This document shows positions 1 through 64,000 of a DNA stretch of 64,000 nucleotides, one piece after another. The translations under genes and the position numbers were made by a program. The notes beneath the pieces are model-generated. The model saw only the letters and a program-made list of their open reading frames with translations. It ran no database searches and was not told the origin of the DNA. Every line of letters starts with the position of its first letter. Position 1 is the stretch's first letter. This stretch comes from Candidatus Eiseniibacteriota bacterium (GTDB lineage: Bacteria > Eisenbacteria > RBG-16-71-46 > CAIMUX01 > JAHJDP01), in contig JAHJDP010000031.1 in the NCBI GenBank assembly GCA_018831195.1, positions 7,151-71,150 on the forward strand, written 5' to 3'.

Positions 1-766
1 CGAGCCAATTCTTTACCGTGTTATACGAGACCTTTAGATCTGTCACGAGGCTCGGAATTGATAAGGACGATCCCACCTTTGACGGCAACAAGGAGAAAAG
101 GATTTCCAAATCTTCAATGTTTCTGATATCTGTCAGATCCCGGATATCCTCCCGGATCAATTGCCTGTGATAAGTGTTTGTCCAGCGGCGGTATGTCGTC
201 ATCTTTGCCGCCAAATAGGGTTCCGGGAAGCCGCTGTAGGCGGCCAGCCGCTTCCATGTTGAATCAAAGGATGATGGATGGCTTTCACAGACCTGGACAG
301 GATTCTTTCTGAATTGAGCCAGTGTTCTATTCTGGCTGTGTAGCTCTGCAAGGGTGAGGGGCCACAGATGAAACAGGTAGTATCGACCTGCGAGCGAGTC
401 GCCCCCCCTCTGGTAGAGATCCAGCCGGCCGCTTCCCGAAACGAGGAAAAGATATTCATCATTGAATTTGTCGTATGCGCCCTTGAGATAGTTTTTCCAA
501 TCTTTGTATTTATGGATTTCGTCGAGAAGGATGAGGGGCTTCGAGTCATCACTCCGAACGATATTTTGGAAGAAGAAAGGATCCTCAATGAGTTTTTGCT
601 TGTCGGTTAGGATGTCCCAGTTGAAATAAATGCTGTTCGTAAACCTCTCAGCGATCAGTTGTGCCAAGGTGGTTTTCCCGCATTGTCGTGGACCGGCGAG
701 AAAGACCAGGCTCTTCTCAGCGGAAAGCTCATCCCAGATACGGCTATAAGGCTCTCGTCTAAGCAT
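1..766 (-). CDS. AAA+ ATPase of the DUF4143 / COG1373 type, 5'-partial at window edge (not in ORF track because it runs off the window)
   Basis: Manual translation of minus strand from ATG at 766: MLRREPYSRIWDELSAEKSLVFLAGPRQCGKTTLAQ (Walker A GPRQCGKTT), LILLDEIHKY (Walker B), continues without stop to position 1. Listed ORFs 199..588(-) and 368..610(+) are out-of-frame shadows. Confidence 0.8.
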   Translation of the reverse strand, partial: MLRREPYSRIWDELSAEKSLVFLAGPRQCGKTTLAQLIAERFTNSIYFNWDILTDKQKLIEDPFFFQNIVRSDDSKPLILLDEIHKYKDWKNYLKGAYDKFNDEYLFLVSGSGRLDLYQRGGDSLAGRYYLFHLWPLTLAELHSQNRTLAQFRKNPVQVCESHPSSFDSTWKRLAAYSGFPEPYLAAKMTTYRRWTNTYHRQLIREDIRDLTDIRNIEDLEILFSLLPSKVGSSLSIPSLVTDLKVSYNTVKNWL

Positions 767-780
767 GTGACAATAATGCA

Positions 781-905
781 ATGCACTGAAAAATAGTCAA
801 GTCTATATTTCAGTAGTGTGAAAAATGGGCGCGTCCATTTTTCAATGGACTGAAAAATAGACAGCTTTCGAAATATTATTAAAAGCTAGTCTTATATAGA
901 ATTAA
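781..905. promoter_or_regulatory. AT-rich upstream region of the ATPase gene containing a 24-nt near-perfect palindrome (820..843, GAAAAATGGGCGCGTCCATTTTTC) flanked by direct repeats ACTGAAAAATAG (784..796 and 848..860)
   Basis: Seen directly; AT-rich island in a GC-rich genome immediately 5' of the minus-strand ATPase start; palindrome has 2 symmetric mismatches. Confidence 0.35.
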
Positions 906-1731
906 TCCTACTTGATTCGCACGTCTCCTCCCAGTACTGCCATTTGGGCACCCCATATCCGGTGCCCAGATCGTCGGGCTCCAGGCCCAAGGTGTTGATG
1001 TGGGATGCGGTGGGAGAAGGTCCTCCACGCCCCAGGATCGTCGATCGAGAAATCCTCTGACGATGGCGTGGATTTACATTCCGGCAAACCCATACCCGCA
1101 AGCGCGGGAATTATAGCTGTCTTTCCTGAAGCTCTCCATCGGTCGCAATCTCCACCTTCGTTGCGGCACCAAACCTGCATTTTCACCAGCCCATGCATGT
1201 TGACGCGCTCGCGGGCCTGATGAAGGTGATGGTGATCTGTATCCCTGGGTCCGGCCGCCTCCGTAGGGAACCCACCTGATTAACGCCGATGTGCCTCTTT
1301 CCAGGTTCTTGCTGGATGCTGGCCTTACCGGGATTTCCGGTCGAGTTCGGGGAAGAGGTCTGCTCGGAAAGATGGTCGGAGGGCGTATTGTGTAAGGAAG
1401 ACAGCCCTGGCGGAGCGTTTGAGATGGGGTTTGTGGCGGGGACGGATCAGGGAAGGCTTACAAGGCGAGCTATCCGGCACCTTCGAGATCGGGTATCATC
1501 CTCTTGGTGGCTGGCGGGGGACAGCTCGGGCGTGAGGGGTGTTGAATGCTTATTGGCGAGATCGTCCGCGGCACTTTTGTCAACTTAGGTTGCAGCCAGC
1601 AGACAGAGTTTGTTCAACTTGCAGACCAGACCCGGAGGATGGCCAAGGTGCGAAAGAAATGGTGACTACAAGGCTCCCAGCACCTTCTGACAAGCCATCA
1701 ACGGGTCTGAAAAAACGCCGGGGCCACCCTC

Positions 1732-1956
1732 TCAACAACGTCGCCAGAGAATTCCAGGAACACTCGTTTGTTCTCCAACCGAATCAGGGCGCGGCGGGCA
1801 CCGTTCTCCATCGCAAACTTCAGCAGCCCCCTTGGGTCTCCCTAGTCCTCGACTCTTCCATCTCCAGTAGAGCCGGAATCCCCGGCGATGCCACCGGATG
1901 ACGGTTTCCGCTTCAACGAGCACTAGCGCCTTGCGCCAGTCGTTCCAGAAGCCCAA
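1732..1956 (-). pseudogene. N-terminal remnant of an IS481-like/integrase-type transposase (degraded); region 900..1960 otherwise holds only short overlapping ORFs
   Basis: ORF (TTG start) MGFWNDWRKALVLVEAETVIRWHRRGFRLYWRWKSRGLGRPK resembles the conserved N-terminus (..LVSPxTVLRWHRxLVRRRWxxKSR..GRPP..) of IS481-family transposases, then loses similarity and terminates after 74 aa; other frames downstream have stops. Confidence 0.35.
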
Positions 1957-1970
1957 GGCTTCCGGATTTT

Positions 1971-2582
1971 TCAGGTGGCAATAGTATCAGCCGGCGGTTC
2001 CTCCCCCAAATCCGGAAGCAAACTTCGATACAAACTCTCCAGCTCTTCAGTGCTCTCGGCTGGATGCAGGGATTTGTTCTCAACGACGCCGATCTTGAAC
2101 GAAGCCGCCGCACAATCCTTCCCCGCGCAGACCGTTGCATCCGCGCGGCGGATGCATTCCCGCTCCCAGCGCCGATAACGCCATCGGCCGAACAGCGAAC
2201 GATCCTGCTTCAACTCAGACCCGAGCAACGAATGTACAAGTATAGGATCCGGCAACCGTTTGACAACGCGGTTTCCCAGCAGGCCGGCCTGGTGCCCGTG
2301 GGTGTGTATCATCTCCGGCTGAAGCTGCGCCAGCAATCGAACAAGAAGCACTCCCGCCCAGATGCCGCGGAACGGGTGGGCGCCGCCGCTGAGTTCCTTC
2401 ATCCGAAAAAGCCGGTAGCCGCCCGATCGCGCCCGGGCCCACAGCGCGCTATCAGCATCACGATCCCCACCCGCGACCAGAACAATCTCGTGACCTCTTC
2501 CGTGCAGCTCCTCGCAGGTTTTCACGACCCGCTCCGCCGCCGCGCACGTCTCGAGATCTTTAACAATATGGCAGATCTTCAC
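1971..2582 (-). CDS. Glycosyltransferase family 4 N-terminal domain only (C-terminal catalytic half missing; truncated gene)
   Basis: GTG start overlapping upstream stop (GTGA); MKICHIVKDL...HGRGHEIVLVAGG... typical GT4 N-domain; ORF ends after 203 aa directly at the degraded IS-like region; no GT1-type C-domain (EX7E) present in any frame. Confidence 0.55.
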   Translation of the reverse strand: MKICHIVKDLETCAAAERVVKTCEELHGRGHEIVLVAGGDRDADSALWARARSGGYRLFRMKELSGGAHPFRGIWAGVLLVRLLAQLQPEMIHTHGHQAGLLGNRVVKRLPDPILVHSLLGSELKQDRSLFGRWRYRRWERECIRRADATVCAGKDCAAASFKIGVVENKSLHPAESTEELESLYRSLLPDLGEEPPADTIAT

Positions 2583-3559
2583 GGGCGATCCGCACCCTCT
2601 TCGGCGATTCTTAAAAACAACGGCATCAGCGCCGGATCGAGATTCCCGCCGGATAGAACGACGCCGATCTTTGAGCTCGCCGGCATCGGAACGGCGCCCG
2701 ACATCAACGCCGCCACGCCGACACAGCCCGATGGCTCCACGACCAGCTTCGCCCGCTGAAACAAAAAGAGCAACGCGCGCGCTATGGCGACATCCGTCAC
2801 TGTTAGAATTTGATCAACCCTTTCCCGGATCACTTCAAACGGTTTGACACCGAGACTATGCGGCCGCAATCCATCGGCGATCGTGTCAGGCTCAGCGATG
2901 GTGACACGCTCCCCTTTCTCCAACGATTGACGCGCGTCATCCGCCGCTTCCGGCTCAATCCCAAAGACACGGCATGCGGGTTTGAGGTGCTTGATCACCG
3001 TGGCGCATCCGGAGATCAATCCGCCGCCGCCGATCGGCACAAGTATGGCGTCCAACGCCGAAACCTGGTCTAGAAACTCGAGCGCGACGGTTCCCTGCCC
3101 CGCCATGATGCGCTCATCGTCAAAGGGCGGGAGCATGACGCGCCCCGTCTCATCGGCCAGTTTATAGGCGATGGCGGCCCGATCGCCGGAACGGCGGTCA
3201 TACGGATAGATCTCGCCGCCGTAACCGAGCACCGCCTCCCGCTTCGGGATCGGCGCATCGGAAGGCATGACGATGAGGGCGGTCGATCCGACCGTCTGAG
3301 CGGCCAGGGCGACACCTTGTGCGTGGTTCCCCGAGGAGTGCGAAATGATCCCCCGTTTCCGCTCTTCTTCGCTGAGGGTCAGGGCGGCGTTTGTCGAACC
3401 GCGGACTTTAAATGACCCACCCCGCTGCAAACCCTCCACCTTCAGCGAAACCTGATAGCCGACAAGGTCATCCAGAGCGCGGCAGGTGACCACCGGCGTC
3501 TTATGGATATATTTCCGGATCCGCTGATGAGCCGTCACAACATCTTGATACGCGAGCAT
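2579..3559 (-). CDS. PLP-dependent threonine/serine dehydratase (fold type II; catabolic type without ACT domain)
   Basis: SFKVRG lysine motif, GNHAQG, glycine-rich loop GGGGLISG; start chosen at MLAYQDV (longest ORF reaches 3610). Confidence 0.8.
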   Translation of the reverse strand: MLAYQDVVTAHQRIRKYIHKTPVVTCRALDDLVGYQVSLKVEGLQRGGSFKVRGSTNAALTLSEEERKRGIISHSSGNHAQGVALAAQTVGSTALIVMPSDAPIPKREAVLGYGGEIYPYDRRSGDRAAIAYKLADETGRVMLPPFDDERIMAGQGTVALEFLDQVSALDAILVPIGGGGLISGCATVIKHLKPACRVFGIEPEAADDARQSLEKGERVTIAEPDTIADGLRPHSLGVKPFEVIRERVDQILTVTDVAIARALLFLFQRAKLVVEPSGCVGVAALMSGAVPMPASSKIGVVLSGGNLDPALMPLFLRIAEEGADRP

Positions 3560-3774
3560 GCTGTCATCCCTCGAAGAGGTTTTGATCCCGATGGCGCGCA
3601 GAATTCCCAATCCGTCTTGGTGAACAGATTACACCAAGCCCAGCAGCGGGCCAAATGCCGGAGAATGGAATTTGCTGAGAAACAGCGCCGGGGGTGGAAA
3701 TGATCCTTGAGGAAGACCGTTTCATGCTCTTTATTTGCCTAGTCACGAGGATCGACCGCGGCCGGAGGATCAGG

Positions 3775-5493
3775 ATGAACCTTTCCACATTTAATGAGGA
3801 GAATCTCACGTTTGATTTAGGTCCCTATACCAAAGGGATCGGCGAGGTCCTCGATGATATGGCGGCGGAGGAGATACTTCCGAGGATCTGGTCTTTTGAT
3901 CATACGGTTTGGAAACCCGATCCCAGGGAGATCACCAACCGTTTAGGCTGGCTCCTCTCCCCCGCGGGAATGCGGGAAGCGATTCCCGGGATCAAGGATA
4001 CCATCGGGGATCTTCGGCGGGATGGGTGTACGCATGCCATCCTCATGGGGATGGGCGGCTCGTCGCTCGCCCCGGAAGTCTTCGGCAAGGTTTTTGGAAA
4101 TCATTCCCCGCTCTCGACCGTTCTCACCGTTGTGGATACGACCGATCCCGACGCCATACACCATGAGACAAAGTTGTACGATCCGGCGACAACCCTCTAT
4201 ATCGTCTCCACAAAATCGGGATCGACGGTTGAGACATTTTCACTCTTTAAACATTTCTGGCGGCACGCCGTCAAAAAGATCGGAACCGTCGCGGCGGGTG
4301 GACATTTCATAGCCATCACTGATCAAGGATCGATGCTCGAGGAGATGGCGACCCGACTCAAATTCCGGAGAATCTTTTTGAACGACCCGAACATCGGCGG
4401 GCGCTTTTCCGTCCTTTCACATTTTGGACTCGTTCCCGCGGCGATGGTCGGGGCTGATCCGGCCAAGCTATTGGACCGCGCCATCGATATGGCCCGGCAT
4501 TGCGGCGCCGACGGAGAGACGACGTTTAATCCAGGCGCCCGATTGGGCGCGGTCCTCGGTGAGCTGGCGCGCCTCGGCCGCGATAAGATGACCCTCCTCC
4601 TATCACCGGTTTTGGCGCCGTTCGGCGCCTGGGTTGAACAACTCATCGCTGAAAGCACCGGCAAAGACGGACGGGGAATCCTGCCGGTCGCCTGCGAACC
4701 GGCCGGACCGCCGGAAATGTATAGTGACGACCGTGTTTTTGTGGAAATGCGTCTCGAGCACGAGCTTTGTCCCGCCGGAGGGTATGAGAAAGCCCTGCGG
4801 GAAAAGCATCCCTGGATCCGCATCCTATTGAAGGATGAATATGATCTCGGCGCGCAGTTCTTTCTCTGGGAGATGGCGACGGCCGTCGCCGGACATTGCC
4901 TGGAGATTCAGCCATTCGATCAACCCGATGTGGAATCGGCGAAAATAGCGGCGCGGGAAATGGTCGACGCTTATATGAGGGAGGGCGCGCTGCCGCAATC
5001 GGAACCTCTTTTACAGGAAGAAGGCCTTCAGCTCTTTGGTGATGGTGAACCCTGCGGTGGATGGATCGAGCATCTGCGCGGGTTTTTGATGCAGAGTTCA
5101 CCGCATAGCTATATCGCTTTGCAGGCCTATCTTGAGCCGACCGGCAAGACAACACAGTTTCTGACCGACATTGCCGCACGCATACGCTCAAAATTCAATA
5201 TGACCGTTACGACCGGATACGGACCCCGCTATCTGCACTCCACCGGTCAGTTACACAAAGGAGACCGGGGAAACGGCCTTTTTGTGCAATTCACATCCGA
5301 CCCCCGTAAAGATGTCCCGATACCCGACGAAATAGGATCCGACGCCTCCTCAATTTCCTTCGGCGTTCTCAAGGCGGCGCAGGCCCTCGGCGACGGGGAA
5401 GCTCTTCGCAGGGCCGGGCGCAAGGTATTGCGTATCCACTTGGGAGATCGCCTCTTCGCCGGATTGGAAACGATTTTAAAAGGCCTGAGTTGA
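3775..5493 (+). CDS. pgi: Glucose-6-phosphate isomerase
   Basis: PGI signatures IGGRFSVLSHFG and EQLIAESTGK; SKSGSTVET; RBS GGAGGAT before ATG at 3775 (longest ORF starts 3694). Confidence 0.8.
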   Translation: MNLSTFNEENLTFDLGPYTKGIGEVLDDMAAEEILPRIWSFDHTVWKPDPREITNRLGWLLSPAGMREAIPGIKDTIGDLRRDGCTHAILMGMGGSSLAPEVFGKVFGNHSPLSTVLTVVDTTDPDAIHHETKLYDPATTLYIVSTKSGSTVETFSLFKHFWRHAVKKIGTVAAGGHFIAITDQGSMLEEMATRLKFRRIFLNDPNIGGRFSVLSHFGLVPAAMVGADPAKLLDRAIDMARHCGADGETTFNPGARLGAVLGELARLGRDKMTLLLSPVLAPFGAWVEQLIAESTGKDGRGILPVACEPAGPPEMYSDDRVFVEMRLEHELCPAGGYEKALREKHPWIRILLKDEYDLGAQFFLWEMATAVAGHCLEIQPFDQPDVESAKIAAREMVDAYMREGALPQSEPLLQEEGLQLFGDGEPCGGWIEHLRGFLMQSSPHSYIALQAYLEPTGKTTQFLTDIAARIRSKFNMTVTTGYGPRYLHSTGQLHKGDRGNGLFVQFTSDPRKDVPIPDEIGSDASSISFGVLKAAQALGDGEALRRAGRKVLRIHLGDRLFAGLETILKGLS

Positions 5494-5568
5494 GATAGCG
5501 CCGCGTTGAAAACCGAATGGAAGACCCGCGTTTGACGGCCTCACGGTTGACCGGCCGGCCGCCATGTG

Positions 5569-5610
5569 ATATCCTCCTTGCGTCTTCAAGGATATAAAAC
5601 TTTCCCATTT
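5569..5610 (+). terminator. Candidate hairpin downstream of pgi (stem ATATCCT/AGGATAT, 7 bp, 13-nt loop) followed by AAAACTTTCCCATTT
   Basis: Seen in sequence; T-tract interrupted, so weak. Confidence 0.25.
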
Positions 5611-5685
5611 CGTATTCGCAAAATTGAAGCTTGTTCCGGTTTCACCTGCTGTGTTGTGCAAGACCATGTCGACATGGAGGATCCT

Positions 5686-6411
5686 ATGAAAGCGGCAATC
5701 CCAATTTTGTTTCTCAGTATGCTGATTCCGGCGGCACTTACTATGGAAGCGGCCGGCGACGCCCTTGATTTGGGTTTCTCCACCAATACGATCCTTATCG
5801 AAAGCGAAACGGGCAGGGATTGTGAGCTTCCATTTGAGTATCTGATAAATGACGACGGGTCTTTCGAGAACGGATACGCCTGGTCCCATGACGGAGCCTT
5901 GGAGCCGTACTATGGGGCTTGGGCGGAGAGCTTCCCCCAGGGATGGGTCCGCAGTCTTGCCTTTTGGTTCACCCAGACCGGAGACTGGGCCGGCCAATCA
6001 TTGGATGCCTACATTTGGGAATATGATGCCGGGAACCCCGGCAATGTCCGCTGCCTGATTCCCGATCAAATCATAGACATGCCGGCTTACTGGCCTACAT
6101 TCTCAGCACATGAAGTTGAGGTTAATTGTGATACCGGCGATTTGCATTTCGCCGGATTTTGGGGAAACTGGCCGGATGAACAAAACGGGTGGTTTCTGGC
6201 GGCCGATGAAGACGGTCCCGGCGTAGGAGATCCAAGAACGAATATTTCCCCCCTTGCCACGGAATGGCCGCAGGGTTGGCACCACCCGAATATCCTGCCC
6301 CCCTTTGAAGAGTGTAAGAATCTCGGCATTCATGAGTGCTGGGTGGCGGGGGTCCACCCGACCGCCGCCAACCAAGCGACCTGGGGATCCATAAAATCGC
6401 TCTATCGTTGA
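5686..6411 (+). CDS. Secreted Cys-rich hypothetical protein ending in the TWGxIKxLY C-terminal tail
   Basis: RBS GGAGGAT; signal peptide MKAAIPILFLSMLIPAALTMEAAG; ends ...AANQATWGSIKSLYR; tail shared with three other proteins in window. Confidence 0.7.
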   Translation: MKAAIPILFLSMLIPAALTMEAAGDALDLGFSTNTILIESETGRDCELPFEYLINDDGSFENGYAWSHDGALEPYYGAWAESFPQGWVRSLAFWFTQTGDWAGQSLDAYIWEYDAGNPGNVRCLIPDQIIDMPAYWPTFSAHEVEVNCDTGDLHFAGFWGNWPDEQNGWFLAADEDGPGVGDPRTNISPLATEWPQGWHHPNILPPFEECKNLGIHECWVAGVHPTAANQATWGSIKSLYR

Positions 6412-6433
6412 GGTAAAACTCCTTGTTGGCCAC

Positions 6434-6457
6434 TATTTGCCCATATTTGGGCAAATA
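6434..6457. repeat. 24-nt perfect palindrome TATTTGCCCA-TATT-TGGGCAAATA in intergenic region, followed by further inverted repeats (GGTTGAG...CTCAACC nested hairpin ~6520..6580)
   Basis: Seen directly; 10-bp arms, 4-nt loop; no T-run after it. Confidence 0.5.
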
Positions 6458-6616
6458 TACAGCGTAATACCCACTATTCCTCTCGAATCAATTGACGATA
6501 CTCCTATATGGGAATAGGGTTGAGCTGTGAGTCCCCAGGGGGATCAGGCGTATCGATCTCAACCTCTGGGAAAGAGACCGTTATGAGGCCAAGCCAAAGG
6601 AACCGCCACCGGGACA

Positions 6617-6874
6617 ATGGAAGAAGACCTGGATCATCTGGCTTCAGCCCTGGGATGGCCGCGGGAGAAAATCCCCCGCCTCCTCGACGAAGTCCGAGCT
6701 CTTTATAACCAAACTCTCGAGGAATTCATCCGCAGCCGGCACTTAAAATACCGCCGGACAATGGGGCTTCATAATGAAGAGATATTTTCCCGGATTCAGA
6801 AGGATCTTGAGAACTGGCGCTTTCGGGCGCCGGATGTCTCGATCCGCAAAATCCGCCGGATGATTTACGGATAA
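6617..6874 (+). CDS. Small hypothetical protein (85 aa) immediately upstream of glmS
   Basis: Non-overlapped ORF, charged/helical composition; weak RBS; no recognisable family. Confidence 0.35.
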   Translation: MEEDLDHLASALGWPREKIPRLLDEVRALYNQTLEEFIRSRHLKYRRTMGLHNEEIFSRIQKDLENWRFRAPDVSIRKIRRMIYG

Positions 6875-6933
6875 CTGAATGACGGTTCAAGGCCGCGGCG
6901 GATCTCCTTCAGGCGGCCGGAAAGGAAGCAACA

Positions 6934-8778
6934 ATGTGCGGCATCGTCGGATATGTCGGGAATCGCCCGGCCCTTGGAATCCTCATAGAAGGTCTGAAGC
7001 GTCTTGAATACCGCGGCTACGATTCGGCGGGTGTTGCGATTATCCACCGCAAGCGCCTGAAGATCACGAAGCGCGCCGGCCGTGTTCATCAATTGGAGCC
7101 TTTTCTGAAACCATTGACGGACGGAACCGGCATCGCGCATACCCGGTGGGCGACACACGGCAAACCGACCGACATCAACTCCCATCCGCATACCGATCCC
7201 GAAAAGATCGTTGCGATTGTACATAACGGGGTTATCGAGAATTATCATCTCCTGAAAGAGAAACTTCAGCGCCAAGGCGCTCATTTTGAAACCGAGACCG
7301 ATACCGAAGTGATCGCGCATCTGATAGCCCACTTTTACAAAGCCTCGGGCCGCCGCGGCGACGCCGACGCGCTCGAGGAATCCGTTGGGAAGGCTCTCGC
7401 TCTTGTTGAAGGAACCTACGGCCTCGCCGTCATCGCGGCTGATTGCCCCGGACACATCATCGCGGCGCGGAACGGGAGTCCCTTGATTGTCGGTGTCGGC
7501 GAGCGCGGTATGTTCGTCGCCTCCGATGTCGGCGCGCTTGTCTCCTATACACGCCAGGTCTTTTTCCTCGAAGACCGCGAGATGGCTCATCTGACGCCCT
7601 CGACCTATCAGACACGGCACCTGGACCGGGGCAAGGTTGAAAAACCGATCGAGGAGATTCCCTGGGATCTCGAAGCGATCGAGAAGAAGGATTTTCCCGA
7701 TTTTATGTTAAAGGAGATTTTCGAGCAGCCCGAATCGATCACACGGTGTTTCCTGGGCCGCCTCGTTCCCGAATTCGGCACGGTGAAACTGGGCGGATTG
7801 TCCTGGTCGCGCGAAGAGGCATTAAATGTCAAACGCATACAAATCATTGGCTGCGGGACATCGTTTAATGCCGGCCTTGCCGCTTCCTATATTTTTGAGA
7901 ACCTGTCGCGAATTCCCTGCCGGGTCGATATCGCCAGCGAATACCGCTACCGGAATCCCGTGGTCGATCGAGAAACCTTTTACCTGGCCGTAAGCCAATC
8001 GGGTGAAACAGCCGACACACTCGCCGCTCTTCGCGAAATCAAGATCCGCGGCGGCAATGTCAGCGGGATCTGCAACGGCGTCGGCTCTTCCCTGGCCAGA
8101 GAGAGTGATGGCGGTGTCTATATCCATGCCGGACCGGAGGTGGCCGTCGCCTCAACAAAATGCTTTACCTCGGAATTGCTGGCCCTCGAGATGATCGCTA
8201 TCGATTTGGGCCGGATGCGGCACCTATCGCCCGAAGTCGGACGGAATCTCATCAATGAGATCAAAATCCTTCCCGACAAGATCCGCGGCTGTTTTGAACA
8301 AGCGGGCCGGATCGCCGCCCTTGCCAAACATCTCAGCAACACACACCATTTTCTCTTCCTGGGCAGGGGGCCGCACTATGCCGTCGCCCTTGAAGGCGCT
8401 CTTAAAATGAAAGAGCTGACCTATATCCCTTCCGAGGGATACTCGGCCGCAGAGATGAAACATGGTCCGAACGCCCTGATTGAAGAGGGCGTACCTGTCG
8501 TGGTGATCGCCGTGCGGGACGCTCTTTATGAAAAGGTGCTGGCAAATATACAAGAAGTGCGCGCGCGCGGCGGTACGGTGATCGCCATTGCCACCGCCGG
8601 CGACCAAGAGATTACCAAATACGCGGAAGAGGTTTTCTTCGTTCCCGAAACGATGGAGCCGTTCACTCCGATCCTGACCGTCATCCCGCTCCAACTGCTT
8701 GCCTACTATCTTGCCGTGGCGCTGGGACGCGATGTGGACAAGCCGCGCAATCTCGCAAAGAGTGTTACGGTGGAGTAG
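6934..8778 (+). CDS. glmS: Glutamine--fructose-6-phosphate aminotransferase (isomerising)
   Basis: N-terminal MCGIVGYVG Ntn-amidotransferase start, two SIS domains, C-terminal ...SVTVE; RBS GGAAAGGAAG. Confidence 0.95.
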   Translation: MCGIVGYVGNRPALGILIEGLKRLEYRGYDSAGVAIIHRKRLKITKRAGRVHQLEPFLKPLTDGTGIAHTRWATHGKPTDINSHPHTDPEKIVAIVHNGVIENYHLLKEKLQRQGAHFETETDTEVIAHLIAHFYKASGRRGDADALEESVGKALALVEGTYGLAVIAADCPGHIIAARNGSPLIVGVGERGMFVASDVGALVSYTRQVFFLEDREMAHLTPSTYQTRHLDRGKVEKPIEEIPWDLEAIEKKDFPDFMLKEIFEQPESITRCFLGRLVPEFGTVKLGGLSWSREEALNVKRIQIIGCGTSFNAGLAASYIFENLSRIPCRVDIASEYRYRNPVVDRETFYLAVSQSGETADTLAALREIKIRGGNVSGICNGVGSSLARESDGGVYIHAGPEVAVASTKCFTSELLALEMIAIDLGRMRHLSPEVGRNLINEIKILPDKIRGCFEQAGRIAALAKHLSNTHHFLFLGRGPHYAVALEGALKMKELTYIPSEGYSAAEMKHGPNALIEEGVPVVVIAVRDALYEKVLANIQEVRARGGTVIAIATAGDQEITKYAEEVFFVPETMEPFTPILTVIPLQLLAYYLAVALGRDVDKPRNLAKSVTVE

Positions 8779-8835
8779 TCAACCGGAGCCGTCGCCTGGA
8801 GTAGTAAACCGCAGGCGCCAATCGAGGAGGGATCG

Positions 8836-9330
8836 GTGAATTTGCCAAAACTCAGCCTGCTCATGCTGCCGGTGTGTCTCTTGGCCCTGTCCGCCTGTGG
8901 CGGATCGAGGGAAAATTCGGCGAACCGGCCGGAAAAAAGCGGGCCGATTGAGCAGGCCCATACCGCCCCCATACTTATCTTCACATGGACCGGGGGCGTG
9001 GCCGGATTCCAGAGATCGCTCGAGCTTTACACCGATGGACAAGCACGCGCCGGCGACAAAGTGATGGAGAGCTCCGGGCGCATGCAGATGGAGACCAAGG
9101 TTCTCACCTCTTTCATCGATTCGGTGAGCGCCGTTGTGAAACCTGCAAATGGACCATTCAACTCAAAGGCTTTCGATGATTTTCATTTTGTGATCGACTT
9201 CCATCCCGATAAGGATCGCGGGAACATTCATGTCGAGGGCGACGGATCGGCGTTTCCCGAAAATTACCAGCCGATTCTGCGCCGGCTCATGGAATGGACC
9301 TATCAAGCCTTGGAGAATGCGAAGAAGTAG
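8836..9330 (+). CDS. Hypothetical lipoprotein
   Basis: GTG start with RBS GAGGAGGGA; signal peptide with lipobox LALSAC. Confidence 0.7.
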   Translation: MNLPKLSLLMLPVCLLALSACGGSRENSANRPEKSGPIEQAHTAPILIFTWTGGVAGFQRSLELYTDGQARAGDKVMESSGRMQMETKVLTSFIDSVSAVVKPANGPFNSKAFDDFHFVIDFHPDKDRGNIHVEGDGSAFPENYQPILRRLMEWTYQALENAKK

Positions 9331-9362
9331 AAAGATCTACTGGGATTCAGAGAAGCCCACGG

Positions 9363-10454
9363 TTATGGCTGCGTGGGCGCCCACAATGACTCGCGCCGGT
9401 AGAGCTGGCGCAGCGCCCCTTCACCCAGGCACCGCAGGGACGTCGCCCGCAATAGCCGGCGGACTTCCCCGCGCCCTATTTTGACCTTCGCTTCCAACAC
9501 CTCGGGATTGTCCCAAGCCCGTTTGAGTGTTGAGAGGGCGAGAAAAAGGGGCCAAAGGCAGAAAAGACGGATGCGGGGAGCCGAGCGCGGAATGAGAAGA
9601 GTGAATTCCAGCGCACCCTCAAGATGATCCAGCGATTTCCTGATCAAATCTTTCACAATTTCCAAAGAGGATTCCCGCGCCGCGGGATCGAGCAGGCACT
9701 CCACGGCCAAGCCGTGAAAAGAGGCCAGGGAGCGGGGCACATAGGACCACCCCCGTGCCCGGTCGGCGACAATATCTTGGACAATATTTGTATACTGGAG
9801 GCCGAGGCTGAAGTGAAAGGCCGTCCGCTCCAACCCCCGGCGCCGATCCCCATCCGTCAAACCCAATTGCGCACAGAAGAGCTGCTGTAAGAAACGGCCG
9901 ACCGTTCCCGCAACACAATCTGCATATTGTACAAGCTCGTTCTCGTTGTCCAGCGCGCCGATCAGAGGCCGGCAGACGACCGGCATCGCGGGGTCGATCA
10001 CCATAACTTCGCGGGAGATAGTGGCCGCCATGCCGCGCGACATCTCACCGACACATCCGGCGATGAGTTTCTTTTGTTCCGAAGGCAGCCGGTTGACGGA
10101 CAGAATCACGCGGGCTGATTCGACGGCAAGCGACCAACTCTGACGGGTCTCTTCGTCCGCCTCAACAAATCGGGATTGTGAAGCGAGAGCCCGCAGCTTC
10201 TCATCCAACAAAGCGCTCACCTCGGGATCCCACGACCCGCAGAGCGCCTCCACCGCATCGGCGTATTGTTTAAGCGCCTCAACTCGAAGCGGGGCGGGAA
10301 TCGATGTATCGTCTTCGATCGTGTCGGCGATCCGGCAGAGGAGATAGGCCAGCAGTACCGGGCGACCCAGGGCAGGCGGCAGAACACGGATCGCCATGGC
10401 AAAGGTCCGCGAGACCCGGGGCAGCATCCGCTTGCAGAATTTTAAATCGCTCAC
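9363..10454 (-). CDS. Squalene synthase (farnesyl-diphosphate farnesyltransferase), eukaryote-like type
   Basis: VSRTFA, YLLCRIADTIEDD (DxxxD), YADCVAGTVG, GLQYTNIVQDI motifs align with FDFT1/Sqs family; GTG start overlapping downstream stop. Confidence 0.8.
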   Translation of the reverse strand: MSDLKFCKRMLPRVSRTFAMAIRVLPPALGRPVLLAYLLCRIADTIEDDTSIPAPLRVEALKQYADAVEALCGSWDPEVSALLDEKLRALASQSRFVEADEETRQSWSLAVESARVILSVNRLPSEQKKLIAGCVGEMSRGMAATISREVMVIDPAMPVVCRPLIGALDNENELVQYADCVAGTVGRFLQQLFCAQLGLTDGDRRRGLERTAFHFSLGLQYTNIVQDIVADRARGWSYVPRSLASFHGLAVECLLDPAARESSLEIVKDLIRKSLDHLEGALEFTLLIPRSAPRIRLFCLWPLFLALSTLKRAWDNPEVLEAKVKIGRGEVRRLLRATSLRCLGEGALRQLYRRESLWAPTQP

Positions 10455-11917
10455 GTCGCCGCTCCGCTTCCGCGCGTTTCCGCTCGTTTCCGGCCGCGCT
10501 CATAGAGAATCAATGCGGAAATGATAAAGAGCGCTGTTCCGCCGGCAACTTTAATAAGGTGCAAGCTCGGATTCGCGCTTCCTCCCGGCGGAAGAATCGC
10601 CAGGATCATGGCGAGGGTTACGGCGGCGAAACCCAGCAATCCGCAAAACCAGACACCGAGACGACCGCCGGGCAAATCCAGAACCTTTGAACTTCCCCCC
10701 ATCCCGCGGATCCCTTTATCCAAGCGGATCAGCGCGATAAACATGTATAAGTAGGGGATGAAGTAGACAAGGAGCGTTGTGTCGACGAGCACCATATAGA
10801 TTTCCTGCGGACCGGCGCCGAGAGATCCGGCAATGATAAAGAAGGAGGCGAGGATACCCTGAAAGAGCAGGGCGACATGCGGGGAACCCCAGCGGGGGTG
10901 CACACGTCCCAGGGATTCCGGGAGATACTTCTCAAGCCCGGCGACAAAGAGGATACGGGCTGAACCGCCCAGCCAGGCGCCGACGCCACCGATGCCGCCC
11001 AAAGTCATGAGAAGGGCGACCGCTCCGCCGAGCCCCGGCGCGCCGACTTTGGCGCCGACCGAGGCGATCGCCTGCAGCACACCGGTGATGATACTGATTT
11101 CTGAACCGGGGACGGCAACCAGGATCGCCGCTGTTCCGAGAATGTAGATCAGGGTAATAATGATCCCCGAAACAATCATAGCCCGGTGCAGATTGCGGCG
11201 GGGATTTTTGATTTCTCCCCCAAGGACCGCGGCCAGCTCCAATCCGGCAAAGGCAAAGCAGATCTCGGCAAAGAAGGAGATTGTATCGCGGCTACCCAAA
11301 TCCGGTAGAACATTCTTGAGGGTGATCGTATTCGCCGGGCCATATTTCACCCAGGCGAGAAATCCGAGCACGACCAGCAGCAGGGCGGGGATCCATGCCG
11401 CCAACCCGCCCAAATTGTGTATCCAGCGCCCCGTCTTCAGGCCGAGAATGTTCGCCCCCAGGGCGATCCAGAGAACGGCGAGTGAGAAGAGAACAACATA
11501 GAGTGTGCTGCCCTCGAGCGGCCGGGTCGCATCCCCCCCGATAAATGAAGCGAAGCCGGCGAGGGCGACCAGCAGGGTCGGATAATAGATAATGTTGTTG
11601 GCCCAATAGCACCATCCGGCGATAAACCCATGGCGCGGGCCGAAGGCCCGCTGCGACCAAACATAGACGCCGCCTTCTTCGGGTATCGCGGAGCCGAGAC
11701 GCGCAACGGCCATTCCCTGCGGAATAAAGAAAGCGATCAGCGCCAAAACCCAAAGAGAGAGAGAGGAAGGTCCTCCGGCGGCGGCGAGGGCGACCCATCG
11801 TAATCCGACAATCGCAACGATGTTGAAGAGGACCAGATCTCTAAAGCCCATGACACGACGGAGTTCACCCATCCTGACCTCTCCCGGTTTCATTATCTGG
11901 CCTCTGGCGGTCCGCAC
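10451..11917 (-). CDS. APC-family amino acid permease
   Basis: 12 predicted TM helices, typical APC N-terminal motifs (GxGxF-like VGLRWVALAAAGGP); overlaps sqs start by 4 nt. Confidence 0.8.
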   Translation of the reverse strand: MRTARGQIMKPGEVRMGELRRVMGFRDLVLFNIVAIVGLRWVALAAAGGPSSLSLWVLALIAFFIPQGMAVARLGSAIPEEGGVYVWSQRAFGPRHGFIAGWCYWANNIIYYPTLLVALAGFASFIGGDATRPLEGSTLYVVLFSLAVLWIALGANILGLKTGRWIHNLGGLAAWIPALLLVVLGFLAWVKYGPANTITLKNVLPDLGSRDTISFFAEICFAFAGLELAAVLGGEIKNPRRNLHRAMIVSGIIITLIYILGTAAILVAVPGSEISIITGVLQAIASVGAKVGAPGLGGAVALLMTLGGIGGVGAWLGGSARILFVAGLEKYLPESLGRVHPRWGSPHVALLFQGILASFFIIAGSLGAGPQEIYMVLVDTTLLVYFIPYLYMFIALIRLDKGIRGMGGSSKVLDLPGGRLGVWFCGLLGFAAVTLAMILAILPPGGSANPSLHLIKVAGGTALFIISALILYERGRKRAETRGSGAAT

Positions 11918-12219
11918 AGATTTGGATGCCCCGATACTAGGTCAAGAAATGATCCCGCGAAACAGCCGCGGGACCGCCCCGAAACGATTTTCACCTCATC
12001 GGCGGCGCCATTATCCGCAACAAGAAAATCACCTCTTCAGCGATGGGCAAACCGACCGAAAGGTTCTTGTGGAGACCCTAGAAAACCGTCTATTATGGTG
12101 GCGCAGATGCGCCCTCAGGGGCCAGACATGACAGCGGCTAAACGCCAGCTGGAGCCGGGTATCCCCTTTCACTTCCGGCAAGTAGCTGGAGCCAATCGGT
12201 ATTGCACCTGGAGGTCCCC

Positions 12220-13395
12220 ATGAGGATTCCCACCCATCTGAGGCCATTCTACGCCGCCCTGATCTTGATACTCCTCTTTCTCTTCCCACCCTCTCACGCC
12301 ACCGCCGATGGAGACGCCCGGGGGAAAATCGCCGTTATCGAAGATGCTGCGATGCTGCATGCCTTCAGCACGGAGACGGGACATTGGTCATCCCTCAACT
12401 ACAGCGGAAGCGTGATGACCCATCTTCTCAGCGACTATCTGGGTCTCTTCATAACGGATGAGAATGTTTATGCCTACAATCCGATCAGTAATAACTGGGT
12501 GCCCCACCACTATCTTGGAAACCTCCTGGGATGGGATCTCAAGTCGGCCACCGCGGTCTGCTGGACGGCGAACAACTGCTTTGCCGTCGCAACGATTTGG
12601 GCTCAATGGAATGTCGAGCCGATGTCCTATCGAGAGCGGGTGATCGGAGCCGGTTCGGCCGGCAATTTCGCTCTTGTGTGGACAAATGTGCGCGCCTTGG
12701 CCTACAGCTCGGGAACAGGCGCTTGGGTTACGATCCAACTGCCGGAAAGAGCGGTTGGCGGGCTTGCCTCCGACGGATTGGGGCTTGTTTGGACCGATGC
12801 CAGTGTCTATGCCTTTGACGCGACGCCCCCCGGCGCTTGGATACCGCTTGGTCTGGAGGGGGTTCAAGGGATCAGCGCCGCGGGATCGGGGGAAATCGGT
12901 TTGATCTGGGGTGACAATGAGGCCCTGGCCTACAGCGGCGTCCTGAACGATTGGTTTAACATAAATAGCGATCAGTCGTTTCTTGGAGGCGTCGCCGGCG
13001 GCGAGGTCGGGTTGATCTGGACCGAGACAAAGGCTTTCGGCTTCAATGCATGGACCGGTCAATGGGTGAGTCTCTCTCTGCAACCAGAGACATCCGGCGT
13101 GGAGGAGCCATCGCAAAGCTCATCGGACCAATTCAGGATCTCTCCGAACCCCTGCGCGGGCCCCACCATGAGCTTCCAGCTTCCCGGTGATTCATCCTGG
13201 AGATTGGATATTGTTGATGTCACCGGACGCCGTGTTCGACGGTTTGATTCTTCAGAACTCTCTCCGGGCGCCTCGTTGGAATGGAATCGCACCGATGAAG
13301 AGGGCCGGTCGTTGCAAGCCGGTGTCTACTGGGTTCAGGCGAGATCAGAGAACCGCGAGGAAGTCCGGCGGATTGTTCTTCTGCCGCCGCAATAG
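12220..13395 (+). CDS. Secreted protein with seven tandem 38-residue repeats and a T9SS-type C-terminal sorting domain
   Basis: RBS GGAGGT; signal peptide; repeats with consensus GLIWTDxxAYAYxxxTGxWV at strict 38-aa period x7; C-terminus SPNPCAG..RLDIVDVTGRRV..WNRTDEEGRSLQAGVYWVQAR..RRIVLL matches the T9SS C-terminal-domain / Por_Secre_tail pattern. Confidence 0.75.
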   Translation: MRIPTHLRPFYAALILILLFLFPPSHATADGDARGKIAVIEDAAMLHAFSTETGHWSSLNYSGSVMTHLLSDYLGLFITDENVYAYNPISNNWVPHHYLGNLLGWDLKSATAVCWTANNCFAVATIWAQWNVEPMSYRERVIGAGSAGNFALVWTNVRALAYSSGTGAWVTIQLPERAVGGLASDGLGLVWTDASVYAFDATPPGAWIPLGLEGVQGISAAGSGEIGLIWGDNEALAYSGVLNDWFNINSDQSFLGGVAGGEVGLIWTETKAFGFNAWTGQWVSLSLQPETSGVEEPSQSSSDQFRISPNPCAGPTMSFQLPGDSSWRLDIVDVTGRRVRRFDSSELSPGASLEWNRTDEEGRSLQAGVYWVQARSENREEVRRIVLLPPQ

Positions 13396-13416
13396 CCTGC
13401 ATTCTTGCATGCCAAA

Positions 13417-13441
13417 CGCCCGGACTCACAGAACCCGGGCG
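13417..13441. terminator. Hairpin CGCCCGG-N11-CCGGGCG between convergent genes (weak T-tract on either side)
   Basis: Seen directly; near-copy of the hairpin at 14450..14476. Confidence 0.3.
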
Positions 13442-13495
13442 CCGGCTTGACATCTTTGTTGTCGCACTCTTTTTTGTTAAACGCTCCCCAGATGC

Positions 13496-14254
13496 TTATT
13501 CGTAGAGTCTCTTGATCTGACCCCACGTGCTTTCCCGTGTGGGCGTCGGCTCGTTACAAAGGGCGTTAAAGAAGGTCACGGTTTCGGTCTCCCCCCATTC
13601 GAGATTGATAATCTGTGATTCGGGGTAGATCGGCTCCCAATCCGGCGGCATGATTTCCGATACTATATATTCACCGAGAAGGAGACCCTCCCAGCAGAAG
13701 CGACCGGAGTTGTCCGTCATCCGGCAAAATTGATCGCCATAGGGAGTCTCGATACAGACCCACCAGCCGGGAATAGGAAGATCCACATCGGTCAGGATTT
13801 CATTGCAATCGGTATCTTCATACTTCTCGGCGCAGATCGTTCCCGTGCCATTACAAACATAAAAGGTCACTTCGGCAATCGCCTCATCGCCCGCCTCAAA
13901 TGACCAGTATTCCAGACGGATCCAATATTTCCCGTCGAGGAGACTGTTTGGAACCGTCCAATACCGAGTGATGCTCATGCCGGTGGCGCCTGGATAGGTT
14001 TCCGTATCGAGGAGAATTGTCTGTGTGGGATCCCACAATTCAAAGAGCACATAGTTCGGAGTCGTGGAATAGGTTATCTCCCATGAAATCTCAACCTGGC
14101 CGCCCGGATTCTCGACGCAAAAGGGTGGTTCCGGCTCTCGTCCCAGATTGATCGTTGCCTCGGATATGTCCGCCAGAAGCGGTGTCGCCATGATGGCCGC
14201 GAGGACCAAAACCAAGAGAACCTTCAATGCTATCATGTTGCCGTTCAATTTCAT
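13496..14254 (-). CDS. Secreted Cys-rich protein, tandem paralog 1, ending ...EPTPTRESTWGQIKRLYE
   Basis: RBS AAGGGAGGAG before MKLNGN; signal peptide ending LLAD; ~70% identical to the next gene. Confidence 0.75.
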   Translation of the reverse strand: MKLNGNMIALKVLLVLVLAAIMATPLLADISEATINLGREPEPPFCVENPGGQVEISWEITYSTTPNYVLFELWDPTQTILLDTETYPGATGMSITRYWTVPNSLLDGKYWIRLEYWSFEAGDEAIAEVTFYVCNGTGTICAEKYEDTDCNEILTDVDLPIPGWWVCIETPYGDQFCRMTDNSGRFCWEGLLLGEYIVSEIMPPDWEPIYPESQIINLEWGETETVTFFNALCNEPTPTRESTWGQIKRLYE

Positions 14255-14431
14255 CGATGCTCCTCCCTTCATATAGATTAGGTATCGACGCTGCTTCATC
14301 GTCCCTGCATCAAATCCATGCTTCGAAATATACTTATTTATGAAATAACTAATAATAATATCACTAATTGAGATCGGATATCAAGTCTATTTGGAGGGCC
14401 CGGCGAGTTTAATGCGGATCAGGTTAAGGCT

Positions 14432-14477
14432 TAAAAAAAGGACGGAAAACGCCCGGGTTCTCACCAAACCCGGGCGC
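14432..14477 (-). terminator. Rho-independent terminator (minus strand) after paralog 2: stem GCGCCCGGGTT/AACCCGGGCG then TTTTCCGTCCTTTTTTT
   Basis: Seen directly: 9-10 bp GC stem, 7-nt loop, U-run. Confidence 0.7.
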
Positions 14478-14503
14478 AATCTCATGCCAGCTGCGGATAA
14501 AAC

Positions 14504-15262
14504 CTATTCGTAGATTCTCTTGATCTGGCCCCATGTGCTTTCACGAGTTGGTGTTGGCTCAGGGCACATGCTGTTGAAGAAGGTGATGGTGATCGACTCA
14601 CCCCACTCAAGATCAACAAGCTGAGATATGGGATAAATAGGCACCCAGTCGGGCTGCATGACCTCAAAAACCGTGTATTGACCGAGCTGGAGACCATCCC
14701 AACAGGCGATTCCGTATTGATCGGTTTGCTGACAGTACTGATCGCCATAGGGGGTTTCCAAGCAAACCCACCAACCCTGGATGGGGAGATCGGCCCTATT
14801 CAGAATGCCGTCGCAATCGGTATCATCCCACTTCTCAGCGCAGATGCTGCCGGTACCATTACAAACGTAGAAAGAGACTTCGGCATTGGCTTCATTGCCG
14901 GCCTCGTATGACCAAAACTCGATTCGGATCCAATATTTCCCATCAACAAGCCCATTCGGGACAACCCAACTCCGCATGATGTTCACACCCGTTGCGCCGG
15001 GATAGGTTTCGGTTTCAAGCAGAACCGTCATGGTGGGATCCCAAAGCTCATAGAGGACAAAATTCGGTGTCGTCTCGTATGTGACGAACCAGTTGATATC
15101 GAGTGTTCCCCCTGGATTTTCAACGCAGTACGGCGGTTCAGGCTCCCGTCCCAGGTTGATTGTGGCTTCCATCGGATCAGCCAGGACTGGAACGATCAAA
15201 GTGATGGCTAATGTTAAAGCCAAACAAACGGTGAGGATTGAACGGCTGGCGTGAGTCTTCAT
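14504..15262 (-). CDS. Secreted Cys-rich protein, tandem paralog 2, ending ...EPTPTRESTWGQIKRIYE
   Basis: RBS GGGAGGGG before MKTHAS; signal peptide ending VLAD; shares CVENPGG, CNGTG-IC-AEK, WWVC-ETPYGDQ-C motifs with paralog 1. Confidence 0.75.
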   Translation of the reverse strand: MKTHASRSILTVCLALTLAITLIVPVLADPMEATINLGREPEPPYCVENPGGTLDINWFVTYETTPNFVLYELWDPTMTVLLETETYPGATGVNIMRSWVVPNGLVDGKYWIRIEFWSYEAGNEANAEVSFYVCNGTGSICAEKWDDTDCDGILNRADLPIQGWWVCLETPYGDQYCQQTDQYGIACWDGLQLGQYTVFEVMQPDWVPIYPISQLVDLEWGESITITFFNSMCPEPTPTRESTWGQIKRIYE

Positions 15263-15489
15263 CGATGCCCCTCCCACTGTGGCCGGATGCCGACCAAAGT
15301 ATGTCTTCCCTGCATCACGTTGCGGGTCCTAAATAGACCCATTCCTACAATCACACTGGATGATATCAGCCAATGGAGCGAATTACAAGTGTATTTTTGC
15401 TTGAGACGCCCAGAAAAAGAAGACTCGCAATTCCTTGTCCACGTTGGAGTTGGAATTCATGGCCGAGGAGAAACCCTTGATTTGAATGT

Positions 15490-15936
15490 TTACGGCCTGT
15501 TCTCTGGGGGCGGCGGGCCGATTTGGGTGCCAATGCCGACACCGGGAAATCCGGTGTCTCTCACGATATCGAGTATCCAGACAACCTCTCCATGGCGGAC
15601 CCCCGCCTCGGCCTTAATCATCACCCGGCTCTGGGGATCGGCCGCCAGGATCTCGAGCAAGCGTCCCTTGAGTTGGGGCATGGGCGTCTCCTCGCCATCG
15701 AGAATAAGACGGCCGCTTTCGGTCATGATGACCTCGACCTCATGCGCCAGCTCCCCCTCCAACGCCGGCGTCGACGTGGTCGAGCGCGGCAATTGAAGTT
15801 CGAGCTCACCCACCCGTTTGAAGGTCCCGGTCACAGCAAAGAAAATGATCAATAGGAAAAGAACATCGATCAATGGTGTCACATTGAGGGTGATCTGCTT
15901 GCGCTCTTTTCCGATCCGGAAGGAGATGGCGCTCAT
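15490..15936 (-). CDS. exbD: ExbD/TolR biopolymer transport protein
   Basis: NVTPLIDVLFLLIIFF TM motif typical of ExbD. Confidence 0.85.
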   Translation of the reverse strand: MSAISFRIGKERKQITLNVTPLIDVLFLLIIFFAVTGTFKRVGELELQLPRSTTSTPALEGELAHEVEVIMTESGRLILDGEETPMPQLKGRLLEILAADPQSRVMIKAEAGVRHGEVVWILDIVRDTGFPGVGIGTQIGPPPPENRP

Positions 15937-16601
15937 CGGTCCACCTCCCTTGATGAGGTCGCGGATGACGTCATCGATGCGGCCGCCGGTGAGGCCGGGT
16001 GGTTCAAACGAAGTTGAGCCACCAGATGCCCGGCATAGGCTTCTATTTCGGCGACGAGGGTTTCGGATTTTGAGGCGAGGACATTGTAAGTGATAAGGGA
16101 GGGAATGCCGATTCCCAGCCCGATGGCCGTCGTGACAATCGCCTCGCTGATGCCGCCGGAAAGGGCCTGCGGATCACCCAGACCGGAGAGAGAGATCGAG
16201 GCGAACATCTTTATCATTCCCAGCACCGTTCCAAGCAGGCCGAGCAACGGCGCCGCCTGCGCGATTGTTTGTAACCAGACAAGATGCCGTTCCAACACGG
16301 CTGTCTTTTGACGGCCCATATCGACCAGCATGTCGCGCATGATTTCCCATGGTTCATGGGCGTATTCGAGTCCGACGAGGATCACATCCGAAAAGACACC
16401 CGGGTTACGCCGGCAGACTTCAATCGCAAGATCCAGCTCACGGTTGGGACGAACCGCTTCAACCACCTCGATGATTTCGCGGGGCAGCACGCGGCTCCGT
16501 CTCAGGGCCAGTATCCGCTCGATCGCAATCGTGGTCGCAACAATGCTGCAGAGCGCCAGCGGGTAAATGAGGGGTCCGGCCTTTTGCAGGAACTCAAACA
16601 T
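15933..16601 (-). CDS. exbB: ExbB/TolQ/MotA-family proton channel
   Basis: Three TM helices, GLLGTVLGMI motif; 4-nt overlap with exbD. Confidence 0.85.
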   Translation of the reverse strand: MFEFLQKAGPLIYPLALCSIVATTIAIERILALRRSRVLPREIIEVVEAVRPNRELDLAIEVCRRNPGVFSDVILVGLEYAHEPWEIMRDMLVDMGRQKTAVLERHLVWLQTIAQAAPLLGLLGTVLGMIKMFASISLSGLGDPQALSGGISEAIVTTAIGLGIGIPSLITYNVLASKSETLVAEIEAYAGHLVAQLRLNHPASPAAASMTSSATSSREVDR

Positions 16602-16626
16602 GAACAGGGTCTCCTTCCGGGTTCTT

Positions 16627-17790
16627 CTAACGCCGAGAGCGCGGGCGCCCCGTCTCTTGGCGCTGAGTCTCTGGTGGTAGCGCCTTGTAACTCATACGAA
16701 TTTGAAGGATCAGGGTCTTCTCTGGAAAATGGCTGGGAAGGGGGTCATAGGGGGCCGCCTTCCGGAGCGCGTCGACACTGGCCTCCCGAAGCGCTTGGTG
16801 GCCGTCCGCCGCGATGACATCACACCGGAGAAGCTCGCCGGTCAGCGCGATCTCAAGCTCGCAATCAGTATAACCATGTATCAAGCCGAGATGGTATCCG
16901 AGCGGGGCAATCCATTTTTGTATAACTTTGCGCCGAAACTGCTGCATCCAGTAACCATAGGCCCATTCAGTCGTATTGAGACTGATAATCCCCGAGAGAT
17001 CGGTATTCCCGCCGGGGCTCGACATCGCCTCTTGCGCGATATCGCTCATTCCAAGGGGCTGGATACGCCGTTGCGCTGAGTCGGAGGCGAGACCCTGCTC
17101 CAGGAAAGATTTCATGGGATGCTCCAGTCCCGCGCCTTTGGGAATCAGAAAAGAGCTTCCCGTTTCAGATGGTTCAGGCGTTTCTTTTATTTCCGGTGAT
17201 TCTATATTTTCAGCGGTAACCTCGGGTTCCGCGCCCTTATCTTCGGGCTTTTCCTCGGGCTTGACCGCCTCAGGCGCCGTGGCATCTTCCGGCCTTTCCG
17301 TCTCAGCCGTCATTCCCTGCGCCGTCCCCTGGTCCATCCTGATCTGCGGGGCGTCGGAGTAACCCTCCTGGCGCGGCAGCGCCCCGGCCTCTCCTCCGGG
17401 CAGGTCGTCCCGCGTGCGGCTCGTGACGTTGCTGAGATAATCGGCCCGCTCGGGAGGATCATCCGCCCGATCGGGTGGGAGTTCGGTGAAAAAGGTCGGC
17501 TCTTCCGGCGTCGGGGGTTGGGGGTCCGGTTCCGGCGCAAAGACGACCTGAATCGGCTCCGGCGCTTCCTTTTGTGCCAAGGCCGGTTCCACAAGATGCA
17601 GGAATTGAGCCGCGAGGAGAACTCCAAAATGGAGCATCAGCGTGAGGATAAAGGCAAAGATCCAGACACCCCGTCTTGACCGATGTTGCCCGAGTATCGG
17701 GGTTTGCGGCCCCGGTCCACCCGGCCTGGTCATCAGTGTCGCTTGGTGGGAAATATTCATCGAGTGTCTCGGTTTGCGGATCATCGGCAC
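16627..17790 (-). CDS. TonB-like energy transducer (N-terminal TM anchor, Pro/Glu-rich spacer, C-terminal TonB domain)
   Basis: TM VWIFAFILTLMLHFGVLLAA, long PEP/PEE-rich region, C-terminal domain with ...YPxxAxxxxxG pattern (KWIAPLGYHLGLIHGY...LRKAAPYDPLPSHF); start GTG 17790 or ATG 17784. Confidence 0.7.
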   Translation of the reverse strand: MPMIRKPRHSMNISHQATLMTRPGGPGPQTPILGQHRSRRGVWIFAFILTLMLHFGVLLAAQFLHLVEPALAQKEAPEPIQVVFAPEPDPQPPTPEEPTFFTELPPDRADDPPERADYLSNVTSRTRDDLPGGEAGALPRQEGYSDAPQIRMDQGTAQGMTAETERPEDATAPEAVKPEEKPEDKGAEPEVTAENIESPEIKETPEPSETGSSFLIPKGAGLEHPMKSFLEQGLASDSAQRRIQPLGMSDIAQEAMSSPGGNTDLSGIISLNTTEWAYGYWMQQFRRKVIQKWIAPLGYHLGLIHGYTDCELEIALTGELLRCDVIAADGHQALREASVDALRKAAPYDPLPSHFPEKTLILQIRMSYKALPPETQRQETGRPRSRR

Positions 17791-18069
17791 TTTCTACATT
17801 AGCCCGAGCGGCAGGTTCCCCTCAGGCATCCTACGATCAACATTCAAACCTAAAACAAGAGAGACTTTGCGGGGATAAAAGACGCTTCGTTCCTTAAACC
17901 ACCCTGTATCCCACACTCAGACCATCCCTAAATAGAGGCTTTCGTCCTCTCAGGGAATCTCCTCTGCTTGAGGCTTTCTCTCTATAGTGTTATTTTGACG
18001 TTGTCGTGGTGTGTTCCCCCCAAAAAAATGCCGATATTCTTTATGGGTGCCGGTCAATCCCATGAGGAG

Positions 18070-19290
18070 ATGGAAATATCTGTGCTGCAACAATATGATG
18101 TAAAACATCTTACACACATCATCCCCATCCGGGTGATGAGGGTGCGGGTCACCATCGGCATGTGCCTGCTTGTCATCCTCGCGTCCCTTCTTCCCCTACC
18201 CGTCTTCGCCGGCCCCTCCTGGAAGGTCCCGCGTGATTTCGTTTCCGCCTTCCTCATTGAGGCGGAAACGGGAAAAATCTTATTCGAATCGAATGCCTAT
18301 GCCTCGCGGGCGCCCGCCAGCACGACCAAACTGATGACGGCGCTCATCGTGATGGATGCGATCAAGGCGGGAAGGGTGGCGCTGACCGACTCGGTCACTA
18401 TATCCCGCCGGTCCCGGCGTATGGGCGGATCACAGGTCTATCTTACCGAGGGAGAGGTCTTCACTCTCGAAGAGCTGATGCAGGCTCTTATGATCGCATC
18501 GGCCAACGATGCCTCGGTGGCGATTGCGGAGTATGTCGGTGGCGGCTATGAGCATTTTGTCGAGATGATGAACCGCCGCGCCGATCAGATGGGCTTGAAA
18601 GAAACGATCTTTTACAATACCCACGGACTCGATGACCTCCCGTCGCAACGAAACTTGACCTGCGCCTATGATCTCGCCCAGATCGCGCGCGAGCTTGTGA
18701 AATATCCCAAGATCCTCGAATGGACCAGCACCCGCTCCGCGCCCTTTCGCAATAACCAATTCACGCTCAATGCCACAAACAAACTCCTGGGACGGATCGA
18801 AGGATTGGATGGATTGAAAACCGGCTTCACCTGGCGGGCCGGATTTTGCCTCGTGGGCACGGCGCAGCAGGATGGGATGCGTCTCATCTCCGTCATTTTG
18901 GGTTCGCAAACGAGCCGGGGCCGCTTCCTGTCGACCAAACATCTGATCGAGACAGGTTTCATGAGATTTGAGAAGGTTCTGCTGTGCCGTGAGGGCCAGT
19001 CGTTGGGACTGACCATTCCCATTTCAGGCGGTGACTCCGAACAATTGTCCCTTGTCGCCGGCCGCTCGGTCAGCATCATTCTTCCGAAGGAAGACAGATA
19101 CAGGATCCGGGAAACCTACAAGACGGTCAACGCGGCCGAAGCGCCGGTTCGAGAGGGAACACCCCTGGGATACCGGGAGGTTTGGGTGGGTGATCAGGTG
19201 TTGGCCCGGATTCCGGCTGTCGCCTCTCAATCGATATCCAGGGCGGGATTCTTCCGCCAGCTCTGGCGCGGGCTAGGACTTAGCCGCTAA
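18070..19290 (+). CDS. D-alanyl-D-alanine carboxypeptidase (PBP5/DacA family, S11 peptidase)
   Basis: SxxK (ASTTKLMT), SxN (SANDA), KTG (KTGFT) motifs; signal peptide; start uncertain (ORF track 17968; plausible starts 18070-18136). Confidence 0.8.
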   Translation: MEISVLQQYDVKHLTHIIPIRVMRVRVTIGMCLLVILASLLPLPVFAGPSWKVPRDFVSAFLIEAETGKILFESNAYASRAPASTTKLMTALIVMDAIKAGRVALTDSVTISRRSRRMGGSQVYLTEGEVFTLEELMQALMIASANDASVAIAEYVGGGYEHFVEMMNRRADQMGLKETIFYNTHGLDDLPSQRNLTCAYDLAQIARELVKYPKILEWTSTRSAPFRNNQFTLNATNKLLGRIEGLDGLKTGFTWRAGFCLVGTAQQDGMRLISVILGSQTSRGRFLSTKHLIETGFMRFEKVLLCREGQSLGLTIPISGGDSEQLSLVAGRSVSIILPKEDRYRIRETYKTVNAAEAPVREGTPLGYREVWVGDQVLARIPAVASQSISRAGFFRQLWRGLGLSR

Positions 19291-19336
19291 AACCCTCCAA
19301 CCCCTTGCGTCAAGAAGAAGTACCTGCCAAAGTTCA

Positions 19337-21076
19337 GTGAAGATTCAATGCCCGGCTTTGTCGGGGAATCCGGCGTTTTATCGAGCACATTCGAAGGGGT
19401 ATGACACCGTGAGTGCCATCCTGCTGGATCATGACCAGGTTCCAGGCCTCTCCGCCGAGGATGTCATCCTCGCGCAATGGGCCATTGAAGAAGCTCGTCG
19501 TTTGGGTGCGACCTATGCCGAGGCCCGCTGGGGATTATTGGAAACCCGCCGCATCCGCATCAAAGATCAACATGTCGCTCTTCTCGCCCACACCAATCAT
19601 CGCGGCCTCGGTCTCAGGGTATTGGTTGACGGCGCATGGGGATTTGTCTCCCACCCCCTGCAGCCCCCGACCGGGGAGACCCTCGTAACACCGGCCGGTG
19701 AGGATCTTCTGAGAGGTGAGATTCAGCCGGATGAGACCCATCCGCCCATCTCCGCGATCGATGATATCTTCGATGTCGATCTTTCCGCAAGAGGGCCGAT
19801 CCAGCCCCATACCGCCGCGTTCGCCTATGCCAGACTGAAAGGAACGATCATCAGCTTGGCGGAAGCTGCCGTCGCCATGGCGCGCGCCGCCGCCGCACAC
19901 AACCGCCGCCCGATTCAATTGGCCCCGGCCGCGCCTCAAAGCGGCGTCTGGCGCACTGATCGCGAGCGCGATCCCTTCGAAGTCCCCCTCGAAGAAATGG
20001 TCGAGTACCTGATGACCGCCGAGAAAGTGTCGCGGCAAGCTGAAAAAGATCTTGTTTCCACAGAGACATGGCTGACGGCCTGGCGGAAAGCCCATTGGCT
20101 TTGTACAAGCGAGGGAACTCTTATCCTTCAAGAGATTCTTGAGTGCGGCGGCGGTTTGAAATGCCTCGCTCATACCGATGGCGTGACCCAGGAGCGCACC
20201 TACCCCGGCTTGAGGGGATGCGATTGTGAAACCGGCGGGTATGAGAGGCTTCTTGCACACGAGCTTCAAAAAAACGCGCCCAGGGTCGCCGCGGAGGCGG
20301 TCGCTCTGACCACGGCGCCTCCCTGCCCATCTAAAGTCAGCGATCTTGTCATCGATGGATCGCTCGCCGCCATACAGATCCATGAGACGATCGGCCACGC
20401 GGTGGAGCTGGATCGCGTCTTTGGCAGCGAGGAAAGCCTGGCCGGCGGCAGTCATCTCACCCCCGACAAACTCGACTGGTTCCGCTTCGGCTCTGATCTG
20501 ATTAATGTCTCGGCCGATGCCACGGCCGCACTGGGCTTGGGGAGCTTCGGTTACGATGATGAGGGAACACCGGCCCAGCGGGTTCCCATCATAAAGAACG
20601 GCGTCTTCAGCGGGTATTTAACAAATCGCGAAACGGCCGGCAAATTGGGGATTTTAAGCGGCGGTGCCGCCAGGGCGCAGGACTGGAGCCATATGCCGTT
20701 AATTCGTATGACAAATGTCAACCTGGCGCCCGGCGGTTGGACTTTTGATAAACTCATCGAAGACACGGAAAATGGTTTTTATTTTGAGACCTCGAAGAAT
20801 CCCAGTATTGATCATCTTCGCTTGAACTTCTTCGTCGCCGCGGAGATGGCTTGGGAAATACGGGATGGCAAGAAGATCCGGATGTACAGGGATCCGGCCT
20901 ACGGAGGAATCTCGTATCAGCTCTGGCGCGCTTGCGATGCGATCACAGATTACCGCCATTGGCGGATATGGGGCATCCCCAACTGCGGGAAGGGAGATCC
21001 CAAACAGATCGGCCATGTCGGACATGGGGCTTCGCCCCTGAGAATGCGAAATGTCCGGATCGGATCGCGATCATGA
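19337..21076 (+). CDS. TldD-family metallopeptidase
   Basis: HETIGHAVELD (HExxxH), YDDEGTP, PmbA_TldD fold features; true start probably internal (GTG ~19409). Confidence 0.8.
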   Translation: MKIQCPALSGNPAFYRAHSKGYDTVSAILLDHDQVPGLSAEDVILAQWAIEEARRLGATYAEARWGLLETRRIRIKDQHVALLAHTNHRGLGLRVLVDGAWGFVSHPLQPPTGETLVTPAGEDLLRGEIQPDETHPPISAIDDIFDVDLSARGPIQPHTAAFAYARLKGTIISLAEAAVAMARAAAAHNRRPIQLAPAAPQSGVWRTDRERDPFEVPLEEMVEYLMTAEKVSRQAEKDLVSTETWLTAWRKAHWLCTSEGTLILQEILECGGGLKCLAHTDGVTQERTYPGLRGCDCETGGYERLLAHELQKNAPRVAAEAVALTTAPPCPSKVSDLVIDGSLAAIQIHETIGHAVELDRVFGSEESLAGGSHLTPDKLDWFRFGSDLINVSADATAALGLGSFGYDDEGTPAQRVPIIKNGVFSGYLTNRETAGKLGILSGGAARAQDWSHMPLIRMTNVNLAPGGWTFDKLIEDTENGFYFETSKNPSIDHLRLNFFVAAEMAWEIRDGKKIRMYRDPAYGGISYQLWRACDAITDYRHWRIWGIPNCGKGDPKQIGHVGHGASPLRMRNVRIGSRS

Positions 21077-22437
21077 GATGCATCTGGCCGACACCTGAAA
21101 TCGAAGACATCATCGTTGATGTTATGGATGACGCGGTGGAGCATGTCCCGGGAGACGGCTTGCATCTCCTTTTAGAAGCGACACGGGAGCGCGTTTTTAG
21201 ACTGGCTGATGGAGAGATCCACCAAACCGCAGACAGAAAAGACCTCCGTCTTATCGTGACGGCTATCGAAGGTAACCGGCAAGGGGTTGTCTCCACCGGA
21301 CTTCTCGTTCCCGACGAGATACACACCGCCATAGGCCGGGCGCGGCGGATCTGCAGTTTTCTTCCGCCCGATCCGCAATTCCCCGGTCTGCCGGGTCCGG
21401 TGAAGGCAGCGCAGGACGGCGGCGATCATCATGACCGGGAGACGGCCAATGCCACATCCGAGGAGCTGGCGCGTATCGCATCCGTCGGGCTTGAAACGGC
21501 GCGCGCCGAGGGCGCCATCGCGGCCGGAGCGCTGAGTGTGCGGGAGAATCTGTTCCTGGCTCGCGACAGCGAGGGGCTGGCTTCGCGCAGCATTTCTACA
21601 AAAGCTGATCTATCCCTTACCTGTTTCGCGGGATCGGGCGGCAAGCAGAGCTCGGGTTACTCAAATCGATTCGCCTGGAGACTATCCGATCTGAATCCCG
21701 AAGAAACGGCGATCAAGGCCGCGCGCAAAGCAAAATACGGCATTGTCCGCCGTTCTCTGAATCCGGGTTTTTATACGGCGATTCTCGGACCGACCGCGGT
21801 CGCGGATTTGGTCGGTATTCTGGCGCACATCGGATTCGGCGCAACAGAAGTGAACGAATACCGCAGTTTCGCCAGCGGGCGGTTGGGCGAAAAAGTTTTG
21901 GATGAAAAGTTCACTCTCCGGGATGACCCGCAGCATCCCCAGACCGCGGCGCCGGGAATCGACTATGAGGGTATTCCCACAAAACCCCTGACTTTTGTGG
22001 AGAGGGGTGTGCTGAAAGACATCGCCACGAATCACCGCACGGCCCATCTCGGCAATAAACCATCCAATGGGCGGGGCGCCGATCCTTTATCAAGGTGGAC
22101 CGATATCTTGATGAATCATCTTGTCATGGAGCCGGGCGCCACATCGCGCGAAAAGATGATACGTTCGGTTCATAGGGGCATCCTGATCAACCGCCTCTGG
22201 TACGCCAGAGTTGTACAACCGCGCGAAACGCGGATCACGGCGCTGACACGGAACGGACTGCTGACGATCGACGGAGGAGAAATCACGGGCGCGGCCGGCA
22301 ACTTCAGGACAAACCTATCGCTCGTGGAACTCCTCTCGCATCTCAAGGCCGTATCCGACACAACAGTGCCGACCCATGGCGTTGTTGCGCCGACTCTTCT
22401 TGTTGAAGGATTCCCACTGACCAGTCCCAGCGCTTAG
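21073..22437 (+). CDS. TldE/PmbA-family peptidase partner
   Basis: ATGA overlap with tldD stop; TldD/PmbA family similarity without HExxxH. Confidence 0.7.
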   Translation: MRCIWPTPEIEDIIVDVMDDAVEHVPGDGLHLLLEATRERVFRLADGEIHQTADRKDLRLIVTAIEGNRQGVVSTGLLVPDEIHTAIGRARRICSFLPPDPQFPGLPGPVKAAQDGGDHHDRETANATSEELARIASVGLETARAEGAIAAGALSVRENLFLARDSEGLASRSISTKADLSLTCFAGSGGKQSSGYSNRFAWRLSDLNPEETAIKAARKAKYGIVRRSLNPGFYTAILGPTAVADLVGILAHIGFGATEVNEYRSFASGRLGEKVLDEKFTLRDDPQHPQTAAPGIDYEGIPTKPLTFVERGVLKDIATNHRTAHLGNKPSNGRGADPLSRWTDILMNHLVMEPGATSREKMIRSVHRGILINRLWYARVVQPRETRITALTRNGLLTIDGGEITGAAGNFRTNLSLVELLSHLKAVSDTTVPTHGVVAPTLLVEGFPLTSPSA

Positions 22438-22461
22438 GTGGAGCAGGGAGGTATTCTTTAG

Positions 22462-25029
22462 ATGTCATTCAGATTCTGGGTGCCGATCTTTACGGCGGTT
22501 TTTTCAATTTTCGCCGTATCGTTCATACCCGGTTCCGCCCACGCCGTCTCCAAGCGCCCGCTGGCCGTTCATGACGTCGTGATGATGGCCACTCCTCAGC
22601 AGGCCGACTTCAGTCCGGATGGCGATTGGATCGCCTATGTCCTGCGCACCGCCGACCTGGATAAGAACCAGATGCGGCGGCAAATTTATCTTGCCTCGCG
22701 CCGCGGCGGCAAGCCGCGCGCTGTCACCCGCGGGAATGAATCGGCTCAGCGTCCCGACTGGTCACCGAATGGCAGCTATCTCGCTTTCCTCAGGAAACCT
22801 GATGCACCCGGCGCGAAGGAAACAGATGACGAACAGCTCTGGCTCTTGCCAATGGGCGGTGGAGAGCCCTTCCCTTTGACGAACCTCGGCGGTGGTATTT
22901 TAGACTATGCCTGGACACCGGATGGACGGTCGATCCTCGTCCTGACCCCCGAGGATCAGGCGGCCGGAATGAAGGAATATGCCGGGAATCGGGAGGAGAA
23001 AGGTTATGACGCTGACGCGAAGGACAAAAATATTCCTCGGAAGATCCTTTGGCGTTATCCCGTTCCCGAGGGAGATCCCAAGCTTCTCTTCCGCGGTGAT
23101 CGCGGGATGGAGGAATTCGAGCTAAGCCCCGACGGGCAATGGGTCGCCTATTTGTCAAACCTCACCGGTGTTCTCGCGGATGAGAACGAGACGGAAATTT
23201 ATCTCCTGGGGCTCAACGAAGAACGCATCCGCCGGCTCACACATCGCTACGGCGCCGAAGGCAACATTCATTGGACTCACGATGGAGAGGGTGTCATTTG
23301 CACCGCCGTGAAGACCGACTCGCTCATGTTTTCCCAGATGGAAGTGTATGTCCTTCCCGTGGGCAGCCGGCGCCTGGACAATCGAGATCATGTTCCTTTC
23401 TCGCGGTGGATCCCCTGGACAAATCTCCTCGATCGCGAGGTCGACGCTTTTCTATGGCCCGCCAAGAGCGGCGCCGGCTTTGTCATCGCGCAGGATCATT
23501 TTTCCGCGCGGCTGGCGACACTCGACGGCGAGGGTACGGCGCGCTGGCTGACCGATCCGCGTAAAGTTATACAATATGGCGCCGTCTCAGACGACGGGAA
23601 ATATCTTGCCCTCACCATCGAGACGCCTGAATCGCCCGCGCAACTTGTTCTCGTAAACTACGAAGGGCGGATTGCGCGGGTGCTGGATGAACCGAACAAA
23701 GACCGCTTTAAAGATATTCAACCGGCGTGGCAGAGCGTTTATAGCTGGAACAGTTTCGACGGCCAGGAAATCGAGGGCCTGCTCATTCAACCCTGGTGGA
23801 CCGAGGTTCTTCCGCCCTATCCGCTGATTGTAGATATCCACGGCGGTCCGTCTTGGCATGTGACGCATGAGCTAAGCCAGACGATTCAGACCTGGGCCGG
23901 CGAAGGGTATCTGGTGCTGGCGCCCAATTACAGGGGAAGCACAGGGTATGGAAATGAATTCTCCATTTCAAACGTGCGCGATCTCGGCGGCGGCGATTAT
24001 CGGGATATCATGGCCGGTGTGGATCAGTTGATTGCGGACGGCATCGCCGATCCCTACCGAATCGCCATTATGGGCGGGTCGTATGGCGGCTACATGGCGA
24101 ATTGGGCTATTACACAATCGAGCCGGTTCGCCGCGGCGGTATCTGAGTACGGCATTTTCAGCCTGATCACTGACTTCTCGATGAGCGATTATCCCATGTG
24201 GGAGAAATCATATCTCCGAAAATATTATTGGGATGATCTCGGCGCCTACCTGCAAATGTCGCCGGTTTTCCACGCCGAAAATGTCACAACCCCCGTATTG
24301 ATCATGCATGGCGAAGCAGACAATAACACCTTCATCTCCAACTCGATGGAAATGTATAGGATGCTTCGAACGCTCGGCAAGACCGTCGAGTTCCATCAAT
24401 TCCCTCGTGAAGGGCACGGCTTTGCCGAACCGGCGCACAAACTCGAGGAAATGCGCCTCGCCCGCTCTTGGTTCGACCGTTTCGTGACGCATGGAGCCAT
24501 CTGGCCCCCTGAATACAACGAGCTTCGAAAAACACCGCGCGAGCATCTTCCGCCGTTTCTCGCCGATCAGATCCGGTCAATCGATGATCTCCCCCGCCTC
24601 TACCGGCCGGGCGATACGCTGAGCGTCAATCGCGGGACCCCATTACAAGCGATCGTGGGTGAGATCAGCACACCGAGCAGCTACGGCGATGAGAGGCCGG
24701 GTGGACGTTTTGTAGAAGTAGAGATACTTCTCTCCCATCAAGGCTGGGGGATGCGTTCGTATCCGCTGCAAATGAATGATGTCGTGATGCTGGGGCCCTC
24801 CGGCCGGAATCATCCTCCGGCGGGAATCCCCTTTTCCGCTCATGGCCAGACAACATTAATCCACGGCGAAAATCTCATGGTGCGCCTATCACCCGAACCG
24901 ACGGGAATAGGTCAATGGCAGCCGGTTCGCGTCACCTTCGATATTCCAAGAGATCTACATCATGTGCCCCTCGTGATCGGTCCCTTCCCACCGGTTCTGA
25001 TCAATGTGGGTGAATCAGTGGCTAATTAA
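22462..25029 (+). CDS. S9-family serine peptidase (prolyl oligopeptidase/acylaminoacyl peptidase type) with N-terminal beta-propeller and ~170-aa extra C-terminal domain
   Basis: Signal peptide; WSPDG propeller repeats; catalytic triad context GGSYGGYM (Ser), HGEADNN (Asp), EGHGF (His); ORF continues ~170 aa past the His. Confidence 0.85.
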   Translation: MSFRFWVPIFTAVFSIFAVSFIPGSAHAVSKRPLAVHDVVMMATPQQADFSPDGDWIAYVLRTADLDKNQMRRQIYLASRRGGKPRAVTRGNESAQRPDWSPNGSYLAFLRKPDAPGAKETDDEQLWLLPMGGGEPFPLTNLGGGILDYAWTPDGRSILVLTPEDQAAGMKEYAGNREEKGYDADAKDKNIPRKILWRYPVPEGDPKLLFRGDRGMEEFELSPDGQWVAYLSNLTGVLADENETEIYLLGLNEERIRRLTHRYGAEGNIHWTHDGEGVICTAVKTDSLMFSQMEVYVLPVGSRRLDNRDHVPFSRWIPWTNLLDREVDAFLWPAKSGAGFVIAQDHFSARLATLDGEGTARWLTDPRKVIQYGAVSDDGKYLALTIETPESPAQLVLVNYEGRIARVLDEPNKDRFKDIQPAWQSVYSWNSFDGQEIEGLLIQPWWTEVLPPYPLIVDIHGGPSWHVTHELSQTIQTWAGEGYLVLAPNYRGSTGYGNEFSISNVRDLGGGDYRDIMAGVDQLIADGIADPYRIAIMGGSYGGYMANWAITQSSRFAAAVSEYGIFSLITDFSMSDYPMWEKSYLRKYYWDDLGAYLQMSPVFHAENVTTPVLIMHGEADNNTFISNSMEMYRMLRTLGKTVEFHQFPREGHGFAEPAHKLEEMRLARSWFDRFVTHGAIWPPEYNELRKTPREHLPPFLADQIRSIDDLPRLYRPGDTLSVNRGTPLQAIVGEISTPSSYGDERPGGRFVEVEILLSHQGWGMRSYPLQMNDVVMLGPSGRNHPPAGIPFSAHGQTTLIHGENLMVRLSPEPTGIGQWQPVRVTFDIPRDLHHVPLVIGPFPPVLINVGESVAN

Positions 25030-25050
25030 CAACATGGAAGGCGGATTAAC

Positions 25051-26688
25051 GTGCCGAACCCGGAAATCTTCACTCGGGAAGAACGCCGGCTGTTGGAGCC
25101 CTACTTCACAAATCTCGACGAACGGGTCTTTGCTTTAACAAATCTGCCCGAGGTGGTCAAAGGCGCCCTCTTCGCACGCTACTCCCGATCACCGAAATCC
25201 CTCCGCCGCCTTTTTCTTGATGAATTCATTGATACCGATCACGGCGCCGCGTTCGATACCGGCGCCGGCCTCCGCCGCGCCCGGGAACTGTACGACCGCG
25301 TCTTTATCGAGTTCGGGGATGATTCGGTCGCTCAACTCGGCGGCGCGCATCTCGCCGTCGAGGGCGCATCGAATATCCTCACCAAGATTCTCGAGCGCGG
25401 CCGCCTCATGTCTTACCTTGAACAATCAACCCGCTATATCCCCTTCACCAGCAGGCTGGACGGACGCTGGCGTTATTGCATTCCGCCGGAACTCGAGAAT
25501 CATCCCGCGCGGAAGGTCTATATCGAAGTGTTGGATGAGATCTTCGAGACTTATACAGAGTGGGTAAAGCCTTTGCAGGAGCTTCTTTCAACCCGGTTTC
25601 CGCAGGGAACGGAATCGGTTGCGGTCCATCATCGAACACTTCAAGCAAAGGCATTGGATATTCTGAGGGGATTGTTGCCGGCGGCGACAACGTCCAATTT
25701 GGGACTCTTCGGCTCCGGGCAGGCCTTTGAATCCCTTCTATTGCGAATGCGGGCTCATCCATCAGCGGAAGCGAGAGAAACAGCACGCTTAATGCTCCAT
25801 GAATTACGAAAGGTGATTCCAGAGTTTCTTAAACGCGTGGACCAGGAAGAGCGGGGTGTTGTATGGAGCCGCTATCTATCGGAAACCAGGGAAGAAACAG
25901 AACGGATGGCGTCTGAGTTTTTTGGAGAGGATTCCCCGTTATCGAAGGAGGAAAAGGGACCTGCGGAAAAATCGCAGACGGTGCAGCTGACCGATTTTGA
26001 TCCTGAGGGTGAAATCAAAGTCATCGCCGCGGCGCTTTACTCCACTTCAAATCTGCCGGATGGGGAATTGCTGGCGCGCGTGCGCCGGATGCCTCACGAA
26101 GACCGAGTGCGGGTTCTCAAGGCCTATGTCGGATCCCGTCGCAATCGGCGGCACAGGCCGGGGCGCGCCTTTGAGCGCACATCGTATCGCTTCGATATCC
26201 TCTCCGATTACGGCGCTTTCCGCGATCTGCAACGCCATCGGATCCTCAGCATTGAATGGCAGCAGCTGACGACCCATCATGGTTATCATTTTCCGCAGGA
26301 ATTGGAAGCCTCCCCACTGGGCGACCGCTGGCATCAGATCATGACCCGCTCTTCGGAGCTGTTCCATCGATTGGCGGTTGAGGGTTTGGAGCGTGTCGCT
26401 TCGTATGCCGTCTGCATGGCTTACCGTATCCGCTACTACATGGAAATGAACGCCCGTGAGGCAATGCATCTGATCGAATTGCGGACGGCCCCGCAGGGAC
26501 ACACCTCCTATCGCCTTATCGGGCAGGAGATGCACCGATTAATCGCTGAGACGGCCGGTCATCGAGCGATCGCCGAGGCGATCTCTTTCGCCGATCACAC
26601 ATCCGGTGAAGAAGGTCGTTTGAGCGCGGAGATGTCATTGGAAACGCGTCGGACGGATCATGGAAGCATATTGAGGCTCGAAGAATAG
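25051..26688 (+). CDS. ThyX-like (Thy1 family, FAD-dependent thymidylate synthase fold) protein with tandem duplicated domain
   Basis: GTG start with RBS GGAAGG; first half carries RGRLMSYLEQSTRY (matches ThyX RHRxxSxxEQSxRY except H->G), second half carries QRHRILSIEWQQ (RHRxxS but lacking ExSxRY). Confidence 0.5.
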   Translation: MPNPEIFTREERRLLEPYFTNLDERVFALTNLPEVVKGALFARYSRSPKSLRRLFLDEFIDTDHGAAFDTGAGLRRARELYDRVFIEFGDDSVAQLGGAHLAVEGASNILTKILERGRLMSYLEQSTRYIPFTSRLDGRWRYCIPPELENHPARKVYIEVLDEIFETYTEWVKPLQELLSTRFPQGTESVAVHHRTLQAKALDILRGLLPAATTSNLGLFGSGQAFESLLLRMRAHPSAEARETARLMLHELRKVIPEFLKRVDQEERGVVWSRYLSETREETERMASEFFGEDSPLSKEEKGPAEKSQTVQLTDFDPEGEIKVIAAALYSTSNLPDGELLARVRRMPHEDRVRVLKAYVGSRRNRRHRPGRAFERTSYRFDILSDYGAFRDLQRHRILSIEWQQLTTHHGYHFPQELEASPLGDRWHQIMTRSSELFHRLAVEGLERVASYAVCMAYRIRYYMEMNAREAMHLIELRTAPQGHTSYRLIGQEMHRLIAETAGHRAIAEAISFADHTSGEEGRLSAEMSLETRRTDHGSILRLEE

Positions 26689-26782
26689 CGCCGCGGCGCC
26701 GGATAGAGAAACGCCCTGCCGGGACAAGAAACTCCGGATGAACAGATGCATCTTGCCGGCCGGGCGCCCCTTTTCAATCCGC

Positions 26783-28642
26783 CTACGCCGTTGTGTTTAT
26801 CTTATGCGAAGCCACCTTGAATTGACTGAGCAATTTCTGCAGTTCAGATGCCATCTCCGTCAATTTCTCGGAGTTGGCCCGTGTCTCCACCGCACCCGCC
26901 GCTGCATCGCCCGCCGAGTTGTTGACACCTTGAATGTTTGAGGAGATTTCATTGGCGCCTTGCGCGGCTTGACTTGCATTATTGGCAATCTCACCGGCTG
27001 CCGTCGAGGCGCCGCTAATGTTACTGGCAATCTCATTTATCGTCGCGGATTGCTCTTCAACAGCGCTGGCAATGGTTTGTGTGATTGAATTGACTTCCGT
27101 AATGACGTCGGAAATCTCCTTTATCGCTTCGACCGCATTGCCGGTGTTTGATTGCATCTCCTGAATCTGCCGCCCGATTTCTTCGGTCGCCACGGCGGTC
27201 TGCTTCGCTAATTCCTTGACTTCATTGGCGACAACGGCAAATCCCTTGCCGGCCTCCCCGGCCGAGGCCGCCTCGATGGTGGCATTCAGAGCCAGGAGAT
27301 TTGTCTGATCGGCGATATCGCTGATTGCATCGAGCACTTTGCCGATTTCTGCGGAGGAGCTGTTCAAGCGTTCCATTGTTTCCCTTGTTTGTTTTGTTTT
27401 GGAATCGGCCGATATCGCAATAGACGCCGCCTGCCCACAGTTCCCCGCCACTTCGCTCAATGATGAACTCATCTCCTCAATCGAGGAGGCCACGGTATTT
27501 ACCGAAGTGGACATTTCATTAGCGCCGGAAGCCATGTTCACAATATTTGTCGAAAGTTGCTCTGTCGCCGCTGCAACATTGCTTGCCTGGCCTCGCATAA
27601 CTTCGGAGCTCGACGCCAAGTTGTTGGATGTCACGGTCATTTCTTCAACCGAGTCCAGCACAGTGCGAGTGTGCTCCAGGACTTGAGAGATAACGGTTTG
27701 GATCTTTTCCGCAAAGATATTGAACTGACCGGCCATCCGGCCGATTTCATTGTCAACCGAATCATCCAATCGGGCGGTTAGATCGCCATCCCCCATTGCA
27801 ATTTCCTGCATCGCGCGGCCCGCCGCACAAATCGGCTTTATAATAATGGCGCTTAGCATAAGGGATGAGGCAACAAGCGCGATTGTCACGAGAAGCAGGA
27901 TTCCCTGAATCTTGAACTGGAGATCCCGCGCTTCCTTTCGGATGGCGGTACCTTGAGCTTGCACTTCGGCGTCGATGAAGTCGATATACTCACCGGTGCC
28001 AAAAACCCAATTCTTCTGCGGATATAGTTTCACATAAGAGAGTTTCGCGTATCCTTCGTCTGTTGTTCCGCCGCCCGATTTTGGTTTGGGCCAGTAATAG
28101 GTGACCGTTCCCGCGCCCTTTGCTTTCACAACGGCATTCATATCGACAAAGAGGTTCGTCTCTTTGATATGCGACACCTCTGCCGCGTTTTTGTTGAAGA
28201 TCCTTCCATCATGAGCGATTTTCTCGAATTTCTTCTTATCTCTGAAATCGGAGATGTCGGTGCCATCGAGTTTTGGAACCGTTGGGTGCATGACCATTTT
28301 CGGTTTCGTGGGATCTACGGGATCATACGAGTGAATCCATATATAGGCGGATCCATACTGCAGATTTTTCACGAGATTCAGACACTCCGCTTCGGACCCT
28401 CCCGCCATCTCACACTTCGTTACGGCGGCAATCGCCAGATCAACCTGCGCACTCAATCTTGAGGCAACCGCCTCTTCATATTGCGCCCGCAACCCCTGCA
28501 ATCTACCATCCGTCTTACTTTCCATACCGGTCATGATAACAATCTGGACGACGGTCATTCCCAAAATGACAGGGACAACGACCCCGATAAGCATCTTTGC
28601 ACGAATACTGGAAAACAGCTTCCCGGAAAGGATGGCAGGCAT
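26783..28642 (-). CDS. Methyl-accepting chemotaxis protein (Cache-type periplasmic sensor, HAMP, MCP signalling domain)
   Basis: RBS AAGGAG; TM-sensor-TM-HAMP; highly conserved MCP hairpin ...[41 protein letters not shown]... Confidence 0.9.
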
Positions 28643-28680
28643 GGCGCAACTCCTTATTTTTAAACTCCTTGCACGGTTCT

Positions 28681-28694
28681 TGTCGCCGGCGACA
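28681..28694. promoter_or_regulatory. 14-bp perfect palindrome TGTCGCCGGCGACA in the divergent MCP / MocA intergenic region
   Basis: Seen directly, ~40 nt upstream of MCP start. Confidence 0.3.
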
Positions 28695-28904
28695 GACAGG
28701 CCGGTGTCCACATCGGAGTTAAAACAGTGATGTTCATTAAATCGGTGACGCGGGAGGGGATCTGTAATTTTCGTTGCGGGTGTGGGCCGGAGAGAAACTA
28801 TCTCTATATCGCCCTTTCAGACCCCCTTGGGCCCCCTTGGAAGACTGGGATTTCGACCCAAATTCGTGTGGATCCCCAATCCCCTGAGGCCCTACGATCA
28901 GGAT

Positions 28905-29567
28905 ATGACCCTCGGTGACACGACATATTCGAGACCAAAGATCGCCGTGCTGATCCTTTGCGCCGGCGCCTCACGGCGCATGCGATTTCCAAAATTTCTT
29001 TTGGAGATTCAGCGAAAATCAGCGGTGTCTCTGATTTCCTCCATCGCATTGGAACAGCTGGAGGGACCAGTGGCGATTGTGGCGCGGCCGGAGGAGCGAG
29101 AGATTATTGAAACATTATCCGGATTGCCGGATTCTCAACGCTTGTACATCATCGAAAACTCAGATCCGGATGCGGGCCGGACGGGTTCGATCCAGGCGGG
29201 ATTGCAACACTTTTCAAGACTCAGTAGTGAATCACCATCCGGCTGTTTAATTTGGCCGGTTGATCTTCCGCTGGTTCGCCCGCAAACTGTGCGGCGCCTG
29301 GGTTATAAGTTGGAATGGTCCGGTCCCTCGGCGGTCATCATCCCGACTTGGGAGAGCCGAGGTGGACATCCCGTCGCCGTCGGCAAGAACCATTGGCCCG
29401 CTTTGTTTGAGATGGGCCCGGATACTCCTCTCCGGGAACTTTGGAAAGATCCAAAATGCTGTATTGAAATGTTGCCGGTTGAAGATCCTGGTATCCGGGT
29501 TGATCTCAACACGCCGGAAGAGGCGGAGCGCTGGCTAGGGGCTCCCGCACGACCTTGGTCGCCCTAA
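28905..29567 (+). CDS. MobA-like NTP transferase (probable molybdenum cofactor cytidylyltransferase MocA)
   Basis: AVLILCAGASRRM (LAGGxSxRMG motif), GSIQAGL, WPVDLPLV; adjacent to XdhC. Confidence 0.7.
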   Translation: MTLGDTTYSRPKIAVLILCAGASRRMRFPKFLLEIQRKSAVSLISSIALEQLEGPVAIVARPEEREIIETLSGLPDSQRLYIIENSDPDAGRTGSIQAGLQHFSRLSSESPSGCLIWPVDLPLVRPQTVRRLGYKLEWSGPSAVIIPTWESRGGHPVAVGKNHWPALFEMGPDTPLRELWKDPKCCIEMLPVEDPGIRVDLNTPEEAERWLGAPARPWSP

Positions 29568-29654
29568 TCTTATGCACTCGAGTTTCATACGCTTGAGTCG
29601 TTACACTCTTGGGCTATTATGAACCTGGTTTCATGAAACCGAAAAGATGGAGAT

Positions 29655-30422
29655 ATGATTGAAATCTTGAACAAAATGATCGAACTCCTGCAGCGTGGGG
29701 AAACCTTTGCTGTGGCCTCGGTGCTCCGCGCTAAAGGATCCCCGGGACGGATCGGTCACAAAATGATAGTTCGATTCGATGGCTCCACGATCGGGACCGT
29801 CGGGGGCGGTTCAGTGGAAGAGCAAGTTAAAGCCGACGCCATGAATGCGCTGAAAAAGGGCGAAGGGATTTTCAAAGCCTACGACCTCTCTCAAAAATCA
29901 CCCACCGGCATCGACAGTCTATGCGGAGGAAGACAAGACATGGCCATCGAGATTGTTCCCGGAAGGCCTCATCTTTTAATCATGGGCGCGGGTCATATGG
30001 GCCGCAGTATCAGCGACCTCTGCCGGCTTCTCGATTATGGCTACTCGGTCGTAGACGATCGAGCGGAGTTGACGAATCGAGATGACTGGGATAACGCGCA
30101 GGGTGTTTTTTGTTCTGATCCGGCTGAGTTCTTGCGTACCGCCGATGTGACACCCTATACGCATTTGCTGATCATGAATTATACACATCAGCTGGACGGC
30201 GAGTCGTTGCAAGCGGCGCTGGAGCGTTTCCCCGGCATTATCGGCATGATCGGCTCCACTCGGAAGCGGGACGCCATTTACAAGTCACTATCGGATAAAT
30301 TGCGGGAAAAAACCTCATCCGTCAGATGCCCGGTCGGGTTGACATCGATCCCGGCAAGATCCCCCGCCGAGATCGCCGTGGCGATTCTTGGTGAGATCAT
30401 AGGAGACCGGTACGGAGCCTAA
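29655..30422 (+). CDS. XdhC/CoxI-family molybdoenzyme maturation factor
   Basis: XdhC_CoxI N-domain (FAVASVLRAKGSPGRIGHKMIV) plus Rossmann-like XdhC_C domain (LLIMGAGHMG). Confidence 0.8.
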   Translation: MIEILNKMIELLQRGETFAVASVLRAKGSPGRIGHKMIVRFDGSTIGTVGGGSVEEQVKADAMNALKKGEGIFKAYDLSQKSPTGIDSLCGGRQDMAIEIVPGRPHLLIMGAGHMGRSISDLCRLLDYGYSVVDDRAELTNRDDWDNAQGVFCSDPAEFLRTADVTPYTHLLIMNYTHQLDGESLQAALERFPGIIGMIGSTRKRDAIYKSLSDKLREKTSSVRCPVGLTSIPARSPAEIAVAILGEIIGDRYGA

Positions 30423-30465
30423 CGCCCGGGAGGACTCCGCTTAATATGTTTAGGAGATTCGCGGT

Positions 30466-30834
30466 ATGCCTTTTTCATATTCCATTGATCTTGAGAAGGG
30501 TGTTGTAAATGTCAGAGGCTGGGGTGAAATATCATGGGATAATCTCAGCGAACACCTTGGCCACCTTCTCTCGGATCCGGCCCTGCCGCATCCTTATCGG
30601 CATCTTGTGGACCTGCGCGAAGCTGAAAATTTCACTTTGACTTCCGATGACGCCCGGAAGACGGCCGCTCTTTTTGCACAAAGGCCGGCACTCATAGACG
30701 GCAGGCTCGCCTTCATTGCAACCGAACCGCTCGTGTACGGCATGGTCCGGGTTTTGCAGGCCGTGTCCAGGAAAACTATCAATATCGGTGTCTTCTCAAA
30801 CCGGGCTGAAGCGGAAGCCTTCCTTGAATTGTAA
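30466..30834 (+). CDS. Hypothetical protein (122 aa), possibly STAS/SpoIIAA-like fold
   Basis: RBS AGGAGA; weak resemblance to anti-sigma-antagonist pattern only. Confidence 0.45.
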   Translation: MPFSYSIDLEKGVVNVRGWGEISWDNLSEHLGHLLSDPALPHPYRHLVDLREAENFTLTSDDARKTAALFAQRPALIDGRLAFIATEPLVYGMVRVLQAVSRKTINIGVFSNRAEAEAFLEL

Positions 30835-30885
30835 TACCAGAAATTCATTGAATTATAAATCCACAAGTTTTCTGTTTGTATATGC

Positions 30886-31386
30886 ATGGAGACCGCAATG
30901 ACAGGAAGAACAAAAACCGCCCCTGCATTTTCGCTTCCCGACAAGGATGGCCGGATTGTCAATCTGTCTGATTTTTCCGGCAAATGGATTATACTTTATT
31001 TTTACCCAAAAGACAACACCTCGGGCTGTACGCTGGAGGCCATCGACTTCACAGCTATAAAAAAGGATCTGGCAAGGAGAAATGCTATTGTCATCGGTGT
31101 GAGCCCCGATCGCCCCGACTCGCACAAGAACTTCATCCAGAAACACAGGCTGGATGTCCTGCTGCTGTGTGATGAAGAGAAGAAGGTGCTGAAGAAATAT
31201 GGAGCCTGGGGACTCAAGAAGAATTATGGCAAAGAATACGAAGGCGTCATCAGAACAACAGTTCTGATTTCACCTGACGGCAAGATCGCCGATATCTGGC
31301 CTAATGTCAAAGTCAGGATCAAAAGATCCGGCGGCGAAGTGAAACACGCCGATGCCGTCCTGCAGAGGCTGGATGAACTGAATTAG
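30886..31386 (+). CDS. bcp: Peroxiredoxin, Bcp/PrxQ type (thiol peroxidase)
   Basis: FYPKDNTSGCT active-site motif; likely true start ATG 30898 (GGAG 7 nt upstream). Confidence 0.9.
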   Translation: METAMTGRTKTAPAFSLPDKDGRIVNLSDFSGKWIILYFYPKDNTSGCTLEAIDFTAIKKDLARRNAIVIGVSPDRPDSHKNFIQKHRLDVLLLCDEEKKVLKKYGAWGLKKNYGKEYEGVIRTTVLISPDGKIADIWPNVKVRIKRSGGEVKHADAVLQRLDELN

Positions 31387-31414
31387 CCCGGGAAATTCAG
31401 GGGGGTTGGAAATC

Positions 31415-32299
31415 ATGACGTCACAAGACAATTCGAGCAAAATGAACGAGACAATCCGTCTCCTCCACGAACGGGCGAGTCTGCGAAGTTATGATGACCG
31501 GGCAATCGAGCCGGAGGTTATGTCGGCAATCCTTGAAGCGGGCATGCATGCCCCTACCGGGGGAAATCTGCAGCCGTACTCGATTATTCAGATAAATAAA
31601 CCGGAGACACTGGAGAAGCTCGGAGAGATGTGCGAGCAGAAATTCATCGGTACGGCCCCGGTCAATCTGGTCTTCTGTCTCGACTTGCGACGGAATAGGC
31701 GCTTGGCCGAAATCGGCGTCGCTCCTTATACAGCCCAGCACTCCTTCCGGCATTTTTGGGTGGCGTTCCAGGACACATTGATTGCCGCGCAAAATATCTG
31801 TACCGCGGCCGACGCCTTAGGTCTCGGCTCATGCTATGTCGCGACAATATTGGAGCATATTGAGGAGATCTGCCGCATGTGCCGTCTTCCGGAGGGTGTC
31901 TTTCCCATCGTATTGCTCACTCTGGGATATCCCAAAACCAAGCCCACGATCAGAAAGAAGTTCAGCACCGATATCATGGTTCATAAAGAGACCTACAAGG
32001 ATATCCCCGATGACGTACTCTATAGCGCCTATATTGAGAGAGAAGACAACAAACAACTCATCCTCAATGAGGATCGCCTGGAAAAGATAAAGCGGGTCTG
32101 TCAGCGCACGCACGGCGAAGACTATGCGGAGAAATGTGAAGAAGCGATTAAGAAGGCCGGCTATATCAACCCTGTTCAAAACAGATTCGGCCTGCACTAC
32201 AAAGCCGATGAGATGCCGCAGGGGAATTTGGATTTTCTTGCTCAGCTCGAGAACCAGGGTTTTGATTGGTTCAAGGAGTGGGTCCCCAGGTCAGATTGA
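31415..32299 (+). CDS. Nitroreductase-family protein with ~110-aa C-terminal extension
   Basis: RSYDDRAIEPEVMSAILEAGMHAPTGGNLQPY nitroreductase core; RBS GGGGG; ORF track starts at TTG 31406. Confidence 0.8.
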   Translation: MTSQDNSSKMNETIRLLHERASLRSYDDRAIEPEVMSAILEAGMHAPTGGNLQPYSIIQINKPETLEKLGEMCEQKFIGTAPVNLVFCLDLRRNRRLAEIGVAPYTAQHSFRHFWVAFQDTLIAAQNICTAADALGLGSCYVATILEHIEEICRMCRLPEGVFPIVLLTLGYPKTKPTIRKKFSTDIMVHKETYKDIPDDVLYSAYIEREDNKQLILNEDRLEKIKRVCQRTHGEDYAEKCEEAIKKAGYINPVQNRFGLHYKADEMPQGNLDFLAQLENQGFDWFKEWVPRSD

Positions 32300-32351
32300 G
32301 CGTGGAGGCATCTTCCTAAAAAATTTCCAGAATAATCATCCTACCCTAGAC

Positions 32352-32380
32352 TGAACCTGACGTCCCATCGCATCGTCTAA
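32352..32380 (+). promoter_or_regulatory. Candidate ECF-type promoter TGAACC-N16-CGTCTAA upstream of sigma gene
   Basis: AAC...CGT spacing of 16 nt matches ECF sigma promoter architecture; 45 nt upstream of ATG. Confidence 0.35.
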
Positions 32381-32424
32381 TAGCTGAACTCATTGACAGA
32401 TCCAAGAGGAGCGCTTGACCGCGA

Positions 32425-32949
32425 ATGGCTCTTGAGAATGAAAACGCCGTTATCCGGCGCTGCCAACGCGGCGAAATCGACGCCTTTGAGACCATCTATC
32501 ATTATTACGAGGAACAACTTATGGCGGTGGCGTTCCGCCTGCTGAGCAACCGCGAGGAGGCCGAAGAGGCCCTTCATGATGCGATGTTCAAGGCCTACCG
32601 CAAAATAGGACAATTCCGCCATCAGGCCTCGTTCTCAAGCTGGCTGCACCGGATCGTCATCAATATCTGCTATGACCGGTTGCGCAAAATGAAACGCCGC
32701 GGGGCACAGAAGCCCTTGGAGGAGCTCGGGGAGATCGGCAGGGAGGACAATATGGAACTGCGGCGGCGCCTGCATGAAGCGATTGCCGGGTTGCCTCCAA
32801 AGATGAAGACCTGCTTTGTGCTGTTCGTGCAGCAGGGGTACAAGCAACAGGAGATCGCCGACATGCTGGATATCAAGTTGGGAACGGTCAAGCTCCATGT
32901 TTACGAAGCCCGGACCCGTCTGCGCGAGACTCTGGCCGATCAAATGTGA
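32425..32949 (+). CDS. ECF (sigma-70 group 4) RNA polymerase sigma factor
   Basis: Region 2 (SWLHRIVINICYDRLRK) and region 4 (QEIADMLDIKLGTVKLHVYEARTRLRE). Confidence 0.9.
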   Translation: MALENENAVIRRCQRGEIDAFETIYHYYEEQLMAVAFRLLSNREEAEEALHDAMFKAYRKIGQFRHQASFSSWLHRIVINICYDRLRKMKRRGAQKPLEELGEIGREDNMELRRRLHEAIAGLPPKMKTCFVLFVQQGYKQQEIADMLDIKLGTVKLHVYEARTRLRETLADQM

Positions 32950-33040
32950 AAGGGGTCGGCTGAAGTCTATGATGGAAGTATCTGAAAGAAGAGTCCGACA
33001 AAGATGATTCATAGAAGTGTTTCATAGAGGTGTCCACCCG

Positions 33041-33724
33041 ATGAATTGCGACAAGTATCGACAGCGCGAGATTGGTGAAATCACACCGGACGAATTCGCC
33101 CGACACGCAGAGACGTGTCGGATCTGCGGAGACGCCCTCCGCATCGATCGCCGTATCGAATCCGAGGCGGCCGGCCTCCCGATTCCGGATCCCACTCCCG
33201 GCCTCTGGTGGAAAATCGCCGTCGATCTCGAAAGGGAACAGATCCGCGACCGATTGCTTTGGCGTGATCTGTCGGCTCATCTCAAGAAATGGATCCGTCC
33301 ACAACACCATCCGGTGTTGAAAATCGCCGCTGTATCCGTTCTTGCGATCGGCCTGGCTTTCATCTTATACCCGCGCTCCTCTCCAACCATCAGGAGAAAT
33401 CTGTTAACAGAACAGGCGCTCGATCGGGCTGAAGCGCTTGAAAACGAATATGTACAAGCGATCGAGGAACTGGAGTTGCTTGCCCAACCGCTGATCGCCG
33501 ACATTGATACCGAGTTGCGGCTGCACTATCGTTCACGCCTCGAGACGATCGATACGCAAATTAGACGCTGCCGCGCCGCGCTGGAAAGCGATCGCGGCAA
33601 CGCTCATATTCGGCGCTATCTGCTCACCGCCTATCAGGATAAACAGGAAACAATAGCCAACCTTATTAGACTATCCGAACAATCAAAGAAATCTCCAAGG
33701 ATGAGAAAGGAGCTTGAGATATGA
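33041..33724 (+). CDS. Anti-sigma factor (zinc-finger zf-HC2 type, single TM)
   Basis: CDKYRQREIGE...HAETCRICGD N-terminal HxxxCxxC motif, central TM helix; RBS GAGGTG. Confidence 0.8.
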   Translation: MNCDKYRQREIGEITPDEFARHAETCRICGDALRIDRRIESEAAGLPIPDPTPGLWWKIAVDLEREQIRDRLLWRDLSAHLKKWIRPQHHPVLKIAAVSVLAIGLAFILYPRSSPTIRRNLLTEQALDRAEALENEYVQAIEELELLAQPLIADIDTELRLHYRSRLETIDTQIRRCRAALESDRGNAHIRRYLLTAYQDKQETIANLIRLSEQSKKSPRMRKELEI

Positions 33725-35307
33725 CAACTCGAACACGACCGACGATGGGATTTCTCGCACAGTCTATTATAGCATCCGCCTTTTTAATCGCGTCGCCATT
33801 TCTCGTCGCATCCCCGGCATCAGCCGGCAAAACCGAGAATTTTACATGGAGTACCGAGATGATCAGCGATGAGGTTGTGCCGACGCATACACTTATTATA
33901 TCCAGTCCCGGTGGATCCATTACGATCGAACCGAGCGATCAGAACATTATCTCATTGAAAGCGACACTCGAGATGGTCAATGTCGACAAAAGAAATATGG
34001 ACCGCTTTGCACAAGAAACGAAAGTCACTCTGGAACCGCGTAAGGACAGCTATCAGGTTATTGTTAAAACTCCCGAATCGATTGGGATAACATTGAAAAA
34101 TCTACCCAGAATCGTCAGGGGTTGTATTGAAGAACTCAAAGGCGGCGGGTGGAACTATTTTCCGTCGGCGGAAGTCGATTTGGAAATAAAAATTCCTCGT
34201 GACATGCCGGCGCAAATCGAAACCAGCTACGGCAACGTCTCGGTGACCGGTATCAGCGGAGAGATTGAGATTGTTAATGAAAGCGGCGAGGTCACGCTTC
34301 AAGACATTGGGGGCGGCGCCAAGATACGAAACAGCTATGGCAAAGTCAGCGTCTTACACTGCTCCGGCGATATCGCCGTCATTAATAGCAGCGGCGAAGT
34401 CGATATCGAGGGCGCCGGCGGCACCGTCGATGTTCAATCCTCCTATGAAGACATCTCCGTTCGGCAGGTCTCAGGAGCCGTCATCCTTCGCAATGAGAGC
34501 GGCCGGGTGACAGCGATCGATATCGGTGGTGATGTGCAAATTGAGAGTTCCTATGAGCCGGTGCGGGTCGCGCACGTAACCGGCGGGGCGACGATCACTT
34601 GCGAGAGCGGCGCGATCAACGTTCTGGACATCGGCGGCGACGCCCACATCAAAACCTCCTATGAACCGGTCGAGCTGAGCGATGTCAAAGGAAGCGCCGG
34701 GATCGACGCCTCGAATTCCGAGATCTCGGTCGAGGGGGTTTTGGGATCCGTCGATATTAAGTCCAGCTATGAGCGCGTTCACGTTTTGAAGGTCGGCGGA
34801 TATTGCACTGTCCGAACCGAATCAGCGCAAGTGATATTGGGTGAAATCACGGGAGAGGTGAACGTCCGATCGAGCTACGAATCTATCGAAGCCCGCAATA
34901 TCGGCGGCGCCCTCTCGATCGACGGAGATTCCAGCCCCGTCATCGTCGATAGGGTCGACGGACCCCTCAAGATCCAGAACAGCTATGAATACGTCATCGT
35001 GAAGGGCACGAAATCCTCGGTGCAGATCACCGGGAGCAGCAGCCCGGTTGAGATTTCTGAGATCCGCGCCTTCCCCAGCGATGGCCTGATCGATGTCGCC
35101 ACATCATATGAACGAATCACCCTCTACCTCCCCGCGGATCCTTCGGCCCGCATCCGGGCTGCGACCAGCGACGGCGAGATCGAATCCGACTTCCCCATGA
35201 CCTACCAGAAGAATGGGGAGTGGAGAGCGGAGATGGAGCTGGGTTCGGGAGGGTGTGAGATCACCCTTGAGACCTCAGGCGACATCTATATAAAGAAGGC
35301 TCATTGA
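33721..35307 (+). CDS. DUF4097-type repeat protein (putative beta-helical adhesin-like) co-encoded with sigma/anti-sigma
   Basis: ATGA overlap with anti-sigma; signal peptide; ~15 tandem ~19-aa repeats (SSYExVxVxxVxGxxxIxxESGxVxVxDIGG). Confidence 0.75.
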   Translation: MTTRTRPTMGFLAQSIIASAFLIASPFLVASPASAGKTENFTWSTEMISDEVVPTHTLIISSPGGSITIEPSDQNIISLKATLEMVNVDKRNMDRFAQETKVTLEPRKDSYQVIVKTPESIGITLKNLPRIVRGCIEELKGGGWNYFPSAEVDLEIKIPRDMPAQIETSYGNVSVTGISGEIEIVNESGEVTLQDIGGGAKIRNSYGKVSVLHCSGDIAVINSSGEVDIEGAGGTVDVQSSYEDISVRQVSGAVILRNESGRVTAIDIGGDVQIESSYEPVRVAHVTGGATITCESGAINVLDIGGDAHIKTSYEPVELSDVKGSAGIDASNSEISVEGVLGSVDIKSSYERVHVLKVGGYCTVRTESAQVILGEITGEVNVRSSYESIEARNIGGALSIDGDSSPVIVDRVDGPLKIQNSYEYVIVKGTKSSVQITGSSSPVEISEIRAFPSDGLIDVATSYERITLYLPADPSARIRAATSDGEIESDFPMTYQKNGEWRAEMELGSGGCEITLETSGDIYIKKAH

Positions 35308-35451
35308 TCCGGCCTTCCGTCAAAGACCGGATCAGCAGCTTGGGTTGCAACCGCTGGCCGCATTGAAGACCGCCACAATGAAGCTTGCCGTCGTGAATAT
35401 TTTCATACTATCATAGGTTAGTACTAAATTTTGAAGTTCTCCGGAGGGAAA

Positions 35452-36276
35452 ATGGACTTCGAACGCAGCGTCCAAGTCTTTGAAGATCTTGGGCTTAGTC
35501 GACTCGAGGCCGAAATCTATCTTTATCTCGTCCAGAATGCCCCCGCGACCGGGTATCGGGTGGCCAAAGGGCTCAACCGGCCGAACTCCAACACCTATAA
35601 GTCCATCGAGACACTGGCTTCAATGGGAATGCTGCTCGCTGAGGACGCCCATCGCCGGCAATGGCGGGCGATTCCCGTAAAGGACCTCCTCGACCGGATG
35701 GAGCGCCGGTTCCAGGAAAGAAAAATCTGGGCTGAAAAGAATATCCGTCCCCATGAACCCGTCGAAACCGATGACAGAATCTATCACCTCACAACAACTG
35801 ACCAGGTTTTCGAACGGGCCGAGTGGATGCTGGAGAGATCCAAACGAGATGCCTTCATCGCCCCATTTCCAAAAGTTTACACCCGCCTATGCGAACCGAT
35901 TCGCCGGGCGATCTCATGCGGCATTAAGGTCGCCCTCCTTGTTTATGAACCGACTCAGATGCCGGGGGCCCAGGTCGCCCTGCATAAAGACGCCCGTTCT
36001 CTCCTCGAGCGCCGGCCGGGACAGTGGCTGACAATGGCAACCGATGCTTCGCAATGGCTGCTGGCCACCATCGCCCCCGACGGCGATACGGTCCAGCAAG
36101 GGGTCTGGACCGCCAATCCGATGGTCGCCCGGGCTTACCACCATTGCGCCCACTCGGAATTCCTCATTTCGGCCATGCTGGCCGATCCCGCCGCCCACCA
36201 TCCGGCACCGGCGCTCTATGACCGGTGGATCCATAAACTGCCCTACCCCAGGGAAAACCCAACGAGAGCAGAGTGA
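35452..36276 (+). CDS. TrmB-family transcriptional regulator
   Basis: N-terminal winged HTH LGLSRLEAEIYLYLVQNAPATGYRVAKGL typical of TrmB; RBS GGAGGGAAA. Confidence 0.7.
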   Translation: MDFERSVQVFEDLGLSRLEAEIYLYLVQNAPATGYRVAKGLNRPNSNTYKSIETLASMGMLLAEDAHRRQWRAIPVKDLLDRMERRFQERKIWAEKNIRPHEPVETDDRIYHLTTTDQVFERAEWMLERSKRDAFIAPFPKVYTRLCEPIRRAISCGIKVALLVYEPTQMPGAQVALHKDARSLLERRPGQWLTMATDASQWLLATIAPDGDTVQQGVWTANPMVARAYHHCAHSEFLISAMLADPAAHHPAPALYDRWIHKLPYPRENPTRAE

Positions 36277-36293
36277 AGCGCAAAGGACGCACC

Positions 36294-37019
36294 ATGAAAT
36301 CCGGTTCATTCTGGAGACAGAAACCTCTCTGGTGGGCTTATCGGATCGCCATGGGTTTGGCGGTCTTGCTTGTCGTCATGCCGAGTCTCTATCTCGGCAT
36401 TCATCGATGGATACCCATACCCATGACCTCTTTCATGATCCAGGATCGTCTCCATGCCAGATTCGCCGGAGAGCAGGATTATATATTTCGTTATGAATGG
36501 ACCCCGTGGCATCAGATCTCCCCACATGCAGGTATCGCCGTTGTGGCGGCGGAAGACCAAAAGTTTCCATGGCATTCCGGCTTCGATGTCGAGGCGATCG
36601 AAGAGGCCTGGGAAGATCATCAGAAGGGCGGGCGCCTGCGCGGGGCGAGCACGATTTCGCAGCAGGTCGCCAAAAATCTCTTTCTATGGCCAGGGCGCAA
36701 CTTTGTTCGCAAGGGTTTTGAAGCCACCTTCACTATCCTGATCGAATTCTTCTGGCCAAAGAAACGCATCCTTGAGGTTTATCTCAATACGGCGGAAATG
36801 GGCCGCGGCGTCTTCGGTGTCGGGGCGGCCGCCCGGCTTTACTTCAACAAATCACCCGGAAATCTCACAGCGCATGAATCCGCCCTGCTCGCCGCCGTCC
36901 TGCCGAATCCCATCCGTCTTCGCGCTGATAGACCCTCGGCCTACGTCAACCGGCGCGCGGAATGGATTCAAAAGCAGATGCGGCAACTCGGTGGGGCCTA
37001 TTACCTCAGCGGGATTTGA
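36294..37019 (+). CDS. mtgA: Monofunctional peptidoglycan glycosyltransferase (GT51)
   Basis: GASTISQQVAKNLFL and other GT51 motifs; alternative GTG start 36273 overlapping trmB stop. Confidence 0.85.
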   Translation: MKSGSFWRQKPLWWAYRIAMGLAVLLVVMPSLYLGIHRWIPIPMTSFMIQDRLHARFAGEQDYIFRYEWTPWHQISPHAGIAVVAAEDQKFPWHSGFDVEAIEEAWEDHQKGGRLRGASTISQQVAKNLFLWPGRNFVRKGFEATFTILIEFFWPKKRILEVYLNTAEMGRGVFGVGAAARLYFNKSPGNLTAHESALLAAVLPNPIRLRADRPSAYVNRRAEWIQKQMRQLGGAYYLSGI

Positions 37020-37120
37020 CCGGCGGATCCCTCAACGACAACCTCAACCGGCGTTGATCGGCCGGAGTTCCCAAACCTCCCCTGGACATCCGGCCGCGGC
37101 TGCTCCATCATTAGCCGGTC

Positions 37121-38053
37121 ATGACTCCATTACATAAACATAAGCATGGTCACAGCCATGGACACCGACCGGCACCGTCCCAGGCCGGTGACTATCACCG
37201 CACCTTTATCATTGGGATCTGTCTCAATGCCGGTTTCGTATTCATTGAGGCCTTGTCTGGAATTATTTCCGGGTCGCTGGCCCTGCTGGCCGACGCGGGG
37301 CACAATCTCAGCGATGTCTTGGGCCTTATCCTTGCATGGGGCGCCACCCGGCTCGCAACCCGGGCGCCAACACCTTATCATACCTATGGTTTTCGCCGTT
37401 CGACGATCTTCGCCGCCCTGCTCAACGCGATTATCCTGCTGTTCGCCATCGGCGGCATCGCCTGGGAATCGATGCGCCGGTTGAACAATCCCCCACCCGT
37501 AGCGGGCGGCACCATAATGATTGTGGCGGCGGCCGGCATTGTCATCAATGGACTGACCGCCTGGCTCTTCTGGTCGGGCCGGCGGCATGATCTCAATATC
37601 CGCGGAGCTTTCCTCCATATGGCGGCCGACACATTGGTTTCGGCCGGCGTCGTCCTCGCCGGGCTGGCCATCACACTGACACATCTGCTCTGGATCGATC
37701 CTCTCATCAGTTTCATTATTGTGGTGGTCATTTTTGCCGGAACATGGGGATTGTTAAAGGAATCGGTTCTCATGGCGATGGATGCCGTCCCAAAGGGAAT
37801 CGATCCTGTCGCCGTTCGCGCTTATCTGACGGATCTCCCTGGCGTCACAGCCGTGCATGACCTTCACATTTGGGCGACAAGCACTACGCAAACAGCCCTT
37901 ACCGTACATTTGGTAAAGCCCGATCCCACAGATGATGACGCGGTGCTCACTCACATTTGCATCGCTCTCAAAAATGATTTCGGTATCAGCCATCCCACAA
38001 TACAGTGGGAGCGGAACGATTGCGCAGCGCCCTGCGCTCCCCGGTCTTCATGA
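37121..38053 (+). CDS. Cation diffusion facilitator (CzcD-like) metal efflux transporter
   Basis: His-rich N-terminus HKHKHGHSHGH, CDF signature GSLALLADAGHNLSDV, six TM helices, C-terminal cytoplasmic domain. Confidence 0.9.
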   Translation: MTPLHKHKHGHSHGHRPAPSQAGDYHRTFIIGICLNAGFVFIEALSGIISGSLALLADAGHNLSDVLGLILAWGATRLATRAPTPYHTYGFRRSTIFAALLNAIILLFAIGGIAWESMRRLNNPPPVAGGTIMIVAAAGIVINGLTAWLFWSGRRHDLNIRGAFLHMAADTLVSAGVVLAGLAITLTHLLWIDPLISFIIVVVIFAGTWGLLKESVLMAMDAVPKGIDPVAVRAYLTDLPGVTAVHDLHIWATSTTQTALTVHLVKPDPTDDDAVLTHICIALKNDFGISHPTIQWERNDCAAPCAPRSS

Positions 38054-38066
38054 TAAATACACTTTA

Positions 38067-39245
38067 TTATTTCTCTGTAATATAAATATTTCCGTTTGTT
38101 GTGCGAATCTCCACGGGAATTTTCCCCCCGCGAATGTCTCCGGTTCCATATAAATACTTCTTCGGGCTGCCCTCCGATGTATCCCAATCCCGACTGCCTT
38201 CCGTTTCAATATCAAGTTCTGTGACGAATTGAAAATCCTGACTGCTGTTGCGTGTAAAGGCAATTCTGAGATCGAGGTCCATGGAAAAGCCTTTTGGAAC
38301 GACCAATCTAATATCGCCATACCCGGAAGCCAGTCTGACACCTTTCCCTTTTCCGTCACCCTCTCCGGTAATCGTGACGTCGATGTCCCCTGCCCCCGTA
38401 CCGGCCGTCACTGAACCGCCTTCCAACTCGATTTCAATATCACCGCCGCCCGTTTTGGCATGAACGAATTTCGCCGCATTCTCTATATGAATATCACCGC
38501 CACCGGTCGTGACATCGGCCCCTTCCGGCGCCTCATCGACATTAATTTCTCCTCCTGCGGTCAAAATCAAAATGGTTTCCGGATCATAATCGTCTGCCGA
38601 ACCCCCACCGGGCCCTCGTGAATGCCCGGTACGATCGCGCACATTGCGATATTGGACATTCCCACCGCCGGATGTGGCCTTCAGATCTCCAATAACATTT
38701 TCGACAAGCACCGGGCCGCCGCCCGTCGTGATTTTTCCGTCCATTTCGCAATCGATGACTTCGATTTCGCCGCCGCCGCTGGTCAAATGCGCCTCGCCTT
38801 TACATCTCTTTATTGAAATGCTCCCACCCGCAGTTCTCCCGGAAAAGCGTCCTTCAAGATTGATCAACTCCAATCCGCCGCCATTCGATCGGAATTCGAT
38901 ATCACACATCCTTGGGACTTTAACTCTGAAATGTAACGAACTCGTTTGACGATGCCTGCCCTTCACCCACTCGGCAACTACCTCGCAGCCATCTTGATCT
39001 TCTTCAATCGAAATGTTATGATCCTCCACATCGCCGCTATTGTCGTACCAGGCAATGCGGATCACTGATTTGTCCCAGCCCTCAGCGAGTACGGATCCGC
39101 CCTCATTTATATCGAGCCTGAGCAACTGACCCGGTTTAAAGACCAGCTCTTCCACCTTCTCGTCCTGCCCGGAGGCCATACCCGTTATAAACAAAAGGCT
39201 TATTGAAACCAGAGTAACCCAAAGATTTTCGCGAGCGGTAAGCAT
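38067..39245 (-). CDS. DUF4097-type repeat protein (GGG-motif beta-helix repeats)
   Basis: Strong RBS AAGGAGGG; signal peptide; repeated TSGGGEIEV / TTGGGPVLV / ATSGGGNVQY / KTGGGDIEI units. Confidence 0.75.
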   Translation of the reverse strand: MLTARENLWVTLVSISLLFITGMASGQDEKVEELVFKPGQLLRLDINEGGSVLAEGWDKSVIRIAWYDNSGDVEDHNISIEEDQDGCEVVAEWVKGRHRQTSSLHFRVKVPRMCDIEFRSNGGGLELINLEGRFSGRTAGGSISIKRCKGEAHLTSGGGEIEVIDCEMDGKITTGGGPVLVENVIGDLKATSGGGNVQYRNVRDRTGHSRGPGGGSADDYDPETILILTAGGEINVDEAPEGADVTTGGGDIHIENAAKFVHAKTGGGDIEIELEGGSVTAGTGAGDIDVTITGEGDGKGKGVRLASGYGDIRLVVPKGFSMDLDLRIAFTRNSSQDFQFVTELDIETEGSRDWDTSEGSPKKYLYGTGDIRGGKIPVEIRTTNGNIYITEK

Positions 39246-39355
39246 ATCAATCCCTCCTTATATGGGCGGGCCGCGAACCCGCCTCAGATTCACCATAAAC
39301 CACTAATACTGATTGGTTGAATATTACATATACAATTCAACACCGCACAGCCGGA

Positions 39356-39694
39356 TTACAAACCCTTGACGTGCTCAGCAGCATACTGCACGACAGCCGG
39401 ATTTCCTTCCTGATCGGAAGATCGGATCGCCTGCCAAATTGCATCCGCCTCGACCGCCTGGCTGGACAATGCCTCCAGCGCCTTCAATCGCAATTGAACC
39501 GCCGGATCATTCTTCAACGTTATAAGCAGCGCATCCTTAACGGTGGAGTCAAATGTTTGTTGCTCCAGAGCCGTCATCGCTTTTAAACGAACCACCTGAT
39601 TCGGATCATTGTGCAATGTATAAACTAGAGCTTCTTCAAGCCGCGGATCCCGTAATTGCGGGACCACCGCCATCGCTTTCAGCCGCCCTCCCAA
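39356..39694 (-). CDS. HEAT-repeat protein (small)
   Basis: Repeated ...VRLKAMTALEQ... / ...LRLKALEALSS... HEAT-like units. Confidence 0.5.
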   Translation of the reverse strand: MGGRLKAMAVVPQLRDPRLEEALVYTLHNDPNQVVRLKAMTALEQQTFDSTVKDALLITLKNDPAVQLRLKALEALSSQAVEADAIWQAIRSSDQEGNPAVVQYAAEHVKGL

Positions 39695-39705
39695 GGTGTG
39701 TGAAT

Positions 39706-40136
39706 CTAGGCTGCTAATTGTTCAAGACCTCGAAGGAAGGGGTCGCCGGCGCGTCCCCCCAAGCCCATGCTCCATCGCCCCATGAATATTGCAGCCACAA
39801 GCAGAACCATCACTCCGGCAGGAATTGCAAGCGGATGAATTCGCAGAAGATCCCGCAAATCCCTCCAGTATCCCCGGCCGCCGAAGGAACCGGCCGGCGG
39901 CCGCCGATTCAAAATTTCTTCCAATACGCGTCCCCGGACCGCATCACATACAGATGCCGTCGGTTCCGGAACCATAGCCTCTCCGGCCCCATCCAGATCC
40001 TCATGCCACTTGACCCGCTCCCGGCATTCACCGCATTGGCGGCAGTGTTCATTGAGTTTCTCCCGGTCGCTCACCTCAATCACGCCGGCAACAAGATCCT
40101 CAATCATCCTTTGGAAGAGTCCGCAATCCTTCATCT
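39706..40136 (-). CDS. Anti-sigma factor (zinc-finger type)
   Basis: HCRQCGECRE motif, TM helix; overlaps sigma stop. Confidence 0.7.
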
Positions 40137-40577
40137 CACAATCTCCCTCTGGGAAGCCAGACTGCGGCGCATTTTGTCCACGCCGCGAAAGAGCAGGTTC
40201 TTGGCGGTCCCTTCGCTGCATTCCAGAACAGCGGCGATCTCCCGGCTGGGGAGTCTTTCAAAATACCTCAATGTCACGGCAACCCGATGAACTTGACGAT
40301 CCCGCTGCCGCCGCCGGCTCCGCAACCAGTTGGCGCTGACACTGTGCGTCACACGCAGCAACCAGGAGCGGAATTCACCCTCGCCTCTGTAACTTCCCAG
40401 TTTTTCATAGGTTCGGATGAAGGCATCCTGCGTCAGATCCAGCGCGTCTTCCGGATTTCGGGCATAGGTGTAGACGAAGCGATAGACAAGCCTCTCGTAA
40501 CGCTGCATCAGAATGGCGAATGCGGCATGCGAACCCTTCAATGTTTCAAAAACAAGATCGTGATCGTCGAGTGGCAA
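40131..40577 (-). CDS. ECF RNA polymerase sigma factor
   Basis: Region 2 (EFRSWLLRVTHSVSANWLRSRRR) and region 4 (REIAAVLECSEGTAKNLLFRGVDKMRR); TTG start. Confidence 0.85.
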   Translation of the reverse strand: MPLDDHDLVFETLKGSHAAFAILMQRYERLVYRFVYTYARNPEDALDLTQDAFIRTYEKLGSYRGEGEFRSWLLRVTHSVSANWLRSRRRQRDRQVHRVAVTLRYFERLPSREIAAVLECSEGTAKNLLFRGVDKMRRSLASQREIVR

Positions 40578-40638
40578 GGCTCTCTCCTGCGTTCACTACT
40601 TAGCCTGCCGGCGCCTGCCGGTAATTCCTATATAGATA

Positions 40639-40664
40639 CAGACACCGGAACGGCGGATAGGTTA
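40639..40664 (-). promoter_or_regulatory. Candidate ECF-type promoter TAACC-N16-GTCTG upstream of second sigma gene (similar to 32352..32380)
   Basis: Seen on minus strand ~60 nt upstream of TTG start. Confidence 0.3.
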
Positions 40665-40730
40665 GCATCCACCGCTGATTTTTTACCAAAGTCTCCGGCC
40701 GAGGTGGCGGATATCCGGGATCCCAGATTC

Positions 40731-42017
40731 TCAGGGTCTTAGAGTCTCAATGATTTCAGTACTGACCCAATACAGATCATCATGCAGCGAATAGAACAGG
40801 TATTTCCCATCGGGTGTCACGGTCGCCTGGCCGACCAGTGGGGGGATATCATAGTGATCATGAAGATAGAGGGCATCGCCCCAAGAACCGTCGGCGTTCC
40901 TGAAACAAATGTATAGACCGTTTTTTCCGGGAATGTATCTATCAAATACCATATAGCTCTCGTCAGGTGCGATATAGGGATGCGCACTGGGTTCAGCACC
41001 CACGCCGCCACCGACTCTTTCAGGCTCTAAATACACTCCGCCTTCAAACTCGACTTTGCCGATACCGCCATCCTGTGGTCCGCCGGGCATTGTATAATAG
41101 ATGGATCCATCAAGGGCGGCGGTGGCATACATCCCCATGAATAGTTTTTCAGGATCCCGCCATCCATTGTCGACACGCTTGGCCCTGCATATTTGGCGCG
41201 GCTGCCGAATTGTAGGTCTTGCATTAAAGAGAATCGACTTCCCATCCGGCGCGACATTCGCTTCTTCGCATTCAAGGGTGTCGCCAAAAAGCTCGATCTT
41301 AGCGGGCGCGGTCCATCCATCCGCTTCCCACCGGCACATCATGGTGCCCTGGTTGGCGCGAGAGAAATAGATCTCCCTGCCATCAGGTGTAAATGTTATT
41401 GAATATTCATTGGAAGTAGAACAAATCAGGCCGTTGGCGAAGATCTTGGGTTCTAAATCCGGCGGATCTTCCCCCAGATACGGACCCTGGCGCCCGGTCT
41501 TTTCTCCCGGGGCATACCTTCCTTGTTCAGCAATCTGGACCCGGGACTTTTCTATCTGCTCATCGATGTTCTCAAGGATCCATGCCGGAAGTGGAAACTC
41601 GCCATTCAATTCGGCCGCTCGGCGAAGATAACTCTCTGCCGCCTCCTTATCGCCGGTCACTACATAGAGACAGCCCAAATCCATTAGAGGCCAGGGAGAT
41701 TCAGGGTAAAGTTCCTCAAGCAGTTTTGTTAGGGCGATGCTTTCCTCATATTGCCAATTTTGCGCCATCCCCCGGGCGCAATAAATCAACTCGCGGCCGT
41801 CAATAGCATAGAGATCCGAGGAATCGGCCGTCATTTCATGGAATTTTGTGACTGCAGCTTCGAGCCCCTGGTCCGCCAATATTCTCTCAAAGATTACCGC
41901 CGCTGATTCTCCCTGCTGTTCCTCCTGCGAGAACACGACACTCGCGGAAAAAACCAGAGACAACAGAGACACAACCACCCAAAATATTGGGCTGTGAGTT
42001 TCGATAAATTTCTTCAT
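40731..42017 (-). CDS. Secreted TPR-like plus TolB-like (PD40) beta-propeller protein
   Basis: RBS GGAGGGA; signal peptide; N-terminal helical repeats, C-terminal repeats with DG(S/K) WD40-like propeller motifs (TPDGREIYF, APDGKSILF, TPDGKYLFY). Confidence 0.65.
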   Translation of the reverse strand: MKKFIETHSPIFWVVVSLLSLVFSASVVFSQEEQQGESAAVIFERILADQGLEAAVTKFHEMTADSSDLYAIDGRELIYCARGMAQNWQYEESIALTKLLEELYPESPWPLMDLGCLYVVTGDKEAAESYLRRAAELNGEFPLPAWILENIDEQIEKSRVQIAEQGRYAPGEKTGRQGPYLGEDPPDLEPKIFANGLICSTSNEYSITFTPDGREIYFSRANQGTMMCRWEADGWTAPAKIELFGDTLECEEANVAPDGKSILFNARPTIRQPRQICRAKRVDNGWRDPEKLFMGMYATAALDGSIYYTMPGGPQDGGIGKVEFEGGVYLEPERVGGGVGAEPSAHPYIAPDESYMVFDRYIPGKNGLYICFRNADGSWGDALYLHDHYDIPPLVGQATVTPDGKYLFYSLHDDLYWVSTEIIETLRP

Positions 42018-42128
42018 AATGTCCCTCCGCAGAATGGACTCACCGGATAGATATAACCAAGAAATTCCAACAGACTCAAGAAAATAGGAGGGTCGGCAAC
42101 CGGCAGGTCGGTAGGTGAAGAACCGGAA

Positions 42129-44522
42129 TCAGGCCGCTTTTCGTTTGCAGACGAAACGTTCAATCACTGTTCTAAGATCATGAATGTTTATCGGTTTTGG
42201 AAGATAGTCATCCATGTCGGCGGCGATGCAGCGATCCCGATCCTCCTTGAATGCGTGTGCCGTCAGTGCAATGATTGGGATTCTCAGATCTGTGATCGAT
42301 TCGAGGGCCCGAATCTCGGCCGTCATCTCAAACCCATCCATTTCCGGCATTTGAATATCAGCTAGGATGATATCGAAAGCATGTCTTCGGAAAATGGCCA
42401 ATCCCTCGCGACCATTAGACGCGATCATGACCTCGCAACCCAATTTGCGCAAGAGGGCCCGTGCAAATATCTGATTCACCTTGTTGTCCTCGACAAGAAG
42501 GACACGCGTTCCGGCAAGAAGGCCGATCACGGGCATGTCCTGATCGACATCAGCCGATAATGCCGATATCTCATCGATTGAAGATATCGCATCCTTGCCG
42601 GCCAAAAGAGCCATAAGGGGAATCGGTTTCACAGGTAGCACCAAGGTTTCATATCCACCCTCAGCATCAATGTTAATTCCACTTGGTGTTTCCCCGAGAG
42701 GGATCATGACACACAGTCTGGATTGCTTTTGTTCATGAATTTCAGTCAATAGATCATTGATTGGCGATGTGCCCGATTGATCAAGATCGCCATTATAAAT
42801 AATGCAATAGTAATAACCGGGACGTTTCTTGGCGGCGGATAAAAATTCCATGAATTCCCCCGCTGTTTCCGCTTGATCAACGGCAAAACCAAGATGACCC
42901 AACTGCCGGGACAACGCCATGCATGTCACCGGCCTGTGGCTCGCCAGAAGGATCCTCCGCCCCTCTCCCTTGGTCCAAGAAAGATCCAGCGCCCGATCCT
43001 CAAAGATCGATTCCTCAATTGGGAGATGAATCGTAAAGTAGAAACGACTCCCTTTCCCCGGCGCGCTGTCAACTTTCAGCTGCCCGCCCATCAACTCAAC
43101 CAACCGGCTCGAAATGGCAAGTCCGAGTCCTGTGCCTCCATAACGGCGCGTTGTCGATGAATCGGCCTGTGCAAATGCCGCGAACACACGATCCTGTGCA
43201 TCGTTGTCGATACCGATCCCCGTATCAATGACGCTGAATGTCAAAGGAACCATTTCGGGAGATACCGATCCATTGAGCGCGGCCGGCGCCAGCTCAACGG
43301 CTATCTGTATGGATCCGGTCTCCGTGAATTTCAAAGAATTGCCGATCAGATTGACCAAAACCTGTCGCAGCCGGCCGGGATCGCACGACACATATCTTGG
43401 CACCCTTGGATCCATGTAGCATATATATTCTAAATCCTGCTGTGCTATTTGAACACTGAAGGTGCTGACAATCGTTTCAACCGTCGCATATAGATCCACC
43501 GGTATCGCTTCAAGCTGAAGCCGGCCTGCTTCGACTTTTGAGAAATCGAGAATGTCATTAATGATACTAAGAAGAGCATTGGCGCTGCTTTTTACAATGC
43601 CCAAGAAATTTTGCTGCTCCTCATCCAATCGAGTCGCCAGAGTAAGATCCGTCATGCCGATAATGCCGTTCATCGGAGTTCTGATTTCATGGGACATATT
43701 CGCCAGGAATTGGCTTTTGGCGCTATTTGCTCTTTCAGCGGCATCCTTTGCCTCCACCAAAGCCTGTGTTCGCTCTTCTACCTTCGCTTCGAGGTTCTTA
43801 CTGTAGTCCTCGATTTCCTTTCTCGAATAGCGCAAGCTCTGGGTCATGGCATTGAATACGTTGGCCAACCGGCCCAATTCATCCGTCCCTCTCACGGATA
43901 CAGAGACATCGAGGTTGCCCCGGGACATTTCCTCGGCGGCCTTGGCCAATGCTTCAACAGGTCGTGTGATCCGGCGGGAAATGAGAATACCAACGAGCAA
44001 ACCGATCACGGCGACAGCCAGACTCACTAACAATGTCCAGAATTGGTTCCGCCGGATCTCGGCCTTTCCTTCCGCCCTCGATAAACCGAGAACCAGGGTT
44101 CCGTAGCGCCCACTCGATGTCTTTATCGGGGACAGCACCAATAGCCGATCTTCTTCAAACAGGACCCGTGTCCCCTCTGTGCTTGACCAGTCTTCGATAA
44201 CAGATTGTTCCGGCAACGGTGTTTGCGTTAACGAGTTCCCGAATGCATCGAGAACTTGGACAAAAACAATTTCCGGATCCCGCACAAGGCTGGCGATCGC
44301 CTCATTAAGAGAACGTCTATCCTCAAACTCGAGAGGGGCGCTGAGGTTATAGGCCAGCATCTCTGTAATACCGACCCCCTTCGATACCAGCGCGGCGCCG
44401 GCAAGCCGCTCCAGTCGCGGCGGGAAGAAGACGGCAATGGATATCGCGCCCACAAGCGAGACGGCGACGAGGGCCAGAATGACCCGGGCGCGAATTGAAA
44501 GTTGTGGAAGCCGTCTACTCAT
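42129..44522 (-). CDS. Hybrid sensor histidine kinase/response regulator (TM-HAMP-HisKA-HATPase-REC-REC)
   Basis: H-box [18 protein letters not shown]1/G2 boxes, two receiver domains with conserved Asp ([12 protein letters not shown]). Confidence 0.9.
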
Positions 44523-44527
44523 CACTC

Positions 44528-45136
44528 TTATTCCCGATGGCTCTGAATTTTTTTACAAATTCGAAGAACCTGAGATTCGAGATCGTGGCCTTCAGCGCGC
44601 ACCGCATCGAGATTGACCATGATCCGGGGATGATCCTCCTCGAGACCCACTCCGACGCCGAGACCGCCGGAAACATAGTCGACCACACCCGTCAGACTTA
44701 AAATATTCAATTCTCTTGTTAATGCCGTGATCTGGCTCAGCCTGCCTTTATGCGCCCGGGTGACATAGAGAATGTCAACCTCGGCCGAGCGCAAACCCTC
44801 GTCGATCGATTCCTTCCTGTCCCAGGGAATGGGCACCACTTCAAAGGTTTTGCCCTTGATCGTCTTTTCCGCCATTGAGGAGAGCACCTCCATGAGGGCC
44901 TCCATATTTTGTTCCGAAGCTCCATCGCCCCGCCGGTATAATACACCCACACGCAGGAACTCCGACGATTTCTCCATCAATGTTCGATCATAGGTTAGAA
45001 GTTTGAAGAGGATTGGAACTTGAAGATTTTCCGGAATCTCTTGTTCTTCTGAAGCAATGACGGATCCTCCCGCAAGCATCAAGAGCGCGGCCAAGATCAG
45101 ACAAATCCAACGCCCTTTTGCTGTGTCAAAAGTCAA
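44528..45136 (-). CDS. Periplasmic DUF4154/YfiR-like protein
   Basis: Probable TTG start just after TBDR stop giving signal peptide [28 protein letters not shown]; ...[10 protein letters not shown]...[19 protein letters not shown] pattern resembles YfiR family; positioned directly upstream of sensor kinase. Confidence 0.45.
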
Positions 45137-45140
45137 GTTT

Positions 45141-47120
45141 CTAGAACTCCACACATAGACTTGTATAGATTCTCCGTCTAAATTCAATCGTCCAGGGATG
45201 ATCTCTGTATCTTCGATCCAAAATATTATCAACACCGACTATGGCCTGAACACCTCGACTCCGGGGCCTGATCCGCCAGCGGGCGTCCATAACAAAATAT
45301 TCATCCCCCGGCCCTTCCGTCTCCATGGTGTTGAAATTTGTCAGATCCCACTCCGTCGCTGATCGGTAGCGGCCCATCAAGCTGATGGAGTGAATTGCGT
45401 GAGGCATCAATATAAGTTCGCCGACCAATGTATGACGCGGGGTGCTTATCTTCCGGTCGCCGGTATCCTTATCCTCAGCCCAGATATAGGAATATCCAAA
45501 TCGTGTTTTCATCCATTCGGTAATAAGGGCGTCAAGGCTGGTTTCCACACCGGCAATATCCCAGCCGCCCTTGTTTGTGAATCCAAATTCAGAAGGGATT
45601 CCCTCTGGAAAGGGTGGAGCGGGAAAATATGCCAGTGAGCTCAGCTGAACGACTTCCCTGATCCGATTGCGATACAATGCCACTGATCCAAGGACATTTT
45701 TTGTGAGAAGACCTTGATATCCAAGCTCGAGAGAACGAATTTCTTCGGAATTGAGCGCCTCATTCCCATGAACCAGGATATTCACTGTTGGAATCAATTC
45801 TATCTCGGCACGCCCATAACTCTCAAGGAATGTTGGATCCCGATAGGCTTCACCATATGTCAGGCGCAAAGCATGGTTTTCATGTGGTTTGTAGACAATT
45901 CCCCCGCGTGGTGCGATATGTTCTCCGACCAGTGGATGGTCATCATAGCGGACTCCAAGGGAAAAGAGGAGATTTCCGCGAGGCCGCCATTCATCATAAA
46001 GAAAGGCTGAATGGAGATTCTGCTCTTCTGAATTTTGAAACAATGTCCATTTTACCTCCTTGCGACGGAAGTTGCCTCCCCAGAGCACGAAGTTGCTGGG
46101 TTCAACAGAAAATGAATGCTGAAATTCAACATCATGGATTCCGTTATCCAAAGTCCCAATATCGTTGATGGAAATAAGATCCAAGAAATTGCCATCCAGA
46201 TGCCACTCGGTCCAGAAGTACCGCAAGCTTACATTCTTCCATCTTAAATCCGCACCGGCGAGTTGGTATTGTCCATCCATATTGATAATTGTACTACCGG
46301 TACTCATGTTCATGAAGCCATTGCTGTTTCCTGTAAAGAGAGATATTGACGCCTCGTCATTGAGTCGATAGATTGCTTCGCCGTTGAATCGGGACATCTC
46401 TTCTTCTTGATATTCAGTTTCCCAATTTTGAGTCGTTTCCCAACCACCGCTTAGTTTCCAACTCAATGGGCCGTAACTGTTCCCGTGAACGAACGAACTC
46501 AACTCCTCGCCGACATGCGATGCCTTTACATTCAAGATGGTGGCGTCATTCTCGCCTGGCTTGTAAGTGATGATGTTGATCACTCCAGCAAAAGCGTTGG
46601 CGCCGTAGAGGGCTGATCCGGGTCCCTTTATAATCTCGATACTCCTAATTTCCTCCAACGAAACCGGCAGGAACTCCCAAAGTGTCATGCCATAGAAATC
46701 CGCATAGACGGACCGGCCGTCGATCATGACCAACATGTTGTTGGATGGAATCGTATTGAGACCGCGAGCGCTGACATCGAAGCATGAAGCCGTATTGGTA
46801 ATGACTTCAAGCCCTGGTGTACTGAGCAGGAGTTCGGGTATGCTGCGGGCACCGGAGGCGGCGATTTGCTCGGCGGTTATGATAGAGACCGAGACCGGCG
46901 ATTCGCTGCTCTTCTGAGCATATTTTGAGGCGGTTATGACCGTGCTATTTAGCAGGGCATCTAGATCAAGCTCACTGAAATCATCAAACTCGGAATGAGG
47001 TTCTCCGGCCCAAAGGGGTTCAGTCCCGACTCCCAGGGCGCTGATAAGGATGGTCAAAAGAAATCCGCCGATGACCCCAAAGCTTCTGATACTCAAGGTG
47101 CCTTCCTTTTTCTTGATCAT
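45141..47120 (-). CDS. TonB-dependent outer-membrane receptor (BtuB-like candidate)
   Basis: Signal peptide, TonB box STVITAS, plug domain, 22-strand barrel, C-terminal ...SLCVEF terminal Phe. Confidence 0.9.
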   Translation of the reverse strand: MIKKKEGTLSIRSFGVIGGFLLTILISALGVGTEPLWAGEPHSEFDDFSELDLDALLNSTVITASKYAQKSSESPVSVSIITAEQIAASGARSIPELLLSTPGLEVITNTASCFDVSARGLNTIPSNNMLVMIDGRSVYADFYGMTLWEFLPVSLEEIRSIEIIKGPGSALYGANAFAGVINIITYKPGENDATILNVKASHVGEELSSFVHGNSYGPLSWKLSGGWETTQNWETEYQEEEMSRFNGEAIYRLNDEASISLFTGNSNGFMNMSTGSTIINMDGQYQLAGADLRWKNVSLRYFWTEWHLDGNFLDLISINDIGTLDNGIHDVEFQHSFSVEPSNFVLWGGNFRRKEVKWTLFQNSEEQNLHSAFLYDEWRPRGNLLFSLGVRYDDHPLVGEHIAPRGGIVYKPHENHALRLTYGEAYRDPTFLESYGRAEIELIPTVNILVHGNEALNSEEIRSLELGYQGLLTKNVLGSVALYRNRIREVVQLSSLAYFPAPPFPEGIPSEFGFTNKGGWDIAGVETSLDALITEWMKTRFGYSYIWAEDKDTGDRKISTPRHTLVGELILMPHAIHSISLMGRYRSATEWDLTNFNTMETEGPGDEYFVMDARWRIRPRSRGVQAIVGVDNILDRRYRDHPWTIEFRRRIYTSLCVEF

Positions 47121-47288
47121 CCGAAGACCTAAAATCCTAAGATTCTGGACCAGAAAAATTACATCGTAAATATCGGAAATATATAGGGATATATTGAGGA
47201 ATCATCCTTCGGAATCTGCAGAAAGCCCGGAGAATCTCTGTGGAGGCTCCCCGGGCTTCCAGGTCGGGTGGATTCATGTAACGTCTTG

Positions 47289-48641
47289 CTAGTTCTCCGG
47301 ATAGAAAGGCGCCCAGTCGGGAGCTCCATATCCATGAGCAACGCCGTTGGCGCTGACCTGGGTCGATGACACCACGCTGACCGAAGAACCCGCCGCATTC
47401 AGAACGGCAATAAAAAGCGGGCTTTCGCCAGCGTATCGGCGGTCGAAGGCGATGGCCATCGAGGCCGGTGACGCTGTCAAATCCTCAGGCCAGTAGGGCT
47501 GCGTCCCCAAACCCGCCAAAATATCGGTCGTTGCTAACGAAGAAAGATGAATCGCCTTGATGGCATCGGATTGATGAATAAAGAGAAACTCCCCGTCGTG
47601 AGACCATCCGGCATCACGATAATGGGCGGTCGAAACAAAAACATAGACGACCTCTTTGCCGCTGCCATCGGCATTCATCGTAACCCAAACATTATGCGGG
47701 GGTGAACCCGCGTCAATATTCGTCGCCACCGCATAGTAGGCGATCTTGGTGCCATCCGGCGACCAGATCGGATTGTGTTCGCCGTCGGTACACTTAATAT
47801 GTGTACCATCCGACTCCTGTAGAATTTCATCGAGGAATGAAATTTGCGTCAGGCCTGTGCCGGTCTCATTCATTGTATAAATATGGGCAAAGGTTGTTCC
47901 ATCGTTCAGGTCGATGGCCGAGAGAACAAGTTTTTCCTCGATCGGCGATCCATCGAGATCTCTAACATCAAGATTATTATGATTTGTCAGAGTTGTGAGG
48001 TTGGTTCCATCAAAGGTATCGCATCCCCAAACGGCGCTCGCACCGGAAGCACTCACCCGGCTCAAGAAATAGACACGCCGGCTTCCATAGCCAAATGTGA
48101 AATCTGTCGGCAAGTAATCAAGATCCGGCGTCACGGTGACCGAATCCACCCCAGTGGTCGGTATGATAACGACATAAGAATCATTACCAGACTCGGCAAC
48201 AATCAGTGTTCTCATTCCGGTCGTTGTATCCACCGCGACATTGGACAATCCAGACCAGTTGGGAACCTCATCGGCTGTCTTCATTGCAAAGAAATATTCC
48301 GTACCGGGCTCGAGCCCATCAACGGTCATCCCCTGAGCTGATGGGGCCGCCTGTGGGCCGGGCTCTCCCGTCACAGGAATCGCCTGGCTCCAGTTGCCGG
48401 CGGTGATTGTAGCCGTAGAATATCGAATATCATAAGCCGTGGCTGTTCCCGTAACGCCATCGTCGCCGGGTGAAGTCCAATCCAATTGAATCGATGTGTC
48501 GGTCGGATCCGATGCCGCCAGATCCGATACCTCCGCAGGCGGGGTCACATCACCTGGATCGGTTGTTCCGCCGTCGTCATTGCAGGCGGCGGCAAAAAGG
48601 GTTAAAAGAAACGAACAGAAGAGAAGGTAGAAAATCTTCAA
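47289..48641 (-). CDS. Surface lipoprotein with fibronectin type III domain and beta-propeller (PD40) repeats
   Basis: Strong RBS AAGGAGG; lipobox LFAAAC; FN3 (SIQLDWTSPGDDG...AYDIRYS); WSPDGTKIAY propeller repeats. Confidence 0.7.
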   Translation of the reverse strand: MKIFYLLFCSFLLTLFAAACNDDGGTTDPGDVTPPAEVSDLAASDPTDTSIQLDWTSPGDDGVTGTATAYDIRYSTATITAGNWSQAIPVTGEPGPQAAPSAQGMTVDGLEPGTEYFFAMKTADEVPNWSGLSNVAVDTTTGMRTLIVAESGNDSYVVIIPTTGVDSVTVTPDLDYLPTDFTFGYGSRRVYFLSRVSASGASAVWGCDTFDGTNLTTLTNHNNLDVRDLDGSPIEEKLVLSAIDLNDGTTFAHIYTMNETGTGLTQISFLDEILQESDGTHIKCTDGEHNPIWSPDGTKIAYYAVATNIDAGSPPHNVWVTMNADGSGKEVVYVFVSTAHYRDAGWSHDGEFLFIHQSDAIKAIHLSSLATTDILAGLGTQPYWPEDLTASPASMAIAFDRRYAGESPLFIAVLNAAGSSVSVVSSTQVSANGVAHGYGAPDWAPFYPEN

Positions 48642-48659
48642 GGTAAGACCTCCTTATTT

Positions 48660-48845
48660 GTGGCCAACGGCAGGTCTCAAAATTCATCGAAACCCGGCCG
48701 CACATTTGCATTGAGGCACAGTAGCGATTCGATGGTAATACCCAGGCCGGGCGATTGTCCACAGCCGAATCGACAAAAAGACGATTCCCCGGGCCCTGGA
48801 TCGGTAACATAAGCTCCACGTATATTCATCATGGCCATATCTAAT
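48660..48845 (-). ncRNA. Candidate cobalamin (B12) riboswitch in 5' leader of lipoprotein-TBDR operon
   Basis: Minus-strand RNA contains GGGGAAUCG, a GAAUCG...CGAUUC hairpin, GCUACUGUGCC and a perfect B12-box core GAGACCUGCC ~25 nt before the RBS; AGGUCUU of the RBS region is complementary to GAGACCU. Confidence 0.5.
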
Positions 48846-49049
48846 TTGCATTGTACATTTTGGATTCGCCTCACTGTCGATCATCGCCGCAAGACAGCAG
48901 ATAAAAGTTTGGTTGGATACGATTTGGGGTAGGAAAAAGGGAATGGGCCCATTATAAATCTGGATAAGTCCCGGTAGGAATCCCGCCGGCAAAATCACAA
49001 GCAAGGAAGCATCCAAAACATCCCATTGCAGCGGAACCAGAGGAAGCCC

Positions 49050-50294
49050 ATGGCTGACATTAGACCCTTCTGCGCCCTCCGGCCTCGCCCGGAGCTCGCG
49101 GAAAAGGTGGCAAGTCCACCCTACGACGTCCTCAATAGCGAAGAGGCACGGGAGATGGCCGGCGATAATCCGATCTCCTTCCTGCATGTCACCAAACCGG
49201 AAATCGATCTTCGGCCCGAAGTATCCCCATATGCCCCAGAGGTTTACGCAAAAGGGGTCGAGAACCTTCAGCGGTTGATTCAGGAGGAGGTTCTAATCCG
49301 CGATCCGCACCCTTGCTTCTACCTTTATCAGCAGCGGATGGGCGGACATGTCCAGGCCGGTCTCGTCGCCGGCGCTTCGGTCGATGAGTATGACCAAAAT
49401 CTCATCCGCAAACACGAGCACACACGGCCGGATAAAGAGGAAGACCGAACCCGGCATATCGAGGCTTTGAATGCCAATACCGGCCCTGTTTTCCTAACCT
49501 ACAAGAGACGGGACACCGTCGACCAGATCACCGAACAGATCCGCGCGCGGAAGCCTGATGTCGATTTCACCTCGTCGGATGGCGTACAGCACACCTTGTG
49601 GGTTGTGGCGGATGGATCCACGATTCAAGCTCTGAAAGACAGCTTCGCCGCGATCAGCATCCTCTATGTGGCGGATGGACATCACCGAAGCGCATCGGCC
49701 TCAAATGTCGCCGCCACACGCCGGGCCGCCAACCGCGGCCACACGGGCCGGGAGCCTTACAACTATTTCCTATCCGTCATCTTCCCCGACGATCAGATGA
49801 TGATTCTCGATTACAATCGAGTCGTGTTCGATCTTAAAAACCTTAATGAACAAACATTTCTGGAGAAAATCCGCCGCTCTTTTGATATATCTCCGGCGGA
49901 TGACCCAAAACCGAGCCGTCCGCTTGAATTCGGCATGTACCTCAAAGATAGATGGTACCGGCTCACGGCACGGGACGGCACCTATCCGGCGAATGATCCG
50001 GTGAACAGCCTGGATGTCGCCGTTTTACAAAACAATCTTCTCGCCCCTATCTTGGGGATTGAAGATCCACGGTCGGATTCTAGAATCGATTTCGTGGGAG
50101 GGATTCGCGGTTTGAAGGAGTTGGAGAAGAGAGTGGCCGGCGGTGCTGCCGTCGCCTTCGCTCTTTATCCAACAAGTATTTCCCAGCTGATGGCCATAGC
50201 GGATGCGGGAGAAGTCATGCCTCCCAAGTCAACTTGGTTTGAACCCAAGCTACGATCAGGCCTCATCATTCGTCCGCTGGACGATCGTTCTTAA
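49050..50294 (+). CDS. DUF1015 domain protein
   Basis: MADIRPFCALRP...VADGHHRSAS family pattern; RBS GAGGAAG; typical serA/serC neighbourhood. Confidence 0.75.
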   Translation: MADIRPFCALRPRPELAEKVASPPYDVLNSEEAREMAGDNPISFLHVTKPEIDLRPEVSPYAPEVYAKGVENLQRLIQEEVLIRDPHPCFYLYQQRMGGHVQAGLVAGASVDEYDQNLIRKHEHTRPDKEEDRTRHIEALNANTGPVFLTYKRRDTVDQITEQIRARKPDVDFTSSDGVQHTLWVVADGSTIQALKDSFAAISILYVADGHHRSASASNVAATRRAANRGHTGREPYNYFLSVIFPDDQMMILDYNRVVFDLKNLNEQTFLEKIRRSFDISPADDPKPSRPLEFGMYLKDRWYRLTARDGTYPANDPVNSLDVAVLQNNLLAPILGIEDPRSDSRIDFVGGIRGLKELEKRVAGGAAVAFALYPTSISQLMAIADAGEVMPPKSTWFEPKLRSGLIIRPLDDRS

Positions 50295-50305
50295 GGAGAG
50301 CAGTT

Positions 50306-51193
50306 ATGAAGATCCTAATTTCTGATGCCTTTGACGCATCTCTACCGGGCAAGTTGGCGCGTTTTGGGGAAACTTTCGATGACAAGAGCCGTTTGTCTGA
50401 AGCTGATGTTGTGCTTATACGTTCCAAGACAACGTGCACGCGGGAATATATCGACAAGGCCGCAAGCCTCAAGCTGATCATCCGCGGCGGCGTCGGACTC
50501 GATAATGTTGATCAGGATTACGCTAAGCAGAAGGGGATCGCCGTTCACAATACAGCGGCGGCCTCCAGCATCGCCGTGGCCGAGCTGGCTATGGGTTTCA
50601 TGACCGCGATCCCGGCGAATATCATCCCGGGTCATATATCCTTGACCAAAGGCGAGTGGCAGAAGAAGCAACTCAAGCGAACGGAGCTTTACGGCAAGAC
50701 CCTGGGTTTGATCGGCATCGGCAAGATCGCAACCGAAACCGCCATCCGCGCCAAAGCCTTCGGGATGAAGGTGATCGCCTATGACAAATACATCGACAAA
50801 TCCAAGCACGCAGAGATGGTTTCATTCAACGATCTTCTCATCCGATCCGATTTCATATCCCTGCACGTTCCCTATACGGATGAGACGCGGGAAATGATCA
50901 ATAAATCGACGATCAAACAGATGAAGGACGGCGTTATTATTGTGAACACCGGCCGCGGGAAATGTATCAACGAAGCTGATATGGCGGAAGCGCTGAGAAA
51001 CGGCAAGGTCCGCGCCTATGGAACGGATGTCTGGTACTCCGATCCTCCGGATTGGGATGGCTGCCCCCTGCTGACCGCACCGAATGTCTATATGACGCCG
51101 CATATCGGAGCTTCCACGACTGAGAATTTGCTTAGAATCGGCGATGTTATCGAGGAGATTCTCAACGCGTACGTGAAGGAGGGTAAACTATGA
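50306..51193 (+). CDS. D-3-phosphoglycerate dehydrogenase-like 2-hydroxyacid dehydrogenase (short form, no ACT)
   Basis: NAD-binding GLIGIGKIA, catalytic His region TPHIGAST. Confidence 0.8.
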   Translation: MKILISDAFDASLPGKLARFGETFDDKSRLSEADVVLIRSKTTCTREYIDKAASLKLIIRGGVGLDNVDQDYAKQKGIAVHNTAAASSIAVAELAMGFMTAIPANIIPGHISLTKGEWQKKQLKRTELYGKTLGLIGIGKIATETAIRAKAFGMKVIAYDKYIDKSKHAEMVSFNDLLIRSDFISLHVPYTDETREMINKSTIKQMKDGVIIVNTGRGKCINEADMAEALRNGKVRAYGTDVWYSDPPDWDGCPLLTAPNVYMTPHIGASTTENLLRIGDVIEEILNAYVKEGKL

Positions 51194-52287
51194 CACACCG
51201 CATCCACAATTTTAATGCCGGTCCCGCAACACTCCCCCTATCGGTATTGGAAGAGGTCCAGGCCGAACTTTTGGATTTCAAGGGATGCGGGATGAGTATT
51301 ATGGAGATGAGCCACCGAAGCCCTGAGTATATGGAAGTCCACACCGAGGTGCAGACCCTCACGAGCGAGCTTCTCGGTCTTGGTGATGACTATAAGGTTC
51401 TCTTTTTGGGCGGCGGGGCATCGACGCAATTTTACATGATTCCGCAGAATCTTCTTTCCGGTGGAAGGAAGGGCGATTATATCGTAACCGGCACCTGGGC
51501 CAAGAAGGCGGCCAAAGAGGCAAAGCTATTCGGCGAAGTACACATTGCTCACGATGCCGCAAACGCCGACGGCAAATTCACCTATATTCCGACACAAGAT
51601 CAGCTCCATCTTTCGCCGGATGCGGCCTATCTTCACTACACCACAAACAACACTATCGCCGGCACGCAATTTCATTATTATCCCAAAGCTCCCGCCGGCG
51701 TCCCGGTAATTTGCGATATGTCCTCCGATATCTTTTGGAAGAAGTTCGATCCGCGACCCTTCGGACTCATCTACGCTGGGGCGCAGAAGAATCTCGGACC
51801 TGCCGGCGTCACCATGGTTATCATCCGCAAAGATATGCTCGATCGTTGCGCCGATGGCATCCCGACGATGATTAGCTATAAGACTCATGCGGATAATGAC
51901 TCATTGTTCAACACGGCGCCGGTCTTTCCAATCTATGTCGTGGGCAAAGTTCTAAAATGGATCAAGGCGCTCGGAGGGCTTGGTGCGATAGAAAAGCGTA
52001 ATCGTGAAAAGGCCGGGCTGATCTACGGCGCCATCGACGCGAATCCTGATTTCTTCCGTTCGCCGATCCAGAGAGAGAGCCGTTCGGTGATGAACATTGT
52101 CTGGCGGCTTCCGTCCGAGGATTTGGAAAAGACCTTTATTGCAGAAGCGAAGAAAAGCGGACTCGGCGGCCTCAAGGGACATCGTTCAGTCGGCGGATGC
52201 CGCGCATCGACCTACAACGCCATGCCCATCGAGGGCGTGAAAGCGCTCGTCGGCTTCATGGAGGCGTTCGCTAAGAAGAACGGGTAA
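51190..52287 (+). CDS. serC: Phosphoserine aminotransferase
   Basis: MTHRIHNFNAGPATLP start and class-V aminotransferase motifs; ATGA overlap with upstream gene. Confidence 0.9.
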   Translation: MTHRIHNFNAGPATLPLSVLEEVQAELLDFKGCGMSIMEMSHRSPEYMEVHTEVQTLTSELLGLGDDYKVLFLGGGASTQFYMIPQNLLSGGRKGDYIVTGTWAKKAAKEAKLFGEVHIAHDAANADGKFTYIPTQDQLHLSPDAAYLHYTTNNTIAGTQFHYYPKAPAGVPVICDMSSDIFWKKFDPRPFGLIYAGAQKNLGPAGVTMVIIRKDMLDRCADGIPTMISYKTHADNDSLFNTAPVFPIYVVGKVLKWIKALGGLGAIEKRNREKAGLIYGAIDANPDFFRSPIQRESRSVMNIVWRLPSEDLEKTFIAEAKKSGLGGLKGHRSVGGCRASTYNAMPIEGVKALVGFMEAFAKKNG

Positions 52288-52374
52288 ACTGACTGTTTTA
52301 ATGGCTTCGAGGCAAAATCGTTCACTTATCCCACAAAACGGGACCCGCTATTGGGTCCCGTTTTGCCATATCGC

Positions 52375-52917
52375 TTATGCCTCTTTTAGAATCTTCGACC
52401 AGGCTCTGAACGGTTCAGTGGCGCACCGAGTTAACATTTCAAAGACCGCCGTTTCGACGCTCGTCAGGCGGATCCCCTCCTGCTGGAAGCGCATCATCGC
52501 CAGCTCAATATTTCTTGGAAATCGAGATGAGACCGCGTCGCCGACGATGAAGACTTCGAAGCCGTCATCGTTCATCTCCAGGGCCGTTTGAAAAACGCAG
52601 ACATGCGATTCGATACCGCAGAGCAGCGCCTGTCGCCGGCCGGTCGCGGCCACCGCCTCCCGAAACGGATCATGCTGCCAGCAGGAGAAAGTGAGCTTCT
52701 CCATCCGCTCCACCCCCTCGAGCGTTTCCAATACGGGCCGGCAGGTTGGCCCTAAGCCCTTTGTATATTGTTCTGTTGCAAAGATGGGGACTTCAACAAT
52801 CTTGCAGCCCCTGATGAGACGGCGGATGGACTGGACCATCTCGCCATGCTGGTGGATGTGCGGCAAGAGCCGTTCCTGCACATCAATCACGACAAGAAAC
52901 GCTTCCGTGGGCCGGAG
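52375..52917 (-). CDS. Isochorismatase-family cysteine hydrolase
   Basis: AFLVVIDVQ, catalytic Cys context GIESHVCVFQTA. Confidence 0.8.
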   Translation of the reverse strand, partial: LRPTEAFLVVIDVQERLLPHIHQHGEMVQSIRRLIRGCKIVEVPIFATEQYTKGLGPTCRPVLETLEGVERMEKLTFSCWQHDPFREAVAATGRRQALLCGIESHVCVFQTALEMNDDGFEVFIVGDAVSSRFPRNIELAMMRFQQEGIRLTSVETAVFEMLTRCATEPFRAWSKILKEA

Positions 52918-52977
52918 CATGGTGGGCCTCCTATCATCAGGGTTCAAACAGGTCCAAACTTCAGGTACGCTTCCGTT

Positions 52978-53664
52978 ATGGTAATCCATCCGATCAAAAA
53001 TTCACGGAATTCCGGGGATCCCGCCGGGAACTCACGCAAGCGCCGCGGATGCATCCTCGTCCTTCTCCTCACCATAATCTTGATCGCGCTTATTCCTAGG
53101 ATTTTGGATGCATGGGCCGATTGGCTGGTCATCAAAAGCCACCCCATGCCTGCGGATGCCATCCTTGTTCTCGGCGGGGGCCGTGGTGAACGACTGGCGA
53201 CAGCCCTTCAGCTATATAAAGAGGGATGGGCGAACCAGATCTATGTTTCAGGACCGAATGAACCGGGTATCTCCCGATTGCTTGATCCCGACGCGTTGAC
53301 CCAGGCTGAGGTGAAACGGCATCTCGCTGTACAACACGGTGTTCCCGAGGATAAGGTCAGCGTCATCTTGGGGCCGAGCAGCACCTTTGAGGAGGCCTCT
53401 CTGACAAAGGATCTCTTTTTACAACTGAAGTATTCGAGAATCCTTGTCGTGACATCGCCCTATCACACCCGGCGGGCCTATCAGACCTTCCGGCATATTT
53501 ATCGAAAAACGGGAATACAAATTAGTGTCATCTCTGCGCCGTGGGAGCTTACAGGATACAAGCGAAAAGAATGGTGGCGGCACGAAGACGACACCTTCGC
53601 CATCCTTAATGAAACGGGGAAATTGATCTTTTATCTACTGCGGTACAGCATCCCGCCGATTTAA
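52978..53664 (+). CDS. DUF218 (YdcF/ElyC/SanA) family protein
   Basis: TM anchor then AILVLGGG...; longest ORF starts 52768 but domain starts near 52978. Confidence 0.7.
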   Translation: MVIHPIKNSRNSGDPAGNSRKRRGCILVLLLTIILIALIPRILDAWADWLVIKSHPMPADAILVLGGGRGERLATALQLYKEGWANQIYVSGPNEPGISRLLDPDALTQAEVKRHLAVQHGVPEDKVSVILGPSSTFEEASLTKDLFLQLKYSRILVVTSPYHTRRAYQTFRHIYRKTGIQISVISAPWELTGYKRKEWWRHEDDTFAILNETGKLIFYLLRYSIPPI

Positions 53665-53688
53665 GCCGCGGAAAATTCCCTACGGTAT

Positions 53689-54294
53689 CTACCGTCTCCG
53701 GTTCAAAAACGATTCACAGATTTCATCGATGAGGCGTCCGGCCAAATCTTCCGGCAAGAACTCGGTTACCCTCTGGAAACGGCCGGAGATCGCCATTGTC
53801 GTCAAACCGTGTACCGTAAACCAAGCCTGCAGCGTCATAAAATGGAGCCTCTGCTCATCAACCGATATGGATTTTTGTTCAAGACAAGTCGCCAGCGTTT
53901 TACGAAGAAGATCAAGAGCCAGAAGGCTCGTCTTTTGGGAGGTCAGGTACTCCATCCGTTCAAAATGATGGAAGAACATCAGTCGATAGAGGCCGGGGTT
54001 ATCGACGCCGAAGCCGACATAGGCCTGCAGACCCGCCCGAAGATCCTTGAAGGGATTTTCTCCGAAAATCGCCGCTTGAATATGATCAAGAAGCTGCTGA
54101 TAGGTGCGGTCCCAGGCATGCGCCAGCAAGTCTTCCATATCTTGGAAGTGGCGATAGACCGCCATCTGAGACAAACCCAGGAGACGCCCCAGACGTCGCG
54201 CGGAGACGGCTTCAGGTCCCCCCTCCCTGCAGAGGTTCAAAGCCGCAATGATAAAAGATTCACGCGTTTCTTCTGAAGCCTTCCGGCGAGCCAT
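53689..54294 (-). CDS. TetR-family transcriptional regulator
   Basis: N-terminal HTH ...AVSARRLGRLLGLSQMAVYRHF. Confidence 0.85.
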   Translation of the reverse strand: MARRKASEETRESFIIAALNLCREGGPEAVSARRLGRLLGLSQMAVYRHFQDMEDLLAHAWDRTYQQLLDHIQAAIFGENPFKDLRAGLQAYVGFGVDNPGLYRLMFFHHFERMEYLTSQKTSLLALDLLRKTLATCLEQKSISVDEQRLHFMTLQAWFTVHGLTTMAISGRFQRVTEFLPEDLAGRLIDEICESFLNRRR

Positions 54295-54402
54295 TTTGAT
54301 CCCCCATCTCTGTGGTCAAGTCCGGTGGATATCCCGACCGCTTTATTCCACACCCTTATGGTTTACAAGGTAAAGCAAGACAATACGCCTGTCAACTGAA
54401 AA

Positions 54403-55635
54403 TCAGGAGGTGATCTTGGGATTTTTGGCGAAGAATGCCTCAGTGAATCGGAGAAAAATCTCAACCCCCAGGGGCATAGCCTCTTCGTCGAAGTTGAAAT
54501 GGGGAGAGTGGTGAGGTTCGACGAGTCCCCGCTCCGCATTCCCTGCTCCAAGAAAGAGAAAGACACCAGGAACCCGCTGTAGGTAGTAGGCCATATCCTC
54601 GCCGCCCATTGAGATGAGATCCATTCCGACCCCATCCGGGCCAAGGACCTCCCTCGCGGCCGCAACCATTAGATCTGTCATTCCCTCATCATTGACAACC
54701 GGTGGGTAATGAGATTCGAAGATAAACTCGCACGCAGCGCCCAGGCTTTGACAAATCGCGTGGGATAGATCGTTGATCCTTTGCTTCAGTGTCTTGCGCA
54801 GTTCAGGGTCAAAAGTGCGTAACGTTCCCCACAGATGCGCTGTCTCGGCAATAATGTTGAAATTCGATCCCGACTCAAACCGGCCGATGGTGACAACGGC
54901 AGCCTGGTTCGGGTCTGTGTTTCTGCTGACCAGGGTCTGCAAAGCTGTGACGACATAGGATCCGACCACAACGGCATCAACTGTATTGTGCGGATAGGCG
55001 CCGTGCCCGCCTTTGCCCATGATGAGAATTTCAAACTCATCGGCTGCGGCCATAACCGGACCGGATCGCGTCTGCGCCCGGCCGACCGGCTGATGCGTAT
55101 CGATATGAAGGCCGACAGCTCCGGTTACCGTGGGATTCTCCATCACCCCGTCGTTGATCATGGGAAGGGCGCCGCCCGGACTTTCCTCAGCCGGCTGAAA
55201 GACAAATTTCAGATCGCCGGGAAGTTTGTCGCGCAGGATCCCGGCGGCGTGCGCGGTGGCGAGAAGGATGGCCGTGTGCCCATCATGACCGCAGGCATGC
55301 ATCACACCCGGTATCTCGGAGGCGTAATCAATCCCGGGGTTCTCCTCCTGGATCGGAAGGGCGTCGATGTCTGCTCGCAGGAGCAGGACACCCTGTTTTC
55401 TATTTGGATTCGTAGATTTAAGAAGGCCGACGACACCGGTGCCGCCGACATGAGTCTTGATGTCATCCAAGTTCGCGGATTGAAGCTCGTCGACAATGTA
55501 GGCGGCGGTCTTCTCTTCTTTCAGGCCGAGTTCAGGATGGCGATGGATCGTCCGGCGCCAGCGGACCATCTCAGGGTAGAGGGCCGAGACCTCGGGTCGA
55601 ATTGGAAACGCTTGATGGGATGGTGTCTTCGTCAC
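54403..55635 (-). CDS. M20D-family amidohydrolase (aminoacylase/hippurate hydrolase type)
   Basis: MHACGHDGHTAILLATA metal-binding motif. Confidence 0.9.
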   Translation of the reverse strand: MTKTPSHQAFPIRPEVSALYPEMVRWRRTIHRHPELGLKEEKTAAYIVDELQSANLDDIKTHVGGTGVVGLLKSTNPNRKQGVLLLRADIDALPIQEENPGIDYASEIPGVMHACGHDGHTAILLATAHAAGILRDKLPGDLKFVFQPAEESPGGALPMINDGVMENPTVTGAVGLHIDTHQPVGRAQTRSGPVMAAADEFEILIMGKGGHGAYPHNTVDAVVVGSYVVTALQTLVSRNTDPNQAAVVTIGRFESGSNFNIIAETAHLWGTLRTFDPELRKTLKQRINDLSHAICQSLGAACEFIFESHYPPVVNDEGMTDLMVAAAREVLGPDGVGMDLISMGGEDMAYYLQRVPGVFLFLGAGNAERGLVEPHHSPHFNFDEEAMPLGVEIFLRFTEAFFAKNPKITS

Positions 55636-55637
55636 AA

Positions 55638-56045
55638 TTAAAGCTCGGACAGCGGCCGCCGGCCGCAGGTGCCTTTGTTCAACTCATGCCAATATTGAAT
55701 TTGTTTCTCGCCGAGTTTCCAGCAAAAGAAGACAAACCGGCCGTCTGTGGCCCCATAAAAGTCGACTTGACCTTTTATAAAATCTTTTACGACACAACCC
55801 ATCCTTTGCATTCCCTCGAGTATCCGGTCTCTTTCTGCAATTAACTCCTCAAGCCGCCTCATACCCATCAAATACTCACGGCGTTCCGGACTTCTCCTGT
55901 GCGAGGCGCCGATGAGTTCAAGAACGGCGATCCGATCCTGATACCCCTGAATCTGCCGAGCGGCTTGAATGAGTTTCTTTAAAACCGCGTCGACATGGGG
56001 AAGGAGGCGGTTGGCTTCTTCCAGAGTAAAAATCTTGACTGCCAT
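55638..56045 (-). CDS. Hypothetical protein, DUF2203-like
   Basis: MAVKIFTLEEANRLLPHV... pattern; family assignment from memory only. Confidence 0.45.
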   Translation of the reverse strand: MAVKIFTLEEANRLLPHVDAVLKKLIQAARQIQGYQDRIAVLELIGASHRRSPERREYLMGMRRLEELIAERDRILEGMQRMGCVVKDFIKGQVDFYGATDGRFVFFCWKLGEKQIQYWHELNKGTCGRRPLSEL

Positions 56046-56321
56046 GGCCCAATCCTATCCCTTGGCTCCACTCCATCAATTCGGCCAGGCGATCCTTCCC
56101 TCGGTGGTCATATTGTAGCAAAAGAAAATAGCAGACACAAGAAGTGCAAACAATTAATTTAAAAATTGCGCATGAAGTCGGCTATGGATAACAAATGTGA
56201 AGATTATAACGCAATGATTCCAACACAAGGACAAAACACATATCCATGACGTCCTGAAAATCCGTTTTATCGGGACGTTCTGCGGCTCTGATTCAGCTTT
56301 TTAATAGTACAAGCTTGCTTG

Positions 56322-57098
56322 CTATTGATATATCGATTTGACACCTCCCCATGTTGTGAGCTTTCTTGGAGTCGGCTGGCATGGATTGGGCTCGCAGGAA
56401 CCACCGAACCAATCACCACCACCCTCCAAACATTCAGAGCTATGCAGTAGCAGGCAAGTAGAACCGAAACAACAGGCGCCGTATTCCGGATTCCACGGCG
56501 GACATTCCGGATTCCAACCGGGCGCGCCGCCGTACCCCATGGCTCCGAAGCCCTCAATGAGGTCAAGCGTCGCCGGTTCGGAACAGTCAGCGACCGCCGC
56601 ATGGTTTAAGGGATGATCGACGAGCGGAATCTCTCCGGCGGCGGCATAGACATAAATGCCAAAGTAATAGACGGGCACCATCTGGCCATATGAGCAATCG
56701 GGTGTCCAGGCGACCGCCGTTCCGGTTCCAGGAGCCGGCCATCCGGCGGTCGGCGCCTCGAGTGCGCCCGGTTTGCAGGAACCGAAATATCCGATATAGG
56801 TTTCGCTGGGTGTGTAATCCCCCAGTCCAAATGTCACCATATTGAAATTCGTCGCATTGCCGCGGGGCGAGACAACAAGAATGAGATACCAATAGACGTC
56901 GATTAGAGGATCGGGAATCGCCGATGGTATGAGATCGATGCAATCCTCGGGTACTTCAATTTGCTCACAGGGATCTGGAGGATACCAAGGCTCACCCTGA
57001 TTCCCGTGGACGGCCAAAACCACCCCTGCATTGGATCCGGCATGAGCGGAGCCCATGGTGAGCACGGTACAAACCAACAAATATGACAGGAGTTTCAT
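56322..57098 (-). CDS. Secreted Cys-rich hypothetical protein ending ...PTPRKLTTWGGVKSIYQ
   Basis: Signal peptide MKLLSYLLVCTVLTMGSAHA; same C-terminal tail as 5686..6411 and the tandem paralogs. Confidence 0.7.
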   Translation of the reverse strand: MKLLSYLLVCTVLTMGSAHAGSNAGVVLAVHGNQGEPWYPPDPCEQIEVPEDCIDLIPSAIPDPLIDVYWYLILVVSPRGNATNFNMVTFGLGDYTPSETYIGYFGSCKPGALEAPTAGWPAPGTGTAVAWTPDCSYGQMVPVYYFGIYVYAAAGEIPLVDHPLNHAAVADCSEPATLDLIEGFGAMGYGGAPGWNPECPPWNPEYGACCFGSTCLLLHSSECLEGGGDWFGGSCEPNPCQPTPRKLTTWGGVKSIYQ

Positions 57099-57192
57099 TG
57101 TGTCGCCTCCTTGGGAGAAAGGTGCGGAGACTCACAGCAATGATGCGTTGATATAGAAAGGCGCCCAGACTCTGAGGAGGAATCACTGTCTC

Positions 57193-57248
57193 AGTATTGA
57201 GACCGGAGTATTGAAACCGCAGTATGGATACCGCAGTAAGGAAACCGC
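57193..57248. repeat. Four tandem 14-bp direct repeats AGTATTGAGACCGG / AGTATTGAAACCGC / AGTATGGATACCGC / AGTAAGGAAACCGC in the upstream region of 56322..57098
   Basis: Seen directly, ~95-150 nt upstream of the minus-strand start codon. Confidence 0.85.
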
Positions 57249-57333
57249 AATGCCCCCTCTCGCGCACCATTATTATACACCGGCCGGAAGGAAAAGGCCA
57301 ACTGATTTGGCTGCCGGATCCAATGGATGAAAA

Positions 57334-58398
57334 TTAACCACTCTTGAAATGATCCCACCCTTTGGTATTCAAGTTATTGTGTCCCAACAAATGGAGACCC
57401 GGCTCCATCACGAACTCTCCGATCGCATGCGCTTGGGGCGACAGCGCTGAGAGGATTCTTTCGACGGATCCGGGCGCCACAGCGGCCAGCAGCGCATAAT
57501 CGTCACTTGACCCCAGAGCCCACTCCAGCGGATCGATCTTGGCCGCCTTCCCCATTTTCCGGACCGGTTCGAGAATGGGGATTTGTTCGGTTTGGATGTC
57601 AGCGCCGAGACCGCCGGCTTCACACAAATGACCCAAATCGGAGAGAAGGCCGTCACTGGTATCGATCAAGGCCTTCACGCCGCCCATTTCACGGAGCTTT
57701 AACGATTCCTTTAAATGATGTCTTGGGCGGATATAAAATCGAAGGGCCGCTTTCAGATTCGTTTCATCAATCTTCATCTTCTGGGATTTCTTCGAGAGTC
57801 GATCCATCGCCCACAATCCAGCCGCCGAAAGGCCTGTGTGGCCGATGAGCAGGATCACATCGCCCGCCTGCGCTCCGGATCGCAGAAAGGCGTCCCCTTC
57901 AACTTCACCCACAAGGGTCACGTCGACAACACGCGGCCCGTCAGTGGCAGAGAGATTTCCACCGGCGATCTGGCCCCCGGCGTCTTTCAGCTCTTCAGCC
58001 AATCCCTCTAGAATGTTAAAGAGAACATCAACGGGATCACTCTTGGGCAGGGCCATCGAAATCAGCGCGACGCGCGGCGTGGCCCCCATGGCGGCAAGAT
58101 CGGAAATGTTGCTGACCATGACCCTGCGGCCTACATCGCGGGGAGTCATGCGTTGTGTGAGAAAATGCCGTCCCTCGAGATGAATATCGCAGGTCAACGC
58201 CAGCTGCGTGGATGCCCGGGGCCGGATGAGAGCTGCGTCATCGCCGGCGCCTAATGTTAAAAATCCTCCCTCCCTGCCCAGATGGGATCTCTCCTCGAGC
58301 CAGGTACGGATTCTTTTCAGGATCTCCATCTCGCCGACATCGGAAAGAAGTGGTTCGCCGCCCCACTCTTTCGATGCGTCGAGTTGAAAGTTTCTCAT
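57334..58398 (-). CDS. thiL: Thiamine-monophosphate kinase
   Basis: AIR-synthase-related fold motifs LTLGAGDDAALI...LTCDIHLEGRHF. Confidence 0.85.
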   Translation of the reverse strand: MRNFQLDASKEWGGEPLLSDVGEMEILKRIRTWLEERSHLGREGGFLTLGAGDDAALIRPRASTQLALTCDIHLEGRHFLTQRMTPRDVGRRVMVSNISDLAAMGATPRVALISMALPKSDPVDVLFNILEGLAEELKDAGGQIAGGNLSATDGPRVVDVTLVGEVEGDAFLRSGAQAGDVILLIGHTGLSAAGLWAMDRLSKKSQKMKIDETNLKAALRFYIRPRHHLKESLKLREMGGVKALIDTSDGLLSDLGHLCEAGGLGADIQTEQIPILEPVRKMGKAAKIDPLEWALGSSDDYALLAAVAPGSVERILSALSPQAHAIGEFVMEPGLHLLGHNNLNTKGWDHFKSG

Positions 58399-59117
58399 GC
58401 CGATTTTTCTTCACCGTATCCGGCGACGAATTCCCGGATCTCCCGCGTCATCGCTTCCGGATCCTCGGCCTGGCATATCGCGGCCAGAACAGCGACACCA
58501 TGAACGCCGGCCCGGAGAACAGGTTCTATATTTTCTCTGTTCAACCCGCCGATCGCGACAAGCGGTATGGGGAATTTCGGTGTCAGGCCGGGAAGCGCTT
58601 CAATCCCAATAATCGGTCCGGCATCGGTTTTGGTGCTCGTGGAATAGATTGGGCCGAATCCGACATAATCGGCGCCCTCCTGCCATGCCTCTCGCGCCTC
58701 TTCCACCGTATCGACCGAAACGCCAATCACACGCTCGGGACCCAGCAAATGCCGCGCGAGTCGGATTGGGAAATCGTCTTGGCCGAGATGCACGCCGTCG
58801 GCATCGGCCGCGATCGCTACATCCACGCGGTCATTAATGATAAACTTTGTATTGGAGCGTGCGCATAAGGTTGCAATCTCCCGGGCCGTTTCAATCATCT
58901 GCCGGGTCGTCGCCTCTTTGTCACGATACTGCACAAAATCAGCCCCGCCGTTGATCATCTTTTGAGCCAACTCGACATGGCTGAAACGTTGTTGAATCGT
59001 GGTGTCAGTGATTGCGACCAACCATCTTTTTTTTCTCACTGAGAACTCCTTCTCTCTTCGTATGGATGGGAACGACCGCGGATCCGGCCTTGAACCCAGA
59101 ATCAATTTCAACCCCAT
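58395..59117 (-). CDS. thiE: Thiamine-phosphate synthase
   Basis: ...QYRDKEATT...INDRVDVA...GVHLGQDD...VGFGPIYSTSTK motifs; start taken after thiD stop (longest ORF reaches 59231). Confidence 0.8.
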   Translation of the reverse strand: MGLKLILGSRPDPRSFPSIRREKEFSVRKKRWLVAITDTTIQQRFSHVELAQKMINGGADFVQYRDKEATTRQMIETAREIATLCARSNTKFIINDRVDVAIAADADGVHLGQDDFPIRLARHLLGPERVIGVSVDTVEEAREAWQEGADYVGFGPIYSTSTKTDAGPIIGIEALPGLTPKFPIPLVAIGGLNRENIEPVLRAGVHGVAVLAAICQAEDPEAMTREIREFVAGYGEEKSA

Positions 59118-59139
59118 CTCCTGTGAGCTCGGAATATGA

Positions 59140-59955
59140 TTACCCATTGTCCTCTTCCGCGCCGGGAATATCATAGAATGGGTCGACCGGCCCCGACCCC
59201 TTGCCGATCCGCAGGCCATGCCGGATCGCATTCGTTATAAAAATCTTCGCTTCCTGCGCCGCTTCCAGCATAGTATCCCCGCACGCCAGGCGCCCCGCCA
59301 TCGCCGAGGCGAAGGTACATCCGGTGCCATGGGTGTGGGGTGTTAAATATCTGACCCCCATAAGCCAGGTGGTGTTATCTTCCGATACGAAAAGGTCAGC
59401 CGAGTGCTGGCCATCCCCCAGATGGCCTCCCTTGATAATGACATAATCCGGACCAAGTTTGATCAATTCCCTTCCCGCCTTCTGCATATCATCCTCATTG
59501 CGAACCGGGAATCCGCAGAGCCGCTCCGCCTCGGGCAGATTCGGCGTGATGACGCTTGCGAGCGGCATGAGTTTGTCGCGCAGCACCTCGACGGCGTCAT
59601 CATCTAAAAGGGCGTGGCCGTGTTTTGAAATCATGACAGGATCCAGGACAATCCAAGGCGTCTTCCGTTTGGCCAGCTCACGGGCAACCAGTTCCACAAT
59701 CGATGCATTCGCCAACATGCCGATCTTGACAGCATCGATTTTACAATCATCAAAGACTGCATGCAGTTGATCCCGGATCAGGTCGAGCGGCACCGGCTCC
59801 ACGCGTTCGACCTTGCGTGTATTCTGCGCCGTGATCGCTGTGATAACTGTGACGGCATAGGCTCCCAGCGCGTGAATCGCCTTGAGGTCGGCCTGAATTC
59901 CCGCCCCGGCGATCGAATCGGATCCAGCGATTGTTAAAACGATAGGTCGGATCAT
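59140..59955 (-). CDS. thiD: Hydroxymethylpyrimidine/phosphomethylpyrimidine kinase
   Basis: MIRPIVLTIAGSDSIAGAGIQADLK ribokinase-family start, GTGC motif. Confidence 0.9.
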   Translation of the reverse strand: MIRPIVLTIAGSDSIAGAGIQADLKAIHALGAYAVTVITAITAQNTRKVERVEPVPLDLIRDQLHAVFDDCKIDAVKIGMLANASIVELVARELAKRKTPWIVLDPVMISKHGHALLDDDAVEVLRDKLMPLASVITPNLPEAERLCGFPVRNEDDMQKAGRELIKLGPDYVIIKGGHLGDGQHSADLFVSEDNTTWLMGVRYLTPHTHGTGCTFASAMAGRLACGDTMLEAAQEAKIFITNAIRHGLRIGKGSGPVDPFYDIPGAEEDNG

Positions 59956-59991
59956 TAAAGTGATTTCCCTCGCTGATTCTCTTTTCGGCTG

Positions 59992-61032
59992 CTAGAACCC
60001 TTCAAATCGAGCCGTCACGCCGGCTGCATCGTTCGGCTCCCCCGCGGGATCGTAAATCCAGACATCGTCGACAATCGCCTCAACACCGTGCACCTCTTTC
60101 AATCCCGTGATCACCCAGATCTTCCCCGAAACGGTAACGACCGCCGACTGGGAGCGCGCTTCCGGCAACGATGTCAGAGCGAACCAGCTTCGTGTCTCCG
60201 TATCAAACCATCCGTTTAACCGGCCCGCATTTCCATTGCCGGTCATCACGATGATCCGTCCCTCGAGATTGACGACCCGGGGATGCTCCCATCCGACGGG
60301 AAGGGCGTTGTCGATCACCTCCCAGGTGCGTTCGATGAGGTTATACACAGCGACCGAGTCGGTGCGCGCGTTGCCGCGCTGCCCGCCGATAACATAGACA
60401 TGCCCATCGAGGTGGAAGACGCTGAAATCCTGCAACGTGTAGGGGAGGCGCGTCTCCTGCGATACGCTGGGCGCATTGAGATCGATGATCTCAACCAGAT
60501 CGGTCGGCGCGCCGGGAGTGTCCAAGCCGCCCAGGACCATCAATCCCGCGGGAACGACGACCGCCGCTCCGTCTTTGTGTCCGGCCGCCATCTGCACATT
60601 GATAAAGTCGATCGACATATCGGCGGGATCGAAGACTTCAATCAGACGGCTGACGGGTCCGTCATCGGCCCGGCCGCTGACCGCATAGACCTTCCGTTCG
60701 GCGGCGGCGAAGACGGTGCCGATGTTGGTCTGAAACTTCAGCTGGGGATACTCAATCCACCGCGCCGAATCGGGATCAAAAACCTCGACGCCGGGATAAT
60801 GGCCGAAGGTGCTGGTGCGGCCGCCCCCGATCAGGTAGACCTTGCCCTCCCACTCCACGGCCCCGGACTTCTCGCGCGCATCGTGAATCGACACGCCATG
60901 GCTCCACGTGGGCCCCGGTTCGATCGGCGGAACGGTCGGAGATTCCTTTTCGCACCCGGATAGGATCGCTATGGCGGCAGCAACAACGACCAAAGCCAAG
61001 ATCCCCACACCCCATCGCATACGCCACCTCAT
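59992..61032 (-). CDS. Kelch-repeat beta-propeller lipoprotein
   Basis: Lipobox AILSGC; repeated ..VYxIGG.. Kelch motifs. Confidence 0.65.
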   Translation of the reverse strand: MRWRMRWGVGILALVVVAAAIAILSGCEKESPTVPPIEPGPTWSHGVSIHDAREKSGAVEWEGKVYLIGGGRTSTFGHYPGVEVFDPDSARWIEYPQLKFQTNIGTVFAAAERKVYAVSGRADDGPVSRLIEVFDPADMSIDFINVQMAAGHKDGAAVVVPAGLMVLGGLDTPGAPTDLVEIIDLNAPSVSQETRLPYTLQDFSVFHLDGHVYVIGGQRGNARTDSVAVYNLIERTWEVIDNALPVGWEHPRVVNLEGRIIVMTGNGNAGRLNGWFDTETRSWFALTSLPEARSQSAVVTVSGKIWVITGLKEVHGVEAIVDDVWIYDPAGEPNDAAGVTARFEGF

Positions 61033-61170
61033 CGCTTCGAAAATTCCAGGAAACCCGCACCCTCTGAATCTAGCCCCTCAAGGCTCCCCACATCAATACG
61101 GCAAACTTGACCCCGGGATTCCCACGCCATCTACTGATGGTCAAGAATGACCCCTAATAAGGAGCGGCCC

Positions 61171-63492
61171 ATGGTTTGGACCACGACACATGGTTATCCC
61201 GGGATCGGCTTGAAACGCGAGCTGAAGAAGGCGATTGAGTCATTCTGGGCCGGCGAGAGCAACGAGGACGATCTCTCTGAGACGGCCCGCGCCCTGCAGC
61301 AGCAGCATTGGCGCGAGCAGGCCGAGGCCGGCGTCGACCTGATCCCATCCGGCGACTTCACATTATATGATCGCATGCTTGATATGTCGCTGTGGCTCGG
61401 CGCGATACCGCGTCGGTTCCACAAGGAGAATTCACTGACCGGCCCCTCGCTCCTCTTCGCGATGGCCCGCGGCACAGCCCAATCCGTCGCCTGTCCGATG
61501 CGGAAGTGGTTCGACTCGAATTATCACTACATCATGCCCGAACTCGACGATTTTTGCCCCGGGGCCGGAGAGCCCGCCGGTTCCCGCTCCGGCGCCAAGG
61601 CCGGCGCCTTTGATCCCGACCCCACCGATCTGGTTCTCGCCTTTCGGGAAGCGCAGGCCGGCGGATGGGACACCAAGCCGACGCTGATCGGGCCGCTGAC
61701 ATTTTTGGCTCTGTCGAACGCCGATCCCTCCGCGATCCCGGATCTATTGCGGGCGTTGGGACCGGTCTACGGGCTGATCATTGCAGCGCTGGCGCGTGAG
61801 GGGGCGGATTGGATCCAGCTTGATGAGCCGGCGCTCATTCTCGATCACACTTCCGGTTATTGGGCGGCGATGGAAGAGGCGTACGCCGCGATCGCCGCGA
61901 AGAAGGGCGCCTCGAACCTCATCGTCGCGACGTCTTATGGTGATGTGGCGGAGGCGTGGCCGGCGCTCATCGATCTGCCGGTCGATGCGATCGCGCTCGA
62001 TCTCGTTCACGGCCCGCACAACCGCGATCGGCTGCTGCACTCGGTTTTCCCATCCGACAAGACGCTCATCGCCGGTGTCGTCGATGGACGGAATATCTGG
62101 CGGATGGATTTGGCGGCGGTCCTCAGCCTGCTCGAGGTCCTGACGCAGAAAATCTCGCCCGAGCGGCTGGCCCTTGCCCCATCGTGCCATCTCTTTCACC
62201 TTCCTTATACAATTGAACGGGAGACGTCGCTCGATCCCGGACTGGCGGACCGGCTCGCCTTCGCGCGGGAGCGGCTGGAGGAGTTACACATTTTACAGGT
62301 GGGGATCAACGGGGGGCGGGATGCGATTGCCGGGGCGTTGGAGGAAAATCGCCGGCGCTTCTCGGATCATGCGGCGCGCCCCGGGCAAACGAACTCCGCC
62401 GTCAGGGAGCGGATGCAGAAGCTCAAGGAAAGCGATTATGCCCGCCTGCCCTACGCCGAACGCAGCCCGCAGCAGGATGCCGCCCTGCGGCTTCCGGTCC
62501 TGCCGACCACGACCATCGGCTCCCTTCCCCAGACGCCTGATCTCCGCAAAGCCCGCGCGCGTTACCGCAGCGGAAAGATGAATGGAGCGATCTACCGGGG
62601 ATTGCTTCAGGAGAAGATCCGCAAGGCGATTGGTCTTCAAGAAGAGCTGGGGCTGGATGTGCTGGTGCATGGCGAGTATGAGCGCGCTGATATGGCCGAG
62701 TTTTTCGCCGAACGGCTGGAGGGGATGACGGTCACGCAGCATGCCTGGGTGCAATCCTTCGGCACCCGGTATGTCCGGCCGCCGATCATCTACGGCGACA
62801 TCCAGCGAAGGGGGCCGATGTCGGTTCAGGAAACGGTCTATGCGCAATCGCTGACAACGCGCCCTGTGAAGGGGATGTTGACCGGGCCGGTGACGCTCCT
62901 CAACTGGTCGTTTGCGCGGCCTGATCTTTCGCATGAGCAGATCGCCACTCAACTCGCCCTCGCCCTGCGCGACGAAACGATGGAACTGGAGGCCGCGGGC
63001 ATCAAGATGATACAAATTGATGAGCCGGCCTTTCGCGAAGGGTTTCCACTGAAGCGCGGCGAGTGGCCGCTCTATCTCAAATGGGCGGTCCGCGCCTTCA
63101 GGCTGGCTTCCTCCGGCGTGTCGCCGCAAACTCAGATCCACACGCATATGTGCTATTCCGATTTCAGCAGCGTCATCGCATCGATCGAAGCGATGGACGC
63201 CGATGTCATCACGATCGAAAACTCCCGTGCGCCGCTGGAGCTGCTGCGCGTCTTCGGCGCCACCGGTTATCCGCGCGGAATCGGCCCCGGTGTCTATGAT
63301 GTGCACAGCGAGCGCGTCCCCACGGTGGGTGAAATGAGGGTGCTGATTCACCGGGCGCTGAAGGTCCTCCCCCGCAAAAATCTCTGGATCAACCCCGACT
63401 GCGGCCTAAAAACCCGCCGGATGAAAGAGGTGCTGCCCGCGCTGACAAATATGGTGGCAGCGGCGGCGCAGGTGCGGGATGAATTGGATTGA
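61171..63492 (+). CDS. metE: 5-methyltetrahydropteroyltriglutamate--homocysteine S-methyltransferase (cobalamin-independent methionine synthase)
   Basis: Duplicated (beta/alpha)8 halves, C-terminal Zn ligands (HTHMCYSDF, ENSR, C-terminal PDCGLKTR). Confidence 0.95.
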   Translation: MVWTTTHGYPGIGLKRELKKAIESFWAGESNEDDLSETARALQQQHWREQAEAGVDLIPSGDFTLYDRMLDMSLWLGAIPRRFHKENSLTGPSLLFAMARGTAQSVACPMRKWFDSNYHYIMPELDDFCPGAGEPAGSRSGAKAGAFDPDPTDLVLAFREAQAGGWDTKPTLIGPLTFLALSNADPSAIPDLLRALGPVYGLIIAALAREGADWIQLDEPALILDHTSGYWAAMEEAYAAIAAKKGASNLIVATSYGDVAEAWPALIDLPVDAIALDLVHGPHNRDRLLHSVFPSDKTLIAGVVDGRNIWRMDLAAVLSLLEVLTQKISPERLALAPSCHLFHLPYTIERETSLDPGLADRLAFARERLEELHILQVGINGGRDAIAGALEENRRRFSDHAARPGQTNSAVRERMQKLKESDYARLPYAERSPQQDAALRLPVLPTTTIGSLPQTPDLRKARARYRSGKMNGAIYRGLLQEKIRKAIGLQEELGLDVLVHGEYERADMAEFFAERLEGMTVTQHAWVQSFGTRYVRPPIIYGDIQRRGPMSVQETVYAQSLTTRPVKGMLTGPVTLLNWSFARPDLSHEQIATQLALALRDETMELEAAGIKMIQIDEPAFREGFPLKRGEWPLYLKWAVRAFRLASSGVSPQTQIHTHMCYSDFSSVIASIEAMDADVITIENSRAPLELLRVFGATGYPRGIGPGVYDVHSERVPTVGEMRVLIHRALKVLPRKNLWINPDCGLKTRRMKEVLPALTNMVAAAAQVRDELD

Positions 63493-63701
63493 GGTTATCA
63501 GAGTCCCTGGGCATGGCTTTAGCGAACGCCAGCGATGTTTCATAATGAAATTTGGCAAAATTCAATTTGAAACAATAGCAATTATCTAGGAATTCCTCGC
63601 CGCCGCGCCGCAGAGTTTTTATCCGCCCATAATTCTTTAAATCCTATAAATAAAAGCCTGTTAAGTCTATCAGAAAAACAGCCGCCCGGGAGTGCCCGTT
63701 T

Positions 63702-63716
63702 TGGCACAGCTTTCGC
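63702..63716 (+). promoter_or_regulatory. Weak sigma-54-like -24/-12 element TGGCAC-N5-TCGC upstream of hsp20
   Basis: One mismatch to TGGCAC-N5-TTGC; 93 nt upstream of start codon. Confidence 0.2.
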
Positions 63717-63808
63717 TTCATAGGTAATCCGGATATTAAAAATAAGGAAAACTTGGGTGGCTGGTTTCCTTTAACTCCAGTGACCCAGCAACAAAAAGGA
63801 GAAATGAA

Positions 63809-64000
63809 AATGACACTCGTAAGATGGCAACCCAAAACTCACGCCGTGATGGATCCGTTCTTTGGTTTCAACGATCTCAGCAGAGAGCTGAATCGCCTCT
63901 TCGAGGGGGACTCAACCAGCGGCTGCAGCGCCTGCAACTGGGCGCCGGCAATGGACGTGATCGAGAAGGATGACAATTACATCGTCACGATGGACCTGCC
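63809..64000 (+). CDS. Small heat-shock protein Hsp20 / alpha-crystallin family, 3'-partial at window edge
   Basis: RBS AAAAAGGAGA; MKMTLVRWQPKTHAVMDPFFGFNDLSRELNRLF...WAPAMDVIEKDDNYIVTMDLP is the canonical Hsp20 N-terminus; not in ORF track because it lacks a stop in window. Confidence 0.85.

What the first reader, a model, noticed from the sequence alone, without database searches (positions are those of the whole stretch)
25051..26688. Tandem-duplicated ThyX-like protein with active-site motifs split between the two halves
The 545-aa product contains two Thy1-like halves. The N-half has RGRLMSYLEQSTRY, which is the ThyX signature RHRxxSxxEQSxRY with the His replaced by Gly. The C-half has QRHRILSIEWQQ, which keeps RHRxxS but lacks the E-x-S-x-R-Y part. 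Canonical ThyX is a homotetramer whose active sites are assembled from several subunits. A fused pseudo-dimer with complementary degenerate motifs could form fewer, asymmetric active sites, or could have been recruited to a different flavin-dependent reaction. It sits after the TldD/PmbA/S9 peptidase cluster and is convergent with an MCP gene.
Basis: partly seen in the sequence, partly recalled or inferred. Interest (0 to 1): 0.55.

Follow-up and report, generated by a model that had tools for sequence, protein, structure and literature searches.

The report
Tandem two-domain flavin thymidylate synthase (ThyX)
This gene encodes a double-length version of the flavin-dependent enzyme that makes the DNA building block dTMP; each half has kept only part of the catalytic machinery, so the halves must cooperate, but the design is common in uncultured microbes and is already annotated as ThyX.

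Summary
ORF 25051-26688 (+) encodes 545 aa. Each half matches Pfam Thy1/ThyX on its own (E 4.7e-20 and 4.4e-17), and both quoted motifs are at the stated places.

It is not a one-off. At least 8000 90%-identity clusters and 933 50%-identity representatives (E<=1e-30) share the same ~530-aa architecture, in at least 596 GTDB species. These span Acidobacteriota, Rokubacteria, Binatia, Acidimicrobiia, Chloroflexi, CPR bacteria and DPANN archaea. Sources name them FAD-dependent thymidylate synthase. The window comes from a Candidatus Eisenbacteria MAG.

In 48 diverse members the losses are complementary:
- The C-half keeps the FAD and uracil residues (R74, R78-H79-R80, N163, R165, R174 in T. maritima numbering). 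It has lost the active-site loop S88-R90-Y91 and R147.
- The N-half keeps S30, S88, R90, Y91 and R147. It has lost R78, H79 and mostly R165.

Distant members sit in operons dCTP deaminase-Tmk-ThyX and RNR-ThyX-SHMT.

Best reading: a genuine housekeeping dTMP synthase that acts as a homodimer (pseudo-tetramer) with two composite active sites instead of four. The site count is inferred, not shown. No tandem ThyX structure is in the PDB. This is an ordinary member of a large, under-described long form of a known enzyme.

The parts
25036..25041 (+). Shine-Dalgarno-like GGAAGG, 9 nt before the GTG start. It lies 7 nt after the stop codon of the upstream S9 peptidase gene.
   Evidence: sequence read directly
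25051..26688 (+). Whole ORF: long-form (tandem) ThyX, 545 aa.
25123..25836 (+). N-half Thy1 domain (aa ~25-262). It keeps the folate-loop R43/S45, the active-site loop, and the R147 equivalent. It has lost R78/H79.
25315..25326 (+). G89-D90-D91-S92, the counterpart of canonical G-H53-x-T55. His is replaced by a near-invariant Asp (46/48) and Ser is kept (47/48).
25396..25437 (+). RGRLMSYLEQSTRY (aa 116-129), a degenerate RHR followed by an intact active-site loop. Positions 116 and 117 vary in the family. R118, E124, S126, R128 and Y129 are each conserved in at least 44 of 48 members. They correspond to R80, E86, S88, R90 and Y91.
25666..25680 (+). R206-G-L-L-P210, the counterpart of the T. 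maritima R147 'ARxxLP' dUMP-phosphate arginine. R206, L209 and P210 are invariant in 48/48.
25837..25980 (+). Linker (aa 263-310): a long helix then a disordered stretch. It is the least conserved part of the protein (no column reaches 90%).
25981..26598 (+). C-half Thy1 domain (aa ~311-516). It keeps the FAD and uracil ligands and lacks the S88-Y91 loop and R147.
26143..26175 (+). N365-R-R-H368-R-P-G-R372-A-F-E375, a conserved basic loop at the position of the canonical H53/T55/E58 segment. Conservation: E375 47/48, R372 46/48, H368 38/48. AF2 confidence is low here, as expected for a flexible loop.
26218..26241 (+). F390-R391-D392-L-Q-R395-H396-R397, corresponding to canonical R74-Q75-x-x-R78-H79-R80. 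The five residues equivalent to L87-Y91 are missing just downstream.
26449..26484 (+). N467-A-R469-E-A-M-H473-L-I-E476-L-R478, corresponding to canonical N163-x-R165...N169...R174 (FAD phosphate and uracil ligands). All are conserved.

Best explanation
The gene encodes the organism's flavin-dependent thymidylate synthase (dUMP + CH2-H4folate + NADPH -> dTMP) in a long, internally duplicated form.

Shown:
- There are two Thy1 domains in one chain.
- The family is large and strongly conserved.
- Residue loss is complementary. The C-half retains the RHR motif, R74/Q75-like R391/D392, N163/R165 (N467/R469) and R174 (R478). In canonical ThyX these hold FAD and the uracil ring. The C-half has lost the S88-G-R90-Y91 loop and R147.
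- The N-half retains that loop (S126, R128, Y129), R147 (R206) and the folate-loop serine (S45). It has lost R78 and H79.

Inferred:
- A canonical ThyX site is built from three subunits. Role A supplies RHR and R174. Role B supplies T55 and R165. Role C supplies S88, R90 and Y91.
- Two chains therefore pair into a pseudo-tetramer. Each C-half plays role A and an N-half plays role C.
- This gives two live FAD/dUMP sites per dimer, that is one FAD per 60-kDa chain.
- The two reciprocal sites (N-half as A, C-half as C) cannot bind FAD or dUMP.
- Role B is most likely the partner chain's C-half (about 65:35 over an N-half). That assignment accounts for the conserved R469, N467, R372, H368 and E375.
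For: Both halves hit PF02511 independently. The fold search returns only ThyX and PolB chains, each covering about half of the model (TMt 0.55-0.73, TMq <=0.31).

Family size and spread:
- At least 8000 clusters at ~60% identity.
- 933 50%-identity representatives at E<=1e-30, mostly 500-580 aa with full-length matches.
- At least 596 GTDB species.
- CPR and DPANN members.

Complementary conservation in 48 sequences of 33-63% identity is shown. [quoted passage not shown] The five-residue loop L87-Y91 is absent from the C-half profile. Role assignment of canonical residues to subunits A, B and C is taken from PMC6514825 section 3.1. H53 comes from a third monomer and pairs with Y91 (PMC11940539).

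Functional context in distant members:
- dCTP deaminase-Tmk-tandem ThyX.
- Class I/II-type RNR-tandem ThyX-SHMT with overlapping stop and start codons.
- A divergent tmk neighbour in a DPANN archaeon.

Acidobacteria and Chlamydiae genomes have ThyX and no ThyA (COG table in PMC5954106). Both halves are under similar constraint and the linker is not.
Against: - No structure or oligomer model could be examined, because the tool returns no coordinates and folds no dimers. The two-site pseudo-tetramer is therefore inference from sequence registers.
- The NCBIfam equivalog TIGR02170 scores below its cutoff (66.5 vs 87.9).
- In the window itself the gene has no nucleotide-metabolism neighbours. The 80 closest GTDB loci show none either.
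- Absence of thyA or a short thyX could be checked only in 64 kb.
- The N-half keeps some 'role A/B' residues: R118 (R80 equivalent), S92 (T55 equivalent), and K/R at positions 112 and 232. The second pair of sites may therefore not be completely inert.
Confidence: 0.7

Rival explanations
1. The degenerate second pair of sites has not simply died. It has been repurposed as a dedicated binding site for NADPH, a folate polyglutamate tail, or a regulatory nucleotide, so the enzyme would be a catalytic/regulatory pseudo-heterotetramer.
For: Several basic residues that would line the 'dead' site stay conserved: R118 (46/48), K/R112 (41/48) and K/R232 (39/48). If role B is an N-half, R469, R372, R366 and H368 would line it too. 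The NADPH site of canonical ThyX is poorly defined, and NADP+ occupies the FAD site in the M. tuberculosis enzyme (PMC6514825).
Against: This is inference only, with no ligand data. The same residues can be explained by fold stability, or by role B in the live site.
Confidence: 0.15
2. The protein methylates or otherwise modifies a different nucleotide, as the ThyX-like PolB UMP C5-methylase does, rather than making dTMP for DNA.
For: PolB (4p5b) is among the structural matches (TMt 0.61). TIGR02170 scores below its cutoff. H53 is replaced by D90 in the N-half and P370 in the C-half.
Against: The family is near-universal across whole phyla, which is not the pattern of a secondary-metabolite enzyme. 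Operons with dcd, tmk, RNR and glyA point to dTMP synthesis. Phyla that carry the family have ThyX-family genes but no ThyA in the COG genome counts. No biosynthetic cluster lies around the gene.
Confidence: 0.07
3. A non-enzymatic fold relic, or a normal four-site enzyme in which both halves are fully active.
For: Neither half contains a complete contiguous ThyX motif, which fits a relic. Both halves are conserved, which fits four sites.
Against: Against a relic: every canonical ligand is retained in one half or the other at >=45/48, which indicates strong purifying selection on catalytic residues. Against four sites: the C-half lacks the S88-Y91 loop altogether and the N-half lacks R78 and H79.
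Confidence: 0.03

Closest known systems
Canonical homotetrameric ThyX / FDTS (T. maritima TM0449, M. tuberculosis Rv2754c, H. pylori, PBCV-1 A674R; EC 2.1.1.148)
   Same: It has the same fold in both halves. The same FAD, dUMP and uracil ligands are present when the two halves are taken together. Relatives sit in the same pathway context.
   Different: It has one 545-aa chain with two diverged domains, rather than four identical ~220-250-aa subunits. No single domain carries the full RHRx7-8S motif. H53 is replaced. It is predicted to have two sites per dimer rather than four per tetramer. It falls below the TIGR02170 cutoff.
Chlamydia trachomatis ThyX (CT632)
   Same: The enzyme is biochemically active and has been used in inhibitor screens (PMC3498832). 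Chlamydial ThyX is described as too divergent for the original ThyX phylogeny (PMC6171736). From my memory only, it is about 529 aa, which would make it the same long form and the characterised member of this family.
   Different: I could not retrieve its sequence or length with the tools, so membership in the tandem family is an unverified lead. If true, activity of the long form is already demonstrated, and only the structural logic remains undescribed.
PolB, the ThyX-like UMP/dUMP C5-methylase of polyoxin biosynthesis (PDB 4p5a/4p5b)
   Same: It has the ThyX fold and flavin/folate chemistry. It is a structural match.
   Different: PolB is single-domain and homotetrameric, and it is encoded in an antibiotic gene cluster. 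The window gene is tandem, phylum-wide, and linked to the dTMP pathway in relatives.
Monomeric herpesvirus dUTPase (analogy, from my own knowledge, not tested here)
   Same: It is a tandem duplication of an oligomeric nucleotide-metabolism enzyme. The catalytic motifs were then partitioned between the two copies, so that fewer composite sites remain.
   Different: It has an unrelated fold and chemistry, and it is offered only as a mechanistic parallel.

Membership tests
ThyX / flavin-dependent thymidylate synthase (PF02511, TIGR02170) | Thy1/ThyX fold | tested here: met
   PF02511 matches each half (E 4.7e-20 and 4.4e-17). Foldseek returns only ThyX and PolB chains.
ThyX / flavin-dependent thymidylate synthase (PF02511, TIGR02170) | Contiguous ThyX motif RHRx7-8S within one domain | tested here: not met
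   The N-half has [D/W/R]-x-R...S, so R78 and H79 are not conserved. The C-half has RHR, but the Ser/Arg/Tyr loop is deleted. The motif exists only in trans across the two halves.
ThyX / flavin-dependent thymidylate synthase (PF02511, TIGR02170) | Score above the NCBIfam equivalog cutoff (TIGR02170, 87.9 bits) | tested here: not met
   66.5 bits.
ThyX / flavin-dependent thymidylate synthase (PF02511, TIGR02170) | FAD ligands (R78-H79-R80, N163, R165) and uracil ligand R174 | tested here: met
   All are present and >=43/48 conserved in the C-half: R395-H396-R397, N467, R469, R478. They are not conserved in the N-half.
ThyX / flavin-dependent thymidylate synthase (PF02511, TIGR02170) | dUMP-phosphate and active-site-loop ligands (S88, R90, Y91, R147) | tested here: met
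   All are present and >=46/48 conserved in the N-half only: S126, R128, Y129, R206.
ThyX / flavin-dependent thymidylate synthase (PF02511, TIGR02170) | Homotetramer with four equivalent three-subunit sites | not testable with these tools
   No oligomer prediction or coordinates are available. The sequence pattern predicts a homodimer with two sites (inference).
ThyX / flavin-dependent thymidylate synthase (PF02511, TIGR02170) | Genomic role as dTMP synthase (pathway context; replaces ThyA/DHFR) | tested here: inconclusive
   For relatives the feature is met, by dcd-tmk-thyX and RNR-thyX-glyA operons. For this genome only 64 kb could be checked. It holds no ThyA, DHFR, Tmk or second Thy1.
ThyX / flavin-dependent thymidylate synthase (PF02511, TIGR02170) | dUMP methylation activity with FAD, NADPH and CH2-H4folate | not testable with these tools
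   This needs an experiment.
Long-form (tandem) ThyX family (unnamed; annotated 'FAD-dependent thymidylate synthase') | Full-length collinear similarity, ~500-580 aa, two Thy1 halves with the same complementary motif pattern | tested here: met
   60-64% identity over 94-100% of the length to the listed best hits among >=8000 matching clusters. There are full-length matches down to 36% identity. The pattern is conserved in A2.
PolB-type UMP C5-methylase | Encoded within a nucleoside-antibiotic biosynthetic cluster; single-domain tetramer | tested here: not met
   The window neighbours are peptidases, an MCP, MobA/XdhC and housekeeping genes. The architecture is tandem.

The most novel reading that the evidence does not exclude
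The long-form ThyX would be an obligate 'half-of-the-sites by design' enzyme. Its two degenerate pockets keep a conserved set of basic residues (R118, K/R112, K/R232, possibly R366/R372/R469). These pockets would have become a separate NADPH, folate-tail or regulatory-nucleotide site. This would separate, in space, the reductive and methyl-transfer half-reactions that share one pocket in canonical ThyX.
Probability: 0.12. Interest if true: 0.6.

Novelty: new member of a known kind. Interest (0 to 1): 0.33.

Why it matters
ThyX is an antibacterial target, and its three-subunit active site has been hard to dissect because every mutation hits all four sites at once. A natural fusion in which the 'FAD/uracil' and 'active-site-loop' contributions sit in different, independently mutable domains would be a convenient system for that. 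It would also show how an oligomeric enzyme sheds redundant sites after duplication.

The long form appears to be the only Thy1-family enzyme in very large uncultured groups (Acidobacteriota, Rokubacteria, Binatia, Acidimicrobiia, CPR, DPANN). It scores below the TIGR02170 cutoff, and no structure exists. For this particular window, however, the gene is simply the Eisenbacteria copy of that family.

Tried and rejected
- Profile-profile comparison of the halves using only close homologues was not significant. It needed the diverse alignment.
- phmmer of the C-half alone against the PDB gave only a spurious low-complexity tau hit. The profile search was needed.
- I tried to show that Chlamydia ThyX is the tandem form. 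I used eight full-text searches, look-ups of Griffin 2005, Koehn 2012 and Leduc 2004 by DOI (none held), two cluster look-ups and a homology search from a distant AT-rich member (which turned out to be DPANN). None gave the chlamydial sequence or length, so this stays a memory-based lead.
- No paper in the library mentions a tandem, pseudo-dimeric or two-domain ThyX.
- Neighbour clustering of 80 GTDB loci found only lineage-specific synteny and no nucleotide-metabolism partner.
- Half-length representatives (P0227, P0231), which might have been split two-gene versions, lie on ~1-kb low-coverage contigs. They are probably fragments.
- Predicted model coordinates are not exposed. I therefore could not test which canonical interface the intrachain N-C packing mimics.

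Full report
**1. What is there**

The ORF 25051..26688 on the + strand (GTG start, 545 aa) is real. A GGAAGG box lies 9 nt upstream of the start, and the stop codon of the preceding S9-peptidase gene ends 22 nt before it. The predicted N-terminus aligns with homologues.

Pfam Thy1 (PF02511) matches the whole protein at E 4.1e-38 with two stretches. When the protein is cut in two, each piece matches on its own:
- aa 75-258, E 4.7e-20.
- about aa 317-501, E 4.4e-17.

The neighbourhood is as described: a PBP5-like S11 carboxypeptidase, two TldD/PmbA proteins and an S9 peptidase lie upstream on the same strand, and a convergent Cache/HAMP chemoreceptor lies downstream.

**2. It is a family, not an oddity**

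- A word-indexed search found at least 8000 90%-identity clusters. The best 120 are 525-562 aa, 59-64% identical and cover 94-100% of the query. Where a source names them, they are 'FAD-dependent thymidylate synthase' or 'thymidylate synthase ThyX', from Rokubacteria, Acidobacteriota, Methylomirabilota, Binatia and Eisenbacteria MAGs.
- An exhaustive HMMER scan of 50%-identity representatives gave 4531 hits at E<=1e-3 and 933 at E<=1e-30. The top 150 are mostly single full-length matches of 500-580 aa, down to 36% identity.
The best 80 are Vicinamibacterales/Acidobacteriota, Rokubacteria, Binatia, Acidimicrobiia, Dehalococcoidia, Dormibacterota and Myxococcota.
- More distant members are labelled Woesebacteria and Microgenomates (CPR), Chloroflexi, and Woesearchaeota, Nanoarchaeota and Aenigmarchaeota (DPANN).
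- The window itself comes from a Candidatus Eisenbacteria MAG. Its GlmS is 100% identical to an NCBI MAG protein of that name.

**3. The duplication is old, and no structure of the tandem form exists**

The halves are barely recognisable as relatives. hhalign was not significant with a shallow profile. With a 48-sequence profile it gave E 1.7e-5, 190 aligned columns and 15% identity, in register.

Against PDB sequences, only the N-half hits M. tuberculosis and Corynebacterium ThyX by phmmer (E 4.5e-6). The C-half needs a profile to reach T. maritima ThyX (E 6.7e-8).

The AlphaFold2 model has pLDDT 76.8 and pTM 0.80. It matches only ThyX and PolB chains of 210-260 residues. Each covers about half of the model (TMt 0.55-0.73, TMq <=0.31). 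No solved structure of a two-domain ThyX is in the library.

**4. Residue mapping**

I used the profile alignments to T. maritima (Tm) and M. tuberculosis ThyX and a 48-member alignment spanning 33-63% identity (A2). Counts below are out of 48.

C-half, retained:

| Tm residue | C-half residue | Count |
|---|---|---|
| R74 | R391 | 43 |
| Q75 position | D392 | 47 |
| R78 | R395 | 47 |
| H79 | H396 | 46 |
| R80 | R397 | 45 |
| E58 | E375 | 47 |
| N163 | N467 | 43 |
| R165 | R469 | 47 |
| N169 position | H473 | 39 |
| R174 | R478 | 47 |

C-half, lost: the five residues equivalent to L87-S88-G89-R90-Y91 are simply absent. The R147 position is Q/P/R/S.

N-half, retained:

| Tm residue | N-half residue | Count |
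|---|---|---|
| S30 | S45 | 46 |
| T55 | S92 | 47 |
| R80 | R118 | 46 |
| E86 | E124 | 44 |
| S88 | S126 | 47 |
| R90 | R128 | 46 |
| Y91 | Y129 | 46 |
| R147 | R206 | 48 |

N-half, lost or weakened:
- R78 is D/W/R.
- H79 is G/S/A and others.
- R165 is Q in 29 and R in 17.
- N163 is N/S/T.
- H53 is replaced by a near-invariant Asp (D90, 46 of 48).

Both halves are under comparable constraint: 32 of 238 columns in the N-half and 21 of 206 in the C-half are >=90% conserved. The 48-residue linker has none.

**5. How it most likely works**

In canonical ThyX each of the four sites is built from three subunits. In M. tuberculosis numbering (PMC6514825 section 3.1):
- Subunit A gives RHR 95-97 and R199, which bind the FAD phosphates and ribityl, the isoalloxazine and the uracil.
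- Subunit B gives S71 and R190, which bind FAD.
- Subunit C gives R87, S105, R107 and the lid Y108, which bind dUMP.

In T. maritima, H53 comes from a third monomer and pairs with Y91 of the active-site loop (PMC11940539).

I overlay the conservation pattern on this scheme as follows:
- Role A can be played only by a C-half.
- Role C can be played only by an N-half.
- The reciprocal arrangement (N-half as A, C-half as C) lacks R78/H79 and the entire Ser-Arg-Tyr loop.

Since three domains are needed per site, a single chain is not enough. The simplest assembly is a homodimer that reproduces the 222 tetramer. It would have two live composite sites and two vestigial ones, and one FAD per 60-kDa chain.

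Role B is ambiguous. S92 (T55 equivalent) is conserved in the N-half, and R469 (R165 equivalent) is conserved in the C-half. I favour the partner chain's C-half (about 65:35). That choice places nearly all invariant C-half residues (R469, N467, R372, H368, E375) in the live site and leaves fewer conserved residues unexplained.

All of this section is inference from registers. Coordinates are not exposed and dimers cannot be folded with the tools available here.

**6. Is it really a thymidylate synthase?**

In the window there is no informative neighbour. The 64 kb holds ordinary chromosomal genes: cysteine synthase-like PALP, GlmS, ExbBD, peptidases, an MCP, MobA/XdhC, AhpC, an ECF sigma, ThiL/E/D and MetE. 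There is no ThyA, DHFR, Tmk, Dcd or second Thy1 gene. The 80 closest GTDB loci likewise show only lineage-specific synteny.

Distant members are more informative:
- A 37%-identical member lies in a dCTP deaminase-thymidylate kinase-ThyX block inserted between ribosomal protein genes L1 and L10.
- A 38%-identical member lies in a ribonucleotide reductase-ThyX-serine hydroxymethyltransferase operon with overlapping stop and start codons.
- A DPANN member is divergently paired with tmk.

These are the enzymes that supply dUMP, regenerate CH2-H4folate and consume dTMP. In addition, the COG-based table in PMC5954106 lists 6 of 6 Acidobacteria and 6 of 6 Chlamydiae genomes with ThyX and none with ThyA. 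Pfam Thy1 and ThyA/DHFR are strongly anti-correlated across genomes (PMC6822775).

A change of reaction (PolB-like) or a dead relic is therefore unlikely.

**7. Comparison with what is known**

By fold and collective ligand set this is a ThyX. Three formal family criteria are not met by the polypeptide as such:
- There is no contiguous RHRx7-8S motif in either domain.
- The score is below the TIGR02170 cutoff (66.5 vs 87.9).
- A dimer-of-pseudo-dimers is predicted rather than a homotetramer.

It is best filed as a member of an unnamed long-form subfamily of ThyX.

C. trachomatis ThyX has been purified and assayed (PMC3498832). Chlamydial ThyX is described as too divergent for the original phylogeny (PMC6171736). 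From memory it is about 529 aa and hence probably this same long form, but I could not verify that here.

I found no paper in the searchable library that describes a tandem or pseudo-dimeric ThyX, or the complementary motif loss.

**8. Verdict**

- The gene is an ordinary member of a very large family that public sources already annotate.
- The under-described aspect is the structural logic of the long form, which is testable with a dimer model, FAD stoichiometry and paired mutants.
- Interest is modest, about 0.33.

Noticed in passing
window 6934-8778 (GlmS), and the window as a whole: GlmS is 100% identical to a protein of an NCBI 'Candidatus Eisenbacteria bacterium' MAG, with the next hits at 79-83% also labelled Eisenbacteria. 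The window is therefore an Eisenbacteria (Eiseniibacteriota) chromosome fragment. The exact ThyX protein is on record only from Logan assemblies (SRR2544004, SRR2540949).
   Followed up: partly
L084-L086, 3396-6599: In a small-genome organism, a dCTP deaminase-thymidylate kinase-tandem ThyX block is inserted inside the conserved SecE-NusG-L11-L1 / L10-L7/L12 ribosomal gene cluster.
   Followed up: no
L087/L088, 1916-6954: An ATP-cone ribonucleotide reductase, a tandem ThyX and SHMT form a tight operon with overlapping stop and start codons, making a compact dNTP/dTMP module.
   Followed up: no
L089/L090, 1-9584: A 37%-identical tandem ThyX sits in a same-strand block with RecA, an N6/N4 DNA methyltransferase, OMP decarboxylase, metallophosphatases and many small ORFs. 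The block looks phage- or mobile-element-like.
   Followed up: no
window 17968-25029: A same-strand run of exported or proteolytic genes lies directly upstream of thyX: a PBP5-like S11 D-Ala-D-Ala carboxypeptidase, two TldD/PmbA metallopeptidase homologues, and an 855-aa S9 peptidase with PD40/Tricorn-like N-terminal repeats and a signal-peptide-like start. The first three are also adjacent in contig L001. No link to ThyX was found.
   Followed up: partly
window 28782-30422: A MobA-like nucleotidyltransferase and an XdhC/CoxI-type accessory protein (molybdenum cofactor maturation) lie here, with no xanthine or CO dehydrogenase subunits among the neighbouring ORFs that were scanned.
   Followed up: no
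window 32425-35307 and 38067-39245: An ECF sigma factor is followed by an unannotated 235-aa ORF and a 528-aa DUF4097 'toastrack' protein. A second DUF4097 protein lies 3 kb away. The 38-40 kb bin has an unusually strong negative GC skew (-0.22).
   Followed up: no
window 3694-5493: A 599-aa ORF has only a weak, partial phosphoglucose isomerase match (E 1.9e-15, profile positions 97-308 of 486). It may be an atypical or bifunctional PGI-like protein.
   Followed up: no
window protein aa 89-92 and aa 365-372: Two of the most conserved segments of the family, GDDS in the N-half and NRRH[KR]PGR in the C-half, are exactly the segments that AlphaFold2 models with pLDDT <50. This suggests ligand- or partner-dependent loops. 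An acidic-basic pairing between them is possible but untested.
   Followed up: no
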